A stretch of 64,000 bases of DNA from an uncultured Acidimicrobiaceae bacterium (GCA_963745175.1 CAVUWK010000006.1:143513-207512), one strand, 5' to 3'. Counted from the first letter of the stretch, positions 1 to 64,000 are shown. Made by a program: numbers and translations. The notes: a model not told the origin generated them from the sequence alone.

Positions 1-194
1 ACGTCGACGCCGACCCGGTAGCCCTCCTGCGCCATGCCCATCCTCCCGGACCCGCCCCCGGCGGGACGGGCGAGGCACGATCCTAACCTGACAGCAGCGT
101 CAGCAATTGGGGTCGCCGCCACGCTACGTTTGCCCGATGCCCGTCTGGCTGAGCGACACAGGAGTACGCCACGCTGCGGGCCGCCTGCGCCCAG

Positions 195-701
195 ATGCTG
201 CCCTCCGGCGAGGGCACCCCGGGGGCGGAGGAGGCCGGCGTGGCCGACTACATCGACGGCTTCCTCGGGGCCTTCTCCTTCGACCCGCCCCGCATCTGGG
301 CGGGCGGCCCGACCTCGGGGCGCAAGGGCGGCGTGGCCGGGTTCGCCACCTTCCACCGCCTGTCCCCGCTGGACGAGCTGGCCTGGCGCATGCGGATCGA
401 GGGCTCCCAGGGGCGGCCCGAGCGCGAGTTCAACGGGCCGGTCGTGGGGCTCCAGCAGCGCTACCGGGAGGGGCTGGCCGCGCTGGGGGCCGACTTCACC
501 GAGGTCGACGGCCGCGAGCAACGCCGCCGCCTGCGCGACGACGAGGACTTCTGCGAGCTCCTGTGGGAGCACTGCTGCGAGGGCATGTACGGCGCGCCCG
601 AGTACGGCGGCAACCGGGACACCGTCGGCTGGGACTACATCGACTACGAGGGCGACGTGCAGCCACGCGGCTACAGCGACGCCGAGGTGTCGCAGCCGTG
701 A
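195..701 (+). CDS. gluconate 2-dehydrogenase subunit 3 family protein (small partner of the downstream GMC flavoprotein)
   Basis: 168-aa ORF. Motif LPSGEGTPGAEEAGVADYIDGFL is typical of this family. Its stop overlaps the GTG of the next gene (GTGA at 698-701). A family-like N-terminus, MPVWLSDT.EYATLRAACAQ, starts at ATG 137 in another frame, suggesting a 1-nt insertion near 161. Confidence 0.6.
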   Translation: MLPSGEGTPGAEEAGVADYIDGFLGAFSFDPPRIWAGGPTSGRKGGVAGFATFHRLSPLDELAWRMRIEGSQGRPEREFNGPVVGLQQRYREGLAALGADFTEVDGREQRRRLRDDEDFCELLWEHCCEGMYGAPEYGGNRDTVGWDYIDYEGDVQPRGYSDAEVSQP

Positions 702-2411
702 CGCCCAGCGCCATCATCATCGGCTCCGGCCCCGGGGGCGCCACGGCGGCCGAGGTGCTGACCCGGGCCGGGCTGGTCCGTCGTCATCATGGAGAAGGGC
801 CGCAACCATCTGCTCGACCCCGACGACCTGACCAAGCCGGCGGGCGACTACTCCAACGACGAGATCAAGTTCGTCTCGCGCTACTTCCTCGGGCCCGACC
901 CGCTCGTCGAGCCGCGGGCCTTCCGCCGCTCGGCGGACGAGGGCGAGCACACGCACGTCGGCGAGGTGAACTCCATCCCGACGACGGTCGGGGGCGGCGG
1001 GACCCACGCCGACGGCAAGGTGCCGCGCTTCCGGGAGGAGGACTTCGGGCTCTTCTCCACCTACGGCCCGCAGGAGGGCGCCGCGGTCGACGACTGGCCG
1101 CTCGACTACGACGAGCTCGAGCCGTACTACGCCGAGGTCGAGCGGGCCATCGGCGTCTCTGGCCGCGAGGGCGCCAACCCGTTCGCCGCCTGGCGGTCCG
1201 GCCCCTACCCGATGCCCCCCGGGGCGCCGATGTACGGCGCCGTGCTGTCGTCGGCCGCCGCCGAGAAGGTCGGCCTGCACCCCTACGAGGCGCCGACGGC
1301 GGCCAACAGCATCGCCTACGACGGGCGGCCGGCCTGCAACAACTGCGGCTTCTGCGCCTTCTTCGGCTGCCCCATCCACGCCAAGGGCGACCCGGTGGCG
1401 CTGCTGACCAGGGCCATGGCCACGGGGCGGGCCGAGCTGATGGCCGAGACCTACGTGAGCCGCATCGTCACCGAGGGCCGGCGGGCCACCGGCGTCGAGT
1501 TCATGGGGCCGGACGGGGTCACGCACACCAGGGAAGCCGAGCTGGTCATCGTGGCGGGCGGGCGCCATCGAGACGCCGCGCCTCCTCCTCCTCTCGGGGC
1601 TGGAGCACCCGGCGCTCGGCAAGTACCTGATGGTGCACTTCCAGACGATCGTCGTCGGGCACTTCCCGAACCTGCGCCTGCACCCGCACAAGGGCCGCTC
1701 CGTCACCCACGTGCACGACGACGCCATGGTCCAGGACGACCGGACGCGCGAGGCGGCGGCCGGCGCCGGCCTGCCGTGGTTCCGCGGCGGCCTGGTCGAG
1801 CACAGCGGGGGCGGCCTGCCGATCATGGCGGCGCGCCACTCGCCCTGGGGGCGCCAGCACGCCCAGGCCATGCGCGAGTCGAACCTGCGCGAGCGCATGT
1901 GGGCCTTCATCATGCAGGGCGAGGACCTGCCCTACGCCACCAACACGGTCGACCTGAGCCCCTCCATCCGCGACGCCCGCGGCTTCCCGGTGGCCCGCGT
2001 GACCTACCAGCCGGGCCACCACGAGCTGGCGGCGTCGAAGTACCACGGCAAGATCCTCCAGTCGGTGCTGGAGGAGATGGGCGCCGAATGGGTGATCCAC
2101 ACCTCCTCGCCGGGCGTCTCGTACCACGGGATCGGCGCGACGCCGATCCCCGAGAGCCGCCACGTCATGGGCACGGTGCGCATGGGGGACAACCCCGACA
2201 CCTCGGTGGTGGACCGCTGGGGGAGGGTGCACGCGCTCGACAACGTCGTCGTCGCCGACTCCTCGGTCTTCGTCACCTCCAGCGGCTACGGCCCGACGCT
2301 GACGCTGGTCGCCCTGGCGGCCCGGGCGGCGCACCACCTGGCGGGCCGCGCCGGCACCACCTGCAGCCCGGAACCATCGCCCTCGACCTCACCAACTGCC
2401 CGGGGCGATAG
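698..2411 (+). pseudogene. GMC family FAD-dependent oxidoreductase (gluconate 2-dehydrogenase flavoprotein-like), split over three frames
   Basis: N-terminus VTPSAIIIGSGPGGATAAEVLTRAGL (GxGxxG) is in frame 2. It continues as SVVIMEKGRNH...VIVAGG in frame 0, then as AIETPRLLLLSGLEHP...TLTLVALAARAAHHL in frame 1. Apparent 1-nt insertions lie near 776 and 1559. The true 3' end is unclear: the in-frame stop is only at 2763, and 2411 is the nearest alternative-frame stop. Confidence 0.7.
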
Positions 2412-3680
2412 CGACCCGGCCAGTTCGAGGCCAGGCTCAGCGAGGTCAGCGCCGCGGGTGAGCAGCATGGTGCCGGCGATCGGCCCGCCACCGTTGGCCA
2501 CGGCGGCCACCTCGGGGTTCCGGCCGCCCGGCCGCACCACCTGGCGCTCGCCGCCCTCGCCGCGCAGCTGGACGCAGGCCTCGTGGATGAGGGAGAACCC
2601 GTGCAGGCGCCCGCCCGAGAGCTGGCCTCCCGCCGTGTTCAGCGGCAGCAGGCCGTCGCGGGCGATGTTGGCGCCGCCCTCGATGAAGGGCCCGCTCTCG
2701 CCGCGGCCGCAGAACCCGAGCGCCTCGAGCCAGACGATGGTGAGCACGCTGAAGCCGTCGTAGAGCTGCGCGGTGTCGACGTCGGCCGGCGTGAGCTCGG
2801 TGCGCTCCCACATGGAGGCGGCCGCGTCGCGCGCCGCCATCGTCGTCATGTCGTCGAACTGGTCCCAGCTCGGCCGGCCCCGCAGCGCGGTGCCGACCGC
2901 GTTGATCTGCACGGCGGGGTGGTCGAGGTCGCCGGCCACGTCGCGGTGCGACACGATGACCGCCGTCGAGCCGTCGCACGGCGCGTCGCAGTCGAAGAGG
3001 CACAGCGGCGTGGTGATCATGCGCGCCGCCAGGTAGTCGTCCATCGACATGGGGTCCGTGTAGACGGCCTTGGGGTTGAGGGCGGCGTTGCGCCGTCCGT
3101 TGATGGCGATCTGGCCCAGCTGCTCGCGGGTCAGGCCGAACTCGTGCATGCGGCGCTGGCCCACCATGGCGATCCAGTTGGCCGCCGAGACGGCGCCGTA
3201 GGGGAGCGACCACTGCATGAAGCTGCCGAAGCGGGGGACCGAGCCTCCGCCGCCCCCGCCGATCCCGCCCATGGGCTGGCGGCCGCCGGTGCCCTGGGCG
3301 CTGCCCTCGGTGACGGTGCGGTAGACGAGGACGTGCCGGGCCAGGCCCGCCGCCACGGCCAGCGAGGCGGCGATGACGGCGCGCATCTGCCCGGCGCCCT
3401 CGCCCCCGCCGTCGTGCCAGTTCAGGGACAGGCCCAGGGCGTCCTGGACCTCGGGCGTGGTCGGGCCGGCGAACCCGGGCGTGCCCGCCCCCATGCCGGG
3501 GTAGGTCGAGAGCCCGTCGATGTCGTCGCGGGTCAGCCCGGCGTCGGCGATGGCGGCCAGGCCCGCCTCCACCGTCAGGTCGAGGTCGGAGCGCCCCAGC
3601 CGGCGGCCGACGTCGGACTGCCCGATGCCCGAGATGACGGCCCGCCGCTCCAGCGGCTCCTCGGCCGGGCGCGGGCTCAC
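2286..3680 (-). CDS. SCP-x / lipid-transfer-type thiolase (acetyl-CoA acetyltransferase-like)
   Basis: Begins VSPRPAEEPLERRAVISGIGQSDVGRR at GTG 3680 and runs to ...ANGGGPIAGTMLLTRGA. The GTG overlaps the out-of-frame TGA of the upstream DUF35 reading frame (GTGA). A TGA lies one base out of frame right after ...LLTRGA (2446-2448). The 54-aa tail down to 2286 is therefore probably stop-loss from a 1-nt deletion. Confidence 0.8.
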   Translation of the reverse strand: MSPRPAEEPLERRAVISGIGQSDVGRRLGRSDLDLTVEAGLAAIADAGLTRDDIDGLSTYPGMGAGTPGFAGPTTPEVQDALGLSLNWHDGGGEGAGQMRAVIAASLAVAAGLARHVLVYRTVTEGSAQGTGGRQPMGGIGGGGGGSVPRFGSFMQWSLPYGAVSAANWIAMVGQRRMHEFGLTREQLGQIAINGRRNAALNPKAVYTDPMSMDDYLAARMITTPLCLFDCDAPCDGSTAVIVSHRDVAGDLDHPAVQINAVGTALRGRPSWDQFDDMTTMAARDAAASMWERTELTPADVDTAQLYDGFSVLTIVWLEALGFCGRGESGPFIEGGANIARDGLLPLNTAGGQLSGGRLHGFSLIHEACVQLRGEGGERQVVRPGGRNPEVAAVANGGGPIAGTMLLTRGADLAEPGLELAGSLSPRAVGEVEGDGSGLQVVPARPARWCAARAARATSVSVGP

Positions 3681-4100
3681 GACGCGTCCTCCGCCGGCGT
3701 GAAGAGCGGGAGCCAGACGTCCTCGACGTGCTCGAACAGCGACGCGCACCGGCATGCCGATGCGCACGTCCTCGGGCTCCACGTCGACCAGGTTCGTCGT
3801 CAGGCGGACGTCGGGCTGCTCGTCGATCGACACCCAGGCGATGATGTAGGGGTCGCTCCCGGGGATCCACTGCTGGTAGTTGACGGTGAACGTCTCGACG
3901 TGGCCCCGGCCGCTGACCTCCTGGGGCCCGAGGTCGCGCGAGAGGCAGCGCGGGCAGACCGGTCCCGGCGGGTGGATGAAGAACCCGCAGGCGTTGCAGC
4001 GCAGCAGGCGCAGCACGCCGTCCGCGCCGGAGGTCCAGAAGAAGGTGACGTCGTCGCTGAGGCGCGGCAGGAGACGCAGCATCGGGCCGTTGGCAACCAT
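3677..4100 (-). pseudogene. DUF35 OB-fold / zinc-ribbon acyl-CoA-associated protein; C-terminal frameshift fuses it in-frame to the thiolase ORF
   Basis: LPRLSDDVTFFWTSGADGVLRLLRCNACGFFIHPPGPVCPRC... is a typical DUF35. After MPVRV the family-like end FEHVEDVWLPLFTPAEDAS-stop (TGA 3677-3679) is one base out of frame, from an insertion near 3737-3740. The start (4100, 4082 or TTG 4127) is uncertain. Confidence 0.7.
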
Positions 4101-4163
4101 GGCGGCATGTTGGCACAGGCGCGGCAACCAGTGCCCACCGGCCGTGCGGCGGCCGGGGTTCCC

Positions 4164-4779
4164 TCAGCCTCCGAGCACGCCAGCCGACACGAGCGCGTCC
4201 CGGGCGCCGCCGACACCGCGCACGTGCCGGGCGGCGAAACCCGCTGCCTCGGCCGCGTCCACGTTGACCGCGTTGTCGTCGAGGAAGAGCACCCGGTCGC
4301 GCGCGACCGGCAGGCGCGCCGCCACGGCGTCGAAGATGGCGGCGTCGGGCTTGACCAGCCCGAGCTCGAAGGAGAGGAAGCGGAAGTCGAAGGCCTCGGT
4401 CAGCGGGATCGCCTCGTAGTTGGCCTCCCACTGGAACGCGTTCATGTTCGAGAGGAACCCGGCTGGCACGGTCGCCCTGCACCTCGGTCACGAGCTCGAG
4501 CGCTCCCGCAGAGGGAGGCTCGGGCCAGCCGCCGAACTCCCGGAGGAAGGCGGCCGGCTCCAGGTCCAGCCCCCAGTCCTCCACCACCCCGGCGGCGAAC
4601 TCCTCGGGCGTGCACCGCCCTGCCTCGAAGCGGCGCACCCAGCGGCAGCCGAGCCAGCGGCTCCACAGCACCTCGTCGCTGCCGAGGCCGCTCAATTCCC
4701 GCATCGGCGCCACACCGCCGGGTTCGATGAGCACCCCGCCCAGGTCGAAGAGGACGAGCTCGGTCGGGGCTCCCGTCAC
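4164..4779 (-). pseudogene. HAD-superfamily hydrolase, frameshifted
   Basis: N-terminus MTGAPTELVLFDLGGVLIEPGG carries the DxG HAD motif I in one frame. The C-terminus PAGFLSNMNAFQWE...LFLDDNAVNVDAAEAAGF (motifs II-IV) is in the ORF 4164..4469. The junction lies near 4470-4473. Confidence 0.7.
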
Positions 4780-4868
4780 GACTCCGATGCTAAGCGTGAT
4801 CGGTCCGCGAGTTGAGTCCGCTTCTTTTTCCGGGGCAGGATGGGTGTACCGAGGAAAGGGAGGACCGC

Positions 4869-5984
4869 GTGAAGCTGTCCATGACGCTGAGCTACGCCGG
4901 CGGGTTCGCCGAATCCGCCCGCCAGGCGGCCGAGCTGGAGAAGGTCGGGCTGGACGTCGTCTGGGTGGCCGAGGCCTACAGCTTCGACGCCCCGAGCTTC
5001 ATGGGGTTCCTGGCCGCCAAGACCGAGCGGGTGGAGATCGGCTCGGCCATCCTGCCCATCTACAGCCGCACGCCGACGTTGATCGCCATGACGGCGGCCG
5101 GCGTCGACGCCATCTCGGGCGGCCGTTGCATCCTCGGGCTCGGAGCCTCGGGTCCCCAGGTGATCGAGGGCTTCCACGGCGTCCCCTACGACCGCCCGCT
5201 CACCCGCACGCGCGAGATCATCGAGATCTGCCGCGACGTGTGGGCCCGCGAGGCCCCGCTCACCCACGACGGCGCGGCGTACCAGATCCCCCTGCCGGCC
5301 GGTGAGGGGACGGGACTGGGCAAGCCCCTCAAGCTGATCAACCACCCGGTGCGGTCCCGCATCCCGATCTGGGTGGCCGCGCTCGGCGAGAAGAACGTCG
5401 CCATGACGGCCGAGGTGGCCGATGGCTGGCTCCCCATCTTCTTCATCCCCGAGAAGGTCAAGGAGGTCTTCGGGCCTTCGCTCGACGCCGGCGCCGCCAA
5501 GCGGGACCCCTCGCTCGACACCCTGCAGATCGCGGCCGGCGGCATCTTCGCCATCGGCGAGCACGCGGAGGTCGCGTCCATCCGCGACATGGGGCGCAGT
5601 GGCGCTGCGCTCTACATCGGCGGCATGGGCGCCAAGGGGAAGAACTTCTACAACGCGCTGGCCCGTCGTTACGGCTACGAGAAGGAGGCCGCCGAGATCC
5701 AGGACCTCTACCTGTCGGGCAAGAAGGCGGAGGCGGCGGCGCTGGTGCCGGCGGAGCTTCTCGAGGCCACGTCGCTCTGCGGGCCCGAGTCCTACATCAA
5801 GGAGCGCGTCGCCGCCCTGGCCGAGGTGGGGGTGACCCACCTCAACGTGAATCCCGTCGGCCCCGATCCTGTCGCCATGATCGAAAAGCTGCGAAGCTGG
5901 GTTAGCGTCTCGAGCTATGCACGACATGATCATCCGCGGCGGCACGATCGCCGACGGATCAGGACAGCCGACCCGGGAGGGTGA
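4869..5984 (+). CDS. LLM class F420-dependent oxidoreductase
   Basis: VKLSMTLSYAGGFAESARQAAELEKVGLDVVWVAEAYSFDAPSFMGFL... A GTG at 4869 follows GAAAGGGAGG. The last ~25 aa overlap the next gene by 68 nt, so the real stop may be near ...EKLRSWV (about 5903). Confidence 0.85.
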   Translation: MKLSMTLSYAGGFAESARQAAELEKVGLDVVWVAEAYSFDAPSFMGFLAAKTERVEIGSAILPIYSRTPTLIAMTAAGVDAISGGRCILGLGASGPQVIEGFHGVPYDRPLTRTREIIEICRDVWAREAPLTHDGAAYQIPLPAGEGTGLGKPLKLINHPVRSRIPIWVAALGEKNVAMTAEVADGWLPIFFIPEKVKEVFGPSLDAGAAKRDPSLDTLQIAAGGIFAIGEHAEVASIRDMGRSGAALYIGGMGAKGKNFYNALARRYGYEKEAAEIQDLYLSGKKAEAAALVPAELLEATSLCGPESYIKERVAALAEVGVTHLNVNPVGPDPVAMIEKLRSWVSVSSYARHDHPRRHDRRRIRTADPGG

Positions 5985-7626
5985 CGTCGCGATCGACGGC
6001 AGCATCGTGACCGCGGTGGGCGAGGTCGAGGGGCCGGCCCGCCGGGTCATCGACGCGGACGGCCTGCTCGTCACGCCCGGCTGGGTCGACATCCACACCC
6101 ACTACGACGGCCAGGCCACCTGGGACCCGGAGGTCTCGCCGTCGGGCTGGCACGGGGTCACCACGGTCGTCATGGGCAACTGCGGCGTGGGGTTCGCGCC
6201 GGCCCGGGAGTCCGACCGCGCCTGGCTGATCCAGTTGATGGAGGGAGTCGAGGACATCCCTGGCACCGCGTTGGCCGAGGGGATGAACTGGAACTGGGAG
6301 ACCTTCGGGGAGTACCTCGACGAGGTGGAGCGGACCGATCGCGTGCTCGACGTGGCAGCCCTCGTCCCCCACGGCGCGCTGCGGGCGTACGTCCTCGGCG
6401 AGGGCCGGGCCAACGACACGGCCAACGGCGGGGAGATCGCCGAGATGGCGGCGCTGGTCCGCGAGGCCGTCCAGGCCGGCGCCATCGGGGCGTCGACCAC
6501 GCGGACGATCCTGCACCGGGCCAAGGACGGTGAGCTGGCTGCGGGCACCAACGCCGCGGCAGAGGAGCTCATCGCCATCGGCGAGGCGCTGGGCAAGGCG
6601 GGGCACCGGGTCTTCTCGTTGGCCAGCGACATGTGGGACCTCGACCACGAGTTCGCCTGGATGTCGGAGATCTCCAGCCGCGCCGGCGTGCCGGTGACCT
6701 ACCAGGTGCTCCAGGCCGACTTCTCGCCGGACCTGTGGCGCGAGTGGATCGACCGTGGCGTGGCCGCCAACCGGCGGGGGGCCTGGCTGGTGCCACAGGT
6801 GGCGGGCAAGCCGACGTCGCTGATGGTCGGCTTCCAGTCCGTCATCCACCCCTTTGCCGACCACCGGGCCTACCTGGAGATCGCGCACCTGCCGCTGCCG
6901 GAGCGGGTGGCCCGCCTGCGCACACCCGAGGTGCGCGCCGCGATCCTCTCGGAGGAGCCCAACCCTGGTGGGTTCGTCCAGCTGCTGCGGGGCAACCTCC
7001 ACAAGCTGTTCCCGCTGGGCGATCCGCCCGACTACGAGCCGCCGCCCGAACGCAGCGTCACCGCCCTCGCCGCCGCGCAGGGGAGGACGACCGACGAGGT
7101 CCTCTACGACCTGATGCTCCAGCGCGACGGCAAGGAGCTCCTCTATCTGCCGCTGCTCGACTACTCGGCGTGCAACCTCGACGCCGTACGCGAGATGCTC
7201 GTGCACCCCGCCACGGTCCTGGGCCTGGGCGACGGCGGCGCCCACTGCGGCGTGCTCTGCGACGCCAGCCTGCCGACGTTCATGCTCACCCACTGGGCCC
7301 GCGACCGCAGCCGGGGCGACGGGCTGCCCGTCGAGACCGTGGTGCACCTCCAGACGCGCCGCACGGCCGAGCTCTACGGTTTCCGCGACCGCGGCCTGCT
7401 GGCACCGGGCCATCTGGCCGACGTCAACATCATCGACCACGGCGCGCTCGCCCTCGAGCCCCCCGAGATGGTCTACGACCTGCCGGCGTCCGGCAAGCGG
7501 CTCGTGCAGCGCGCCCGGGGGTACGTGGCGACGGTCAAGTCGGGCACGGTGGTACGGGAGCACGACGAGGCGACGGGGGAGCGGCCGGGACGCCTTCTGC
7601 GCGGCCCACAGCCCCAACCCGGCTGA
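5917..7626 (+). CDS. N-acyl-D-amino-acid deacylase (D-aminoacylase) family amidohydrolase, paralog 1
   Basis: 569 aa: MHDMIIRGGTIADGSG...LLVTPGWVDIHTHYDGQATWD...VMGNCGVGFAPA. Confidence 0.9.
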   Translation: MHDMIIRGGTIADGSGQPTREGDVAIDGSIVTAVGEVEGPARRVIDADGLLVTPGWVDIHTHYDGQATWDPEVSPSGWHGVTTVVMGNCGVGFAPARESDRAWLIQLMEGVEDIPGTALAEGMNWNWETFGEYLDEVERTDRVLDVAALVPHGALRAYVLGEGRANDTANGGEIAEMAALVREAVQAGAIGASTTRTILHRAKDGELAAGTNAAAEELIAIGEALGKAGHRVFSLASDMWDLDHEFAWMSEISSRAGVPVTYQVLQADFSPDLWREWIDRGVAANRRGAWLVPQVAGKPTSLMVGFQSVIHPFADHRAYLEIAHLPLPERVARLRTPEVRAAILSEEPNPGGFVQLLRGNLHKLFPLGDPPDYEPPPERSVTALAAAQGRTTDEVLYDLMLQRDGKELLYLPLLDYSACNLDAVREMLVHPATVLGLGDGGAHCGVLCDASLPTFMLTHWARDRSRGDGLPVETVVHLQTRRTAELYGFRDRGLLAPGHLADVNIIDHGALALEPPEMVYDLPASGKRLVQRARGYVATVKSGTVVREHDEATGERPGRLLRGPQPQPG

Positions 7627-7650
7627 TCCGGCCCGCCAGAGGCCGCCTCG

Positions 7651-9147
7651 TCAGCGCGGTTCGGCGGCCCGCAACGCGTCGGCGAAGCCCCGCACCCGGA
7701 GCGCGGTGATGTGCTCGCCGTCGGTCTCGAAGACGTCACGCACCGAGGAGGTTGAGCCGCCGAGGTCGACGTCGATGTCCACCGTGACGGTCGTGCCGTC
7801 CACCTGCGGGGGTCCGGGGGTGGGCCGGAAGTCCTCGTGCACGAAGGTGTGTTCGTTGTAGTAAGCGAGGATGTCGTCGTGCCCGCGGCGGCGGTCGCCG
7901 TCGACGTCGAACGTTGCGTCGGGGGCGAACAGGCCGCGCAGCATGTCGACGTCCTGCGCGGTGACGGCTGCGAAGTAGTCGTCGATGATCCCCGCCGGGG
8001 CCGGCCGACGCGATGGGAGGCGGTAGATCCGCCGGGCGTTGACCCCGAGCACTTTGGCCTGGACCGCGGTGGGGCACGGCGCGATGGTGGTCCGGAGGGC
8101 CGCGACCGCCCCGGGGAAGGTGGCGTCGTGGTGCGGGTAGTCGCTGCCCCACACGATGCGGTCGGCTCCGACGAAGGGCGCGAGGGCGGGCAGGGTGTGC
8201 TCGTCCACCTCGAAACTGATGGCGCACTGGCGGGCGAAATAGGCCGACGGGGCCACGGTGAGATCGGGGCAGAAGCCGCCGAAGGAGCCCGCCTGCTCGT
8301 CCAGGCGCTCGAGCCAGAACGGCGCCCAGCCGCCCGAGGACTCCAAGAAGATCACGCGCAGCCCCGGGTGGCGCTCGAGCACACCGAAGGCGACGAGCTG
8401 GGCACAGGCGAGCATCGACTCGAACGCGTGCGACACGGCGTGGAGGATCAGCGGGTTGAAGGGGCGGTCCGAGCCGAGCGTCGGCACGATCACCGAGCTG
8501 CCCTCGTGTACGGCGATCGGCACGTCGAGCTCCTCGGCAACGTCCCACAGCGGGTCGTAGGCGCGGTCGCACAGCGAACGGCCGAGGCAGGGGTTCGGAC
8601 GGACGAAGCCGGCCACGAAGCCGAGCTGGGTGACCGCCCGGCGCAGCTCGTGGGCCGCCGCGGCCGGGTCTTGCAGCGGCAGCATGGCGGCGCCGAAGAG
8701 GCGGGCCCCGTCCGCGGCGCAGTACCCGGCGAGCCAGTCGTTGTAGGCGACGGCCAGCCCCACCGCCGCCCCCGCGTCCTCGACGACGGAGAAGTACAGC
8801 CCGATGGTCGGGAAGAGCACGGCCTGGTCGATGCCCTCGGTGTCCATGTCGGCCAGCCGGGCCGACGGGTTGCTGCCGCCGGGCAGCGCGTCGGCCAGCG
8901 GGCGGAAGGCCGCCGGGTCGTCGAAGGCCGAGCCCGGCCGGGCCAGGGTCCCCAGCGGGACGGCCAAGATCTCGGTGCCGCCGACCGTCACGTGCTCGTA
9001 GCCGTGCGCGTCGGCAGTGATCAGGGGCCGGTGCGCATCGGGCAGGTCCGCCCAGGCGGCCAGGGGCTCGACGACGTGGCCGTCGGCGTCGACGACGGGC
9101 CCGGCCCCCGGCGGCAGCGGCAACGTCTGCGGTCCGCCCGCTGTCAT
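7651..9147 (-). CDS. amidohydrolase_2 (ACMSD-like) domain fused to a C-terminal SnoaL/NTF2-like domain
   Basis: MTAGGPQ...VVDADGHVVEP...WGSDYPHHDATFPG is the amidohydrolase_2 signature. About 110 aa then follow, IIDDYFAAVTAQDVDMLRGLFAPDATFDVDG...ITALRVRG, which is NTF2-like. ATG 9147 lies 1 nt after the upstream gene's stop. Confidence 0.8.
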   Translation of the reverse strand: MTAGGPQTLPLPPGAGPVVDADGHVVEPLAAWADLPDAHRPLITADAHGYEHVTVGGTEILAVPLGTLARPGSAFDDPAAFRPLADALPGGSNPSARLADMDTEGIDQAVLFPTIGLYFSVVEDAGAAVGLAVAYNDWLAGYCAADGARLFGAAMLPLQDPAAAAHELRRAVTQLGFVAGFVRPNPCLGRSLCDRAYDPLWDVAEELDVPIAVHEGSSVIVPTLGSDRPFNPLILHAVSHAFESMLACAQLVAFGVLERHPGLRVIFLESSGGWAPFWLERLDEQAGSFGGFCPDLTVAPSAYFARQCAISFEVDEHTLPALAPFVGADRIVWGSDYPHHDATFPGAVAALRTTIAPCPTAVQAKVLGVNARRIYRLPSRRPAPAGIIDDYFAAVTAQDVDMLRGLFAPDATFDVDGDRRRGHDDILAYYNEHTFVHEDFRPTPGPPQVDGTTVTVDIDVDLGGSTSSVRDVFETDGEHITALRVRGFADALRAAEPR

Positions 9148-9148
9148 G

Positions 9149-10318
9149 TCAGGAGAGCGGTGCCGGCGCGCGCCAGTCGTCGGCGGGGGGGAGTGGGTGG
9201 CGGAACAGCCGGCTGGCGTTGCCCCCGGCCACCGCCCGCAGCTCATCATCGGGGATCGCGCCCCACGTGTCCGCGAGGACGCGCTGGGTGTCCGGCCACG
9301 ACGAGTCGGCGTGCGGGTAATCGCTCTCCACCATGATGTGGTCGAGGCCGATCACGTGGCGCTGCGACACCGCGGAAGGGTCGTCGATGGAACAGAACCA
9401 GAAGTTCCGGCGGAGTACCTCGCTCGGCAACAGGTCCGAGGGCCAGGCGTTGCTCTCGGTGCCCGACGCCGAGTGCCCCAGCACGTAGTCGGCGCGGTCC
9501 ATCAGCATGGGCACCCACCCGATGCCGCCCTCGGACATGGCGATCTGCAGTGCGGGGAAACGCAGCGGCACGCCCGACCACAGCCACTCACCGGCCGCCA
9601 GCAGGGCGTTGACCGGGAACACGGTCGGGAGGAGCTCGAAGGGCGGGTCGGGCGAGGGGAGGGGCGCCCAGCCCGACGCGCCGGTGTGCAGGCACACGAC
9701 CGTGCCGGTCTCCGCACAGGCGGCGAAGAAGGGGTCCCAGCGCCCGCTGAAGATGGAGGGCAGCTGCAGCTGGGCCGGGAACTCGGGGAAGCTGACGGCC
9801 TTGAAGCCTCGGGCCGCGTTGGCCCGTACCTCGGCGGCGGCGATCTCGATGTCGGCCAACCAGGGGAGCTGGAGAGGGATGATGCGCTCGGGGTGGCTGC
9901 CCGCCCACACCTCCAGGTGCCAGTCGTTGAAGGCGCGCAGGCAGGCCAGGCCGAGATCGCCGTCCTTCGCCCGCGAGTAGACCGCGCCGCAGAATCCCGA
10001 CACGAGCGACGGGAAGCACAGGGAGGCCCAGATGCCGGCGCTGTCCATGTCGAGAACCCGCGCCTCGATGTCGAAGCAGCCCGGGCGCATCTCGTCGAAC
10101 CGGGCCGGCTCCATGCTCCATTCCTCGCGCGGCCGGCCCACCACGGCGTTGAGTCCCACGTTGGGGTAGTGGTTGCCCTCGAAGACCCAGCTCTGCGTCC
10201 CGTCGTCCTGCTCCACCACGCGCGGCGCCCCGTCGGCGAGCCCGGCGGGCAGGCGATGCTCGAAGAGGCCGGGCGGCTCGATCAGGTGGTCGTCGACCGA
10301 GATCACAGGGACGCGCAC
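9149..10318 (-). CDS. amidohydrolase family 2 protein
   Basis: VRVPVISVDDHLIEPPGLFEHRLP...LHTGASGW...VESDYPHADSSWPD. This is the C-terminal part of the 876-aa shadow ORF 9149..11779. GTG 10318 is the first plausible start. Confidence 0.8.
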   Translation of the reverse strand: MRVPVISVDDHLIEPPGLFEHRLPAGLADGAPRVVEQDDGTQSWVFEGNHYPNVGLNAVVGRPREEWSMEPARFDEMRPGCFDIEARVLDMDSAGIWASLCFPSLVSGFCGAVYSRAKDGDLGLACLRAFNDWHLEVWAGSHPERIIPLQLPWLADIEIAAAEVRANAARGFKAVSFPEFPAQLQLPSIFSGRWDPFFAACAETGTVVCLHTGASGWAPLPSPDPPFELLPTVFPVNALLAAGEWLWSGVPLRFPALQIAMSEGGIGWVPMLMDRADYVLGHSASGTESNAWPSDLLPSEVLRRNFWFCSIDDPSAVSQRHVIGLDHIMVESDYPHADSSWPDTQRVLADTWGAIPDDELRAVAGGNASRLFRHPLPPADDWRAPAPLS

Positions 10319-10438
10319 CGCCCTCGGCTCCGGGTCCGGCAGCAGCGTGGCGCGGCCTGGTGCGGGTCGCTGTCTCGACGGCTCCCATGGGAAGGTGACA
10401 CTATCGTCAGCAAAGTCGTCAGGCCCGGGGGTGTGCGC

Positions 10439-11932
10439 ATGACCACGGATGTCGAGAACGTCATCACCGGCGTCGGCCTGCTCATCGACGGTGCTGTCGT
10501 GCCCGGGGGCGCGGGCACCTATCCGGTGACCAACCCGGCCCGCCCGGCCGAGGTCGTGTTCGACGCCCCTTCGACGTCGCCGGCACAGCTCGACCTGGCG
10601 GTGGCCGCCGCCCGACGGTCCCAGCCAGCCTGGGCCGCGCTGGACGTCGAAGACCGCGCCGCTCGCGTCGTGGCCGCCGCCGAGGCGGGCGTGGACGCCG
10701 TCGAGAGGCGGGACCTGGCCCGGCTGCTCACCCGCGAACACGGCAAGACGCACCTCGAGGCCATCTTCGACACCGCCACCATGGGCGGCATGGCGTCGGC
10801 CTTTGCGCCACTCGTCGCGGCGGCGCTCGCGCCCCGCGACCTCGCCGGCGGGACCACGCGCATCGAATGGGTGCCGCACGGCGTCGTGGCCGCCGTGCTG
10901 CCTTTCAATTGGCCTGTCTCGGTCATGGGCAACAAGGTGCTGCCCGCGCTGCTGGCCGGGGACACCGTCGTGGTGAAGGCGCCACCGACTTGTCCCGGCG
11001 CCGTGCTCCTCGTGGCGGCGGCGATGGCCGAGATGCTGCCTCCCGGCGTGCTCAACGTGGTCAACGGGCCCGAGGCCGCGCTCGGTGCCGCGCTGGTGGG
11101 CCACCCTGACGTCGACATGGTCTCCTTCACCGGTGGCGTGGGCACCGGCCAGGCCGTCATGGCCGCCGCTGCCGCCACCACCCGGCCCGTCGTGCTCGAG
11201 CTCGGAGGGAACGACGCCGCCATCCTCGCTCCGGACGTGGCGGGCGACGCCGGCCTGGCCGAGCGCATCGTGGAGGCCGCCTTCGTCACCAGCGGGCAGG
11301 TCTGCATGGCCATCAAGCGTCTCTACGTCCACCGGGACCGATTGGACGAGACGGTGGACGCGCTGGCCCAGCGGCTGGCCGCCGAGGTGGTCGGCGACGG
11401 ACTGGCCGACGTCGTGACCATGGGCCCGGTGCACACCGCGAGCGCCCGCGAGCGGGTCGAGGCGTTGGTGTCCGAAGCCGCGGCCTCCGGAGCCGCCGTG
11501 CTGCGGCCTGGCCGGGTGCGCGACGAGGACGTCGGATCGGGGGGCTACTTCGTGTCCCCGGCGCTGGTGGTCGCACCGTCCCGGGACGCCGGCATCGTGC
11601 GCCAGGAGCAGTTCGCCCCCGCCCTCCCGGTGATCCCCTACGACGACATCTCCGAGGCGGTCGAGGCGGCGAACGACTCGCCCTTCGGACTCTGCGCCTC
11701 GGTCTGGAGCAACGACGACGCGCTGGCAGCCGACGTGGCATCGCGCCTGTCGGCCGGGACGGTGTTCGTCAATGCCCACGGCCTGTCTGCGATCGACATG
11801 TTCGCGCCGATGGGCGGCTGGAAGCAGTCCGGCTTCGGCGTCGAGCTGGGGACCGAGGGCATGCAGGCCTTCGCCCGCCAGCGGGTACGGGTGCGTCGGC
11901 CAGGGCCGGCGGAACAGGAGGGACAGACATGA
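10439..11932 (+). CDS. NAD(P)-dependent aldehyde dehydrogenase
   Basis: MTTDVENVITGVGLLIDG...FTGGVGTGQAVMAAAA...LELGGNDAAIL...GQVCMAIKRLYVH carries the catalytic Glu and Cys motifs. ATGA overlap with the next gene at 11929-11932. Confidence 0.9.
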   Translation: MTTDVENVITGVGLLIDGAVVPGGAGTYPVTNPARPAEVVFDAPSTSPAQLDLAVAAARRSQPAWAALDVEDRAARVVAAAEAGVDAVERRDLARLLTREHGKTHLEAIFDTATMGGMASAFAPLVAAALAPRDLAGGTTRIEWVPHGVVAAVLPFNWPVSVMGNKVLPALLAGDTVVVKAPPTCPGAVLLVAAAMAEMLPPGVLNVVNGPEAALGAALVGHPDVDMVSFTGGVGTGQAVMAAAAATTRPVVLELGGNDAAILAPDVAGDAGLAERIVEAAFVTSGQVCMAIKRLYVHRDRLDETVDALAQRLAAEVVGDGLADVVTMGPVHTASARERVEALVSEAAASGAAVLRPGRVRDEDVGSGGYFVSPALVVAPSRDAGIVRQEQFAPALPVIPYDDISEAVEAANDSPFGLCASVWSNDDALAADVASRLSAGTVFVNAHGLSAIDMFAPMGGWKQSGFGVELGTEGMQAFARQRVRVRRPGPAEQEGQT

Positions 11933-13671
11933 CGGTCGCAGTCCGCGGTGGCACGGTTGTCGACGGCACGGGTGCGCCGGCGGTCCGGGCCGATGTTGTG
12001 ATCGACGGTGAGCGGGTCGTGGGCATCGGCGCCGACGCCGGAGTTGGCGCGGACACCGTGATCGACGCCACAGGGATGCTCGTCGCCCCCGGCTTCGTCG
12101 ACCTGCACACCCACTACGACGCCCAGCTCTTCTGGGACCCCAACGCCAGCCCCTCCCCGCTGCACGGCGTGACCACAGTGCTCGGCGGCAATTGCGGCTT
12201 CTCGCTCGCGCCGATGGCGCCCGAGCACGTCGACTACATCGCGCGGATGATGGCGCGGGTCGAGGGCATGCCCCTCGCCGCGCTGCGGGCCGGCCTGCCC
12301 TGGGACTGGGGCTCGTTCGGCGAGTGGATCGGCCGCCTGGACGGCCGCATCGCCGTGAACGCCGGCTTCCTCGTCGGGCACTCGACGCTGCGCCGGCTCG
12401 TCATGGGCGACCGCGCCGTCGGGGGCAGCGCCGACAATCGGGACATCGACGCCATGGAGGCGGCGCTGCACGGGGCGCTGGCTGACGGGGCGCTCGGCTT
12501 TTCGACCTCGCAGGTCCACACCCACAACGACGGCGACGGTCAGCCCGTCCCTTCGCGCGCGGCGAGCCGGGAGGAGATGGAACGCCTGGCCGCCGCGGTG
12601 CGCCAGCACGACGGCACCACGGTCGAGCTGATCGTGGCGGGCTGCCTCAACGGCTTCACCGACGAGGACATCGACTTCCTCTCCACCATGTCGCTGCTGG
12701 CCGATCGCCCGGTCAACTGGAACGTGCTCGGGGTCTCGGCCATGAACCCCGACAACGCCTGGAACCAGCTGGCCGCCGGTACGGCGGCCGCCGCCCGCGG
12801 CGCCACCGTCGTCGCCCTGACCCTGCCCCACACCATGCAGCTGCGCCTGAGCTTCGAGCACGGCGCCATCCTCGACGGCCTGCCCGGGTGGCGCGAGGTC
12901 TTCGCGCTGCCCGCGCCCGAGCGCATGGCGGCGCTGTCGGACCCCGCGACGCGACGCCGGCTCGACGCCGGAGCGCAGTCGGAGGAGGCCGGGATCCTGC
13001 GGCATCTGGCGGTGTGGGATCGCCTGATCTTTGACGAGGTGTTCGCCCCCGAGAACGCCGATGCCGAAGGTCGGAGTGTGGGGGAGGTGGCGCGGTCGCG
13101 TGGCCTCGAGCCGTTCGACGCCCTCCTCGACGTCGTGGTGGCCGACGGCCTGCGCACCGGACTGCGACCTCCGATGGGTGAGTCCGAAGCGGACTGGGTG
13201 CTGCGGGCGCAGGCTTGGCAGGACCCGCGCGCCATCGTCGGGGGCTCCGACGCCGGCGCCCACCTCGACACCATGTGCGGGGCCATCTATTCGACCTCCA
13301 TGCTGGGCGACGGGGTGCGGGCGCGCGGTCTGCTCAGTTGGGAGCAGGCGGTGCGGCTCCTGACCGATGTCCCGGCGCGTCTCTACGGGCTGCGCGACCG
13401 CGGCCGGCTGGTCCCCGGTGGCTTCGCCGACGTCGTCGTCTTCGACCCGACCGCCATCGGTCACGGCCCGGTGCGGACCCGCGACGACCTGCCGGGCGGC
13501 GCCAGTCGCCTCTATGCCGACGCGGTGGGTGTCGAGCACGTCCTGGTGAACGGCACCGAGATCGTCCGCAAGGGCGAATTCACTGGCGCCGTCCCCGGGC
13601 GCGTGCTGCGCTCGGGGACCGACACGGACACCGTGCACGCCGGGTCGGATTGGGCTGGCGCCGTCGCCTGA
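11929..13671 (+). CDS. D-aminoacylase-family amidohydrolase, paralog 2 (more divergent)
   Basis: 580 aa: MTVAVRGGTVVDGTG...MLVAPGFVDLHTHYDAQLFWD...LGGNCGFSLAP. Confidence 0.9.
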   Translation: MTVAVRGGTVVDGTGAPAVRADVVIDGERVVGIGADAGVGADTVIDATGMLVAPGFVDLHTHYDAQLFWDPNASPSPLHGVTTVLGGNCGFSLAPMAPEHVDYIARMMARVEGMPLAALRAGLPWDWGSFGEWIGRLDGRIAVNAGFLVGHSTLRRLVMGDRAVGGSADNRDIDAMEAALHGALADGALGFSTSQVHTHNDGDGQPVPSRAASREEMERLAAAVRQHDGTTVELIVAGCLNGFTDEDIDFLSTMSLLADRPVNWNVLGVSAMNPDNAWNQLAAGTAAAARGATVVALTLPHTMQLRLSFEHGAILDGLPGWREVFALPAPERMAALSDPATRRRLDAGAQSEEAGILRHLAVWDRLIFDEVFAPENADAEGRSVGEVARSRGLEPFDALLDVVVADGLRTGLRPPMGESEADWVLRAQAWQDPRAIVGGSDAGAHLDTMCGAIYSTSMLGDGVRARGLLSWEQAVRLLTDVPARLYGLRDRGRLVPGGFADVVVFDPTAIGHGPVRTRDDLPGGASRLYADAVGVEHVLVNGTEIVRKGEFTGAVPGRVLRSGTDTDTVHAGSDWAGAVA

Positions 13672-13694
13672 CGGCCGGAACGGCTCCCCGGTGT

Positions 13695-14423
13695 TCAGAG
13701 AAGCCGGGTCTCCAGGGCGACCTCGCGGGTTTGGTCACCCTCCCGGGTGAGCGAATAGGCCAGCTTGCCCTCGACTTCGGTGAAGACGTCCTGCAGTTCG
13801 GTGCCGAAGAAGACAAGCCCGGTCCCGTTCTCGGTGGCGTAGCCGTCGGGCAGAGTGCCCTCGGCGATGAGGCGGTGGATGAGCGGCCGCCGCTGTTCCT
13901 CCGCGTCGTGATGCGGGCTGTTGGACCAGGGCAGGAAGGCGAGGCCGTTGGTGACCGGCACCAGGGTGGGTCCGAAGGAGTCGGTGGTCCCGCCGACGTG
14001 CCAGCACAGGGAGCCGGCGGAGACCCCCTTCAGCACGACGCCGGTCTGCCAGCACTCGCGGAGCACCGTGTCGAGCCCGTGCAGGCGCCACAGGGCGAGC
14101 AGGTTGGCCGTGCTGCCGCCTCCCACCCAGATGACGTCCTGGGCCAGCAGGTGGGCGCGCACGTCGGGGACGTTGGGCATGGGGAACAGCGTCAAATGCG
14201 AGCTGACGAAGCCGAGCTTGGAGAACGCGTTGTGCGCGGCCGCCAGCCGCGCGGAGTCGTCACCGACGGCCGTGGCGATGATGCAGATCCGCGGGTGCTC
14301 GCCGGCACGGGCCAGATCGGCGGCCAGCCGGTACGACGGGCCCGGCCTGACGTTCGCCGGATCGGGCCCCTCGGCCTGGAACCCGATGGAGGTGGCGATG
14401 ATGGTCGGTTGGCGCGCCGCCAC
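13695..14423 (-). CDS. peptidase S51 (dipeptidase E) family protein
   Basis: 242 aa: ...ICIIATAVGDD...VIWVGGGSTANLLALW...LKGVSAGSLCW. Confidence 0.85.
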   Translation of the reverse strand: MAARQPTIIATSIGFQAEGPDPANVRPGPSYRLAADLARAGEHPRICIIATAVGDDSARLAAAHNAFSKLGFVSSHLTLFPMPNVPDVRAHLLAQDVIWVGGGSTANLLALWRLHGLDTVLRECWQTGVVLKGVSAGSLCWHVGGTTDSFGPTLVPVTNGLAFLPWSNSPHHDAEEQRRPLIHRLIAEGTLPDGYATENGTGLVFFGTELQDVFTEVEGKLAYSLTREGDQTREVALETRLL

Positions 14424-14424
14424 G

Positions 14425-15408
14425 TTACGAGGGAAGGACCTCGGGGTTGACGATGTTGAGCGGTCGCGCCCCCGCCATGAGCCGGCACAGGTCCTCGGCG
14501 ATCGTCCGGGTGTGGTTGGACTCGGTGTCGTAGGTGGCGCCGCCGATGTGGGGCGTCAGCACGACCTGGGGGAAGGTGGTCAGCGGGTGGTCGGTCGCCA
14601 GGTGCTCGCCCTCGAAGTGGTCGAGGCCCGCTGCGCGGACCTTGCCCGAAGCCAGCGCGGCGACCAGCGCGTCGGTGTCGTGGATCTTGGCTCGGGCCGT
14701 GTTCAGGTAGACAACGCCGTCCTTCATTTTGGCGAAGGCGTCGGCGTTGATCATCCCCGTCGTCTCCGCCGTCACCGGGGCGTGGACCGAGATCACGTCC
14801 GACTTGGCCAGCAGCTCGTCGAAGGAGCTGGTGGCGTCGGGCGCGTAGGGGTCGTAGGCGAGCACGTCCATGCCGAGGCCACGGAGGCGCCAGCGCAGCG
14901 CGCGCCCCACCGCCCCGAGCCCGACCAGGCCGACCGTCTGGCCGGCCAGCTCCCAGGCGCGGTAGCGCTGGTAGGGGATCTTGCCGTCACGGTAGATCTC
15001 GCCGTCGCGCACGTCGCGGTCGGCCGGGACGATGCCACGGGTGGCGGCGAACAGAAGGGCCACGGCGAGCTCGGCCACGGCGTCGGCGTTGCGTCCCGGG
15101 GCGCGCAGGACGGGGACCCCGGCAGCGGTTGCCGCCGCCACATCGACGTTGGTGGGATCACCGCGGCAGCTGCACACAGCCATGATCGGCTGCTCGTAGA
15201 GGTCGGCGCCGCAGGCATCGCTCTCCACGATGACGATGTTGGCGCCCTCCGCGGCCGTCCGTTCGGCCAACTGGGCGGCGTTGTAGATGCGGAGGGAGGG
15301 CTGGTCCAGCCACGAATCGAGCACCAGATCCGCCAGCTGGTGCAGCAGGTCGAGGCCGGGACCGCTCACTGCGGCCGTCACCAGAGCCTTCGGGCGGGAA
15401 CCTGTCAT
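14425..15408 (-). CDS. D-isomer-specific 2-hydroxyacid dehydrogenase (phosphoglycerate dehydrogenase-like)
   Basis: 327 aa: GQTVGLVGLGAVGRALRWRL (NAD fold) ...VLTPHIGGAT. Its stop lies 1 nt from the peptidase E start. Confidence 0.9.
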   Translation of the reverse strand: MTGSRPKALVTAAVSGPGLDLLHQLADLVLDSWLDQPSLRIYNAAQLAERTAAEGANIVIVESDACGADLYEQPIMAVCSCRGDPTNVDVAAATAAGVPVLRAPGRNADAVAELAVALLFAATRGIVPADRDVRDGEIYRDGKIPYQRYRAWELAGQTVGLVGLGAVGRALRWRLRGLGMDVLAYDPYAPDATSSFDELLAKSDVISVHAPVTAETTGMINADAFAKMKDGVVYLNTARAKIHDTDALVAALASGKVRAAGLDHFEGEHLATDHPLTTFPQVVLTPHIGGATYDTESNHTRTIAEDLCRLMAGARPLNIVNPEVLPS

Positions 15409-15478
15409 GTCGTTGGAACTCTCCTTGCGCGGCGGGCGTCGTCCATAATGGCGGCATCATGACACGCGTGTCAGATTC

Positions 15479-16883
15479 ATGACGTCCTCCGGAAGGCCGG
15501 TCACTGTCGGCGTCGATATCGGCACCACATCGGTGAAGGCGCTGGCCGTCGACGAAAAGGGCCAGGTGGTCGCTCGCAGCAGGGTGCCCCACAGCATCGT
15601 GGCGCCCGAGCCCGACGTGTTGCGCCACGACGCCAAGAAGGCGTGGCGAGCCGGGCCCCGCAAGGCCTTCGAGCAGGTGACCGCTCAGCTCGAGGCCGAA
15701 GGGAACTCGCTCGCCGGCGTGGCGGTGGCGGCCATGGTCCCCTCCATGACCGCGGTCGGGCGGCAGGGCATGCCCTTGTTGCCCGGCCTGCTCTACGGCG
15801 ACCGCGAGGGCCGGCCGACCGAGGACGCGACCCACGATGCGGTCGTGCCGCTGGGCGCCATGCCCGATGCCGAGGGCTTCCTGCGCTGGGCCTCCACCGA
15901 GGTGCCCGACGCCCGGGGCTACTGGCCCTGCCAGGCCGTGGCGACCAATGCCATTTCGGGACTGCCCGCCATCGACACGGGTGTCACGGCGTCGCTGGGG
16001 ATGCTGCACACGCACAAGGGCTGGAACACCGAGCTATTGGGCTCCATGGGCATTGCCGAGAAGCAGATGCCGATGGTCGTTCCCATGGGCGAGGCCGCCG
16101 GCACGCTGCCCGAAAGCGACGCCGTCATCACCGGCGGGACCATCGACGCCTTCTGCGACCAGATCGTGTCGGGCGCCATCCACACGGGCGATGTCCTGGT
16201 GATCTTCGGCGCCACCCTGATCTGCTGGGTGATCTGCGACGAGTGGTTGACCGTCGACGGGCTGATCAGCTACCCCAGCACGACGCCGGATCGGTATCTC
16301 GTCGGCGGTCCGAGCAACGCCGGCGCCCTGTTCGTGGACTGGGCCCGCCACCTGTTGCGGGACACGCCGCGGCCCGGGCCGAAGCGCGAGCAACTCGAGC
16401 CCCGGCTCGGGACACCCGGTCGGGTGCCGGTCTGGTTGCCCTACGTCCGCGGGGAGCGGACGCCGTTCGAGGACCACACGCTGCGCTCCAACATCTACGG
16501 GCTCGACATCGGGTCAGGAGCGGAAGCGATGGAGCGGGCCGCCTACGAGGCGAGCGGATTCGTGGTGCGGCGGATGATCGAGCGCGCCGGCGTCAAGCCG
16601 ACGCGCATCGTGGCCAGCGGAGGCGGCTCGCGGGTGACCGCCTGGATGGCGGCCGTGGCCGACGCCACCAACCTGCCGGTGGACACCGTCGCCGTGCCCG
16701 AGGGTGCGGCGCTCGGCGCGGCGTACTTCGCTCGCTTGGCCGCAGGGCTCGAGGCGTCGCTCGACGATTCCAAGCGCTGGTCCGCCGTCGGGCGGACGAT
16801 CGAACCGGATCCGGCCTGGGTGCGCGCTGCCGACGACGCGTTACGAGAAGTTCAGCGACCTGGGCACGGGGGCCCACACGTAG
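15479..16883 (+). CDS. FGGY-family carbohydrate kinase (xylulokinase-like), C-terminal frameshift
   Basis: VTVGVDIGTTSVKALAVDEKG...VASGGGSRVTAWMAAVADATNLPV. After ...RAADD the family-like end (R)YEKFSDLGTGAHT-stop (TAG 16881-16883) is one base out of frame, from an insertion near 16838-16840. The nominal ORF runs on to 17449, antisense to the ADH gene. Confidence 0.8.
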
Positions 16884-16888
16884 CGGGC

Positions 16889-18128
16889 CTACCCGTTCGG
16901 GGTGAAGGCTACCTTGAGCGCGCCGCTCTGGTCCTGGCGCGCCAGCGCCTTGAGCGCGGGCCACCACTCCTCCAGGCCGAAGCGGTGCGTGAGCATGGGA
17001 GTGATGTCGAGCCGGCCCTCGTCGACCAGTTGGAGGTAGTGCGCGATGGCGTGCTGGCGACGGCCCTCGAAGTCCTCGATCCCGAAGGCATTCGATCCGG
17101 CGACGGTGATCTCCTTGAAGTAGATGGGGGTGGACTCCCACCGTTCGGGGGTGGCCACGCCGGTGTAGACGAGCCGCCCACGCTCGGCGAGCACCCGGAC
17201 ACCGACTTCGAGCGTCTCGGCCTTGGCGATGGAGTCGTAGACGACGTCGATGTGGCCCGGGTGGGTCACGGGCAGCCCATCGAGGGGTGCGTGCAGGACG
17301 GCCCCGGACCAGCGCGGTCAGCGCCTCGACCAACGCCAGTCGGGGCTCGTGGGCGAAGACCGCGGAGGCCCCGAAGGCGAGCGCCATCTCACGTTGCGCG
17401 TCGAAACGGGCCACCACGCCGACCTCGACACCCGGGTACAGGGACGTGAGGATGGCGACGCTGGTCAGTCCCAGGGCACCGGCGCCGTAGACCAGGACAC
17501 GGCCGGAGGCCGGGGGCGGGTGGCGCACGATGGCGTGGAAGGAGACCGAGAAGGGGTCGGCGAGGACGGCGGCCTCGTCGGAGATGCCGTCGGGCACCGG
17601 GATGAGCATGGAGTCGTGTGCCGCCAGCTGCTCGGCCCAGGCCCCGGGCGCCGCGGTGATGACGCCGACGTGGACGCCGGGGCCGAGGTCGCCCTTGGTG
17701 AAGCTCCAGCACAAGCTCAGATCACCGGCCTGGCACGGAGGGCATGGTGGATCGATGCCGCGCGGACCGCAGGTCAGCCACGGGTTGAGCACGACGCGTT
17801 GCCCGACGTCGAGGCCGCGGGCCGCGGGCCCGAGGGCGACGACCTCGGCCACCACCTCGTGCCCGGGCACGTGGGGGAGGGATGCGAAGGCGGCCATCGG
17901 GTTGTCGATGTCGCCCGTGTTGAAGTCTCCGAGGACGAGCTTGGCGTCGGACCCGCAGATTCCCGAGAGGATCGGGCGTGTCACCACCCAGTCGGGACGG
18001 ACCAGGCGGGCGTCGTCGACGTCGTGGAGGCCGAAAGGGATGCCGGCGAGCATCGTCTCCAGCTCGTCCTGCGGTGTGGGCCGGATCTCCTCCTTGTCCG
18101 GCGGGGCGCCGAAGAGCAGCGCCTTCAC
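16889..18128 (-). pseudogene. zinc-dependent MDR alcohol/polyol dehydrogenase, frameshifted
   Basis: The N-terminal part, MKALLFG...GICGSDAKL...HVPGHEVVAEV...VLVYGAGALGL, is in the frame of ORF 16593..18128. The C-terminal part, (VLHAPLDGLPV)THPGHIDVVYDSIAKAE...ALKVAFTPNG, is in ORF 16889..17269. An apparent inserted G lies near 17308-17310. Confidence 0.75.
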
Positions 18129-18913
18129 TGGTCTGCCTGCTCGCCGCTCAGGGCGCGCATGCCGATGAGGAAGCTGTCGATGTCGGCCGTCTTCATCTCA
18201 ATGACGGCCTTCATGTCGGGGAGGTAGTGCTCGAACTTCTCGCTCTCGATGGCATCGATCATGGCCGCGGCGATCGCCTCCGGTGGCTCCTTGGGCCCGT
18301 CGTAGAGCGGCGCGTCGTTGTCGGGCTGGTCCCAAATCTCGGTGTCGATGGCACCGGGGAGGATCAGCTTGATCGACACGCCCGACCGGTCGAGGTCGAC
18401 GGCCAGCGACTCGCTCCAGCCGGCGAGGGCGAACTTGGACGCCGAGTAGGCGGCCTCGGCGGTGATGCCCAGGCGGCCGCCGAGGCTGGACACGTTGACG
18501 ATCGTCCCCGAACCCCGCTCGAGCATGTGCGGCAGGACGGCTAGCGAGATGGCCACGGGCGAGAAGTAGTTGATGCGCATCGTCCGCTCGACCTCGGCCA
18601 TGGTCAGACGCGTCACGTGCCGGCGCATGGGGACCGCCGCGTTGTTGACGATCACGTCGAGCCCGCGGTAGTGGTCCCAGATCTCGAGGGCGAGGTTCGC
18701 CGCGGCCTCCGGGTCGGAGAGGTCGGCCACCCAGCGGGCTGAGCCAGGCGAGGTGGTGCGGCAGTCGGCCAGCACCGCATCGAGTCGGTCGGCCCGCCGG
18801 GCCACGAGCGCCACGGTGTCACCCCGGCGGGCGAGGGCCCGGGCCAGGGCAGCGCCGATGCCCGACGACGCGCCGGTCACCAGGACGGTGCGGCCCGTCT
18901 GCGCAGCGCTCAC
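18125..18913 (-). CDS. SDR-family short-chain dehydrogenase/reductase
   Basis: VSAAQTGRTVLVTGASSGIGAALAR...NNAA...YSASK. GTG 18913 is preceded by GGAGG. GTGA overlap with the ADH start. Confidence 0.9.
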   Translation of the reverse strand: MSAAQTGRTVLVTGASSGIGAALARALARRGDTVALVARRADRLDAVLADCRTTSPGSARWVADLSDPEAAANLALEIWDHYRGLDVIVNNAAVPMRRHVTRLTMAEVERTMRINYFSPVAISLAVLPHMLERGSGTIVNVSSLGGRLGITAEAAYSASKFALAGWSESLAVDLDRSGVSIKLILPGAIDTEIWDQPDNDAPLYDGPKEPPEAIAAAMIDAIESEKFEHYLPDMKAVIEMKTADIDSFLIGMRALSGEQADQ

Positions 18914-18988
18914 CTCCGAACCTCCCCGAGACGTGCCGGCCTCTGTCCGCCGCGTCCCCTCCACTGGAGGGAACGGCGGACTCTTCGG

Positions 18989-19063
18989 GGTGAGCGAGGG
19001 GTCTCGAACCCCCGACCTCCAGGACCACAACCTGGCGCTCTAACCAACTGAGCTACGCCCACC
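18989..19063 (-). tRNA. tRNA-His (anticodon GTG), with encoded G-1
   Basis: The reverse complement folds by hand as GGTGGGCG TA GCTC AGTTGGTTA GAGC G CCAGG TTGTGGT CCTGG AGGTC GGGGG TTCGAGA CCCCT CGCTCAC C. CCA is not encoded. Confidence 0.9.
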
Positions 19064-19181
19064 GAGGGGCACAAGTGTGGCACACCTCCCGGTGGCTGAC
19101 GGCACGCTCACCCGGGCTCCGGACGCCGCGCCGGAGGATGCTCGCGTGCGTCCGACCACCTATGTCAGGCTGTTCTGCGCT

Positions 19182-19258
19182 GCCCCGGTAGCTCAGCGGA
19201 ATAGAGCGGCTGACTTCTAATCAGCGGGTCGCAGGTTCAAATCCTGCCCGGGGCGCCA
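19182..19258 (+). tRNA. tRNA-Arg (anticodon TCT)
   Basis: GCCCCGG TA GCTC AGCGGAATA GAGC G GCTGA CTTCTAA TCAGC GGGTC GCAGG TTCAAAT CCTGC CCGGGGC G CCA. This is a full cloverleaf with CCA encoded. Confidence 0.92.
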
Positions 19259-19274
19259 ATGGCGCGGAGCAGAG

Positions 19275-19658
19275 TTAGGACACTGGATGGGCCGCGTCGA
19301 CGTCCTTCATCTCCACGGTGAGCGTCCGGAACTCCTCCACACCGACGTTCTCAAACGTGTGCGGCGTCAGCGGGGCACCCCAGACCGCCGTTCCGACGAC
19401 GGGTGCCGACTTCGATGCCCTGGTGTCGGCCAGCACGTTGCCGTCCGGATCGCGGCGAACGAAGTCGCTGGCGCCGAGAATGTAGAGGACACCTCCCCAG
19501 CGGTGGGTGTGCACGGGCACGATGTCGCCCGGAGCGACCCGTCCGTCGAGGACCCGGACCCGGTCGTCCTCGTAGAGGACGGTGTGGAACCCGGGCGCGG
19601 CGACGACGGCGTCCAGATCGCCCGGCCACGGCCAAGGGCTGGGAGTCCCGGTCGCCAT
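19275..19658 (-). CDS. cupin domain protein
   Basis: MATGTPSPWPWPGDLDAVVAAPGFHTVLYEDDRVRVLDGRVAPGDIVPVHTHRWGGVLYIL... The ATG overlaps the upstream stop (ATGA at 19656-19660). Confidence 0.7.
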   Translation of the reverse strand: MATGTPSPWPWPGDLDAVVAAPGFHTVLYEDDRVRVLDGRVAPGDIVPVHTHRWGGVLYILGASDFVRRDPDGNVLADTRASKSAPVVGTAVWGAPLTPHTFENVGVEEFRTLTVEMKDVDAAHPVS

Positions 19659-20143
19659 CAACCTGCCGGCGGCGCCCCGCGGGACACGAGCGCGGCCAGG
19701 TTGTCGACGGACTTCTCCAGCATCGCCAGGGGCACGATCGGGAAATGCTCGCGGGCCTTCTCCGGGACGTTGGGCCATTCGCAGTAGTTGGTGATCTCGG
19801 TCTCGCCCGGGCCGACGGCGGTGATCTCCCACCCGTAAACGTGTCCGTACGGGCCCCGATCGGAGGAGCCGACGTTCCATTCGAGGAGCTCGTCGGGAAT
19901 GATCCTGGTCACGGTATTGAGGGCCTTGTACTTGCCCATGGGGACGTCACCCAACGGCTCGCGGTCCATGTCCATCTCGAACGTGTCGCCCGGCGCCTCC
20001 AGGCGCTTCGCACCCGGCGCCGCCTGGAGCATGCCCGAGCCGTCGATCTCGACGTGCATTGCCGGGTCCGTGACGATCCGGAAGACCTCGGCCGGGCTGG
20101 CCGTCACGGTGCAGCTGGCGGCGATTCGATCTGCGCTGGACAC
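19658..20143 (-). CDS. SRPBCC (START/Bet v1-like) family protein
   Basis: VSSADRIAASCTVTASPAEVFRIVTDPAMHVEIDG... GTG 20143 is preceded by GGAGGAGG with a 4-nt spacer. Alternative starts are 20170 and 20215. Confidence 0.7.
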   Translation of the reverse strand: MSSADRIAASCTVTASPAEVFRIVTDPAMHVEIDGSGMLQAAPGAKRLEAPGDTFEMDMDREPLGDVPMGKYKALNTVTRIIPDELLEWNVGSSDRGPYGHVYGWEITAVGPGETEITNYCEWPNVPEKAREHFPIVPLAMLEKSVDNLAALVSRGAPPAG

Positions 20144-20232
20144 GGTGCCTCCTCCGTTGACTCGGCTCATGGAGAGACTAGCGACACGGTTCGTCCATCG
20201 TCTCTCGCCCGTCACCGATCGACGGATTACCG

Positions 20233-21283
20233 TTGGCCGAAATGGGCGAGGCGCACGACACCTGGCAACATGCCGTCAAGAACAGGCTGAGGCCGCTGCG
20301 CGATCGTCTCGTGCGCGGGTTGGGCGGCGCCATGCCGGCGCCGCCGCCGCGGGGCATCACCTACGACCAATTGGTCGACCTGCTCTACCCGACGCTGCCA
20401 CACGAGCTCCGGCCTGACGTCGACGAGGCGGCCGCCGGCGACCTGGCGCGGGTCTCGACCATCCGCAGGATGCTCGGGACGATCGAACACCAGGTCGCGC
20501 CGACCGCATTCTCGGTGCAGCTGGCAGAGGGGGACGCCGTGCGCTGCAGTGTCGGCGGCGTGGAACTGTTCTGCGACGCCGCCGACGCCGCGGTCACGCC
20601 GGGGCTGCTGTCGGGCCGGTACGAGTCGCACCTCACCGCCGTGTTCGAGCGGTACTGCACCGCCGGGATGACGGTGATCGACGTCGGCGCCAACCTCGGG
20701 CTACTACTCGCTGCTGGCCTCCCGACTGGTGGGACCGTCGGGCCGGGTGATCGCGCTCGAGCCGAACTCCGAGAATTGCCGCCTCCTCTTGTCCTCCCTG
20801 CGCCTGAACGGAACCACCAACGTCCAGCTGTTGCCCGTGGCGGCCGACACGGCCACCGGATGGGCCTACTACTCGACGCATGTCGGCTCCAACGGGGGCC
20901 TGATCGGGGATGGCGATCTCTTGTCCCACCCGGGCAACGTCGTCCCGACTTTCCGCCTGGACGACCTCGTGGACGGTCCGGTCGGGTTCCTGAAGATGGA
21001 CGTCGAGGGAGCGGAAGGTCGGGTGGTGCGCGGCGCCACGCAGATCATCGAGCGCGACCGACCGATCGTCACGACGGAGCTCAAGGACGAGATGCTGCGT
21101 CGCGTGTCGGGCACCACGGTGGCGGACTACCTCGGGTACTTCGAGAAGCTGGGCTACACGCTGTCGGTCCTGGAGAAGGCATCCGGCGCGGAGAAGCCGT
21201 ATCCGTCGGTGGCAGAGCTCCTGGCCGACTGGGGTGAAACGGACGAGTTGCGCGACGTCCTCCTGCTCCCGGGTCCGACCTGA
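20233..21283 (+). pseudogene. FkbM-family methyltransferase, frameshifted
   Basis: ...GMTVIDVGANLG is in frame 1. YYSLLASRLVGPSGRVIALEPNSENCRLL...FLKMDVEGAEGRVVRGA is in frame 2 (ORF 20729..21283). There is an extra G in the run at about 20698-20700. Confidence 0.75.
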
Positions 21284-21399
21284 GTCAGGCCGCATACTGG
21301 TTCGGTGCAGATCCGGATCGAGGGACACGATCTTCCGGGAGCGACATGCGGTCCCACATCGAGTGGTCGGCCGGAACCTGAGGCAGGCGGTCGGTTCCT

Positions 21400-21972
21400 C
21401 TACCCGGCCGAGACCTGATCCTGGGTCGAGCCCACGAGCGCGTCGAGCAGCTGGTCGACATCGTCGGAGATGATCAGCGCTTCGACCTGGCGGGCCCGTA
21501 TGAAGCCCTGCGTGACGGCGTGGCGCACGAATTCGAACAGCTCGTCGAAGAAGGCGTCGACATCGAGGATGCCGCAAGGTTTGTCGTGGATGCCGAGCTG
21601 CGCCCAGGTGACGGACTCCATGAACTCCTCGCAGGTGCCGAAGCCGCCCGGCAGCATGACGAACGCATCCGACAGTTCTGACATGAGCGCCTTGCGCTCG
21701 TGCATCGTGGTGACGACGTGCAGGTCGCTGAGCGTGCCGTGCGCGATCTCGTGACCGGCCAGGGACTCGGTGATCACGCCGGTGACACGTCCGCCGGCCG
21801 CCATGGCGGCGTCTGCCACGACACCCATCAGGCCCACCGACGCGCCGCCGTAGACGAGCTCGATGCCCCGCTCGGCCACTCCCCTGCCGAAGCGCTCGGC
21901 CGCCGCCGTGAAGGCTGGGTCGTTCCCGGGACTCGAACCGCAGAACACGCAGACCGTGTCCACGGGGGTCAC
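21400..21972 (-). CDS. LOG family protein (TIGR00730; cytokinin riboside 5'-monophosphate phosphoribohydrolase-like)
   Basis: VCVFCGSSPGNDP...ELVYGGASVGLMG...MHERKALM...LPGGFGTCEEF (PGGxGTxxE motif). GTG 21972 overlaps the MFS stop (GTGA). Confidence 0.85.
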   Translation of the reverse strand: MTPVDTVCVFCGSSPGNDPAFTAAAERFGRGVAERGIELVYGGASVGLMGVVADAAMAAGGRVTGVITESLAGHEIAHGTLSDLHVVTTMHERKALMSELSDAFVMLPGGFGTCEEFMESVTWAQLGIHDKPCGILDVDAFFDELFEFVRHAVTQGFIRARQVEALIISDDVDQLLDALVGSTQDQVSAG

Positions 21973-23441
21973 GCCGGGCTGCCCTCGGGGACAGGGATCT
22001 CCGCACGCCGTACCGGAGCGGGCTGGCGCCGCACGCGCCGCACGATGGTCTCGGCCGCGTCGCTGTCGTGGATGGTGAGGGCGAAGGCCGCGGCGACCAG
22101 AGCGAAGATCGCCGCCGTGAAGAAGGCGAAGTGGTACGCCGTCATGTCGGGCGCCGACCCGCTGCCGCTGGCCTGGGTCGAGCCCACGCCGATCAGCACG
22201 GTCGAGAGGATGGCCACCCCCGTCGCGCTGCCGACCTGCCGCATGGTGTTGAAGAAGGTCGACGCCCGGCCCATCGATTCGGGCGTGATCATGGCGAACG
22301 ACGCCGCCTGGTTCGGCACCATCACCTGCGCCATCATCCAGCCCAACACGAACATCAAGCCGCGGATGAGCCACAGGTTGGTCGTCACGGTGATCTGGGT
22401 CAGCGCCAGCATGCAGACCACGAGCCCGAGCAGCCCGCCCGTGATGTGCCGCCGGGGTCCGATGCGGGGGTAGAGGAAGCGGCTGGCGAACTGGGCGCCG
22501 AGCATCACGCCGATGGCCTCGGGGAAGGTGGAGAGCCCCGACTGCAGGGCGGAGAGGCCGCGGGCGTCCTGGAAGTAGAGCGGGACCAGGTAGAGCATGC
22601 CCAGGAACGCCGCCGCGGCCAGGAACATCACGAAGTTGGTCGAGCGGAAGAGCCGGCCTCGCAGCAGGTGGAGGTCCACCATCGGCCTACGGGTCCGCAG
22701 CTCCACCAGGACGAACACGAGGAGGAGCACGGTTCCGACCACGCAGGAGGCGATGACCGCGGTGGACGACCACGACTGGAGCGGGCCTTCGGAGATGCCG
22801 TACATCAACAGTCCGAGCCCGGCGCCGCCCAGCACGAAGCCGGGCACGTCGAACCGGCCGGCGTCGATGGCCCCCGTGCGCTCCAAGAAGAGCGAGCCGA
22901 AGATGACCGCCGCGATGCCGATCGGCAGGTTGACGAAGAACACCCAGCGCCAGGAGAAGTTGGTGACGAGGAAGCCGCCGAGCACGGGTCCGACGGCGGG
23001 CGCCATGGTGGTCCCGAGGGTGATGAGGCTGGCCGCCCGAATCCGCTCGGCCGGCGGGAAGACCCGGTAGAGCATGGCCATCCCGACCGGTGCCATCATC
23101 CCGCCGCCCGCACCCTGGACGACCCGGAACAGCACGAGCTCGGTCATGTTCTGGGCCAGTCCGCACAGCGCCGAGCCAACCGTGAAGACGACGATGGCGA
23201 TGAGCAGCACCCGCTTGCCGCCGAAGCGGTCGCCCAACCAACCCGAGGCCGGGATGAAGACGGCCAGGCTCACCAGATACGCGATCACGATCCCGTCGAC
23301 AGCAGTGGGCGGAATGTTGAAGTCGCGGCCGATCGTCGGCAGCGCAACATTCACGATCGTGATGTCCATGATGTTCATGAACATCGCCGACACGAACACG
23401 ATGCCGACGGCGATCTTTTGGTTCATGCGAACTACGGCCAC
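21969..23441 (-). CDS. MFS transporter, DHA2 (EmrB/QacA) family, 14-TM type
   Basis: 490 aa: ...MDITIVNVALPTIGRDF...GWLGDRFGGKRVLL...VVQGAGGGMMAP. GTG 23441 or ATG 23426. Confidence 0.9.
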   Translation of the reverse strand: MAVVRMNQKIAVGIVFVSAMFMNIMDITIVNVALPTIGRDFNIPPTAVDGIVIAYLVSLAVFIPASGWLGDRFGGKRVLLIAIVVFTVGSALCGLAQNMTELVLFRVVQGAGGGMMAPVGMAMLYRVFPPAERIRAASLITLGTTMAPAVGPVLGGFLVTNFSWRWVFFVNLPIGIAAVIFGSLFLERTGAIDAGRFDVPGFVLGGAGLGLLMYGISEGPLQSWSSTAVIASCVVGTVLLLVFVLVELRTRRPMVDLHLLRGRLFRSTNFVMFLAAAAFLGMLYLVPLYFQDARGLSALQSGLSTFPEAIGVMLGAQFASRFLYPRIGPRRHITGGLLGLVVCMLALTQITVTTNLWLIRGLMFVLGWMMAQVMVPNQAASFAMITPESMGRASTFFNTMRQVGSATGVAILSTVLIGVGSTQASGSGSAPDMTAYHFAFFTAAIFALVAAAFALTIHDSDAAETIVRRVRRQPAPVRRAEIPVPEGSPA

Positions 23442-23601
23442 GTTCTCTTTCGGTTCTCAGGCGTGCGGGCGAAGGTGGTCACGGCGGGTCAGCACCGTCC
23501 AGCTGCGCCCATGACCCTATGCGCTCCGATGTACGGGACCGGTTCGGCTGCCCGGATGCCCATCGGGGTCGATCGCGGGCTTCTAGGCTGATCGAGCGAA
23601 T

Positions 23602-24790
23602 GTGGCGAACGTCGAGGTGAACCCGAGGGACAGGGACACGGTCGCCGTGGGGACGCGCGCCGCACGCAGGATCGGGGCTGCATCCCTTGCCGGTGCAGTG
23701 ACCGCGGGCGTGCTGACCTTGTTCGTGCCGGCCGCGGGTGCGGCCAACCGCCCCCTTGAATCGAGCACGGTCTGGCTCTGCCGCCCGAACCAGGCGGCGG
23801 ATCCGTGCACGAACAGCCGGGCCGCTACCACGGTCACCAGCAATGGCACGACCAGCCCCTCCCTCGCCCCGCCCTCGCCCCAGGCGCGTCGCTTCGACTG
23901 CTTCTACGTGTACCCGACCGTGTCGGCCGAGGCGAGCGAGAACGCCGATCTCACCGTGCAACCGGCCGAGAGGGCAGCGGCGATCGTCCAGGCCTCCCGA
24001 TTCTCCCAGCGCTGCACCGTGTGGGCGCCGATGTACCGCCAGGTGACGTTGGCGGGGCTGAATCGTCTCACCGCGCTCCGGGCAGCTGCCATCACCGCGT
24101 ACGCCAGCCTGCTGGCCGCATGGAAGGACTATCTCGCCCACGACAACCACGGCCGGCCGATCATCTTCATCGGGCATTCGCAGGGCGCATCCATGCTCAT
24201 CAGGCTGTTGCAGACCCAGATCGATCCGTCGCCGAGGCTTCGCAAGCGCATGGTGTCGGCCATCCTCTTGGGAGGCAATGTGCAGGTCCCCACCGGCCGG
24301 GGCGTCGGTGGCACCTTCCGGAACATCCCCACCTGCGGTTCGGCCAGCCAGACCGGCTGCGTCATCGCCTATTCGACCTTCGGTTCGACGCCGCCCGCCA
24401 ACTCCCTCTTCGGGCGTGCCGGACGTGGGGTGAGCCTGCTGTCGGGCCAGACCGCCTCCGGGTCGCAACAGGTGGCATGCGTCAATCCGGCGACGTTCTC
24501 GGCCCGGGTTGGCAACCTGCAGCCCTTCTTTCGCACCGCCACCGCACAGCCGTCCGGGGTCCGGGTGGTGACACCCTGGGTGACCTTCCCGGGCCTCTAC
24601 ACCGCGCAATGCGAGCAGAGCGCGGGAGCATCGTGGTTGCAGGTGACGGCCACCCCGGCCCCCGGTGACCCACGTCCGACCGTCTCGGCCACCCTCGGCC
24701 CCCTGTGGGGGTATCACCTGGACGACGTCAACCTGGCCCTGGGCAACCTCGTGACCGATGTCGGCCGCGAAGGAGGCCGCCTACCGCTGA
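23602..24790 (+). CDS. DUF3089-like secreted alpha/beta-hydrolase-fold protein, C-terminal frameshift
   Basis: Signal-like N-terminus, CFYVYPTV, WAPMYRQV, IFIGHSQGASML. After ...LVTDVGRE the short end EAAYR-stop (TGA 24788-24790) is one base out of frame, from an extra G near 24771-24776. The nominal ORF runs on to 26016 through parA. Confidence 0.65.
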
Positions 24791-24838
24791 GCCGTGCGCC
24801 TCGGAAAGATCCCTGGGAAACGCGATCGGCGTCGGTCC

Positions 24839-24844
24839 TAGACT
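24839..24844 (+). promoter_or_regulatory. candidate -10 hexamer positioned for a leaderless parA-like transcript
   Basis: TAGACT (TANNNT) ends 6 nt before ATG 24851. No Shine-Dalgarno lies between them. Confidence 0.25.
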
Positions 24845-24850
24845 CCTGCG

Positions 24851-25624
24851 ATGGTCAAGGTCATCGCGGTCGCCAATCAGAAGGGCGGCGTGGCCAAGAC
24901 GACGACCGTGCAGTCCCTCGGCGTGGCCATGGCACAACAGGGGCGCCGCGTGCTCGTGGTGGATCTCGATCCGCAAGCGTGTCTCACCTACTCGCTCGGC
25001 TTCGATCCCGACGGACTCGACTCGTCACTACACGACGTACTCGTCCGCCGGGCCCGGCTGTCCGAGGTCGTCAAGAACGTGCCCGACGTGCCGGACCTCT
25101 TTCTGGTGCCGGCGACCATCGACCTGGCCGGCGCCGAGGTACACCTGTTGAGCCGGACCGGCAGGGAGCACGTCCTGGCCCAGGCTCTGCTCCCGGTGCT
25201 CGACGACTATCACGCGGTGCTGATCGACTGCCCGCCCTCGCTCGGCGTGCTGACCATCAACGGCCTCACCGCGGCCGAGGCCGTCATCGTGCCGCTGCAG
25301 TGCGAAGCGCTCAGCAACCGTGGCGTGGGACAGCTGCTCGAGACGATCGAGGACGTCCGGCAGTTCGCCAACGAGAAGCTGCGGGTGCTCGGCGTGATTC
25401 CGACGATGTTCGACGCGCGCACGACCCATTCCCGCCAGGTCCTCTCAGAGGTCGAGGAGCGCTACGGGCTGCCGTTGTTCGGGCCACCCGTTCCGAAGTC
25501 GGTGCGCTTCGCGGAGGCGCCGGGACTCGGGCAGTCGGTGCTGCAGCACGCGCCGACATCGCCCGGCGCGGTGGCCTACCGGACGCTCTCGACGCGCGTC
25601 TACGACGCGATGCAGACCGCCTGA
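24851..25624 (+). CDS. ParA/Soj-family P-loop ATPase (orphan; no ParB seen)
   Basis: MVKVIAVANQKGGVAKTTT (deviant Walker A) ...VLVVDLDPQ...VLIDCPPSLG. Confidence 0.9.
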   Translation: MVKVIAVANQKGGVAKTTTVQSLGVAMAQQGRRVLVVDLDPQACLTYSLGFDPDGLDSSLHDVLVRRARLSEVVKNVPDVPDLFLVPATIDLAGAEVHLLSRTGREHVLAQALLPVLDDYHAVLIDCPPSLGVLTINGLTAAEAVIVPLQCEALSNRGVGQLLETIEDVRQFANEKLRVLGVIPTMFDARTTHSRQVLSEVEERYGLPLFGPPVPKSVRFAEAPGLGQSVLQHAPTSPGAVAYRTLSTRVYDAMQTA

Positions 25625-25629
25625 GCGAC

Positions 25630-26016
25630 GTGGCCGCCTCGCGGAGCGACCGGGCGCCCGATCCCCTGGGCAAGCGTGCATTGTTCTGGGTGCCGTCGCC
25701 GCGGCGAGTCGGGATCCGTCGAAGGGCGGGCTCAAGCCGTGGCGCTACCCGTCGGCAAGCGCGCCCTCTACTCGGGCGCCCGGCCCGAACCGGACAGCCT
25801 GGCGACGACATCGGGCAACCCCCTCGACGAGCGGGGCACTTTCACCGTCGAGTGCGCAGCGCTGCCGGCAGACCTCGCACATCGGCGTGCTCGACCTGCT
25901 CATCTTCCAGTTCCCGCTCGGGGTCTGGCTGCCCCGCGGGCCGATTCGACCACCGCATGACCTGCCCTTCGTGCCGCAAACGGGCCTGGTGCAGCGTCAC
26001 GCTCCGCCGGACCTGA
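25630..26016 (+). pseudogene. small Cys-rich (zinc-ribbon-like) protein with a hydrophobic segment, pieces in all three frames
   Basis: Frame 1: VAASRSDRAPDPLGKRALFW. Frame 2: LPVGKRALYSGARPEPDSLATTSGNPLDERGTFTVEC. Frame 0: CRQTSHIGVLDLLIFQFPLGVWLPRG. Frame 1 again: RFDHRMTCPSCRKRAWCSVTLRRT-stop. The reconstruction is tentative, and an antisense ORF competes for the 3' part. Confidence 0.35.
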
Positions 26017-26050
26017 ACGTCCTCTTCGGCAGGGCCATCGCGGCCTTCTT

Positions 26051-27700
26051 TCATGCCGCATCCGGGTCGAGCTCTGCCGCCTCCGCCTCCTCGTCGCCGG
26101 GCTGGACCGTAGGGAGCCGGCGGGTGAGCGCCAGCGCCACGAGGGTGATGAGTGCCAGGACGGCCAATGCGGCCCGCAGCCCGTTGATCCGGCTCTGTGC
26201 GTTCACGTCGACGATGGCGTGCGCCGCGTCCGGCGGGACGTCAGCCTTCTCGAGAGCGGCGTTGAGGTCGGCGTCGCTCACGAAGGGGATGCCTGCGGAG
26301 AGCTCCACCTGGGCCTGCGAGGACATCGCCTTCGGAATGGCGGGGTTGGAGGCGACCGATCCGAGGAACGTCGTGGTGAGCACCGCGATGAGGATGGCGC
26401 CCGACAGCGCGGTGCCGATGGACGCGCCGAGGTTCGTGACGGTGTTCTGCACGCCGCCCACCTCGCCGCTCTGGGAGTCGGGCACGGCCGAAACCGTCAC
26501 GCTGCCCAGCTGCGAAGCCAGGGTGCCGATGCCGAGTCCGGCGAGCAGCAGCGGACCGGTCACGATCTCGGCACCCGCCCCCGAGTCGAGTGCGGCGAGC
26601 AGGGCGACGATGCCGAGGAACAACAGGGCGAACCCGACGCGGACGATCCGGCGCGGGGACGTCCGCGGAAAGACCCGGGGCACGCCGACGGCGCTGGCCA
26701 GGAGCGTGATCGAGAGGGGGAGGAGGCGCACCCCCGTGGCGACGGCGGAGAGCCCGAGGGCGACCGAGAGGAAGAGGGGGATCACGAAGAACAGACCCGC
26801 CTGGAGCAGGAATTGGAAGAAGAACGACGTGAGGCCGGCCTGGAGCCGGGGGACCCGGAGCATGTGGGGGTCGACCAGGGCGGACTGGTGGCGCCGGAGC
26901 CGTCGGCTCTCCCACAGGACGAACAGCGTAAGCACGGCACCGCCCCCGAGGAGCAGCCAGACGACGGGGGACGTGCCGAGCCATTGGGGCGCCTCGGGCT
27001 TCGGTTGCACGAAGCCCCAGGTGCCCGAGCGGATCACGCCGTAGACGATCATGCCGAGCCCGGCGGCCGACAGCAGCGTCCCGACCGGGTCGAGGCGGAC
27101 GCCAGGCACCGCGGGCGAGTCGGCCATGCGCCTCGTGAGAAGCAGGATGACGAGCACCAGGATGACCTCGCCGACGAACACCCAACGCCAGCTGGCGTAG
27201 GTGGTGAGGAGACCGCCGATAAGGGGCCCCACGGCGACGGCAACGGCGCCCGCTGACGCCACGAGGCCGTACGCCCGAGGTCGCTCGGTGCGACCGAAGT
27301 TCGTCGCCACCAGCGCCACCACTGCCGGCATGATCAGTGCGGCACCGAGCCCTTCCAGGACGGACCAGCCGACGATGAGCACGGGGAGTGATGTGGCGAG
27401 CGCGGTGACGAGCGAGCCGCACCCGTACACGATGCAGCCGATCATGAAGGCGCGCTTGCGCCCCAGGATCTGCCCGACCTTGCCACCGGTGATCATGAAG
27501 GCAGCCATGACGAGCGTGTAGAGCGTGATGGCGAGCTGAATCCCCGTGACCGTGGTTCCGACGTCCTTGGCCACCGTGGCGATCGAGACGTTCATGACCG
27601 AGCTGTCCAAGGTCATGAGGAACTGCGCCGAGGCCAACGTGAGCAGGACGACCTGCCCACCCGCAGCCCGGTTCGGTCCGGCCCGCGCGGTGTCGGTCAC
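26051..27700 (-). CDS. MFS transporter, DHA2 family (second copy)
   Basis: VTDTARAGPNRAAGGQVVLLTLASAQFLMTLDSSVMNVSIATVAKDV...GGKVGQILGRKRAF...VLEGLGAALIMP. It is intact over about 550 aa. Start GTG 27700 (or 27718/27721). Confidence 0.88.
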   Translation of the reverse strand: MTDTARAGPNRAAGGQVVLLTLASAQFLMTLDSSVMNVSIATVAKDVGTTVTGIQLAITLYTLVMAAFMITGGKVGQILGRKRAFMIGCIVYGCGSLVTALATSLPVLIVGWSVLEGLGAALIMPAVVALVATNFGRTERPRAYGLVASAGAVAVAVGPLIGGLLTTYASWRWVFVGEVILVLVILLLTRRMADSPAVPGVRLDPVGTLLSAAGLGMIVYGVIRSGTWGFVQPKPEAPQWLGTSPVVWLLLGGGAVLTLFVLWESRRLRRHQSALVDPHMLRVPRLQAGLTSFFFQFLLQAGLFFVIPLFLSVALGLSAVATGVRLLPLSITLLASAVGVPRVFPRTSPRRIVRVGFALLFLGIVALLAALDSGAGAEIVTGPLLLAGLGIGTLASQLGSVTVSAVPDSQSGEVGGVQNTVTNLGASIGTALSGAILIAVLTTTFLGSVASNPAIPKAMSSQAQVELSAGIPFVSDADLNAALEKADVPPDAAHAIVDVNAQSRINGLRAALAVLALITLVALALTRRLPTVQPGDEEAEAAELDPDAA

Positions 27701-27779
27701 GGCCGCATTGTTGCCCACCACGACGGCGCCCGAGTGATTGGCGGGCGGCAAGGGCGCGTTGCACCCTGTGCAGCGCGGG

Positions 27780-27856
27780 TGGTCGGGATGCGGGGATTTG
27801 AACCCCGGACCTCCTGCTCCCAAAGCAGGCGCGCTGCCAAGCTGCGCTACATCCCG
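27780..27856 (-). tRNA. tRNA-Pro (anticodon TGG)
   Basis: Reverse complement: CGGGATG TA GCGC AGCTTGGCA GCGC G CCTGC TTTGGGA GCAGG AGGTC CGGGG TTCAAAT CCCCG CATCCCG A CCA. Confidence 0.92.
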
Positions 27857-27944
27857 TGGATTTGCTCCACGAATGGTACTTGGGTGACCGGGCCGGGCGG
27901 CGCCTGACCTTCCACCCGGTCCAGGCTTACGGACAAACCAAAGC

Positions 27945-29231
27945 TCATTTGTCGACCACCAGCTCTCCGTCGGCGCCGACCGCGACGTGAATGGGCGTGA
28001 GACCGCGCGGGGCCGGAGGATTCGACCACGGCGCCCGTGCTGGGGTCGAACTCCGAGCCGTGGCAGGGGCAGACGATCAACTTCGCTCCCGGTGAGTACC
28101 CGACCGTGCAGCCGGCGTGGGGGCAGATTGCGTCGTACGCGACGAACGAGTCCTTGGTCAGCTGGAGCACGAGGCCGGGGTCGCCGGTGGCCGGATCCTT
28201 GAACGTCGCGGCGCCGCCGACGGGCACCTGGCTGGCCAGGCCGATCGGCGTGCCGGTCGCCGGGGGGATGGTCGTGGCGGCGCCGGCCGGCTCCGTGGTC
28301 GTCGACGTGCCGGCGCCCGCGCCCGGGTTGGTGGGTGAGAGGGCGGCCGTGCCATCTTCGCCGGGGCTCTTCGCCCCTCCGACCGCCCGGCCCAGCCCGG
28401 CGGCCGCTGCCGCCACCACGCCGCCGATGACGGCCGACGCGGCCACCGCCGTCCCTCCGAGCACCAACGCCCGGCGGTCGACGGCATCGGGACCACGCTG
28501 GACGACGGGGATCCGCTCGTCGGCGAGGAACGGACAGCCCACGACGTCGCAACGCCGGCCCGCCTGGGCCGAGCAGGTGTCGTCCACGTAGTTGCCGCAG
28601 ACCTGTTGCACCCGGTCGAAACGGATGGGGACGACGGTGGTCGGTCCGGAGCGCGTTCTCGGTGGCGACCCGGGCCGCGATCACCCCGTCGAGCGAGAGC
28701 ACCCCGCCCGAAGCCGGCCAGGAGGAGCGGTATCCACGCGAACAGGAAGACGATGTCCGCCCCCGTGTAGTACGGCGACGAGTGGAAGCTCACCGTGAGG
28801 AAGAGCGTGAGGGAGAGCAGCATGCCGCCGGCTGCCGCCACCCGGGTCCACAACCCGAGCAGCGCCCCCATGCCGACCGCCAGCTCCGCCAGGGCGATCA
28901 GGATGCCGATCGGCACGGCAAAACGGAGCAGATGCCCCAGCAGCGGGTGGAGCGGGCTGATCCGGACGGACGCGATCATCTGGGCCTGGATGCTCGACGG
29001 GCTGTTGGCGTTGAAGAAGTTCGGATTGGCGAGCTTCTGCAGTCCCGCGAAGCAGAACGTGAAGCCGAGGAACGCCCGCAGGGGTAGCAACGCCCAGCCG
29101 GAGAGGGCGAAGGGCCGCGGTGGCGGCCCGTCGAATCGCGTTCTGCGCCGCCTGCGGGACCTTCCGCCGCGGCCGGCCGATGACTGGGCCGACCTCGTGG
29201 CCGGGGTGACGGGGCGCGACCGTTGTGACAT
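27945..29231 (-). pseudogene. DoxX-family membrane domain fused to a Cys4 linker, a twin-arginine-like hydrophobic helix and a Rieske [2Fe-2S] domain; three 1-nt frameshifts
   Basis: ATG 29231 follows AAAGGA. The DoxX-like region is LLPLRAFLGFTFCFAGLQKL...FAWIPLLLAGFGR, then (shift about 28703) VLSLDGVIAARVATENALRTD, then (shift about 28640) TVVPIRFDRVQQVCGNYVDDTCSAQAGRRCDVVGCPF...DRRALVLGGTAVAASAVIGG...CPHAGCTV-x12-CPCHGSEFD. After a shift near 28012 it ends PRGLTPIHVAVGADGELVVDK-stop (27945). No stop exists in any frame between the DoxX and Rieske parts, so they must be one gene. Confidence 0.65.
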
Positions 29232-29275
29232 GTGGATCCTTTCAGGGTCGAGCCGACGGCAGAAGACGGGCATGG

Positions 29276-31476
29276 TCAACCCGTCTGCGGGTGGGTCGGG
29301 GTCGTCCCGTCGGGCGCCAGGATGTCGAAGCCGTCGGGGATGCTGAGGAGCCCCGGTGCCGTGCCGGCGGTGTCCGTGAGGCCGTACTGCCACACGATGC
29401 TGTTGTCCGCGGGTCGATCACCACGACGCGGTTGCGGTAGTCGTCGTTCGCCATGATCAATCCGTTCGGCAGCCGCTCTGCCAGAGACGGCTTCTTCAAC
29501 ATGCCGTCCCCGGCGGTGACGTCATAGGTCCACACCACCGCGCCGGACCGGTGAATGGTCAGGATGCGGCCCTCCGCGGGCGGGTCGTAGTCGGCGAGGA
29601 GATAGAGGTTCGGACCGATCTGTTGGGGATCGGAGGGGTAGTTCACGGTTGGCAGGTGCACGGTCCACACCAACGCGCCCGCCGGGGTGTACTCGGTGAT
29701 CCACGAGCCGTTGATCTCCGAGACCAGTACGTCGCCGTTGGCGAGCGGGGTGTCGCCGTTGGGGTACCCGACGCCGGTTGGCGGGTTGTGCACCGCGTCG
29801 TTGTTCGTGCCGATCTGACCGAGCTGGGCGCCGGCGGGGGAGATGAACAGGATCCGGTCGTTCATGGCGTCGGCCACCGTGACGTTGCCGTTCTTGAGGA
29901 GGTAGGCGTCGTCGGGTTGGTTCAGGTAGCCGGGGGCGCTGCCGGGCCGACCGGGATGGCCGTACTGCCAGAGGATCTTCCCCGAGGGGTAGCCGATCTC
30001 GACAATGGTGTGGTTCTCCTCCTGGTTGGAGATGATCCCGGCCCCCTTGTGGAAGAAGAAGGCGTCGTCCGGAAAGTAGAACCCGCCTGGTGGGGGCGGC
30101 ATCGTGGCGGACGGGTACTGCCACTGCAGGTTCCGCGCCGGGTCGATGACCAGGAGCCGGTCGTTGCCGCGGTCCGCGATCAAGAGGTGGCCCCTGAAGG
30201 GAGCGCCCGCGCCCGCAACGCCGACCGGCCCACCGTACGAGCTCGGTCGCAGCGAGATCACGCTCTGCAGGGGTCCGGAGGCGACGCCCGCCTGGTCGTT
30301 CCCCGACTGGTGGGCGACCTCGCCGCCCACGATGTACCCCACCGAAGAGGACCCTGTCCCGAGCGTGGCATACCCCCCGAAGGCCACGCCCTGGGGGAGG
30401 AGGCCGGCGTCGGCGACCCGATGGCTTCGCCCGTCGAACTCGTAGATCTGCGTCAGTGTCTGCCCGTCACCGGTCTGCCCACCCGCAACGTAGATGTGCC
30501 CGGCGAGCACGAAGGCCGCCGCGCCGTAGAGCGGCTGGGGCAGCGTGCCGACGACACGGACCGAGTGCGTGGAGGGGTCGATCTGCTGGATGTCCGCGGT
30601 GGCGGTTACCGCGCTCCCTGCACCGCTTCCGCTCTGCCCGCCGAAGGCGAAGATGGTGTGGCCGAGAGCGACCACCGCGGGGTAGCGCACCGGGACCTTG
30701 AGGGTGGCGGCCGTACTGAAGTGCGATCCGTCACCGGTGGCCAGCACCGAGGGCTCGTACGTGGTGCCGTCGTAGCCGCCCACGAGGTAGACGGTCCGTC
30801 CGACTGTGGCCGACGCCAGATCGGAGCGGGGCTGGGGGAGCTGGCCGGCGACGCCGCCCTTGCCCGTGGCGGATTGGAGCGACTGCACGGCGGCAAACGT
30901 GGTGGGCGAGCCGCCGCCGAAGACGAACGACGCCGACCCGAGCTGCGCACCCGCGCCGTCGTGGACGACCTCGGGGAGGGAACCGGAGGCGGTCACCGTG
31001 CCGGTCCGGGGGTCCAGCCAGGACGCGGCCCCGAGTGAGCTCCCCGAGGGGGACAGCCCGCCCAGTATTCGCAGCCGTCCGCCGACCGCGACGAGAGCCT
31101 CACGCGAGATCGGCGCGCCCAGCTGCCACGGCTCGATGCCGGCCTCGAGCGAAGGCGGACCGGCGGTGCCTTCGCGGGCGCGCCCCGCAGTCAGGCCGGT
31201 GCCTGATGCCACAGCTGTGGTGGTGGCGACACGGCGAGCGGGAGGGGCATGGCCGCCCGACGTGACGATCACGAGCAGGGCGACGAGGAGGGCCAGGGCA
31301 CTTCCCAGCACTGCGGCGCGGCGACGGCGGATCTGGTTCCGCCGCTGGCGCCGCCCGGCGCGCCCGGAGCTGGTCACTGCGGCGGGGCCGCGGGGGTGCC
31401 CGGGTCCACAGCGCCCCGCCCTCCGTGGGGCCCGACGTGAACCGACCGGCACACGGCTCCGTGACCCTAACGTCAT
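29276..31476 (-). CDS. membrane-anchored protein with a Kelch-like beta-propeller plus a second arylsulfotransferase/PQQ-like beta-propeller; C-terminal frameshift
   Basis: Arg-rich N-terminus plus TM helix AAVLGSALALLVALLVIV. Kelch-like blades: VYLVGGYDG, IFAFGGQSG, IYVAGGQTG. Second propeller: NDRLLVIDPARNLQWQY, KILWQYGHPG, NDRILFISP, ALVWTV, AVVWTY, NRVVVIDPR. The family-like end DNSIVWQYGLTDTAGTAPGLLSIPDGFDILAPDGTTPTHPQTG-stop (29276) is out of frame, from a 1-nt deletion near 29408-29411. Confidence 0.7.
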
Positions 31477-31497
31477 TCGGAGGCGGCCGAGGGTCAG

Positions 31498-32865
31498 CTA
31501 CGCCCGTTCCACCGCCAGGACCTGCCACTCGTCGGGCAGGCCCTTGAGGTTGTGCCAGCCGCGGTCGTCGAAGACGATGCCCGAGCCGACCACGAGGTCA
31601 CGCACGGTGCCGGTGACGAGCACCTCGCCGGGTCCCGCCAGGGCGCTCACCCGCGAGGCGATGTGGACGGCGAGCCCGCCGATGTCGTCACCGCGCAGTT
31701 CCACTTCGCCGGCGTGCAGGCCGGCCCGCAGCTGCAGGCCGAAGCTGCGGGCGGTCGCCACCATCGCCTCCGCGCAGCGCACCGCCTGCGCCGGCGCACC
31801 GAAGCGGGCCAGTATCCCGTCGCCCGTCATCTTGACGAGGATGCCGTCGTGGCGGGCCAGGAGCCGTTCGACGTTGACGTCGAACTCGTCGAGGACGGCG
31901 CGCCACTGGCGGTCGCCTGCTTCGGCGGCGCGCACGGTCGAGTCCACGATGTCGGTGAAGAGCACCGCGGCGAGCAGGCGTGTCGCGGCGTGCTGCCCTC
32001 GCGTTCCCGTGACGAACTCCTCGATCTCGTCGACGATGGAGTCGAACTCACCCGACCACGCCAGGAGGTCGGGCCCCGTGTGGGTGACCAGTCGTGCGCC
32101 GGCGATGTGCTCCGAGAGGTAACGGCCGTGCTCGCTCAGGTTGGCGAAGCTGTCGAGGCGGGCGAAGATGAGCGTCGGGCAGGTGATGGAGGGAAGGCAC
32201 CAGCGCACGTCGGTGGCGAAGGTGAGGAGGTTGAAGGCGAGGGCGGTTGCCGGGCTGGCGCCGCGCCGGGCCGCCCGTCCCCACCACTCCTGGAAGCCGA
32301 CCCGATGGGCCAGGCTCGGGGCGAAGATGACGATGTCTTGTGGCACGTCGTCCTCGCTCAGCGGGACCTCGATGCTCCGCGCGGCCGTCAGCTCCGCCTC
32401 GGCCACGCCGAAGCCGTAGTCCTCGGCTCGGCCCACTCTGGCCGTGCCGTTGACGAGGATCAGCGAGATGACGCGCTCGGGGTGCGTCGCCGCCAGCCAG
32501 ATGGCGGCCATCGAGCCGCTGGCCGAGGCCAGGACGACGGCACGGTCGCACCCGGCCGCGTCCATGACGGCGAGCCCGTCGCGTCCCCAGCCCTCGATGG
32601 AGGGATCCGTTCCCGTCGGCAGGGGATCGGACAGCCCGAGGCCCCCGGCGTCGAAGCGGAGCAGCCGCGAGAAGCTCGCCAGCCGCTCGGTGTAGCGGAG
32701 CCAGTTGGGCTCGTCGACGGTCTCGTCGATGGAGATCATGAGCCCGCTGTTGAACTCGAGCACGTCGACGGTGTCGTCCCCAGCGCTCGCCGGGTCGGAC
32801 CCCCAGACCTGGTAGCCGACGTGGATGCCGTCCCGGAGGGCGTACTGGGTCAGGGGCGACTCCAT
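31498..32865 (-). CDS. class III adenylate/guanylate cyclase with an N-terminal alpha/beta-hydrolase-like domain (LipJ/Rv1900c-like architecture)
   Basis: MESPLTQYALRDGIHVGYQVWG... is hydrolase-like. Cyclase motifs follow: AAVLFTDIVDSTVRA and LVKMTGDGILARFG. The stop lies 21 nt from the propeller gene's start. Confidence 0.85.
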   Translation of the reverse strand: MESPLTQYALRDGIHVGYQVWGSDPASAGDDTVDVLEFNSGLMISIDETVDEPNWLRYTERLASFSRLLRFDAGGLGLSDPLPTGTDPSIEGWGRDGLAVMDAAGCDRAVVLASASGSMAAIWLAATHPERVISLILVNGTARVGRAEDYGFGVAEAELTAARSIEVPLSEDDVPQDIVIFAPSLAHRVGFQEWWGRAARRGASPATALAFNLLTFATDVRWCLPSITCPTLIFARLDSFANLSEHGRYLSEHIAGARLVTHTGPDLLAWSGEFDSIVDEIEEFVTGTRGQHAATRLLAAVLFTDIVDSTVRAAEAGDRQWRAVLDEFDVNVERLLARHDGILVKMTGDGILARFGAPAQAVRCAEAMVATARSFGLQLRAGLHAGEVELRGDDIGGLAVHIASRVSALAGPGEVLVTGTVRDLVVGSGIVFDDRGWHNLKGLPDEWQVLAVERA

Positions 32866-32938
32866 ACGAGGTGCAGTCTGCCGTGCGGGGCGGCCCGACG
32901 ACGCGGGAGCGGGCGGAACGGGCGCAGTCGTGCCGGGT

Positions 32939-34672
32939 TCAGCGGGCGCCGCGCACCAGGCGGCCCGGCAGCGCACCGGTGGGCTCGCCGTGCTCGAACG
33001 TCACCGTTCCCCCCTTGATCGTGGCCACGTATCCCGACGCCTTCTGCAGCAACCGGCGACCGCCGGCCGGGAGGTCTGCGGTCACGTACGGCGCGCCCAG
33101 CGAGAGCGCGTCGTAGTCGATGAGGTTGAAGTCGGCCAGCGCGCCGGGCTCGACCGTGCCGCGGTCCGCCATGCCGTACAGACGTGCCGTGTCATGCGTC
33201 TGCTTCTTGATCACGTACTCGAGCGGGAGCGTCTCGCCCCGGCTGCGGTCGCGGGTCCAGTGCGTGAGCATGAAGGTCGGCATGGAGGCGTCGCAGATGG
33301 TCCCGGTGTGGGCGCCCCCGTCGGCCAGCCCGCTCAGGCCCTGCGGGTGCAGCAGCATCTCGCGCACGTGGTCGAGGTCGCCCGTGGCGTAGTTCAGGAT
33401 CGGGAGGTACAGCAGGCCCTGCCCTCCGTCGCGCGCCATCTCGTCGTAGGCGACCTCCAGCGGGGAGCGGCCGGATGCCGCGGCCAGCCCGGCCAGTGAG
33501 CGCTCGGGTCCGGGTTCGTAGTCCGGCGGGTTCCCGAGGACGAACGTGCGCTCGTACGCCTTCTTCATCGCCTCGGCCTGGGCCGGGGAGGACGGCGTCC
33601 ACGACACGATCGACCGCCGCACCTCGGGGTCGGCCAGCGCGGTCCCGAGCTCCGCGTTCGACGCGCAGCGCGCACGCAACGCCGCGTACGCCGGGAATTC
33701 GGAGAACAGGCACAGGGTCGTGTGGTGGCCGGTCAGAATGCCCGTGGGCCGGCCCGCAATCTGGGGGAAGAGCTGCGCGCCCTCGGCGCACGCGTCGAGG
33801 GACACCTCGAGCTGCTTGCGCCACAGCTCGGGATCGCCGTCGGCCTGGAGCAGTGCGTACGACACCGGCCGATCGATGGCCGTCGAGAGCCGGCGCATCC
33901 AGTCGACCTCGTGCATGACGTCCTCGAGCATCTCGCCCGCCGCGCCCAGCGGGGCCAGCTCGAAGACGCCGGCGCCGGCCTCGCCCAGGGCGGACCCGAT
34001 GCCGAACAGCTCGTCCTCGGCCGCGAACGTGCCCGGCACCAGTTCGCCGTCGATGGCGCGGTGGCCCAGGGTGCGCGAGGTGGAGAACCCGAGCGCTCCG
34101 GCCCGCAGCGCCCCGAGCACGATCACGCGCATCGCCTCGATGTCCGCGGCGTCGGCTGCCTCGTTGCGGGCGCCGCGCTCACCCATGACATAGGCCCGCA
34201 CGGCCGCATGCGGCACCTGTGTGCCGACGTCGACCGTCCAGCACCGCTGCTCGAGCGCGTCCAGGTACTCGGGGAAGGTTTCCCACTCCCACTCGATCCC
34301 CTCGGCCAACGCCGTGCCGGGGATGTCCTCGACCCCTTCCATGAGGCCGATGAGCCAGTCGTGGCGGTCGGGCCGCGCCGGCGCGAACCCGACGCCGCAG
34401 TTGCCCATCACGAGCGTCGTGACGCCGTGCCACGAGGACGGGGCGAGCTCCGAGTCCCAGGTGACCTGGCCGTCGTAGTGGGTGTGCACGTCGACCCAAC
34501 CAGGCGTCACCAGCAGGCCGTCGGCCTCGATGGTCCGGGTGGCGCCGCCCTGGACGGTGCCCACCTCGGTGATGCGGCCGGAATCGACTGCGACATCGGC
34601 AGCACGTGCCGCCGCGCCCGTGCCGTCGACGAGCGTCCCCCCCGTGATGATCAGGTCGTGCACGCCCCGCAT
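32939..34672 (-). CDS. N-acyl-D-amino-acid deacylase family amidohydrolase, paralog 3
   Basis: 577 aa: MRGVHDLIITGGTLVDGTG...LLVTPGWVDVHTHYDGQVTWD...VMGNCGVGFAPA. It closely resembles paralog 1. Confidence 0.9.
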   Translation of the reverse strand: MRGVHDLIITGGTLVDGTGAAARAADVAVDSGRITEVGTVQGGATRTIEADGLLVTPGWVDVHTHYDGQVTWDSELAPSSWHGVTTLVMGNCGVGFAPARPDRHDWLIGLMEGVEDIPGTALAEGIEWEWETFPEYLDALEQRCWTVDVGTQVPHAAVRAYVMGERGARNEAADAADIEAMRVIVLGALRAGALGFSTSRTLGHRAIDGELVPGTFAAEDELFGIGSALGEAGAGVFELAPLGAAGEMLEDVMHEVDWMRRLSTAIDRPVSYALLQADGDPELWRKQLEVSLDACAEGAQLFPQIAGRPTGILTGHHTTLCLFSEFPAYAALRARCASNAELGTALADPEVRRSIVSWTPSSPAQAEAMKKAYERTFVLGNPPDYEPGPERSLAGLAAASGRSPLEVAYDEMARDGGQGLLYLPILNYATGDLDHVREMLLHPQGLSGLADGGAHTGTICDASMPTFMLTHWTRDRSRGETLPLEYVIKKQTHDTARLYGMADRGTVEPGALADFNLIDYDALSLGAPYVTADLPAGGRRLLQKASGYVATIKGGTVTFEHGEPTGALPGRLVRGAR

Positions 34673-34734
34673 CGTCTCACGCCAGCCGGCGCCACGCGCG
34701 CCGGTTCTGGTGCACCCTGCTCAAACCGGTGGGG

Positions 34735-34890
34735 TCAGACCTTGGCTTTGCCCAAGATCCGGTTCATCTTCGTTCCGCAGACCGGGCAGGTGCCCTGTGC
34801 GGCGCGGCGGCCGTTGGCCAGTTCCACTTCCTGGCCGTCGAACTCCCGCTTCTCCCGGCACTTCACGCAGTACCCCTCGTAGTTCGCCAT
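34735..34890 (-). CDS. DUF5679-like small zinc-ribbon protein (51 aa)
   Basis: MANYEGYCVKCREKREFDGQEVELANGRRAAQGTCPVCGTKMNRILGKAKV has two CxxC pairs. AAGGAG lies 6 nt upstream of the ATG. Confidence 0.7.
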   Translation of the reverse strand: MANYEGYCVKCREKREFDGQEVELANGRRAAQGTCPVCGTKMNRILGKAKV

Positions 34891-35006
34891 GGCAACTCCT
34901 TCGGTCGGTGATGGCCTTGGACGGGAGACGAACGTAGCGGGGGGGTTCCGGGGAATGGGGGATGGTCGGGCGGCCGCAGGCACGATCCGGGGGTAGGGTC
35001 GGTCCG

Positions 35007-35861
35007 GTGGGCGACAACAGTGCAGGTCAGGACGGTGACTGGTTCCAACAGGGCCGGAAGGCACGAAATGCGCTGGCGGAGACCTGGGAGGCGTTGTCGG
35101 AGGTCTGCTTCGACCTCTCGGATACCGAGTGGGCCCTCCCCACCGAGTGCCCCGGCTGGGACGTCAAGGACCAGCTCTCCCACCTCATCGGGATCGAACG
35201 GACGATCATGGGAGAGCCGGTTCCCGAGTGGTCCGGCCCCCTGGGTGAGCACGTGAAGAACGATTTCGCGGCCACCAACGAGCGCTTCGTCGCCGTGCGG
35301 CGGGCGCAGCCCGGGTCGGCCGTGCGGGCCGAGTTCCTCGACGTGACCACGACCCGCTTGGCCCAGATGGACGCACTGTCCGCCGCGGAGTGGGCTGCGG
35401 TCGGATGGAGCCCGGTGGGCGAGGTCCCGCACGCCGAGTTCATGGTGGTGCGCGTCTACGACTGCTGGGTCCATGAGCAGGACGTCCGCTTCGCGCTCGA
35501 CCGTCCGGGCGGGAGCGGGAACGCGGCCTCGGCGATCTCGCTGGACCGCGTGCAGGGTGCCATGCCCTTCGTCGTCGGCAAGAAGGCTGGCTGCCCGGAC
35601 GGTACCGCGGTCCGCTTCGACGTGGCGGGCCCGGGCCGGGACGCTCGTGTCTTCACCATCGCCGTCGAGGGCGGGCGCGCCCGACCGGTGGGTGACGAGG
35701 TGGCGCCGACGGTGACGCTGGCGCTCTCGAGCATCGATTTCGTGCGCCTCGGCTGCGGCCGGGCCACGGCGGCACAGGTGGAAGCGGCCGGCGGCGTCGG
35801 GGTGCAGGGCGACCCCCGGCTGGGGCAGTCCGTCCTCGGCGCGATGAACTTCATGTCCTGA
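35007..35861 (+). CDS. maleylpyruvate isomerase-family mycothiol-dependent enzyme (DinB-like, TIGR03083-type)
   Basis: ...LSDTEWALPTECPGWDVKDQLSHLIGIE...VYDCWVHEQDVR. The start is GTG 35007 or ATG 34962. Confidence 0.7.
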   Translation: MGDNSAGQDGDWFQQGRKARNALAETWEALSEVCFDLSDTEWALPTECPGWDVKDQLSHLIGIERTIMGEPVPEWSGPLGEHVKNDFAATNERFVAVRRAQPGSAVRAEFLDVTTTRLAQMDALSAAEWAAVGWSPVGEVPHAEFMVVRVYDCWVHEQDVRFALDRPGGSGNAASAISLDRVQGAMPFVVGKKAGCPDGTAVRFDVAGPGRDARVFTIAVEGGRARPVGDEVAPTVTLALSSIDFVRLGCGRATAAQVEAAGGVGVQGDPRLGQSVLGAMNFMS

Positions 35862-35925
35862 CCCGGTTGCGTGGTCTCACCTGCACGGTCTCGGCGGCCG
35901 TGCGCCCAGGTCGTGGGGCGGCCGG

Positions 35926-35931
35926 TAGAGT
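35926..35931 (+). promoter_or_regulatory. candidate -10 hexamer just upstream of the tig start
   Basis: TAGAGT ends 9 nt before GTG 35941. No Shine-Dalgarno was seen. Confidence 0.2.
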
Positions 35932-35940
35932 GATCGACTC

Positions 35941-37302
35941 GTGATGCGTGCCACGGCCGAGCCAATGGAGGGAAACCTCGTCCGCCTGAGTGTGGAGATC
36001 GATGAGCCCGAGTTCGATCGGGCGCTCGGCGACGTGGTGCGCTCCCTGGCCCAACAGGTGCGTGTCCCGGGCTTCCGGCCCGGCAAGGTCCCACGCAAGG
36101 TGCTCGAGGCCCGCATGGGCGGGGCCGGCGCGCTGCGCGCGGAAGCGCTGCGCGAGGCGTTGCCCGACTTCTACGCGCGGGCCGTTGTCGACACCGAGCT
36201 CGACCCGATCGCCCAACCAGAGATCGACATCACCGGCGGTGAGGACGAAGGCGCCGTTTCCTTCGACGCCGTCGTGCAGGTGCGGCCGATCGTCGCCATT
36301 CCCGGCTACGAGGGCCTGCACGTGACGCTCCCGGGTCTGACCGTGACCGAGGACGAGGTCCAGAGTCAGATCGACCGGCTGCGCGAGAACGATGCCGAAC
36401 TGGAAGTCGTCAACCGCCCCGCCATCGACGGCGATCTGGTGACGATCGACCTGCACGCCAACGACGCCTCGGGCGCCGAGGTGGTCGGTGTCGACGACTA
36501 CCTGTACGAAGTCGGCTCAGCCTCGGTGGTTCCCGAGCTCGACGGAGAGCTGCACGGCGCCAAAGCCGGCGCCATCCTCGCCTTCGACACACCGAGCCCC
36601 GACGACCCCGAAGAGAACGTTGCTTTCCGGGTGCTCGTCAAGGAGGTCAAGGTCAAGAAGCTGCCGGAGGCGACCGACGAATGGGCGGCTGAGAGCTCCG
36701 AGTTCGCCACCGTGGCCGAGCTGCGTTCGGACATCGAGACGCGGATCGGTCGCGTCAAGCTCATGCAGAGCCAGGTGGCGCTGCGCCAGAAGACCATCGA
36801 GGCACTGGCCGAGCTCGTCGCCGACGATGTGGTGCCCGAGGTCCTGGTCGATGCTGAGGTCAACGAGCGCCTCCACGACCTCCAGCACCGGCTGGAGGCC
36901 CAGAAGCTGGACTTGGCCGAGTACTTCCAGGCCACCGGCACGACGCCCGACGAGCTGCTGGCGGCCGTCCGCGTCGACGCCCAGGCGGCAGTCAAGGCTG
37001 ACCTGGGGCTGAGAGCCCTGGTGGAGGCCGAGGAGTTGACGCTCAGTGACGACGAGCTCCGTGCCGAGATAGTCACCATGGCGGAACGGATGGGTACCAC
37101 CCCGACGGAGCTGCGCCGCCAACTCGACACGGCCGGCCGGACCGGCGCGGTACGCTCGGAGTTGCGCAAAGGGAAAGCGCTGGAATGGTTGCTGGACCAC
37201 GTGGATCTCTTCGACGAAGAGGGCAAACCGATGTCTCGGGACGACCTCAGGGTGGATGCCTCGGGAGAGGGCGAAGTCGAGCAGAGCGAGGAGAGCGAGT
37301 GA
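35941..37302 (+). CDS. tig: trigger factor
   Basis: 453 aa: ...[45 protein letters not shown]. Position upstream of clpP-clpX. Confidence 0.93.
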
Positions 37303-37304
37303 AG

Positions 37305-37952
37305 ATGCAGAGTGCGGGGGAGCCGATGAAGACCTACAACTACCTGGTTCCGACCGTCATCGAGTCGTCCAACCGCGGTGAGCGCGCCTATGACCTGTAC
37401 TCACGGTTGCTCCGTGAGCGGATCATCTTTCTCGGTACGCCCGTCGACGATGCGGTGGCCAACCTCGTCTGCGCCCAGATGCTCTTCTTGGAGTCCGAGG
37501 AGCCGGACAAGGACATCCACCTCTACATCAACTCGCCCGGCGGCGAGATCACGGCGTTGTTCGCCATCTACGACACGCTGAAGTTCATCAAGGCCGACGT
37601 GTCCACCTTCTGCTTCGGGCAGGCGGCCTCGGCGGCAGCCGTGCTGCTGGCGGCAGGCGCCAAGGGCAAGCGCTTCGCACTGCCCCACGCCCGCGTGCTG
37701 CTGCACCAACCGTGGGGCGGAGTCGAGGGCCAGGCCAGCGACATCGAGCTGCAGGCCAAAGAGATTCTCCGCATGCGTGACCTCCTCTCAGGGATGTTGG
37801 CCGAGGACACCGGGCAGACGCAGGAGAAGGTGGCGCAGGACACCGACCGCGACTTCATCATGACGGCGGAGGAAGCGGTGACCTACGGCGTGATCGACGA
37901 GGTCATCACGGCACGGACGGTGGCCCCGCTCGAGGCCATCGGCGCCGCGTAG
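37305..37952 (+). CDS. clpP: ATP-dependent Clp protease proteolytic subunit
   Basis: [16 protein letters not shown]...[10 protein letters not shown]...[11 protein letters not shown] (catalytic Ser context) ...LLHQPWGG. Confidence 0.95.
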
Positions 37953-37984
37953 GCCGAGCAGGCACGGACGGGAGAGGCGATCTG

Positions 37985-39262
37985 GTGGCGAAGTTCGGAG
38001 AGGGCGGGGATCTCGTCAAGTGCAGTTTCTGCGGCAAGACGCAGAAGCAGGTCAAGAAGCTGATCGCCGGCCCGGGTGTCTACATCTGCGACGAGTGCAT
38101 CGACTTGTGCAACGACATCATCGCCGAGGAGCGCGACGAGTCCACCGAGCTGAGCTTCGAGGATCTGCCGAAGCCGCGTGAGATATTCGACTTCCTCAAC
38201 GACTACGTCGTTGGGCAGGAGTACGCCAAGAAGATCCTCTCCGTGGCCGTCTACAACCACTACAAGCGCGTGCAGGCCGGACCGCCGGCCGCCGAGGACG
38301 GCGTCGAGCTGGCCAAGTCGAACATCCTCCTCCTCGGGCCGACCGGGTGTGGCAAGACGCTCTTGGCCCAGACGCTGGCCCGCATGCTCAACGTGCCCTT
38401 CGCCATCGCGGACGCCACGGCACTCACCGAGGCCGGGTATGTGGGCGAGGACGTGGAGAACATCCTCCTGAAGCTGATCCAGGCCGCCGACTACGACGTC
38501 AAGCGGGCCGAGACCGGCATCATCTACATCGACGAGATCGACAAGATCGCCCGCAAGAGCGAGAACCCGTCCATCACCCGTGACGTCTCAGGTGAGGGCG
38601 TGCAGCAGGCCCTGCTGAAGATCCTCGAGGGCACCACGGCCTCGGTGCCGCCCCAGGGCGGCCGCAAGCACCCGCACCAGGAGTTCATCCAGATCGATAC
38701 GACGAACATCCTCTTCATCTGCGGTGGGGCCTTCGCCGGGTTGGACAAGCTGATCGAGTCGCGCATCGGCAAGCGCGGCATCGGCTTCCGGGCAGAGGTG
38801 CACCGCAAGGACCGCGACGACGGTGAGATCCTGCGTCACGTGCTCCCCGAGGACCTCATCAAGTTCGGGCTCATTCCCGAGTTCATCGGGCGCCTGCCCG
38901 TGGTGAGCGCCGTGTCGCCGCTGTTCAAAGATGCGCTGGTGCAGATCTTGGTCGAGCCGAAGAACGCGCTGACCCGGCAGTACGAGCGGGTGTTCGCGCT
39001 CGACAACGTGGAGCTCGAATTCACGCCCGATGCGCTCGAGGCCGTGGCCGAGCAGGCGCTGTTGCGGGGCACGGGCGCCCGCGGCCTGCGGGCCATCCTC
39101 GAAGAGGTCCTGCTCGACGTGATGTACGACCTGCCCAGCCGTACCGACGTCGGCAAGTGCGTGGTGGATCGCTCCGTGGTGCTCGACCGGGTGGCCCCGA
39201 CGCTGGTGCCGCTCGGAGGCGCGCCGGTCAAGTCGACCCGCTCGCGCCGCGCCGCCTCCTGA
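37985..39262 (+). CDS. clpX: ATP-dependent Clp protease ATP-binding subunit ClpX
   Basis: Zinc ribbon [26 protein letters not shown], Walker [19 protein letters not shown]. Confidence 0.97.
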
Positions 39263-39282
39263 CAGAACCGGGAGCGGTCCGC

Positions 39283-40641
39283 ATGGACGATCCGGCGACC
39301 CCGCCCTTCGACGGGGTGGAGGACGCAGTGGCCTGGCTCGACAGCCACATCGACTTCGAGTCGCACATGCCCCGCCGGCGCGCCCTGCCGACGCTCGACC
39401 CAATGCGCGCGCTCACCGCGCTGCTCGGCGAGCCCCAGGAGTCGATCCCGTCCATCCACATCACGGGGACGAACGGCAAGGGGTCGACCTCGGCGATGGC
39501 CACCGCCCTGCTCATGGCGAAGGGCCTGACCGTCGGTACCTACACGAGCCCCAACCTGCACGCGGTGTCGGAGCGGCTGGCGGAGAACGGGGAACCGATC
39601 GACGACGCGTCGTTCACCGACGTCCTGACGGAACTGGCCCTGCTCGAGACGCTGCTCCCCGAGCGGCCGACGCGCTTTGAGCTGCTGACGGCAGCTGCCC
39701 TGTCGTGGTTCTCCACCGAACCGGTCGACGCCATGGTCGTCGAGGTGGGTCTCGGCGGGACCTGGGACTGCACCAACGTCGTGCGGGGCGACGTGGCGGT
39801 GCTCACCAACGTGAGCTTCGACCACACCGACGTCCTGGGGCCCACCCTCGAGGGAATCGCTCTCGACAAGGCGGGCATCATCGAGCCGGGCAGCCGGGTG
39901 GTGGTGGGCGAAATGGCCCCTGACCTGGTCGACATCGTGACGGGCCGGGCCGAGGAGGTCGGGGCGTCGTCGGTGTGGGTGGCCGGGCGCGACTTCGGCT
40001 GCGAGACCAACCGGGTGGCCGTGGGGGGCAGGGTCGTGACGCTGTGGACGCCCGGCGGCCGCTACGAGGATGTCCTGGTTCCCCTGCACGGGGCCCATCA
40101 GGGCCTCAACGCCTCGGTGGCGCTGGCGTCGGTCGAGGCGTTCTTCGGAGATCCGCTCGCTCCCGAGTTGGTGGAGGAGGGCTTGGCCTCGGTGCGCGTG
40201 CCGGGTCGCCTCGAGGTGTTGGGCCGGCGCCCATTGCTGCTCGTCGACGGCGCGCACAACGCGGCGGGCATGGCGGCGTTGGCCGACGCGCTGACAGAGG
40301 AGTTCGCGGTCGACGGTGTGACCGTCGCGGTGGTGGGGATGCTGTCGGGTCGTGACCCGTCAGCCATGCTCGCGCCGCTGGCGTCGGTGGGCGTTGCCGC
40401 GATCGTCGCCTGCGAGCCGAGGTCGCCGCGTGCCATGCCGGTCAGCGCGGTCTCCGAGGCCGGTCGCGCGCTCGGCCTGTCCGTCTACGAGGAGCCTGAC
40501 GTCAGCAGCGCGCTACGCGTGGCACGCGGCATGGTCGACGCCGACGGGCTGGTGGTGGTGGCCGGGTCGCTGTACGTCGTGGCCACCGCCCGCGCCGACG
40601 CGCTGGCCGCGTCGGTGCCATGGGAGGACGCCGGTCGCTGA
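39283..40641 (+). CDS. folC: bifunctional folylpolyglutamate synthase / dihydrofolate synthase
   Basis: IHITGTNGKGST...EVGLGGTWDCTN...VDGAHNAAG. Confidence 0.9.
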   Translation: MDDPATPPFDGVEDAVAWLDSHIDFESHMPRRRALPTLDPMRALTALLGEPQESIPSIHITGTNGKGSTSAMATALLMAKGLTVGTYTSPNLHAVSERLAENGEPIDDASFTDVLTELALLETLLPERPTRFELLTAAALSWFSTEPVDAMVVEVGLGGTWDCTNVVRGDVAVLTNVSFDHTDVLGPTLEGIALDKAGIIEPGSRVVVGEMAPDLVDIVTGRAEEVGASSVWVAGRDFGCETNRVAVGGRVVTLWTPGGRYEDVLVPLHGAHQGLNASVALASVEAFFGDPLAPELVEEGLASVRVPGRLEVLGRRPLLLVDGAHNAAGMAALADALTEEFAVDGVTVAVVGMLSGRDPSAMLAPLASVGVAAIVACEPRSPRAMPVSAVSEAGRALGLSVYEEPDVSSALRVARGMVDADGLVVVAGSLYVVATARADALAASVPWEDAGR

Positions 40642-40686
40642 CGGCCGCCGGACGGCGTCCCGGTGTTTGTGTAGTGTCCACCGCTC

Positions 40687-41103
40687 GTGGACCGCACCCT
40701 TGTGATTGTGAAGCCCGACGGTGTCGAGCGGGGCCTGGCCGGCGAGGTGCTCAGCCGTCTCGAGCGCAAGAAGCTGCGCCTGGTGGCGGCGGAGCTCCGG
40801 ACGATCACCCAGGCGGTGGCCGAGACGCACTATGCCGAGCACGCCGAGCGCCCGTTCTTCGGCGACCTGGTCGCCTTCATCACACGCTCACCCGCGCTGG
40901 TCATGGTCGTCGAGGGCCCCAAGGACACGTTCGCCGTCGTGCGCCTGATGATCGGCGCCACCAACCCGGCGGAGGCGGCTCCGGGCACCATCCGCGGTGA
41001 CTTCGGGATCGAAACGACGGAGAACCTGGTGCACGGATCCGACTCCCACGAGTCGGCGGCGCGGGAGATCGCGCTCTTCTTCCCGGGCTTGGCGACCTCG
41101 TAA
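40687..41103 (+). CDS. ndk: nucleoside-diphosphate kinase
   Basis: VDRTLVIVKPDGVERGL...NLVHGSDS (active-site His). Confidence 0.95.
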   Translation: MDRTLVIVKPDGVERGLAGEVLSRLERKKLRLVAAELRTITQAVAETHYAEHAERPFFGDLVAFITRSPALVMVVEGPKDTFAVVRLMIGATNPAEAAPGTIRGDFGIETTENLVHGSDSHESAAREIALFFPGLATS

Positions 41104-41171
41104 CGCTCCGCTGCCGCTCCGGCCAACGGCGGTGTAATCGCAGGCCAAGTAGGCGTTCGCTGGCGTCCGCC

Positions 41172-41200
41172 TTGTGGACCCCCTCGGAGTCCCATAGCCT
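41172..41200 (+). promoter_or_regulatory. candidate sigma-70-type promoter for mreB
   Basis: TTGTGG (41172-41177), a 17-nt spacer, then TAGCCT (41195-41200, TANNNT). It sits in the 166-nt ndk-mreB gap. Confidence 0.3.
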
Positions 41201-41269
41201 GTGCTCGCACCGTCACGGGCGATGGTCACCGCCGCCGCCCATCAGGAATTCCTCGGGAGAGCCCCAACT

Positions 41270-42301
41270 ATGGCCGAAAATCGTCTTTCCCTCCTTGGTC
41301 GTGACATGGCTGTCGACCTCGGAACCGCCAACACACTGGTGTACGTCCGCGGCCGTGGCATCGTCCTCAACGAGCCATCCGTGGTCGCCGTCGACATCAA
41401 GGACGGACGGCCCCTGGCCGTGGGGGCCGAGGCCAAGCGGATGATCGGTCGTACCCCGTCGAACATCCAGGCCATCCGGCCGCTCAAGGACGGCGTGATC
41501 GCCGACTTCGAGATCTGCGAGAAGATGCTGCGCTACTTCATCCACCGGGTGCACCAGCGCCGCTTCGCCAAGCCGCGCATGGTGATCTGTGTCCCCTCTG
41601 GCATCACCGGCGTGGAGCGCCGGGCCGTGATGGAGGCGGCCGAGTACGCCGGTGCACGCCGCGCCTACATCATCGAGGAGCCCATGGCGGCCGCCATCGG
41701 TGCTGGCCTCCCCGTGCACGAGCCGACCGGCAACATGGTGGTCGACATCGGTGGCGGGACGACGGAGGTCGCCGTGATCTCCCTGGGCGGCATCGTCACC
41801 AGCCAGTCGGTGCGCATCGGTGGCGACGAGCTCGACGAGGCGATCGTCTCGTTCGTGAAGAAGGAGTTCAGCCTGGCGCTCGGAGAGCGCACCGCCGAGG
41901 AGATCAAGATCACACTGGGTTCCGCCTATCCGCTGGAGCAGGAGCTGCACGCGGAGATCCGTGGCCGCGACCTCGTCAGCGGTCTCCCCAAGACGATCGT
42001 CGTCTCCACCGAGGAGATCCGGCGGGCCATCGAGGAGCCGGTGTCCGCCATCATCGACGCTGTGAAGGTCACCCTGGACCGGACACCACCGGAACTGGCG
42101 GCGGACATCATGGAGCAGGGGATCGTGCTCACCGGCGGGGGAGCCCTCCTGCACGGGCTGGAGGCGCGGCTGCAGCACGAGACGGGCATGCCCATTGTGG
42201 TGGCCCGCGACCCCTTGAACTGCGTCGCCATCGGCAGCGGCCAGTGCCTGGAGGAGTTCGAAGCGCTGAAGCGGGTGCTGATCACCACCTCCACACGCTG
42301 A
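41270..42301 (+). CDS. mreB: rod shape-determining protein MreB
   Basis: [29 protein letters not shown]...[18 protein letters not shown]... Confidence 0.95.
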
Positions 42302-42323
42302 TCGATCGACCGGTTTCTCCTGG

Positions 42324-43154
42324 GTGCCTCGGTCCCGGCGGTCGCGCCGCACCCTGACGGTCATCGTTCTCATCGTCCTCTCCCTTTCTCTCATCTCGCT
42401 CGACCTCAACGGCCGGACCCACAGCCTGACGTCGGGCGTGAAATCGGTGGCCAACGACGTGTACGCGCCCTTGCGCCAGGGCGTTCTGGACATCATCAGC
42501 CCCATCGGGAACTTCTTCGCCGGCGCCTTCAACTACGGGTCGGTGCAGTCCGAGAACGAGCGGCTGCAGCGGACGATCGGGCAGTTGCGGGCGGCCCAGC
42601 TCGAACAGGGTTTCGAGAAGAACCAGTTGCGCGAGATCACCGCGCTGCAGAACCTGCCCTTCCTGCAGTCGCTGCCGACGGTCACCGCGCAGACCCAGGA
42701 CGAGTACTCGTCCAACTTCACGGCGACGATCACACTGGACAAGGGTCGCGCCGACGGGGTCGACGTCGGGTTTCCCGTCGTCGGGGCCGGGGGCCTCGTG
42801 GGCCAGGTGATCCAGTCCTTCCACCACACCTCGGTCGTCCGGCTGGTCACCGACGGGCAGTCGAAGGTCGGCGTGACGTTCGGGAACCAGATCACCGGGA
42901 TCGTCGACGGCCAGGGGCCGTCCAACTTCATGACGGCGGACCTCGTGGCACCGCACACCCCGCTGCACAAGGGCGAGGTCATGTTCACCAGCAGCCTCGA
43001 TGCCGCCGCCTTCCCCCCGGGGATCCCGGTGGCCAGCGTGCGGAGCTTCCACACCGCGGCCGGGGCGAGTCAGGAGACAATTCGGGTCGACCCGGCCGCC
43101 GACCTGAGCCAGTTGGCCTACGTCGACATCGTCCAGTGGGTGCCGTCCACATGA
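42324..43154 (+). CDS. mreC: rod shape-determining protein MreC
   Basis: N-terminal TM helix, coiled-coil ENERLQRTIGQLRAAQLE, and beta-rich C-terminus GFPVVGAGGLVGQV. Position after mreB. Confidence 0.88.
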   Translation: MPRSRRSRRTLTVIVLIVLSLSLISLDLNGRTHSLTSGVKSVANDVYAPLRQGVLDIISPIGNFFAGAFNYGSVQSENERLQRTIGQLRAAQLEQGFEKNQLREITALQNLPFLQSLPTVTAQTQDEYSSNFTATITLDKGRADGVDVGFPVVGAGGLVGQVIQSFHHTSVVRLVTDGQSKVGVTFGNQITGIVDGQGPSNFMTADLVAPHTPLHKGEVMFTSSLDAAAFPPGIPVASVRSFHTAAGASQETIRVDPAADLSQLAYVDIVQWVPST

Positions 43155-43687
43155 CCGGGCGCGCCATGCTCCGGGTCGCGCTGGTGATCCTCATTGTGCT
43201 CATGGTCCAGCAGACGGTGATGGTGGCGCTGCGCATCGATGGCGCCCATCCCGACTTGCTCTGGCTGTTGCCTATCACCGCCGCGTTGCTCGACGGGCCC
43301 GAAACGGGTGCCATCGTGGGATTCTGGGCCGGCCTGGCCTTCGACTTGGTGCTCCCGACGCCGTTCGGCCTGTCTGCCCTGGTTGGCTGCGTGCTGGGCT
43401 ATGCCACCGGGGCCCTGACGAAGGCGGCGGACCCCCGGGCGGCCTGGCTCAAGCCGGTGGCCGCGCTCGCGGGCAGCGTCGCAGCGGACATGCTGTTCGC
43501 CGTGCTCGGAGCAATTCTCGGACAAGGCCAGATGGTGCAGGTGAACTTCCTGGCCCTGTTCCTGGTGGTCGGCATCTCGAGCGTGGTGCTGGTTCTCCCG
43601 GTCAACCGGCTGATGCGGTGGGCTCTGGCCGGCGAGAGCAACCGCCGCTCGCTCGTCCCCGCCTCGGCCGACAGCAGGATCTGGTGA
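43151..43687 (+). CDS. mreD: rod shape-determining protein MreD
   Basis: A polytopic hydrophobic protein of about 178 aa. ATGA overlap with the mreC stop. Position. Confidence 0.75.
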   Translation: MTGRAMLRVALVILIVLMVQQTVMVALRIDGAHPDLLWLLPITAALLDGPETGAIVGFWAGLAFDLVLPTPFGLSALVGCVLGYATGALTKAADPRAAWLKPVAALAGSVAADMLFAVLGAILGQGQMVQVNFLALFLVVGISSVVLVLPVNRLMRWALAGESNRRSLVPASADSRIW

Positions 43688-45909
43688 AGCGGACACTTCG
43701 CCACCCGATCCGGGGCGACCGGCTCCACCCCAAGCCCGCCACGCGTTCGTCGCGCCGGAGTACCTGGCGGGGGAACAGCAGCGGGCCGCGCATGCGGCCG
43801 CGCAAGAGCGTCAACGTCGCCTCCATCGTCGGCTCGCCAGAAGAAGAGGAAGCGCGTCCCAATCTCCGCCTGCGCATCGTCGGGGTCGTCGTGCTGCTCC
43901 TCTTCGGCGTGCTGGTCCTGCGGCTGTGGACGCTGCAGGTGGTCGAGGGGAAGACCTACGCCGCCGCCGTGACGCGCAACCAGGTCCGGGTCGTCAGCGT
44001 CCCCGCGCCCCGCGGCGACATCGTCGACCGCAACGGGACGGTGCTGGTGTCCAACACTCCGCAGGAGGAGATCCTGCTCTCGCGCGCCGAGGCCTCGCAG
44101 AACCCGTCCGTCGTCGGCCTTGTGGCCGCCCTCGTCGGCCAGACGCCGAAGCAGGTGCAGGCGTCCATCAACAACGACCAGTACAGCCCGTACGAGCCCG
44201 TGCCAGTCGCGGTCGGGGTCACGCCCGACACCGTGCAGTTCCTCCAGACGCACCAGTCCGAGTACCCAGGGGTGAGCGTGCAGACCGTCGCGCAGCGCAC
44301 CTACCCCCAGAGCGGGACCACCGGCACACACATCCTCGGCTACGTGGGCGACATCTCGTCGAGTTACCTCGCGGCGCACCCCAACCAGGGCTACACCCAA
44401 GGGAGCCAGATCGGCGTGTCGGGTATCGAGGCCCAGTACGAGCCGTACCTCAAGGGCGTCGCGGGACGCCAGGCGCTCTCGGTCGACGCCAGCGGCAGCG
44501 TCGTGGGCACCCTGAGCTCCACCGCCCCCCAGATCGGCGACACCGTGGTGCTCAACGTCGACACCGGGCTCCAGGAGGAGGTGCAGAACGACCTCCAGAG
44601 CCAGATCCTGAGCGACCGGAAGACGATCGACGCGGTGGACGGAAGGATCCCACCCGCCCCCAACGGCGCCGCCATCGTGATGAACCCTCAGAACGGCCAG
44701 ATCCTCGCGCTGGCCTCGTTCCCCAACTACGACCTCAACGAATGGGTCGGTGGGATCTCCTCGGCCAACTTCGCCGCACTGCAAGCGAGCGGCGCGGAGA
44801 ACGACAACGCCATTGAGGGCCAGTACACGCCGGGCTCGACGTTCAAATTGGTCACAGCCACCGCCGCGCTCCAGGACGGCCTCATCACACCGACCACGCC
44901 CTACGACGACACCGGGACGTTCAAGATCGCCGGCTGCCCGGCGCCAGGGGTGAACAACGACACCGGCTGCGTCCTCCACGACGACCCGGGCGACAGCGGG
45001 GGCACCTACAACGTCACGGGGGCGCTCACCGTGTCGAGCGACTCGTTCTTCTACAACCTCGGACAGACCTTCTGGACGAACCGGGGTCAGTTCGGCGACA
45101 CGCCGATCCAGAACGAGGCCACAGCGTACGGCGAGGGGACGATCACCGGCATCGACCTGCCGGGAGAGGCGCAGGGGCGCGTCGACAGCTACCTGACCCG
45201 GGCCAAGCTGCACGCCGAGGCGCCCAAGGCCTTCCCCTACGCGGCGTCGTGGTTCACCGGCGACAACATCGAAATGGCCTTCGGCCAGGGCGAGACGGTG
45301 CTGACCCCGATTGAGCAGGCCGTGGCGTACTCGACCTTCGCCAACGGGGGCACCCGTTACGCGCCGCAGGTCGCCTCGGAGATCGTTGATCCCATGACGG
45401 GCAAGGTGATCAAGAAGCTCGCGCCGCAGGTCACCGGGAAGGTGGCCATCTCGCCGGCCAACTACAGCGCCATGCTGGCGGGGTTCGAGGGCGTCATCTC
45501 GAGCCCGCACGGGACGGGATACCAGGACTTCCAGGGCTTCCCGGCCTCGTGGAACCTGGCCGGCAAGACGGGCACCGCCTCGAACCAGCAGGGCCTCGAG
45601 CCCAACAGCTGGTTCGTGGCCTTCGGCCCCAATCCGAATCCGACCTACCTGGTGCTGGCCGTGATCGACCAGGGCGGCTACGGCGCTCAGGCCGCCGCTC
45701 CGCTCGTGCGCAACATCTTCGACTACATCGCGGCCAACCCCACCCTCAACGGCGCGGTCAAGACGCCGACGCCCGCCAGCCCGCCGAGCAATACGGCACC
45801 GTCGGCCAACGCGCCGCTCGGGACGCCCACCACGACGACGACCGCACCGAAACCGGGCACGACGCCCCCGCCGAGCACGACGACGTCCACGACAGCGGGC
45901 GGAGGCTGA
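43684..45909 (+). CDS. mrdA: penicillin-binding protein 2 (elongasome transpeptidase) with a Pro/Thr-rich C-terminal tail
   Basis: TM helix IVGVVVLLLFGVLVL, RGDIVDRNG, STFK (SxxK). GTGA overlap with the mreD stop (alternative ATG 43789). The tail reads PTPASPPSNTAPSANAPLGTPTTTTTAPKPGTTPPPSTTTSTT. Confidence 0.9.
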   Translation: MKRTLRHPIRGDRLHPKPATRSSRRSTWRGNSSGPRMRPRKSVNVASIVGSPEEEEARPNLRLRIVGVVVLLLFGVLVLRLWTLQVVEGKTYAAAVTRNQVRVVSVPAPRGDIVDRNGTVLVSNTPQEEILLSRAEASQNPSVVGLVAALVGQTPKQVQASINNDQYSPYEPVPVAVGVTPDTVQFLQTHQSEYPGVSVQTVAQRTYPQSGTTGTHILGYVGDISSSYLAAHPNQGYTQGSQIGVSGIEAQYEPYLKGVAGRQALSVDASGSVVGTLSSTAPQIGDTVVLNVDTGLQEEVQNDLQSQILSDRKTIDAVDGRIPPAPNGAAIVMNPQNGQILALASFPNYDLNEWVGGISSANFAALQASGAENDNAIEGQYTPGSTFKLVTATAALQDGLITPTTPYDDTGTFKIAGCPAPGVNNDTGCVLHDDPGDSGGTYNVTGALTVSSDSFFYNLGQTFWTNRGQFGDTPIQNEATAYGEGTITGIDLPGEAQGRVDSYLTRAKLHAEAPKAFPYAASWFTGDNIEMAFGQGETVLTPIEQAVAYSTFANGGTRYAPQVASEIVDPMTGKVIKKLAPQVTGKVAISPANYSAMLAGFEGVISSPHGTGYQDFQGFPASWNLAGKTGTASNQQGLEPNSWFVAFGPNPNPTYLVLAVIDQGGYGAQAAAPLVRNIFDYIAANPTLNGAVKTPTPASPPSNTAPSANAPLGTPTTTTTAPKPGTTPPPSTTTSTTAGGG

Positions 45910-45935
45910 GCCGAGCGTCCCGTAGGGTTGACGGG

Positions 45936-47882
45936 ATGGAGACCCTCTGGCCGCAGATCGAGCGCATCCTGCCCACAGTGTCCAAGCCGGCGCGCTACAT
46001 CGGAGGAGAACAGGGGTCGGTCACTCCCGAGCACGGGCCCGGCACGGTGGCCTGGCTGCTGTTGTACCCGGACACCTACGAGATCGGACTCCCCAACCAG
46101 GGGCTGCAGATCCTCTACGAGATCCTCAACGAGCGCCCCGATGCGCTGGCCGAGCGCGCGTACGCCCCCTGGGTCGACATGGAGGCGGCCATGCGGGCGG
46201 CGGGCATCCCGCTCTTCAGCGTGGAGCAGCATCTCCCAGCCGAAGCGTTCGACGTGCTGGCCTTCAACCTCTCGGCCGAACTCGTCTACACCAACCTCCT
46301 CAACATGCTCGACCTGGCCGGCCTCCCGCTGCACGGGGGGGCCCGTGACGGCGCTGATGCGCTCGTCGTGGCCGGCGGCCATTGCGTCTACAACCCGGAG
46401 CCGCTGGCCGACTTCGTCGACGCGTTCGTCCTCGGCGACGGCGAGGAGGTGGTGAGCGAGATCAACGAGGTGATGGCGGCGTGGTTGGCCGCGTCGCCAC
46501 CCGAGGCGCGCGACCGCGTCGTGTTGCTGCACGCGCTGGCGGGTCTCGAGGGCGTGTACGTTCCGGCGCTCTACGCCCCGTCGTACGAGAACGGCCGGCT
46601 GGTGTCCACCCTCCCCGTCGCTCCGGGTGTCCCGGCCGAGGTCACCAAGCGCACGGTGAGCGACCTGGCCGACTGGCCCTATCCCGCCCGCCCGCTGGTG
46701 CCGCTGACGGAGGTGGTCCACGACCGCCTCAACGTCGAGGTGTTCCGCGGTTGCACACGGGGATGCCGGTTCTGCCAGGCGGGCATGATCACCCGGCCGG
46801 TGCGCGAGCGTCCGGCCGCCCAGGTGCGCGAGATGGTCCGGCGCGGCCTGGAGTGGAGCGGGCACGACGAGGTCGCGCTGACCTCGCTGTCCTCCGCGGA
46901 CTTCTCAGGAATTGAGGGCACCGTACGCGACATCGTCGACGATCCCGAGCACGGAGGGCGGGTCTCGGTCAGCCTGCCCTCGCTGCGGGTGGATGCCTTC
47001 ACGGTGGGCACGGCGGCCGAGATCCAGAAGGTGCGCCGCACGGGCCTGACCTTCGCCCCGGAGGGTGGCACCTGGCGCATGCGCACGGTGATCAACAAGC
47101 TGATCACCGAGGAGGACCTCTACAGCGCTGTCGACGCCGCCTTCAGCCAGGGATGGCGGCGGGTCAAGCTCTACTTCCTGATCGGCCTGCCCACCGAGCT
47201 CGACGAGGACGTGCTCGGCATCGCCGAGCTCGGTGCGCGCTGCGTCGAGATCGGCCGGAAGTACCACAAGGGGGTGACGGTGGTCGCCTCCGTCGGCGGA
47301 TTCGTGCCCAAGCCGCACACGCCGTTCCAGTGGTTCGGCCAGGACGCCGTTGCGGAGCTCGAGCGAAAGGTCGCCCTTTTGCGGGGCGAGGCCCGGCGCA
47401 CCCGCGGCCTCACGATCCGCTGGCACGAGCCGGCCGCCTCGGTGGCCGAGGGTCTGGCCAGCCGGGGCGACCGACGCATGGGCGCGGTGATCGAGCAGGT
47501 CTGGCGGGCCGGCGGCACCTTCCAAGAGTGGTCCGAGCGCTTCGATCTGTCCCTCTGGGAGGCCGCGCTGGCCGCCGAGGGGTTGAGCTTCGACGAGGTC
47601 TGCCATCGGGACCGCGAGGCCGACGAGGCCCTGCCCTGGGACCACATCTCGGCGGGGCTGCACCGGGACTTCCTCTGGGGCGACTGGCAGGACTCGCTGG
47701 CCCGCGTCGCGGTGGAGGACTGCCGCTGGACCCCCTGCTACGACTGCGGCGCCTGCACCGAGGCCGGGCTGGAGCACGTCGTGGCGTCGCCGCTCCCGCC
47801 GGCGGGTGGGAGCCAGGGCACGGGCCAGGACCTCACCGTGGGCGACCGGATCCCGGTCCGCCTGGTCAGCCGTGCTTCCTGA
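45936..47882 (+). CDS. TIGR03960-type B12-binding-domain radical SAM protein
   Basis: METLWPQIERILPTVSKPARYIGGE...VFRGCTRGCRFCQAG (CxxxCxxC). Confidence 0.85.
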   Translation: METLWPQIERILPTVSKPARYIGGEQGSVTPEHGPGTVAWLLLYPDTYEIGLPNQGLQILYEILNERPDALAERAYAPWVDMEAAMRAAGIPLFSVEQHLPAEAFDVLAFNLSAELVYTNLLNMLDLAGLPLHGGARDGADALVVAGGHCVYNPEPLADFVDAFVLGDGEEVVSEINEVMAAWLAASPPEARDRVVLLHALAGLEGVYVPALYAPSYENGRLVSTLPVAPGVPAEVTKRTVSDLADWPYPARPLVPLTEVVHDRLNVEVFRGCTRGCRFCQAGMITRPVRERPAAQVREMVRRGLEWSGHDEVALTSLSSADFSGIEGTVRDIVDDPEHGGRVSVSLPSLRVDAFTVGTAAEIQKVRRTGLTFAPEGGTWRMRTVINKLITEEDLYSAVDAAFSQGWRRVKLYFLIGLPTELDEDVLGIAELGARCVEIGRKYHKGVTVVASVGGFVPKPHTPFQWFGQDAVAELERKVALLRGEARRTRGLTIRWHEPAASVAEGLASRGDRRMGAVIEQVWRAGGTFQEWSERFDLSLWEAALAAEGLSFDEVCHRDREADEALPWDHISAGLHRDFLWGDWQDSLARVAVEDCRWTPCYDCGACTEAGLEHVVASPLPPAGGSQGTGQDLTVGDRIPVRLVSRAS

Positions 47883-48687
47883 CGGCCAGCGCCGGCTCCG
47901 CCTGCGCTTCACGAAGGCGGGCAAGATCCGCTTCACGAGTCACCGCGACGTGGCCCGGATGTGGGAGCGGGCGCTCCGGCGAAGCCTGCTGCCGCTGGCG
48001 TACTCACAGGGGTTCGCCCCGCACCCGCTCGTCAGCTTCGGCCTGGCGCTGCCCACCGGGTGCGAGTCCCGGGGCGAGTACCTGGACCTGCGCCTGGAGC
48101 CGGCCGGCCCCGGGGAGACACCCATTGCCGACCTGCCGGCCGCCCTGAGCACGCTGTTGCCCGAGGGGATCGCCGTCGAGGCGGCGGCCCTGATCGGAGA
48201 AGCGGAGGGTTCGCTCCAGCAGGAGGTAGCATCGTGCGATTGGGAGCTGGAGGTGCTCGGAGTGCGGGATGAGGAGCTGCAGGAGCGGGTGGAGACGATG
48301 CTCGCTGCTCCCGTGCTCACCGTCTCTCGGGAGCGGAAGGGTCGTCAGATCGAAGACGACATTCGGCCGGCCATCCGGACATTGTCCGTGACCAGTCAAA
48401 ACGGTCACCTCCGGGCGGAACTGGCCACGCATCCGCGTGGTGTCCGCCCGGGCGACCTTGTAGCGGCCCTGGGCACCCCTGCGGTGGCCGGAAGGGCCTG
48501 TCGAACGCATCAATGGATCGAACACGATGGCGCACGGTTCGAGCCGCTCATGGCGAGCGGGCCCGGAACCGATGCCGACGCGACACAGCACGCGAGGAGG
48601 GCTTTCCCTCATGTCCGAGATGGAAATCAGCCAGAGCCCGGAGGGTCGCCCCCCGGAGCCACCACCGGGGGGCAGCGGCAGCTCTAG
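47872..48687 (+). CDS. TIGR03936-type radical SAM-associated protein (DUF2344)
   Basis: RLRLRFTKAGKIRFTSHRDVARMWERALRRSLLPLAYSQGFAPHP. The GTG overlaps the upstream stop region. The 3' end overlaps the probable rne start by 77 nt, so the end is uncertain. Confidence 0.8.
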   Translation: MLPDGQRRLRLRFTKAGKIRFTSHRDVARMWERALRRSLLPLAYSQGFAPHPLVSFGLALPTGCESRGEYLDLRLEPAGPGETPIADLPAALSTLLPEGIAVEAAALIGEAEGSLQQEVASCDWELEVLGVRDEELQERVETMLAAPVLTVSRERKGRQIEDDIRPAIRTLSVTSQNGHLRAELATHPRGVRPGDLVAALGTPAVAGRACRTHQWIEHDGARFEPLMASGPGTDADATQHARRAFPHVRDGNQPEPGGSPPGATTGGQRQL

Positions 48688-50203
48688 CCCCCCTGAGGGG
48701 GCGCGGGCCGCGCCCCCACGTAAGCCGAAAATCGGGGACACCCGGCCGGCGCCTGCGGCCCCGCCGGCCCCCAAGGCCTCGACGCCCGTCGTGCCGCTGG
48801 CGCGGCCTGAGGCCACCGCGCCGAAGGAGGGCGGAACCCGCGTGGTGGAGTCCACCGGGCCGTCCGGCGACGGCGCGGGCAAGCGGGCACGCAGCCGGCG
48901 CCGCTCGGGCCGCGAGCGGCGCTCCAAGCAGGTGGGCCGGTACCTGGTCTGCGTCCATGTGCAGCCGGACATGACCCAGATCGCCATGCTCGAGGGCCGC
49001 TCGCTGGTGGAGCACTACGTCTCCCGGTCGGCCGACGACACCAACCAGATCGACGGCAACGTCTACCGGGGCCGGGTCCAGAACGTCCTGCCCGGCATGG
49101 AGGCCGCCTTCATCGACATCGGCATCCCCAAGAACGCCGTCCTGTACCGGGGCGACGTGCGCTACGACCGGGAGGACGTCGAGGGCGGGGCGTCCCAACA
49201 GCCCCGCATCGAGGACGTGCTCAAGGCCGGCCAGACCATTCTGTGCCAGGTCACCAAGAACCCCATCGGGGCCAAGGGCGCCCGCCTGACCCAGGAGGTC
49301 TCGCTCCCGGGGCGCTTCGCCGTGCTCGTGCCCAATTCGAGCGCGTTCGGCATCTCCAAGCGCCTGGGCGACACCGAGCGCCGCCGGCTGCGCCGCATCA
49401 TCGACGAGGTGAAGCCGGCCGGCCACGGGATGATCGTGCGCACGGCGGCCGAAGGCGTCTCGGCCGAAGAGCTCCAGCGCGACGTGACGTCCCTCCTCGA
49501 GCAGTGGAACATCATCGAGGCCGAGGCCAAGAAGTCCGACGCCCCCGGTTTGCTGTACCGCGAGCCGGAGCTGTCCGTCCGGATCCTCCGCGAAGAGCTG
49601 AACCCCGAGTACCGGGGTGTGGTGATCGACGACCTGGCGCTCTTCGAGCAGGTGCGCGACTACGTGCGCGCCGTCAGCCCCGAGCTCTCCGACCGGGTCG
49701 AGTACTACGACCCCGAGGTCGAGGGCCTGCCCATCTTCGAGCGCTATCACGTGCACGAGCAGCTCCACAAGGCGCTCGACCGCAAGGTATGGCTGCCGTC
49801 GGGGGGCTCGCTGATCATCGAGCGCACCGAGGCGCTCACCGTGATCGACGTGAACACGGGCAAGAACGTGGGCAAGACCAACCTGGAGGAGACCGTCTTC
49901 CGCAACAATCTCGAAGCCGCCGAGGAGGTGGCCCGTCAGCTCCGCCTGCGTGACATCGGGGGCATCATCGTCATCGACTTCATCGACATGGAGATCCGGG
50001 AGAACCGGGACAAGGTCGCCGCGTCTCTGCGCAACACGCTGGCCCGGGACAAGACCCGCACCCAGGTCTTCGACATCTCCGAGCTGGGGCTGGTCGAGAT
50101 GACTCGCAAGCGGGTCTCGGAGGGCCTGCTCGAGACGCTCTCGACCGAGTGCGCCATCTGCGGCGGCCGGGGCGTGACCCTGGACGACTCGGTCCTGCGC
50201 TAG
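48611..50203 (+). CDS. rne: ribonuclease E/G family endoribonuclease
   Basis: GAGGAGG lies 10 nt upstream of ATG 48611. Arg/Pro-rich disordered N-terminus, S1 domain GNVYRGRVQNVLPGMEAAFIDIG, LTVIDVNTGK, IIVIDFIDM, CxxC near the C-terminus. Confidence 0.9.
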   Translation: MSEMEISQSPEGRPPEPPPGGSGSSSPPEGARAAPPRKPKIGDTRPAPAAPPAPKASTPVVPLARPEATAPKEGGTRVVESTGPSGDGAGKRARSRRRSGRERRSKQVGRYLVCVHVQPDMTQIAMLEGRSLVEHYVSRSADDTNQIDGNVYRGRVQNVLPGMEAAFIDIGIPKNAVLYRGDVRYDREDVEGGASQQPRIEDVLKAGQTILCQVTKNPIGAKGARLTQEVSLPGRFAVLVPNSSAFGISKRLGDTERRRLRRIIDEVKPAGHGMIVRTAAEGVSAEELQRDVTSLLEQWNIIEAEAKKSDAPGLLYREPELSVRILREELNPEYRGVVIDDLALFEQVRDYVRAVSPELSDRVEYYDPEVEGLPIFERYHVHEQLHKALDRKVWLPSGGSLIIERTEALTVIDVNTGKNVGKTNLEETVFRNNLEAAEEVARQLRLRDIGGIIVIDFIDMEIRENRDKVAASLRNTLARDKTRTQVFDISELGLVEMTRKRVSEGLLETLSTECAICGGRGVTLDDSVLR

Positions 50204-50215
50204 GATCTCGCCCTT

Positions 50216-50530
50216 ATGTATGCCGTCATCAGGTCCGGAGGGAAGCAGGAGCGCGTCGCCGAGGGCCAGCGCGTCCGCGTCGAGTTGCTGGGTCAGCCCG
50301 TCGGCGCCGAGGTGTCCCTCGAGCCCGTCCTGGTGGTCGACGGCTCGACCGTGCTGGCCACGCCCGAGCAGCTGTCCGGCGCCACCGTCAAGGCCAAGGT
50401 CGTCGGCGAGGAGAAGGGCCCCAAGATCAACGCCATGACCTACAAGAACAAGTCGAACCAGCGCCGCCGGTGGGGCCACCGCCAGCACTACGCCACGCTG
50501 GAGATCACCGCCATCACGGCGGCAGGCTAG
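50216..50530 (+). CDS. rplU: 50S ribosomal protein L21
   Basis: MYAVIRSGGKQERVAEGQ... Confidence 0.97.
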   Translation: MYAVIRSGGKQERVAEGQRVRVELLGQPVGAEVSLEPVLVVDGSTVLATPEQLSGATVKAKVVGEEKGPKINAMTYKNKSNQRRRWGHRQHYATLEITAITAAG

Positions 50531-50539
50531 GAGTCCGAC

Positions 50540-50791
50540 ATGTCGAAGACCAAGGGCGGCGGGTCGACCCGCAACGGACGTGACTCGAACGCACAGCGCC
50601 TCGGCGTGAAGTGCTTCGACGGCACGGCGGTCACCGCCGGATCCATCATCGTGCGCCAGCGGGGGACGAAGGTCTATCCCGGCTCGAACGTGGGGCGAGG
50701 TGGCGACGACACGCTCTTCGCCACCGCGGACGGCGTCGTGAAGTTCGGCGAGCGGCGCGGCCGCAAGCAGGTCAGCGTCCTCACGAGCTAG
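50540..50791 (+). CDS. rpmA: 50S ribosomal protein L27
   Basis: [24 protein letters not shown]... Confidence 0.97.
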
Positions 50792-50813
50792 ACGAGGTCC
50801 ACGCGGCCCGTCC

Positions 50814-51188
50814 TCAGGCGGGACGCTGGTGCAGCTCGATCCCGTTGCCCCAGGGGTCGGCCGTGAACGCCTGCCGGCGACCAGTCGTCCCCACCGCGAC
50901 CGGGTCGCTCACCTGGAGTCCCCGGGTCCGCAACTCTGCAACCACGGCCTCCAGGTCGTGGAAGGCCAGGGCATAGTGCTGGCCGACGTTGTTGGGCACC
51001 GCGGCCTCAATCAGGTGGATCTGCTGCCCGTTGGTGGTGTCCAGCCAGGCCCCGGCGAAGCCGAAGTCCGGGCGGGTGAAGTTCTGCACCAGTCCGATCT
51101 TGTCGGTGTAGAACTCGATCGCGTCCGGAACGTCACCGACGTTGATGGCGACATGGTCCACGCCGATGGGCGTCACGGGGTCGGTCAC
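50814..51188 (-). CDS. VOC (glyoxalase/bleomycin resistance/dioxygenase) family protein
   Basis: 124 aa: GVDHVAINVGDVPDAIEFY...HYALAFHDL...DPWGNGIEL. Confidence 0.8.
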   Translation of the reverse strand: MTDPVTPIGVDHVAINVGDVPDAIEFYTDKIGLVQNFTRPDFGFAGAWLDTTNGQQIHLIEAAVPNNVGQHYALAFHDLEAVVAELRTRGLQVSDPVAVGTTGRRQAFTADPWGNGIELHQRPA

Positions 51189-51997
51189 GCCAGCAAGCCT
51201 ACGACGTGGCGGACGACGGCGGCCACGTCCGGCGCCGCGGCGGTGCCGATGTCGGAGATGGCGGCCACGTCGATGGTGGCGTCGGACGCGGCGGCCGGGT
51301 TGGTGACCAGGGCCAGCCCCAGAACGGCCGCCCCGGCCTGGCGGGCGGCGATCGTCTCGAGGGCCATGGACATTCCGACCACGTCGGCGCCGGCGGTGCG
51401 CAGCATCCGGATCTCGGCCGGCGTCTCGAGCTGGGGGCCCGGCACCTGGGCGTAGACACCGGGCCGGGCGGCCAGCACCGAGGCGGCGGGCTCCGGCGCC
51501 GAGAAGGCCAAGGCACGCAGCGTCGGTGCGTAAGCGTCGGTCATGTCGACGAAGTCCGGGCCGACAATGGGGCTGCGGCCGGTCAGGTTGAGGTGGTCCT
51601 CGACGACCATGAGGGACCCGGTGGCGAGATCGTCACGGATGCCGCCGGCCGCAGCGGTGAGGATCACGGTGGTGCAACCGAGGGCGACGCCCGTGCGCAG
51701 GGGGTGGACCACCTCCACGGGTGTCAGCCCTTCGTAAAGATGGCAGCGCCCGCCCAGGACGAGGATCCGGAGCCCGTCGTGGGAGGCCGACCAGGCGTGG
51801 GCCCGGTGACCGTCGGCCGTGTAGGGCGGGAAGAAGGGGAGGGTGTCGAGGGGGACCGGATCCTCGTCCCCACCAAGGGCTTCGGCGGTCCCCGAGAGTC
51901 CGCTGCCGAGGAGCACGAGCACGTCGTGGTGCTCGGTCCCGAGCCGGCGGGCCAGTTCCCGGGCGCTCTGCGCTGCCCGGACGGCGGCATCCTCCAT
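51185..51997 (-). CDS. punA: purine nucleoside phosphorylase (PNP/MTAP family)
   Basis: VLVLLGSGLSG...ILVLGGRCHLYEG...VGMSMALETIAAR. ATG at MEDAAV. Confidence 0.8.
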   Translation of the reverse strand: MEDAAVRAAQSARELARRLGTEHHDVLVLLGSGLSGTAEALGGDEDPVPLDTLPFFPPYTADGHRAHAWSASHDGLRILVLGGRCHLYEGLTPVEVVHPLRTGVALGCTTVILTAAAGGIRDDLATGSLMVVEDHLNLTGRSPIVGPDFVDMTDAYAPTLRALAFSAPEPAASVLAARPGVYAQVPGPQLETPAEIRMLRTAGADVVGMSMALETIAARQAGAAVLGLALVTNPAAASDATIDVAAISDIGTAAAPDVAAVVRHVVGLLA

Positions 51998-52048
51998 GGG
52001 GCGATGGTAGGGGGTGATCCGCCTCCAGCCACGTAACATCGACCGGAC

Positions 52049-53983
52049 ATGCCCTTTTCTCCCACCTCTCCCGCCCCGCACCCCTTGGCACCCGTCAACG
52101 GGGCCGAGATCATCGCCGCCCGCGAGATCGTCTTCGCCAGCGGCCGATCGGCGGTGCCCGCCGAGGCGCTGCGCTTCGCCTATGTCGGCCTGTGCGACCC
52201 CCCCAAGGAGCTAGTGCGCGCCGTCGACGCGGGGGAGGAGGCGGCGGTCGACCGCCGGCTTCGCCTCGTCCTCCTGGAGGGCCCCGAGGCCGACGTGGTC
52301 GAGGCCGTCGTCTCGGTCACCCGCGGCGAGGTGGACCGCTGGGAGGTGGTGCGCGACGTCCGCCCACCGCTCCAGATGGAGGAGTCGATCATGGTGCTGG
52401 CGGCGTTGCACGAGAACCCGGAATGGAACGCCGCGCTCGATCGGCGCGGTGTCGTCGACCGTTCGCTGGTGCAGATCGACCCCTGGCCCGCCGGCACGTT
52501 CGGCCTGGGCCACGAGGAGGGCCGCCGGATCACCCGCTGCCTGGCCTATCTGCGCGAGTCCAAGGACGACAACGGCTACGCCCGGCCACTCGAGGGCCTG
52601 TTGGCCTTCGTCGACATGGGTCGGGGCGAGGTGCTCGAGGTGCTCGACACGGGGGTCGTGCCCATCCCCCCCAAGCACGGGAGCTACTACCCCGAGGACA
52701 ACGGGCCCCTGCGCACGGACCTGAAGCCGTTGGAGATCACCCAGCCCGAAGGCCCGAGCTTCGAGGTGGAGGGCAACCTCGTGCGCTGGCAGAAGTGGTC
52801 GATGCGGATCGGCATGGATCCGCTGGAGGGCCTCGTGCTGTGGACGGTCGGCTACGAGGACGGTGGCCGGGTCCGTCCCATCGTGTACCGGGCCTCGGTC
52901 AGCGAGATGGTCGTCCCCTACGGGCACCCGGGGCCGATGCACGCCTGGAAGAGCGCGTTCGACGCCGGCGAATGGGGCCTGGGTCGCATGGCCAACTCGC
53001 TCACCGTCGGCTGCGACTGCCTCGGCGAGATCCGGTACTTCGACGACGTCTTCGCCGACGAGCGTGGCAAGCCGCGCACGCGCCCCAAGGCCATCTGCAT
53101 GCACGAGGAGGACTACGGCATCCTCTGGAAGCACGTCGACATGGTGTCGGGGCGCACAGAGGTCCGTCGGTCGCGCCGGCTGGTGGTCAGCTCCATCGCC
53201 ACGGTGGGGAACTACGAGTACGGGTTCTACTGGTACTTCTACCTCGACGGCACCATGCAGCTCGAGGTCAAGCTGTCGGGGATCATGTCGACGATGGCGG
53301 TGGCCGACGACGAGGCGGGCGACCACGCCAGCATGATCGCCCCCGGCCTCGCCGCGCCGTATCACCAGCATCTCTTCAACGTGCGGCTCGACATGGAGGT
53401 CGACGGCCCCGACAACGCGGTCTACGAGGTCGATGCCCTGCGCACGGGCGCGCCGGGCAGCGCCGAGAATCCCTGGGGGAACGCCTTCGGCACCACGGCA
53501 ACGCTGTTGGAAAGCGAACTGGTCGCCCGGCGCGATGTCGATCCGGCGCGCAGCCGCACCTGGCGCATCGCCAACCGTTCCTGCCGCAACGGCGTCGGGG
53601 AGCCGACCGCCTACAAGCTGCTGCCGGGCTCCACGCCCACGCTGCTGGCCGATCCCACATCCAGCGTCGGGCGCCGCGCGGCCTTCGCGTCGCACAACCT
53701 GTGGGTCACGCCCTTCGACCCCGAAGAACGGCGGGCTGCGGGCGACTACCCGAACCAGCACGCCGGCGGGGCCGGCCTGCCGGCCTGGACGGCGGAGGAC
53801 CGCCCGCTCGTCGACACCGACCTCGTGCTGTGGCACTCGTTCGGCGTCACCCACATCCCCCGGCCGGAGGATTGGCCCGTCATGCCGGTCGAGTACACCG
53901 GGTTCACGCTGATCCCGTTCGGGTTCTTCGATCGCAACCCCGCGCTCGACGTGCCGCCCTCGCCCGACCACTGCGATGACTGA
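52049..53983 (+). CDS. copper-containing primary amine oxidase (TPQ enzyme), no signal peptide seen
   Basis: 644 aa: TPQ consensus TVGNYEYGFYWYF, Cu ligands YHQHLF and WHSFGVTHIPRPEDWP. Confidence 0.9.
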   Translation: MPFSPTSPAPHPLAPVNGAEIIAAREIVFASGRSAVPAEALRFAYVGLCDPPKELVRAVDAGEEAAVDRRLRLVLLEGPEADVVEAVVSVTRGEVDRWEVVRDVRPPLQMEESIMVLAALHENPEWNAALDRRGVVDRSLVQIDPWPAGTFGLGHEEGRRITRCLAYLRESKDDNGYARPLEGLLAFVDMGRGEVLEVLDTGVVPIPPKHGSYYPEDNGPLRTDLKPLEITQPEGPSFEVEGNLVRWQKWSMRIGMDPLEGLVLWTVGYEDGGRVRPIVYRASVSEMVVPYGHPGPMHAWKSAFDAGEWGLGRMANSLTVGCDCLGEIRYFDDVFADERGKPRTRPKAICMHEEDYGILWKHVDMVSGRTEVRRSRRLVVSSIATVGNYEYGFYWYFYLDGTMQLEVKLSGIMSTMAVADDEAGDHASMIAPGLAAPYHQHLFNVRLDMEVDGPDNAVYEVDALRTGAPGSAENPWGNAFGTTATLLESELVARRDVDPARSRTWRIANRSCRNGVGEPTAYKLLPGSTPTLLADPTSSVGRRAAFASHNLWVTPFDPEERRAAGDYPNQHAGGAGLPAWTAEDRPLVDTDLVLWHSFGVTHIPRPEDWPVMPVEYTGFTLIPFGFFDRNPALDVPPSPDHCDD

Positions 53984-54674
53984 GCGCCGCGCCGCGGCCC
54001 GCCAACCGCAGGAGTACCACCCGCCCGTCGAGGAGTACCTCGAGACCATGCTGTCGCTGGCCGAAGAGGGCGTGCCTGTGATCCAGGCTCGCATCGCGGA
54101 GCGGCTGGGCCGCTCCGCTCCGTCGGTGTCCGAGATGCTCGACCGGCTCCGGGAGGACGGGTACGTGACGCGGGAGGGCCGGCTGCTGTCGCTGACCGAG
54201 AGCGGGCAGGCGCTGGCCGAGAAGGTCGTGCGCAAGCACCGGCTGGCCGAGCGCCTCCTGGTCGACGTCATCGGGCTCGAGTGGCACAAGGTGCACCGCG
54301 AGGCGGGCCGCTGGGAGCACGTGATCTCCGACGATGTCGAGGCCCGCCTGGTGGAGTTGCTGGGCGACCCCGCCACCTGCCCGCATGGCAACCCGATCCC
54401 GGGGTCGCATTCCCCGGCGCCGGCGGTCACGGTGCGACCGCTGGCCGATGTGGACGCCGGCGAGCGGGTGCGGCTCTTCCGTATCAGCGAGGAGGTGGAG
54501 CTGAACCTGGGCTCGCTCACCCTGCTCGACGAGGGCGGCTTCATCCCGGGCGTCGTCGCCCGGGTGGCCGGCCGCGATCGCGAGGGCAACGTGGAGGTGA
54601 CGGTCGAAGGTGGCGCCGGGTCCATCCGTGTCTCGCGCGATCTCTCCGACCGGCTGTACGTCGGGGCCCCGTGA
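53976..54674 (+). CDS. DtxR/IdeR/MntR-family metal-dependent transcriptional regulator with an SH3-like (FeoA) C-terminal domain
   Basis: EEYLETMLSLAEEGVPVIQARIAERLGRSAPSVSEMLDRL...RKHRLAERLLVDVIGLEWHKVHREAGRWEHVISDDV. It overlaps the amine oxidase stop by 8 nt. Confidence 0.88.
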   Translation: MTERRAAARQPQEYHPPVEEYLETMLSLAEEGVPVIQARIAERLGRSAPSVSEMLDRLREDGYVTREGRLLSLTESGQALAEKVVRKHRLAERLLVDVIGLEWHKVHREAGRWEHVISDDVEARLVELLGDPATCPHGNPIPGSHSPAPAVTVRPLADVDAGERVRLFRISEEVELNLGSLTLLDEGGFIPGVVARVAGRDREGNVEVTVEGGAGSIRVSRDLSDRLYVGAP

Positions 54675-55977
54675 CCCTGCGGCTGGAGGCCGATGCCGTC
54701 TTCACCGTCGACGCCGACGACAGGGTGCTGGCGCCGGGCGCGGTCGAGATCGACGACGGCCGCATTTCCTGGGTCGGGGACCCGTGGCAGGTCCCGGCCG
54801 CGTCGGGGACCGTGGTGCGCCGGTTGGGGGGCCTGCTCATGCCGGGCCTGGTCAACTGCCACGGACACTCGCCCATGACGCTCCTGCGCAGTGCGGGCGA
54901 CGGACTGCCGCTGGATCGCTGGCTGAACGAATCCGTCTGGCCCCGCGAGGCGCACCTGACGGACGAGGACGTGTACTGGGGCATGCTGCTCGGCGCGGCC
55001 GAACTGCTGGGCAACGGGGTGACCACCACGTGTGAGCAGTACCGCCACCCGAACGCCGTGGTGGACGCCGTGCTCGACGCCGGCATCCGCGCCGTGTATA
55101 CCGCGGCCATCTTCGACGTGCCCGACGCCGGTCCCGGGAGCAGTTGGGAGGCGCTGCTGGCGGGAGCCTGCGCGGTGGCCGACGCCACGGCGGGGAAGGA
55201 CGAACGGCTCCAGGTGGGCTTCGGACCGCACGCGGCCTACACGGTCCCACCGGAAGCGCTGCGCGCCATCGCGGGTGAGGCGCGGCGCGCGACGCCCTGC
55301 TGCAGATCCATCTCTCCGAGACGGCGGCCGAGTGCAAGGTGGTGCAGGAGCGCTACGGCATGAGCGCACCGGCGCTGCTGGCGTCCGAGGGAGTCCTCGA
55401 GGGCCGGGTGCTGGCGGCGCACGCGGTGTGGCTGGACGAGGATGACCTGGCGCTGCTGGCCGGTCACGACGTGGCCGTGGCGCACTGTCCCGGTTCCAAC
55501 GGAAAGCTCGGCTCGGGCATCGCCCCGCTGCGGGCGCTGCTCGACCGCGGCGTCCGGGTCGGCCTGGGCACCGACGGCCCGGCCTCCAACGACGACCTGC
55601 ATCTGTGGGACGAGCTACGGCTGGCGCCGCTGCTCGCCCGGGCCGTCGCCGGCGACCCCGACGTCGTGAGCTCCGCGACGGCGCTTCGCCTGGCCACCCG
55701 CGGCGGCGGGGAGGCCCTCGGCCTCGCCGTGGGCGCGCTCGAGGTGGGCCGGCCGGCCGATCTCATCCGGCTGCGCACCGACGACGCCCGCTTCACCCCT
55801 GCGCTGAGCGACGCCGAGCTGCTGGGCCACCTCGTGTGGGCGGGGGCCGGGTATCTGGTGACCGATGTCTGGGTGGGCGGCGCGCCGGTCGTCGAGGAGG
55901 GTCGCTGCACCACCATCGACGGTGGGCGCGCCCGCGCCGAGGTGGGTCAGCGCGCCCGCCGATTGCTCGGCTCGTAG
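54671..55977 (+). pseudogene. amidohydrolase, MTA/SAH (MtaD)- or guanine-deaminase-like, frameshifted
   Basis: ...LLMPGLVNCHGHSPMT... is in frame 2. DALLQIHLSETAAECKVVQERYG...VAHCPGSNGKLGSG...GLGTDGPASND is in frame 1. An apparent 1-nt deletion lies near 55288-55292. GTGA overlap with the dtxR-like stop. Confidence 0.75.
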
Positions 55978-55988
55978 GCTTTCGCGCC

Positions 55989-57251
55989 ATGCCCGGCTTT
56001 GTCGACCAGGCCCAGCTGCACGCGCGCGCCGGGGACGGGGGAGCCGGGGCGGTGTCGTGGCGTCGGGAGGCCCACGTGGACCGCGGCGGGCCCGACGGCG
56101 GAGACGGCGGCCACGGCGGCGACGTCTGGCTCGTCGCCTCCGTGAACCAGGCCTCGCTGCTCGGCTTCCGGGACCACCCGTTCCGGCGGGCCACCGACGG
56201 GGTCCACGGCTCGGGCTCCAAGCGGCACGGCGCCCGGGGCAAGGATCTGGTGGTGCCGGTGCCGGTCGGCACCGTCGTGCGGGAACGCAGTGGCGCCGTG
56301 GTCTGCGACCTCGATGCGGAGGGCGCACGGTTCATGGTGGCCGAGGGCGGCCAGGGCGGCCGGGGCAATGCCCGCTTCCTCTCCAACCGCCGGCGCGCGC
56401 CGGCCTTCGCGGAACAAGGCGAGAAGGGGCAGGAGTTCTGGCTCGACATGGAGCTCAAGCTGATGGCCGACGTGGCGCTGGTCGGCTTTCCCAACGCCGG
56501 GAAGTCGACGTTGATCTCCACGGTGTCCGCGGCCAAGCCCAAGATCGCCGATTATCCCTTCACCACCCTCGAGCCGCATCTCGGCGTCGTCCGGGTCGGT
56601 GGCGTGCGCGACGGGACACAGTTCGTGATGGCCGACATCCCCGGCCTGGTGGAGGGCGCCGCGGAGGGCAAAGGGCTCGGGCACCAGTTCCTGCGCCACA
56701 TCGAGCGTGCCCGGGTGCTCGTCGTGCTCCTCGACCTCGGCGCGCCCGAGGCCGGCGGTGTGGCGCCCTCGGAGCAGCGACGCGTGCTGCTGTCCGAGCT
56801 GGGCTCGTACCGGCCCGAGCTCCTCGAGCGCCCGCGGATCGTGGTGGGCAGCAAGGGCGACATGGGTGCCGACGATGAAGGCGTCTGCGAGATGGTGCTC
56901 TCGGCGGCGTCCGGAGCCGGTGTGGGCGCGCTGGTGGAACGCCTCGGCCCGCTGGTGCAGGAGGCGCGGACGGAAGAGTCCGTCTCCGCCGCGAGCGAGA
57001 TCGTCGTGCACCGGCCCATCCCCGAAGGTGTCGCCGTGGAGCGCGCCGGCACGGGTGCCTGGGTCGTCCACGGGCGCGCGGCCGAGCGGGCCGTCGCCTT
57101 GTCCGACCTCAACGACGCAGGTGCGCAGTCCGAGGTGGTGCGGCGGCTGCGGCGCCTCGGCGTCGACCGCGCCCTGGCGCGGGCCGGTGCCCGCGACGGA
57201 GACGACGTCACGGTCGGCGCCATGACGTTCACCTGGGGCGACGAGGAGTGA
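55989..57251 (+). CDS. obg: GTPase Obg/CgtA
   Basis: MPGFVDQAQLHARAGDGGAGAVSWRRE...GGDGGHGGDV...VGFPNAGKST... Confidence 0.95.
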   Translation: MPGFVDQAQLHARAGDGGAGAVSWRREAHVDRGGPDGGDGGHGGDVWLVASVNQASLLGFRDHPFRRATDGVHGSGSKRHGARGKDLVVPVPVGTVVRERSGAVVCDLDAEGARFMVAEGGQGGRGNARFLSNRRRAPAFAEQGEKGQEFWLDMELKLMADVALVGFPNAGKSTLISTVSAAKPKIADYPFTTLEPHLGVVRVGGVRDGTQFVMADIPGLVEGAAEGKGLGHQFLRHIERARVLVVLLDLGAPEAGGVAPSEQRRVLLSELGSYRPELLERPRIVVGSKGDMGADDEGVCEMVLSAASGAGVGALVERLGPLVQEARTEESVSAASEIVVHRPIPEGVAVERAGTGAWVVHGRAAERAVALSDLNDAGAQSEVVRRLRRLGVDRALARAGARDGDDVTVGAMTFTWGDEE

Positions 57252-58294
57252 TCGCCGTCGTCAAGGTGGGCTCGTCCTCGGTGACGGCGGAGACGGTGAG
57301 CCGGCTGTGCGGGGAGTTGGCTGCGGCGCGTACCGCCGGGCACACCGTGGTCGTCGTCACGTCCGGGGCCATCGCCGCCGGCTGGGACGCGCTCGACCAA
57401 GGCCGGAGGCGGCCGTCGGATCCCGCCGTGCTGCAGGCCGTGTCGGCGGTGGGCCAGCACCGCCTGATGCGGATGTGGCAGGACGGCTTCGAGCCGTACG
57501 ACGTCCTGGCCGGCCAGGTGCTGCTGGCCCCGCTCGACTTCGTGCACCGCACGCAGTACCTGCACGCACGCGGGACGCTGCGCCACCTGGCCGACCTGGG
57601 GGTGGTCCCGGTGGTGAACGAGAACGACGCCGTGGCCGACGAGGAGATCCGGTTCGGCGACAACGACCGGCTGGCCGCCCTGGTCGCCCACCTGGTGGGC
57701 GCCCAGCTCCTCGTCCTGCTCACCGATGCGCCCGGCCTGCTCACGGCCGACCCGCGGCAGGACGCCGAGGCGTCACTCATCGAAGAGGTCGTGGAGATCG
57801 ATCACCAGCTCGAGCGCCTGGCCGGCGGGCCCGGCAGCACCATGGGAAGCGGCGGCATGGCCTCGAAGTTGGCGGCGGCCAAGATCGCCACCTGGTCCGG
57901 CGTGCAGACGGTGATCGCCGACGCCGGGCGGCCCGGCGTCCTGGCCGCCGCTCTGGCCGGGGAAGCCGGCGTCGGGACGGTGTTCCGGGCTCGGCAGAGC
58001 CGACTGTCGGCCCGCAAGCTGTGGATCGCCTTCGCGCTGGGATCCTCCGGCAGCCTCACCGTTGACGACGGCGCGCGGGCGGCACTGACCAGCCGCGGGC
58101 GGTCGCTGTTGGCAGCCGGGGTCTCCGGGGTCACCGGCGGCTTCCGACCGGACGACGCGGTCGAGATCGCCGGTCCCGACGGGGCCGTCTTCGCCAAGGG
58201 CCTGGTCCGGGTGCATGCCGAGCGGGCCGGCGAATGGATGGGGCGGCGCAGCCAGGTCGTCGTCCATCGGGACGACCTGGTCCTTGTAACCTGA
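57248..58294 (+). CDS. proB: glutamate 5-kinase
   Basis: VVKVGSSSVT...VVTSGAIAAG...NENDAV...GSGGMASKL, plus a PUA-like C-terminus. GTGA overlap with obg. Confidence 0.93.
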   Translation: MIAVVKVGSSSVTAETVSRLCGELAAARTAGHTVVVVTSGAIAAGWDALDQGRRRPSDPAVLQAVSAVGQHRLMRMWQDGFEPYDVLAGQVLLAPLDFVHRTQYLHARGTLRHLADLGVVPVVNENDAVADEEIRFGDNDRLAALVAHLVGAQLLVLLTDAPGLLTADPRQDAEASLIEEVVEIDHQLERLAGGPGSTMGSGGMASKLAAAKIATWSGVQTVIADAGRPGVLAAALAGEAGVGTVFRARQSRLSARKLWIAFALGSSGSLTVDDGARAALTSRGRSLLAAGVSGVTGGFRPDDAVEIAGPDGAVFAKGLVRVHAERAGEWMGRRSQVVVHRDDLVLVT

Positions 58295-58298
58295 CCCG

Positions 58299-59552
58299 AT
58301 GACCTCGCCGGTATTGGAGCAGCTCGCGGGCCGCGTCCGCTCGGCTGCCCGGGTGGTGGCGAGGGCGCCGAGCTCAGTGCGCGACGACGCGCTGCGCCTG
58401 GCCGCCGACCTTCTCCAGGAGGAATGGGCGGCGCTGGTGGAGGCCAACCGGTCGGACCTCGAGCGGGCAGCAGCCACCGGCATGGTGGAGGCCGCCCGGG
58501 ACCGGCTGCGGCTGACCGAGGACCGGGTGCGGGGCATGGCGGACGGCCTGCGCAAGGTGGCGGACCTGCCCGACCCGGTGGGGGAGGTCACCGAAGGATG
58601 GGTGCGGCCCAACGGCCTCCGGGTCTCGCGGGTGCGCGTCCCGCTCGGCGTGGTCGGGGTGATCTACGAGAACCGGCCCAACGTCACCAGCGACGCCGCC
58701 GGACTGTGCCTCAAGGCCGGGAACGCCGCCTTCCTCCGGGGCTCGTCGTCGGCCATCGACTCCAACCGGGCCATCGTGGCGGTGTTGCGGCGCGCCGCGG
58801 TGAAGGCGGGCTTGCCCGAGGATGCCGTCGCTCTGGTGGAGGACACGTCGCACGAGACCGCGACCGCGTTCATGCAGCTGCGCGGCTTCATCGACTGCCT
58901 GATCCCGCGGGGTGGGCAGGCGTTGATCGCGTCCCTCGTCGAGCACGCCACCGTGCCGTACGTGCTCGACGGTGACGGGAACTGCCATATCTACATCGAC
59001 GGGGCGGCCGACCTGGCCATGGCCCACGAGTTGGCCGTCAACGCCAAGACGCACCGCTTCGGAGTCTGCAACGCGGTCGAGACGATCCTGGTGCACGCGG
59101 CGGTGGCGGAGGACTTCCTGCCGCGGCTGGCGGCCTCGCTGGCGGCGGCGGGGGTGGAGATCCGGGCCGACGAGCGCGTGCGGGCCCACGTGCCCGACGC
59201 CGTGCCGGCGCTCGAGAGCGACTTCGCCACCGAGTTCCTGGGCCCGGTGGTGGCGATCGGGATGGTCGACGACGTGGGCGAGGCCATCGAGCACATCGCG
59301 CGCTACAGCTCGGGGCACTCCGAGGCGATCGTCACCTCGGACGTGGCGGTGGCCGACCGCTTCGTGGCCGAGGTGGACGGGGCCGCCGTCCTGGTGAACG
59401 CCTCGACGCGCTTCGTCGACGGCGACGAGCTCGGGCTCGGCGCGGAGGTGGGGATCTCCACCCAGAAGCTGCATGCCCGAGGACCGATGGGAGTGAAGGA
59501 GCTGACGACGTTGAAGTGGATCGTGCGTGGTGACGGGCAGGTGCGCCGGTGA
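58299..59552 (+). CDS. proA: glutamate-5-semialdehyde dehydrogenase
   Basis: 417 aa: ...GVIYENRPNVT...CNAVETILVH... Confidence 0.93.
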   Translation: MTSPVLEQLAGRVRSAARVVARAPSSVRDDALRLAADLLQEEWAALVEANRSDLERAAATGMVEAARDRLRLTEDRVRGMADGLRKVADLPDPVGEVTEGWVRPNGLRVSRVRVPLGVVGVIYENRPNVTSDAAGLCLKAGNAAFLRGSSSAIDSNRAIVAVLRRAAVKAGLPEDAVALVEDTSHETATAFMQLRGFIDCLIPRGGQALIASLVEHATVPYVLDGDGNCHIYIDGAADLAMAHELAVNAKTHRFGVCNAVETILVHAAVAEDFLPRLAASLAAAGVEIRADERVRAHVPDAVPALESDFATEFLGPVVAIGMVDDVGEAIEHIARYSSGHSEAIVTSDVAVADRFVAEVDGAAVLVNASTRFVDGDELGLGAEVGISTQKLHARGPMGVKELTTLKWIVRGDGQVRR

Positions 59553-60478
59553 GCCAGGGCAACGCAGCATTGGGGCTGCCGGAAAGCGGTCCCCCCCGGT
59601 TCGAGTCCCTGGACGCGGTCCGGGGCGGCCTCGCCCGGGTCGGCTACCTGGCTGACGAGTCCATCAGCGGCGTCGTCTACCTGTCCGACCGGCTGGCCAA
59701 GCCGGTGCTGGTGGAGGGGCCGGCAGGGACCGGCAAGACGCAGCTGGCCAAGTCGGTGGCCGAGCTCACGGGCGCGCGGCTGATCCGCCTCCAGTGTTAC
59801 GAGGGGCTCGACGAGTCCAAGGCACTCTACGAGTGGAACTACCGCAAGCAGCTGCTGCGGATCCAGGCGGGGGAGCACGGCAAGGCCGAGGAGGAGGGCC
59901 CCAGCTGGTCCGAGCTGGAGGAGGACATCTTCTCGGAGGACTTCCTGCTGACCCGGCCCCTGCTCGAGGCGATCCGGGCCACCGAGCCCGTGGTGCTGCT
60001 CGTCGACGAGGTCGACCGGGTGGAGCTCGAGACCGAGGCGCTGCTGCTCGAGATCCTCTCGGAGTACCAGGTGTCGATCCCCGAGCTCGGCACCGTGCGG
60101 GCCACCCAGCTGCCCATGGTGTTCCTCACGTCCAACAACACCCGCGAGCTCTCCGAGGCGCTCAAGCGCCGCTGCCTGTACCTGCACATCGACTACCCCG
60201 ACCTCGAGCGCGAGCGCGAGATCGTGCGCACCAAGGTGCCCGGCATCAGCGAGGAGCTCGCCGACCAGGTGGCGCGCATCGTGCGCTCGCTGCGTACCCT
60301 CGAGCTGCGCAAGCTGCCATCGGTCTCCGAGACGATCGACTGGGCCCGCACGCTCGTGCTGCTCGGTGTCGAGACGATCGACGCCGCCGGCGCCAAGGAG
60401 ACGCTGCACATCCTTTTGAAGTACCAAGCCGACATCGAGCGGGCCTCCAAGGAGCTGCTGTCGGCCTCGCCGAGCTGA
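59549..60478 (+). CDS. MoxR-class AAA+ ATPase (CoxD-like subgroup)
   Basis: VLVEGPAGTGKTQLAKSVA (Walker A), VLLVDEVDR (Walker B), ALKRRCLYLHIDYPD. GTGA overlap with the proA stop. Confidence 0.88.
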   Translation: MSQGNAALGLPESGPPRFESLDAVRGGLARVGYLADESISGVVYLSDRLAKPVLVEGPAGTGKTQLAKSVAELTGARLIRLQCYEGLDESKALYEWNYRKQLLRIQAGEHGKAEEEGPSWSELEEDIFSEDFLLTRPLLEAIRATEPVVLLVDEVDRVELETEALLLEILSEYQVSIPELGTVRATQLPMVFLTSNNTRELSEALKRRCLYLHIDYPDLEREREIVRTKVPGISEELADQVARIVRSLRTLELRKLPSVSETIDWARTLVLLGVETIDAAGAKETLHILLKYQADIERASKELLSASPS

Positions 60479-60485
60479 GGGCGTC

Positions 60486-61940
60486 GTGCTCGACCTCCTC
60501 TCCGGCTTCGTCACCGAGCTGCGCCGCGCCGGGCTGCCCGTCTCGCTGACCGAGCACCTCGATGCCGCCGAGGCGGTCAAGCACATCCCGCTCGAGGATC
60601 GCGAGGCGCTGAAGTACGCGCTGGCCGCCACGCTGGTGAAGTCGTCCTCGCACTGGCGGGCCTTCGAGACGGCCTTCGAGGTGTTCTTCGCCGTCCGGAC
60701 CGGTGGTGGCCGCGGAGCGGAGGGCGAGGAGGACGGCGCCGAGGGCGACGAGCTGGACGGCGAGCAGTCCGGGCAGGGCGGCGCGCAGGGCCAGCGGCGC
60801 TCGTGGCAGAGCGGTGGTGGCGGCGAGGGCATGACGCCCGAGGAGCTGGCCGAGATGCTCTTCAAGTCGCTGCTCTCGGCCGACGCCGGGCTCATGAACA
60901 TGGTGGCCCGCAACGCGGTGGACCGCTACGCCGGCATGGAGCCCGGTCGCCCGGTCGGCGGCACCTACTACCTCTACCGCACGCTGCGGAACCTCGACCT
61001 CGACGCCGTCCTGGAGCGCCTGATGAGCCAGGCGCAGGCGGGTGCGGCGGGCGGCTCCCTCACCGATCTGGAGGAGCGTCTGGCCGCCGACGAGTTCAAG
61101 GCGCGCATCGAGAAGTTCCGCCGCTCGGTCGAGACGGAGATCCGCCGGCGCCTCGTCGAGGACCGGGGTGCCGAGGCGCTGGCCCGCTCCGTGCGCAAGC
61201 CGCTGCCCGAGGACATCGACGTCATGCACGCCACCCGCGAGGAGCTGGCCATGCTGCACCGGGTGCTCCAGCCGCTGTCGCGCAAGCTCGCGGTCCGCCT
61301 GGCCCGCAAGCGGCGGCACGGCCGCAAGGGCCCCCTGGACTTCCGCGCCACCATGCGGCGCTCGCTCTCGACGGGTGGCGTGCCCATTGAGCCCCGCTTC
61401 CGGCACCCGCGGCCGTCCAAGCCCGAGATCTTCGTCATCGCGGACATCTCGGGGTCGGTGGCGAGCTTCGCCCGCTTCACCCTGCACCTCGTGTACGCCA
61501 TCTCGTCGCAGTTCTCCAAGGTGCGCAGCTTCGTCTTCGTGGACGGGATCGACGAGGTGACGCGGTTCTTCGAGGGCGTGGTCGACCCCGCCGAGGCGGT
61601 GGCCCGCATCAACCTGGAGGCCGACGTCATCTGGGTCGACGGCCACTCCGACTACGGGCACGCGCTGACCGAGTTCCACCGGCGCTGGGGCGACCAGGTG
61701 ACCTCGCGCTCGAGCGTCCTGCTCCTGGGCGACGCCCGCAACAACTACCACGCGTCGGCCTCGTGGGTGCTCGAGGACCTGCAGGCCAGGGCGCGCCACG
61801 TCTTCTGGCTCAACCCCGAGCCGCGGGACTACTGGGGCTCGGGCGACTCCATTGTGGGCGAGTACGCCGCCCACTGCGACGACGTCGTGGAGTGCCGGAC
61901 GTTGCGCCAGCTCGAGCGCTTCGTCGGCAACCTGGCGTGA
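60486..61940 (+). CDS. VWA domain-containing protein (CoxE-like partner of the MoxR ATPase)
   Basis: MLDLLSGFVTELRRAGLPVSLTEHLDAAEAV is a CoxE-type N-terminus. ...IFVIADISGSVASF is a MIDAS DxSxS-like motif ...LLLGDARNNY. Confidence 0.85.
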   Translation: MLDLLSGFVTELRRAGLPVSLTEHLDAAEAVKHIPLEDREALKYALAATLVKSSSHWRAFETAFEVFFAVRTGGGRGAEGEEDGAEGDELDGEQSGQGGAQGQRRSWQSGGGGEGMTPEELAEMLFKSLLSADAGLMNMVARNAVDRYAGMEPGRPVGGTYYLYRTLRNLDLDAVLERLMSQAQAGAAGGSLTDLEERLAADEFKARIEKFRRSVETEIRRRLVEDRGAEALARSVRKPLPEDIDVMHATREELAMLHRVLQPLSRKLAVRLARKRRHGRKGPLDFRATMRRSLSTGGVPIEPRFRHPRPSKPEIFVIADISGSVASFARFTLHLVYAISSQFSKVRSFVFVDGIDEVTRFFEGVVDPAEAVARINLEADVIWVDGHSDYGHALTEFHRRWGDQVTSRSSVLLLGDARNNYHASASWVLEDLQARARHVFWLNPEPRDYWGSGDSIVGEYAAHCDDVVECRTLRQLERFVGNLA

Positions 61941-62794
61941 CCGTGGGCGACGAGGTCAGCCCGGCTGACGAGGACGACGAGCGCACCCACGCGGGGGTCC
62001 TGCGGATCTTCCCTCCCGAGGAGGGCGCGTCACGGATCGTGCTGGTGCGCCACGGCGAGGCGGAGTGCAACGTCAACCACGTCATCGGCGGGCCCAAGGG
62101 GTGCACCGGGCTGACGCACCTGGGACGCCGGCAGGTCGCCGCGCTGGCCGACCGGCTCTACGAGAGCGGCGAGCTGCGCGAGGCGACGGCGCTCTACTCC
62201 TCGGTGCTGCCCCGGGCCACCGAGACGGCGGAGCGCCTCCGGCCGGTTGTGGGCCCGGGACCGACGGCCCTCGGCCCGGTTCGGGAGCGCTGTGACCTCT
62301 GCGAGCTGCACCCCGGTGCCGCCGACGGCCTGGAGTGGACCGAGATGGTCGGGGCCCTGGGCGTGCCCGACTGGGACAACGACCCCACCGTACCCATCGC
62401 ACCGGGCGGCGAGAGCTGGTCCGAGTTCGTGGTGCGGGCCTCGGACGCGGTGCGTGACGTGCTGCGCCAGCACCCCGGTGAGCTGGTGGTGGCGGCCGTC
62501 CATGCCGGGGTGATCGAGGCCACGATGATCGCCTTCCTCGGGGTGTCGCCGGAGGTCTACCGGCGGGGCTGGGTGCGCATCGTGCACGCGTCCATGACCG
62601 AGTGGGAGTGGGTGCCCTCCGAGGACCGCTTCGTCCTGTTGCGCTTCAACGACTCCTGCGGGGTGCCCCGGGCGCTCGAGGGGGGATCGAGCTCAGGCGT
62701 CGCCGAGGAAGGTACGGGCGAGGGGCTCGGGCGCGGCGGCCAGCCAGGCATCCTCGATCGCCTCACGCAACGGCTTCTTGGTGACCGTCCGTAG
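61937..62794 (+). CDS. histidine phosphatase (phosphoglycerate mutase-like) family protein
   Basis: RIVLVRHGEAECN (RHG motif) ...VHAGVIEA. GTGA overlap with the VWA stop. The last ~100 nt overlap the convergent YjbR gene, so the true 3' end is uncertain. Confidence 0.8.
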   Translation: MTVGDEVSPADEDDERTHAGVLRIFPPEEGASRIVLVRHGEAECNVNHVIGGPKGCTGLTHLGRRQVAALADRLYESGELREATALYSSVLPRATETAERLRPVVGPGPTALGPVRERCDLCELHPGAADGLEWTEMVGALGVPDWDNDPTVPIAPGGESWSEFVVRASDAVRDVLRQHPGELVVAAVHAGVIEATMIAFLGVSPEVYRRGWVRIVHASMTEWEWVPSEDRFVLLRFNDSCGVPRALEGGSSSGVAEEGTGEGLGRGGQPGILDRLTQRLLGDRP

Positions 62795-63082
62795 CTGCAC
62801 GAGGACGGCCGCGTAGCCGTCGAAGTGCGGGATGGTGAAGAACCCCTTGGTGCCGGTGGCCAGCAGGGCGTCCTTGTCGGCCAGGTCGGCGGTGCACAGG
62901 GCGAGGATCGGTCCGGTCGGCGGAGCCGTGTCGCCGAACCGCTTGAGGTCGGCTTTGGAGAACGGGCGTTCCCAGGCGAAGGCCTTGCCGGCGACGAACC
63001 ACGTCCGGTGGCCGTGCCGTGCTCCCTCGGTCACCTCGGGCAGGTCCGCGACCATCCGTTCGACGTCTTCGAGAGCCGCCAT
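62693..63082 (-). CDS. MmcQ/YjbR family DNA-binding protein
   Basis: 129 aa: ...PEVTEGARHGHRTWFVAGKAFAW...FFTIPHFDGYAAVLVQL. Confidence 0.7.
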   Translation of the reverse strand: MAALEDVERMVADLPEVTEGARHGHRTWFVAGKAFAWERPFSKADLKRFGDTAPPTGPILALCTADLADKDALLATGTKGFFTIPHFDGYAAVLVQLRTVTKKPLREAIEDAWLAAAPEPLARTFLGDA

Positions 63083-63138
63083 GGGGGCACGCTACCGCTA
63101 ACGTCCTGGCGCATGGCCCTCCGACGGCACGGCCCCGC

Positions 63139-64000
63139 ATGAGCGCGGGCCTCGACGCCGCCGGGTTGCGGCGCCTGCACGACCGGCTGGCCGCGCACAC
63201 CGAGAGCGGGCAGGTCCCGGGACTGGTCGCGCTGCTGGCGCGGGGAGACGACGTCCACACCGAGGTGCTCGGGCATGCGGCACTGGGCGATCCGGCGCCG
63301 CTGCGCCGCGGCGCCATCTTCCGGATCGCCTCGCTCACCAAGCCGGTGGCGGCTGCGGGCGCCATGCTCCTGGTGGACGACGGGGTGCTGTCGCTGTCCG
63401 ATCCCGTCGACGTGCTGCTGCCGGAGCTGGCGGGCCGGCGGGTGCTGCGCAGCCTGGAGAGCCCACTCGACGACACCGTCCCCGCCACACGCGCCATCAC
63501 CCTCGAGGACCTGCTGACGTTCCGCCTGGGCTTCGGGATCATCATGGCCCCGCCGGGCACCTATCCCATTCAGGACGCGGAGGCCGAGCTGGACCTCATG
63601 ACGCTCGGCCCGCCCTGGCCGCCGCCGCCCTTCGGGTCCGACGAGTGGATCGCCCGCTTCGCCACCCTGCCGCTGCTCGACCAGCCGGGGGAGGCGTGGC
63701 GCTACAACACCGGCGCGCAGGTGCTGGGCATCCTGTTGGAACGGGCGACCGGGCAACCGCTCGAAGTGTTCCTGCGGGAGCGCCTCTTCGACCCTCTCGG
63801 CATGGTGGACACCTCGTTCAGCGTGGCGGGCGAGAAGCAGGGCCGGTTCACCACGGCCTACCTGCCCGACGACTCCGGTGGCCTCGACGTCCTGGACCCG
63901 CCGTCGGGCGGTTGGTGGAACACGCCGCAGGCCATGGCCAACGCGGCGGGCATGCTCGTCTCGACGCTCGACGACTACTGGGCCTTCGTCTCCATGCTCG
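63139..64000 (+). CDS. serine hydrolase, beta-lactamase/PBP4-like family (3' end outside the window)
   Basis: MSAGLDAAGLRRLHDRLAAH...IFRIASLTKPVAAAG (SxxK) ...YNTGAQVLG. The frame stays open to the end of the window. Confidence 0.8.
   Translation, partial: MSAGLDAAGLRRLHDRLAAHTESGQVPGLVALLARGDDVHTEVLGHAALGDPAPLRRGAIFRIASLTKPVAAAGAMLLVDDGVLSLSDPVDVLLPELAGRRVLRSLESPLDDTVPATRAITLEDLLTFRLGFGIIMAPPGTYPIQDAEAELDLMTLGPPWPPPPFGSDEWIARFATLPLLDQPGEAWRYNTGAQVLGILLERATGQPLEVFLRERLFDPLGMVDTSFSVAGEKQGRFTTAYLPDDSGGLDVLDPPSGGWWNTPQAMANAAGMLVSTLDDYWAFVSML

Follow-up and report, generated by a model that had tools for sequence, protein, structure and literature searches.

The element of interest in the DNA examined here, a 64,000-nucleotide stretch from an uncultured Acidimicrobiaceae bacterium (hereafter the window), is the gene for a DoxX-Rieske fusion, taken alone; it belongs to a large, widespread, and unstudied family of five-TM proteins. 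The gene occupies 27945-29231 on the minus strand (ATG at 29231, TGA at 27947-27945) and joins DoxX, Cys4, RR-TM5, linker, and Rieske parts. Once three 1-nt insertions are removed, it encodes a protein of 427 aa that is 96% identical to the intact 427-aa ortholog P0001. The initial annotation had placed this gene in a candidate redox module together with a cyclase and a double beta-propeller gene. The explanation that best accounts for the locus as a whole, which we hold with middling confidence, is that of a stand-alone relay inserted by Sec and Tat, with a bystander (the cyclase) and at most an occasional partner (the propeller) as neighbors and frameshifts that are most likely artifacts.

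The fusion protein and its family

Orthologs were checked for an intervening stop or for separate DoxX and Rieske genes, and the ORF was found to be continuous in 77 of the 80 species loci and split into two genes in none. Because the orthologs form a single intact ORF, the fusion first read from the window is real. The accompanying statement that no stop codon occurs in any of the three frames holds on the repaired reading path, but two of the frames contain a TGA, at 28683 and 28160.

Searches with the fusion returned 2911 matches at E<=1e-5, the best 120 of which were all full-length with DoxD, DoxX, and Rieske domains, and a relative is encoded at 263 GTDB species loci. At E<=1e-30, the matches fell into 406 clusters (50% identity), and the Rieske motif was present in 113 of the best 150 representatives. 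The family ranges over the Acidimicrobiales, Chloroflexota, and Bacillota, with Syntrophothermus and Ktedonobacteraceae among the examples. The description of the fusion as undescribed agrees with the literature search, in which we found neither a paper describing it nor an experimental study of DoxX-Rieske proteins, but the databases already hold thousands of members under generic names.

Every part initially claimed for the protein was located on the minus strand. The DoxX/DoxD four-helix membrane domain (28690-29096, residues ~46-180) matched Pfam PF07681 with 33.7 bits (cut-off 23.6) and PF04173 with 27.4 bits (cut-off 22.7), and the Rieske [2Fe-2S] domain (27948-28254) scored 42.4 bits; all of these exceed the Pfam cut-offs. 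Four hydrophobic segments span residues 46-178 of the DoxX domain, where the helices of the AF2 model have a pLDDT >90 (80.8 for the entire protein, with a pTM of 0.71), and the conservation of the outer loops (0.85 and 0.94) equals or surpasses that of the TM helices. The C-x7-C-x7-C-x4-C motif follows at 28534-28599, in a predicted cytoplasmic loop modeled by AF2 as a helix and a beta-hairpin (pLDDT ~60-72). Each of its cysteines is at least 98% conserved among 52 Acidimicrobiales fusions, and the motif is missing in most distant DoxX-Rieske fusions; judging from these sequences, the Cys4 loop appears to be specific to an Acidimicrobiales-type subfamily. A twin-arginine pair (DRR; RR at 28471-28476, R254 and R255) directly precedes TM5 and is conserved in at least 98% of the same 52 proteins and at least 90% of 113 diverse fusions. 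The fifth TM helix itself is rich in Ala and Gly (28387-28470; from hydropathy, and helix 249-283 in AF2) and is followed by a conserved Gly-Arg, G282-R283, which is at least 98% conserved in the 52 fusions, with a Lys six residues further on. Between this helix and the Rieske domain lies a low-complexity Gly/Pro/Thr/Ala tether of ~40 aa (28255-28386), variable in length, low in pLDDT, and the least conserved region of the protein (0.46).

The Rieske boxes, CPHAGC...CPCHGS (CPHAGC and CPCH at 28060-28125), include both disulfide cysteines, and the ligands do not vary among 113 sequences. Profile comparison with the PDB matched the domain to b6f PetC, QcrA, and AioB, while Foldseek retrieved 8hn2, 3azc, and 5cxm with a probability of 1.00 (rmsd 1.5-2.5 A), as well as AioB; PetC, QcrA, AioB, PetC3, and the Chlorobaculum Rieske protein are the best matches in sequence and fold. 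By its boxes and its fold, the domain is of the bc1/b6f type, that is, of the high-potential class. Assignment to a bc-complex Rieske subunit equivalog was rejected, with NCBIfam scores of 43.9 bits for QcrA (cut-off 275) and 47 bits for PetC (cut-off 250).

Five hydrophobic segments were recognized in the fusion, and the successive loops contain 12, 2, 1, 0, and 9 Lys plus Arg residues. On a crude Hessa-scale sum, TM5 is intermediate (1.66), compared with -0.03 for TM4, 0.42 for TM3, and 3.2 for TM1 and TM2. The predicted topology drawn from the five segments, the charge counts, and AF2 agrees with the proposal of an outward-facing Rieske cluster beside a DoxX domain, and places the Rieske domain outside the membrane on its ~40-residue tether. 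The protein fits the dual Sec/Tat pattern (Keller 2012; Tooke 2017) of four TM helices, a DRR, TM5 followed by positive charge, and a C-terminal cofactor domain, and we infer that it may depend on Tat.

Frameshifts in the window's copy

The four indels suspected at the outset are all present. Three are extra bases in the fusion gene, at 28715, 28652, and, in the C-terminus of the Rieske domain, 28023; in a 5-way DNA alignment of the window with four orthologs, all three were unique to the window. The fourth, revealed by ortholog comparison, is a base missing from the propeller gene at ~29406, close to its 3' end. All four lie on the minus strand. The probable cause is faulty consensus calling in a metagenome assembled from long reads, near a strain-variable site, that of tRNA-Pro(TGG) (27780-27856, minus strand; ARAGORN and Rfam tRNA), which lies 90 nt 3' of the fusion stop codon and where the related locus L002 has three additional genes. 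Sister nanopore contigs hold indels of their own.

Alternatively, the frameshifts could be biological and the locus decaying, making the fusion a true pseudogene in this genome, which we regard as unlikely. Their distribution argues for decay: three fall in the 1.28-kb fusion gene, one at the end of the gene upstream, and two in a 91-codon ORF 2 kb away, giving six within 3.6 kb and 0 in 11 neighboring genes, which is not what uniform random error predicts. None of the insertions sits in a long homopolymer, and even a single frameshift in the fusion gene was seen in just 3 of 80 other species loci. Nevertheless, the gene is free of in-frame stops and large deletions, and its dN/dS after repair is 0.14 against the 96%-identical ortholog and 0.14-0.20 overall, similar to the 0.11-0.20 of neighboring genes. 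Three indels per ~46 substitutions also greatly exceed what neutral decay would give in the time allowed by this dN/dS, and the closest public contig, a nanopore assembly, itself carries indels in the propeller gene. Consensus error therefore remains our preferred explanation of the frameshifts.

Gene order and conservation of the neighborhood

Three co-directional minus-strand genes had been reported in the window, and their content and their Pfam and NCBIfam matches agree with that report. They belong, however, to a co-directional run of seven (26000-34890: DUF5679, amidohydrolase, cyclase, propeller, fusion, tRNA-Pro, and MFS), so that a shared direction does not set the trio apart. Propeller and fusion are separated by exactly 44 nt, as reported, and a Shine-Dalgarno-like GAAAGGA precedes the fusion ATG within this region. 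The spacing of 21 nt from cyclase to propeller, in turn, applies only to the longest propeller ORF (ATG 31476); the N-termini of homologs point to a start near 31377-31311, with a resulting gap of ~120-186 nt, and by this comparison translation may in truth begin near 31377. The locus is ordinary vertical synteny of an Acidimicrobiaceae genome, consisting of amidohydrolase, LipJ-like cyclase, Kelch/NHL propeller, DoxX-Rieske, tRNA-Pro, and MFS.

The cyclase gene (31498-32865, minus strand) has a reading frame intact relative to L002 and encodes a protein with Pfam Guanylate_cyc and weak Abhydrolase_1 matches. Its identification as a LipJ-like alpha/beta-hydrolase with a class III cyclase is borne out by a full-length match to NCBIfam NF058673 (LipJ), end-to-end with 439 bits. 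This architecture is that of Mycobacterium tuberculosis LipJ (Rv1900c), to which it aligns over the full length, although the score is below the equivalog cut-off of 800 bits. Among the 80 fusion species loci, a cyclase is present in 25; it adjoins the fusion only in the window's own clade and always together with the amidohydrolase, which amounts to plain synteny. The cyclase is a bystander to the fusion, and the cAMP-linked control once suggested for it comes down to adjacency.

The second neighbor (29276-31476, minus strand; Pfam Kelch_1, Kelch_6, and PQQ_2) encodes a membrane-anchored Kelch plus NHL/PQQ_2-like double beta-propeller. The Arg-rich N-terminus, the single hydrophobic helix, and the Kelch propeller (Kelch_1, 59.6 bits against a cut-off of 20.1; Kelch_6, 57.7 against 25.3) are as first described, but the second half is best matched by NHL or BamB-like propellers and not by arylsulfotransferases. 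PDB profiles aligned Kelch structures (KLHL12, KEAP1) with residues 150-330 and the TRIM71 NHL domain with residues 400-575 (1.4e-14), and the generic, BamB-like PQQ_2 covered the C-terminal half with 30.2 bits (cut-off 27.6). An arylsulfotransferase or PQQ-enzyme identity was rejected, as Arylsulfotran_2 reached 13.6 bits against a cut-off of 27 and the best solved relatives are NHL domains. No redox-cofactor signature was found in the propeller by Pfam and PDB profile comparison.

The initial proposal joined the three genes in one module, in which a propeller oxidoreductase passes electrons through DoxX-Rieske to the quinone pool under cAMP control by the cyclase. In the propeller's favor, its gene immediately precedes that of the fusion in 20-21 of the 80 species loci (21/80 contain it), and the fusion lies <=4 kb away in 20 of 66 propeller-centered metagenome loci. 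Roughly 26-30% of loci thus have the two genes near each other; three arrangements and no fewer than three fusion clades are represented, including reversed-order (L119) and divergent (L147, L148, L156) pairs and two separate fusion clades (L052, L073). This recurrence exceeds what inherited synteny alone would give, and both proteins are predicted to face outward. The co-localization nonetheless fails in most loci, the propeller being missing at ~70-75% of fusion loci and the fusion at ~70% of propeller loci. Within the same clade, the propeller has been lost at L006, L017, L026, L029, L034, L036, L044, and L057, while ~30 propeller loci have Lactamase_B upstream and DedA downstream and no fusion. 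Distant fusions have neither propeller nor cyclase as a neighbor, and all three genes occur together in the window's clade only, where the cyclase comes with the amidohydrolase. Considering also the lack of a cofactor signature in the propeller and its Kelch and NHL/BamB-like character, we find the three-gene module improbable; at most, the propeller is a partner that the fusion has in some lineages and can do without. In other clades, the fusion lies beside a response regulator and histidine kinase, DedA, or a redox-themed ApbE/Ferric_reduct/NuoF-like cluster, the last in 5 of the 80 loci.

Proposed function and known systems

For the fusion as a stand-alone protein, we propose that the four N-terminal helices, of DoxX/DoxD fold, would be inserted by Sec/YidC with the N-terminus inside. 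The cytoplasmic loop would form a Cys4 metal-binding knuckle, in which Zn or Fe most likely has a structural role. The RR pair in front of TM5, a helix that may be only weakly hydrophobic, would pass the Rieske domain, already folded and carrying its cluster, to the Tat translocase, and this bc1/b6f-type [2Fe-2S] domain would end on the outer membrane face, on its flexible tether. There it would most likely act as a one-electron relay, independent of cytochrome b, between the quinone pool and extracytoplasmic partners that vary by lineage. The quinone would probably be menaquinol, bound where the DoxX domain turns its highly conserved face outward; quinone coupling and the direction of electron flow we infer. 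No cytochrome b or cytochrome c gene was found within +/-10 kb of the fusion in L001 and L002 or in the window's syntenic block.

Three observations speak against this picture. The hydrophobicity of TM5 is only intermediate on the crude scale used. Quinone binding by DoxX is extrapolated from the DoxD of archaeal TQO, to which the equivalog match is just 18 bits against 300. A Rieske centre takes one electron, and a second acceptor for quinol oxidation is not evident.

A bolder version of the relay, in which the protein is a cytochrome-b-independent, single-polypeptide menaquinol:acceptor relay and represents a new class of Rieske-based quinol-oxidizing module, is in our estimate unlikely to be right. 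If true, this class would be widespread in soil and peat Acidimicrobiales, Chloroflexota, and Bacillota, with the long-tethered Rieske domain shuttling electrons from a quinol site in DoxX to extracytoplasmic partners that differ by lineage. In the window the candidate would be the Kelch/NHL propeller, in other genomes a ferric-reductase or ApbE-flavinylated system, and the cytoplasmic Cys4 would be a checkpoint for assembly or Tat proofreading.

Instead of carrying electrons in bulk, the fusion might be a redox-sensing accessory through which an adjacent histidine kinase reads the state of the Rieske cluster or quinone site. In 18 of the 80 loci an OmpR-type response regulator lies within 400 nt downstream, and a HAMP/HisKA kinase comes next in 21/80; this arrangement spans the most divergent Acidimicrobiales clades, with intergenic gaps down to 29-56 nt, and has a precedent in the Acidithiobacillus DoxD operon, which is under an adjoining two-component system (PMC5093147). 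However, neither the window nor its clade has the two-component system, ~75% of loci are without it, distant fusions lack it, and the adjacency is equally explained if the system merely regulates the fusion gene. We consider a sensory role quite unlikely.

Database names, namely "thiosulfate dehydrogenase [quinone] large subunit" and "TQO small subunit DoxD" (JGI/NCBI), would make the protein a TQO-type thiosulfate or sulfur-compound:quinone oxidoreductase with Rieske in place of DoxA, and its Pfam DoxD score is above the cut-off. These names, though, are automatic transfers from the DoxD domain, and NCBIfam TQO_large_DoxD (NF041179) gave 18.4 bits against an equivalog cut-off of 300. As no DoxA, TetH, or rhodanese gene was present in the neighborhoods examined (including L001, L002, L087, and L088 for DoxA), this assignment is very improbable.

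Compared with known systems, the relay that we favor is close in build to the actinobacterial cytochrome bc1 Rieske subunit QcrA (e.g., Streptomyces coelicolor Sco2149), a dual Sec/Tat protein that likewise has a polytopic anchor with an even number of Sec-type TMs, an RR before the last TM, and a C-terminal bc-type Rieske domain with CxHxGC and CxCHGS boxes exported to the outer face. The fusion differs from it in the four-helix DoxX anchor (two helices in QcrA), the Cys4 insert, the ~40-aa tether, the lack of qcrB or qcrC nearby, and its NCBIfam QcrA score (43.9 bits against 275). The same succession of four TMs, RR, fifth TM, and extracytoplasmic cofactor domain, with positive charge after the last TM, characterizes the five-TMD dual Sec/Tat proteins (Sco3746, a polyferredoxin, and KSE_30950; Tooke et al. 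2017), although Sco3746 carries hemes and MoCo where the fusion has a Rieske centre. Earlier work (PMC5449189) drew attention to a 5-TMD Rieske homolog whose RR precedes TMD5; in the set of Tooke et al., the 5-TMD Rieske homolog is KSE_30950 of Kitasatospora, which may belong to the family of the fusion.

DoxDA TQO of Acidianus and Acidithiobacillus likewise unites an extracytoplasmic partner domain with a DoxD/DoxX domain for which interaction with quinone is presumed (PMC5093147), whereas the fusion has Rieske for DoxA, an equivalog score far below the cut-off, and no sulfur-oxidation genes nearby. The stand-alone Rieske proteins (Synechocystis PetC3, 5cxm; Chlorobaculum, 8hn2; Kuenenia kuste4569, 9rk4) and AioB share the minimal fold of ~100 residues, with Foldseek target TM-scores of 0.65-0.87 and 23-35% identity to the fusion's Rieske domain. 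They are Tat-exported, have one anchor or signal at the N-terminus, and function in bc/b6f complexes or with a catalytic subunit; in the fusion, the anchor is DoxX, in the same polypeptide. DoxX of M. tuberculosis (Rv3005c), likewise an actinobacterial integral membrane protein of the DoxX family, is part of the SseA-SodA membrane oxidoreductase complex and has been proposed to link extracytoplasmic or thiol redox reactions to the membrane (PMC10943396). Its partners are separate proteins, and it has no Rieske domain, Cys4, or RR-TM5, parts that the fusion gathers in one chain.

The DoxX-Rieske fusion and its frameshifts

The DoxX-Rieske gene (27945-29231, minus strand) carries extra single bases at 28715, 28652 and 28023, as located by three-frame translation and by DNA alignment to four orthologs, in none of which these bases occur. 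Their removal yields a 427-aa protein matching DoxX (33.7 bits), DoxD (27.4 bits) and Rieske (42.4 bits). A further base is absent at ~29406, close to the 3′ end of the neighboring propeller gene, and the four indels of the initial annotation were thus confirmed by ortholog DNA alignment as three insertions and one deletion. Its statement that no frame holds a stop codon between the two domains was too broad, since there are TGA codons at 28683 and 28160; neither, however, is on the repaired reading path.

The fusion itself is genuine. Among 5.8 billion proteins searched, 2911 matched at E ≤ 1e-5, the best 120 of which are all 380–470 aa long and all contain DoxD, DoxX and Rieske; the closest, 96% identical, is an intact 427-aa ORF from an ENA contig of 93 kb. 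A relative is encoded at 263 loci of the GTDB species representatives; among the best 80 of these the frame is unbroken in 77 and interrupted by a single frameshift in the other three, with separate DoxX and Rieske genes in none. When 1.84 billion cluster representatives were searched with a profile, 406 clusters matched at E ≤ 1e-30, and 113 of the best 150 representatives have the Rieske motif. The taxa of named members are Acidimicrobiales, Ktedonobacteraceae (Chloroflexota) and, from Bacillota, a Syntrophothermus.

The fusion had been proposed as part of an undescribed module. No study of it was found in the literature on DoxX with Rieske, and DoxX is not named in the extracytosolic flavinylation survey, but the architecture is common and catalogued, and the window adds nothing beyond thousands of existing database entries. 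The gene belongs to a large, catalogued family that is, judged by these searches, unstudied. Automatic names of its members include 'Rieske 2Fe-2S domain-containing protein', 'TQO small subunit DoxD' and 'thiosulfate dehydrogenase [quinone] large subunit'. Membership in TQO (thiosulfate:quinone oxidoreductase) was rejected on the equivalog score (18 bits vs. 300) and on gene context, and the TQO-type names are unsupported domain transfers. Some genomes have two paralogs, namely MFD02671.bin.2.63 (loci L013 and L055, of which only the L055 copy is propeller-linked) and palsa_457 (L045 and L068), which suggests sub-functionalization within the family.

Two more frameshifts relative to the complete relative L002 were found in a 91-codon ORF (25739-26013, plus strand) that has no Pfam match, overlaps the 3′ end of the MFS transporter gene and is conserved in L002 and in L001, the closest public ortholog contig. 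All six frameshifts, of which the fusion has three, this ORF two and the propeller gene one, therefore sit inside 3.6 kb, while 11 neighboring genes over ~14 kb are unbroken against the L002 proteins. Such packing is what speaks for real decay, by which the fusion would be a pseudogene here. For the repaired fusion, however, dN/dS is 0.14 in the comparison with the 96% ortholog and 0.20 in that with L002, matching the 0.11–0.20 of neighboring genes; an old pseudogene was rejected on these values. Moreover, three indels per ~46 substitutions under clear purifying selection do not fit neutral decay. A GC3 frame-switch scan of the window missed the known frameshifts and was dropped, so that any statement on the frameshift rate covers the ~17.6 kb comparable with L002.

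A further point against decay is that the sister contigs, which come from long-read assembly, have indels too. In L001 (an ENA contig with the name suffix np1212), indels occur where its propeller gene begins at the 5′ end (7842-8091, equivalent to 31102-31356 of the window), and by them the called protein is shortened to 617 aa from ~700, and the loci L055, L058 and L062 have one frameshift each in the fusion gene. Sporadic frameshifts are seen in public long-read MAGs of this lineage. In addition, the site between the fusion and the MFS gene (27780-27947), where a tRNA-Pro lies, is strain-variable: L002 holds three additional genes there (11392-14052; 127, 138 and 613 aa, without Pfam match) that are absent from the window and from L001. 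The site could be a hotspot of integration or variation, and the local consensus errors may be explained by it. We consider it likely that the frameshifts are an assembly artefact, the sequence of the region being probably error-ridden, and rather improbable that they are real. Frameshifted long-read MAG sequence can conceal fusions such as this one.

Gene neighborhood

In the window (G+C ~70%), seven co-directional minus-strand genes span 26.0–34.9 kb. They include a DUF5679 gene, an Amidohydro_3 amidohydrolase (32942-34672) upstream of the cyclase, the hydrolase-cyclase (31498-32865), the propeller protein (29276-31476), the DoxX-Rieske gene and, as the last of the run, the MFS transporter (26000-27718); tRNA-Pro(TGG) (27780-27856, minus strand) lies between the last two. 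The 44-nt gap reported between propeller and fusion is exact, while that of 21 nt between cyclase and propeller follows from choosing the longest ORF: the N-termini of homologs place the propeller start 100–165 nt further in. A GAAAGGA motif precedes the ATG of the fusion. An Rfam scan returned tRNAs and nothing else, and a scan for sigma-70 promoters and terminators over 25.8–35.2 kb had no informative outcome. Directly upstream, a block of trigger factor, ClpP and ClpX (35965-39262, plus strand) is 97–100% identical to L002 in protein sequence, which marks conserved core-genome synteny and not an island. Three Amidohydro_3 (D-aminoacylase-like) paralogs occur within the 64 kb, at 5911-7605 (plus), 11935-13611 (plus) and 32942-34672 (minus); the L002 ortholog of the last is 96% identical to it, and 54% and 34% identical to the first and second. 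Two more tRNA genes are divergent and ~120 nt apart (18989-19062, minus; 19182-19255, plus).

The cyclase matches Pfam Guanylate_cyc and, weakly, an alpha/beta-hydrolase. Its LipJ-like character holds in so far as the alignment to the NCBIfam LipJ model is full-length, but its 439 bits stay under the equivalog cut-off of 800. The N-terminus of the propeller protein is rich in Arg; the protein has one hydrophobic helix, and its first propeller is Kelch-like as described (Kelch_1, 59.6 bits). For its C-terminal half, annotated as an arylsulfotransferase/PQQ-type propeller, the only model passed was the generic BamB-like PQQ_2 (30.2 bits vs. 27.6). The nearest solved relatives of this half are NHL domains (TRIM71, 1.4e-14) and Arylsulfotran_2 scored far under its cut-off, so an arylsulfotransferase or PQQ-enzyme identity was rejected.

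The proposal that cyclase, propeller and fusion form one redox module was not borne out by either of two tests, one centered on the fusion (80 species loci) and one on the propeller (66 informative metagenome loci). The propeller is directly upstream of the fusion in 20–21 of the 80 loci; 25 loci have the cyclase and 24 the amidohydrolase. Cyclase-linked loci form a single clade on the fusion tree, the window's own, several members of which have lost the propeller; in two loci of other clades (L052 and L073) the propeller-then-fusion order is kept and the cyclase is absent. Conversely, the fusion lies within 4 kb of the propeller in 20 of the 66 propeller-centered loci, of which ~15 are window-like, one is reversed (L119), three are divergent (L147, L148 and L156) and one has the genes 3 kb apart (L149). 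In ~30 others, Lactamase_B, propeller and DedA follow in that order and the fusion is absent. The propeller is thus a recurrent, facultative neighbor of the fusion, more frequent than by chance yet not its defining partner. The cyclase is a bystander present through synteny, and the cAMP control tentatively ascribed to it finds no support apart from adjacency.

Other neighbors vary with lineage. Within 400 nt of the fusion, an OmpR-type regulator occurs in 18 of the 80 loci and DedA in 17; a HAMP/HisKA kinase is present in 21, NAGPA in 10, and a trio of ApbE, Ferric_reduct and NuoF-like genes in five. None of these adjoins two distant fusions, and a search of the window for homologs of the two-component genes, of DedA and NAGPA and of the NuoF-like protein had no match. 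The trio, comprising an ApbE flavin transferase, a Ferric_reduct membrane protein and a NuoF-like FMN/4Fe-4S protein, adjoins DoxX-Rieske in several Acidimicrobiales (L045, 4110-11505; L038, 232-11555; L016, L052 and L064), and in L084 (1-8109) it is beside the propeller instead. These loci also have a response regulator and histidine kinase, and some have UbiA, DprE1-like, SDR and NAGPA genes; their theme is the cell envelope and electron transfer outside the cytoplasm. Overall, the fusion acts like an independent gene whose cell-envelope or redox neighborhood depends on the lineage.

Protein anatomy and proposed mechanism

Hydropathy indicates five TM segments in the fusion, and successive loops, starting from the N-terminus, hold 12, 2, 1, 0 and 9 K+R. 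This pattern predicts that the N-terminus, the 82-residue Cys4 loop and the DRR are cytoplasmic and that the linker and Rieske domain are outside, in agreement with the outward-facing Rieske cluster first suggested. In 52 Acidimicrobiales fusions, the four Cys, R254, R255, G282 and R283 (just past TM5) and the Rieske ligands are at least 98% conserved. In a set of 113 fusions with identities as low as 33%, the Rieske ligands never vary and conservation of the RR pair stays at 90% or more; the Cys4 insert occurs in only about one quarter of diverse representatives, and is therefore a subfamily trait. AlphaFold with the diverse 113-sequence alignment gave a pLDDT of 80.8 and a pTM of 0.71, superseding an unusable run with 49 close homologs (pLDDT 46.8). 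The DoxX helices and the Rieske domain exceed 90, TM5 is one long helix, the linker is disordered, and the Cys4 region is a helix plus beta-hairpin of moderate confidence.

The Rieske boxes, CPHAGC and CPCHGS with the disulfide pair, are of the bc1/b6f type, and the best sequence and fold matches of the domain are PetC, QcrA, AioB, PetC3 and a Chlorobaculum Rieske protein; Foldseek and PDB sequence searches gave relatives for this domain and none for the DoxX or Cys4 parts. Box II reads CPCHGS-E-F, retaining Ser and having Phe in place of the bc1/b6f Tyr. By analogy with Rieske mutagenesis, this sequence suggests that the potential may be somewhat lowered and compatible with menaquinol. The outer loops of DoxX are conserved like its helices (0.85, 0.94), which points to a functional site on the Rieske-facing side.

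We propose that the DoxX domain would provide a membrane quinone or quinol site near this conserved outer face, where the Rieske domain, presumably exported by Tat and on a ~40-residue tether, could take or give single electrons and pass them to varying extracytoplasmic partners. In the simplest view, the Cys4 knuckle would bind a structural metal at the cytoplasmic face. Quinone binding by DoxX is extrapolated from TQO, whose equivalog model the fusion fails (18 bits vs. 300), and no second electron acceptor for quinol oxidation is evident. To our knowledge, quinone-pool Rieske centers are known almost exclusively as cytochrome bc1/b6f subunits; a large family that joins a bc-type Rieske domain to a membrane domain of the DoxX quinone family and lacks cytochrome b would be a new and very compact link from the quinone pool to chemistry outside the cell. 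Acidimicrobiales are abundant in soils and peat, and the DoxX-Rieske protein would be a worthwhile target for biochemistry.

Membrane proteins known to require both Sec and Tat for insertion form a short list, which the DoxX-Rieske family would lengthen. The fusion resembles them in its four Sec-type helices, in the twin Arg ahead of the last helix, and in the positive charge and then the cofactor domain that follow this helix. Weak hydrophobicity of the last helix is also part of the pattern; by a crude estimate, that of TM5 is intermediate. A 5-TMD Rieske homologue with RR before TMD5, KSE_30950, was mentioned in passing by Tooke et al. (2017; PMC5449189). The known kinds nearest to the fusion are dual Sec/Tat Rieske proteins and DoxD-type quinone oxidoreductases.
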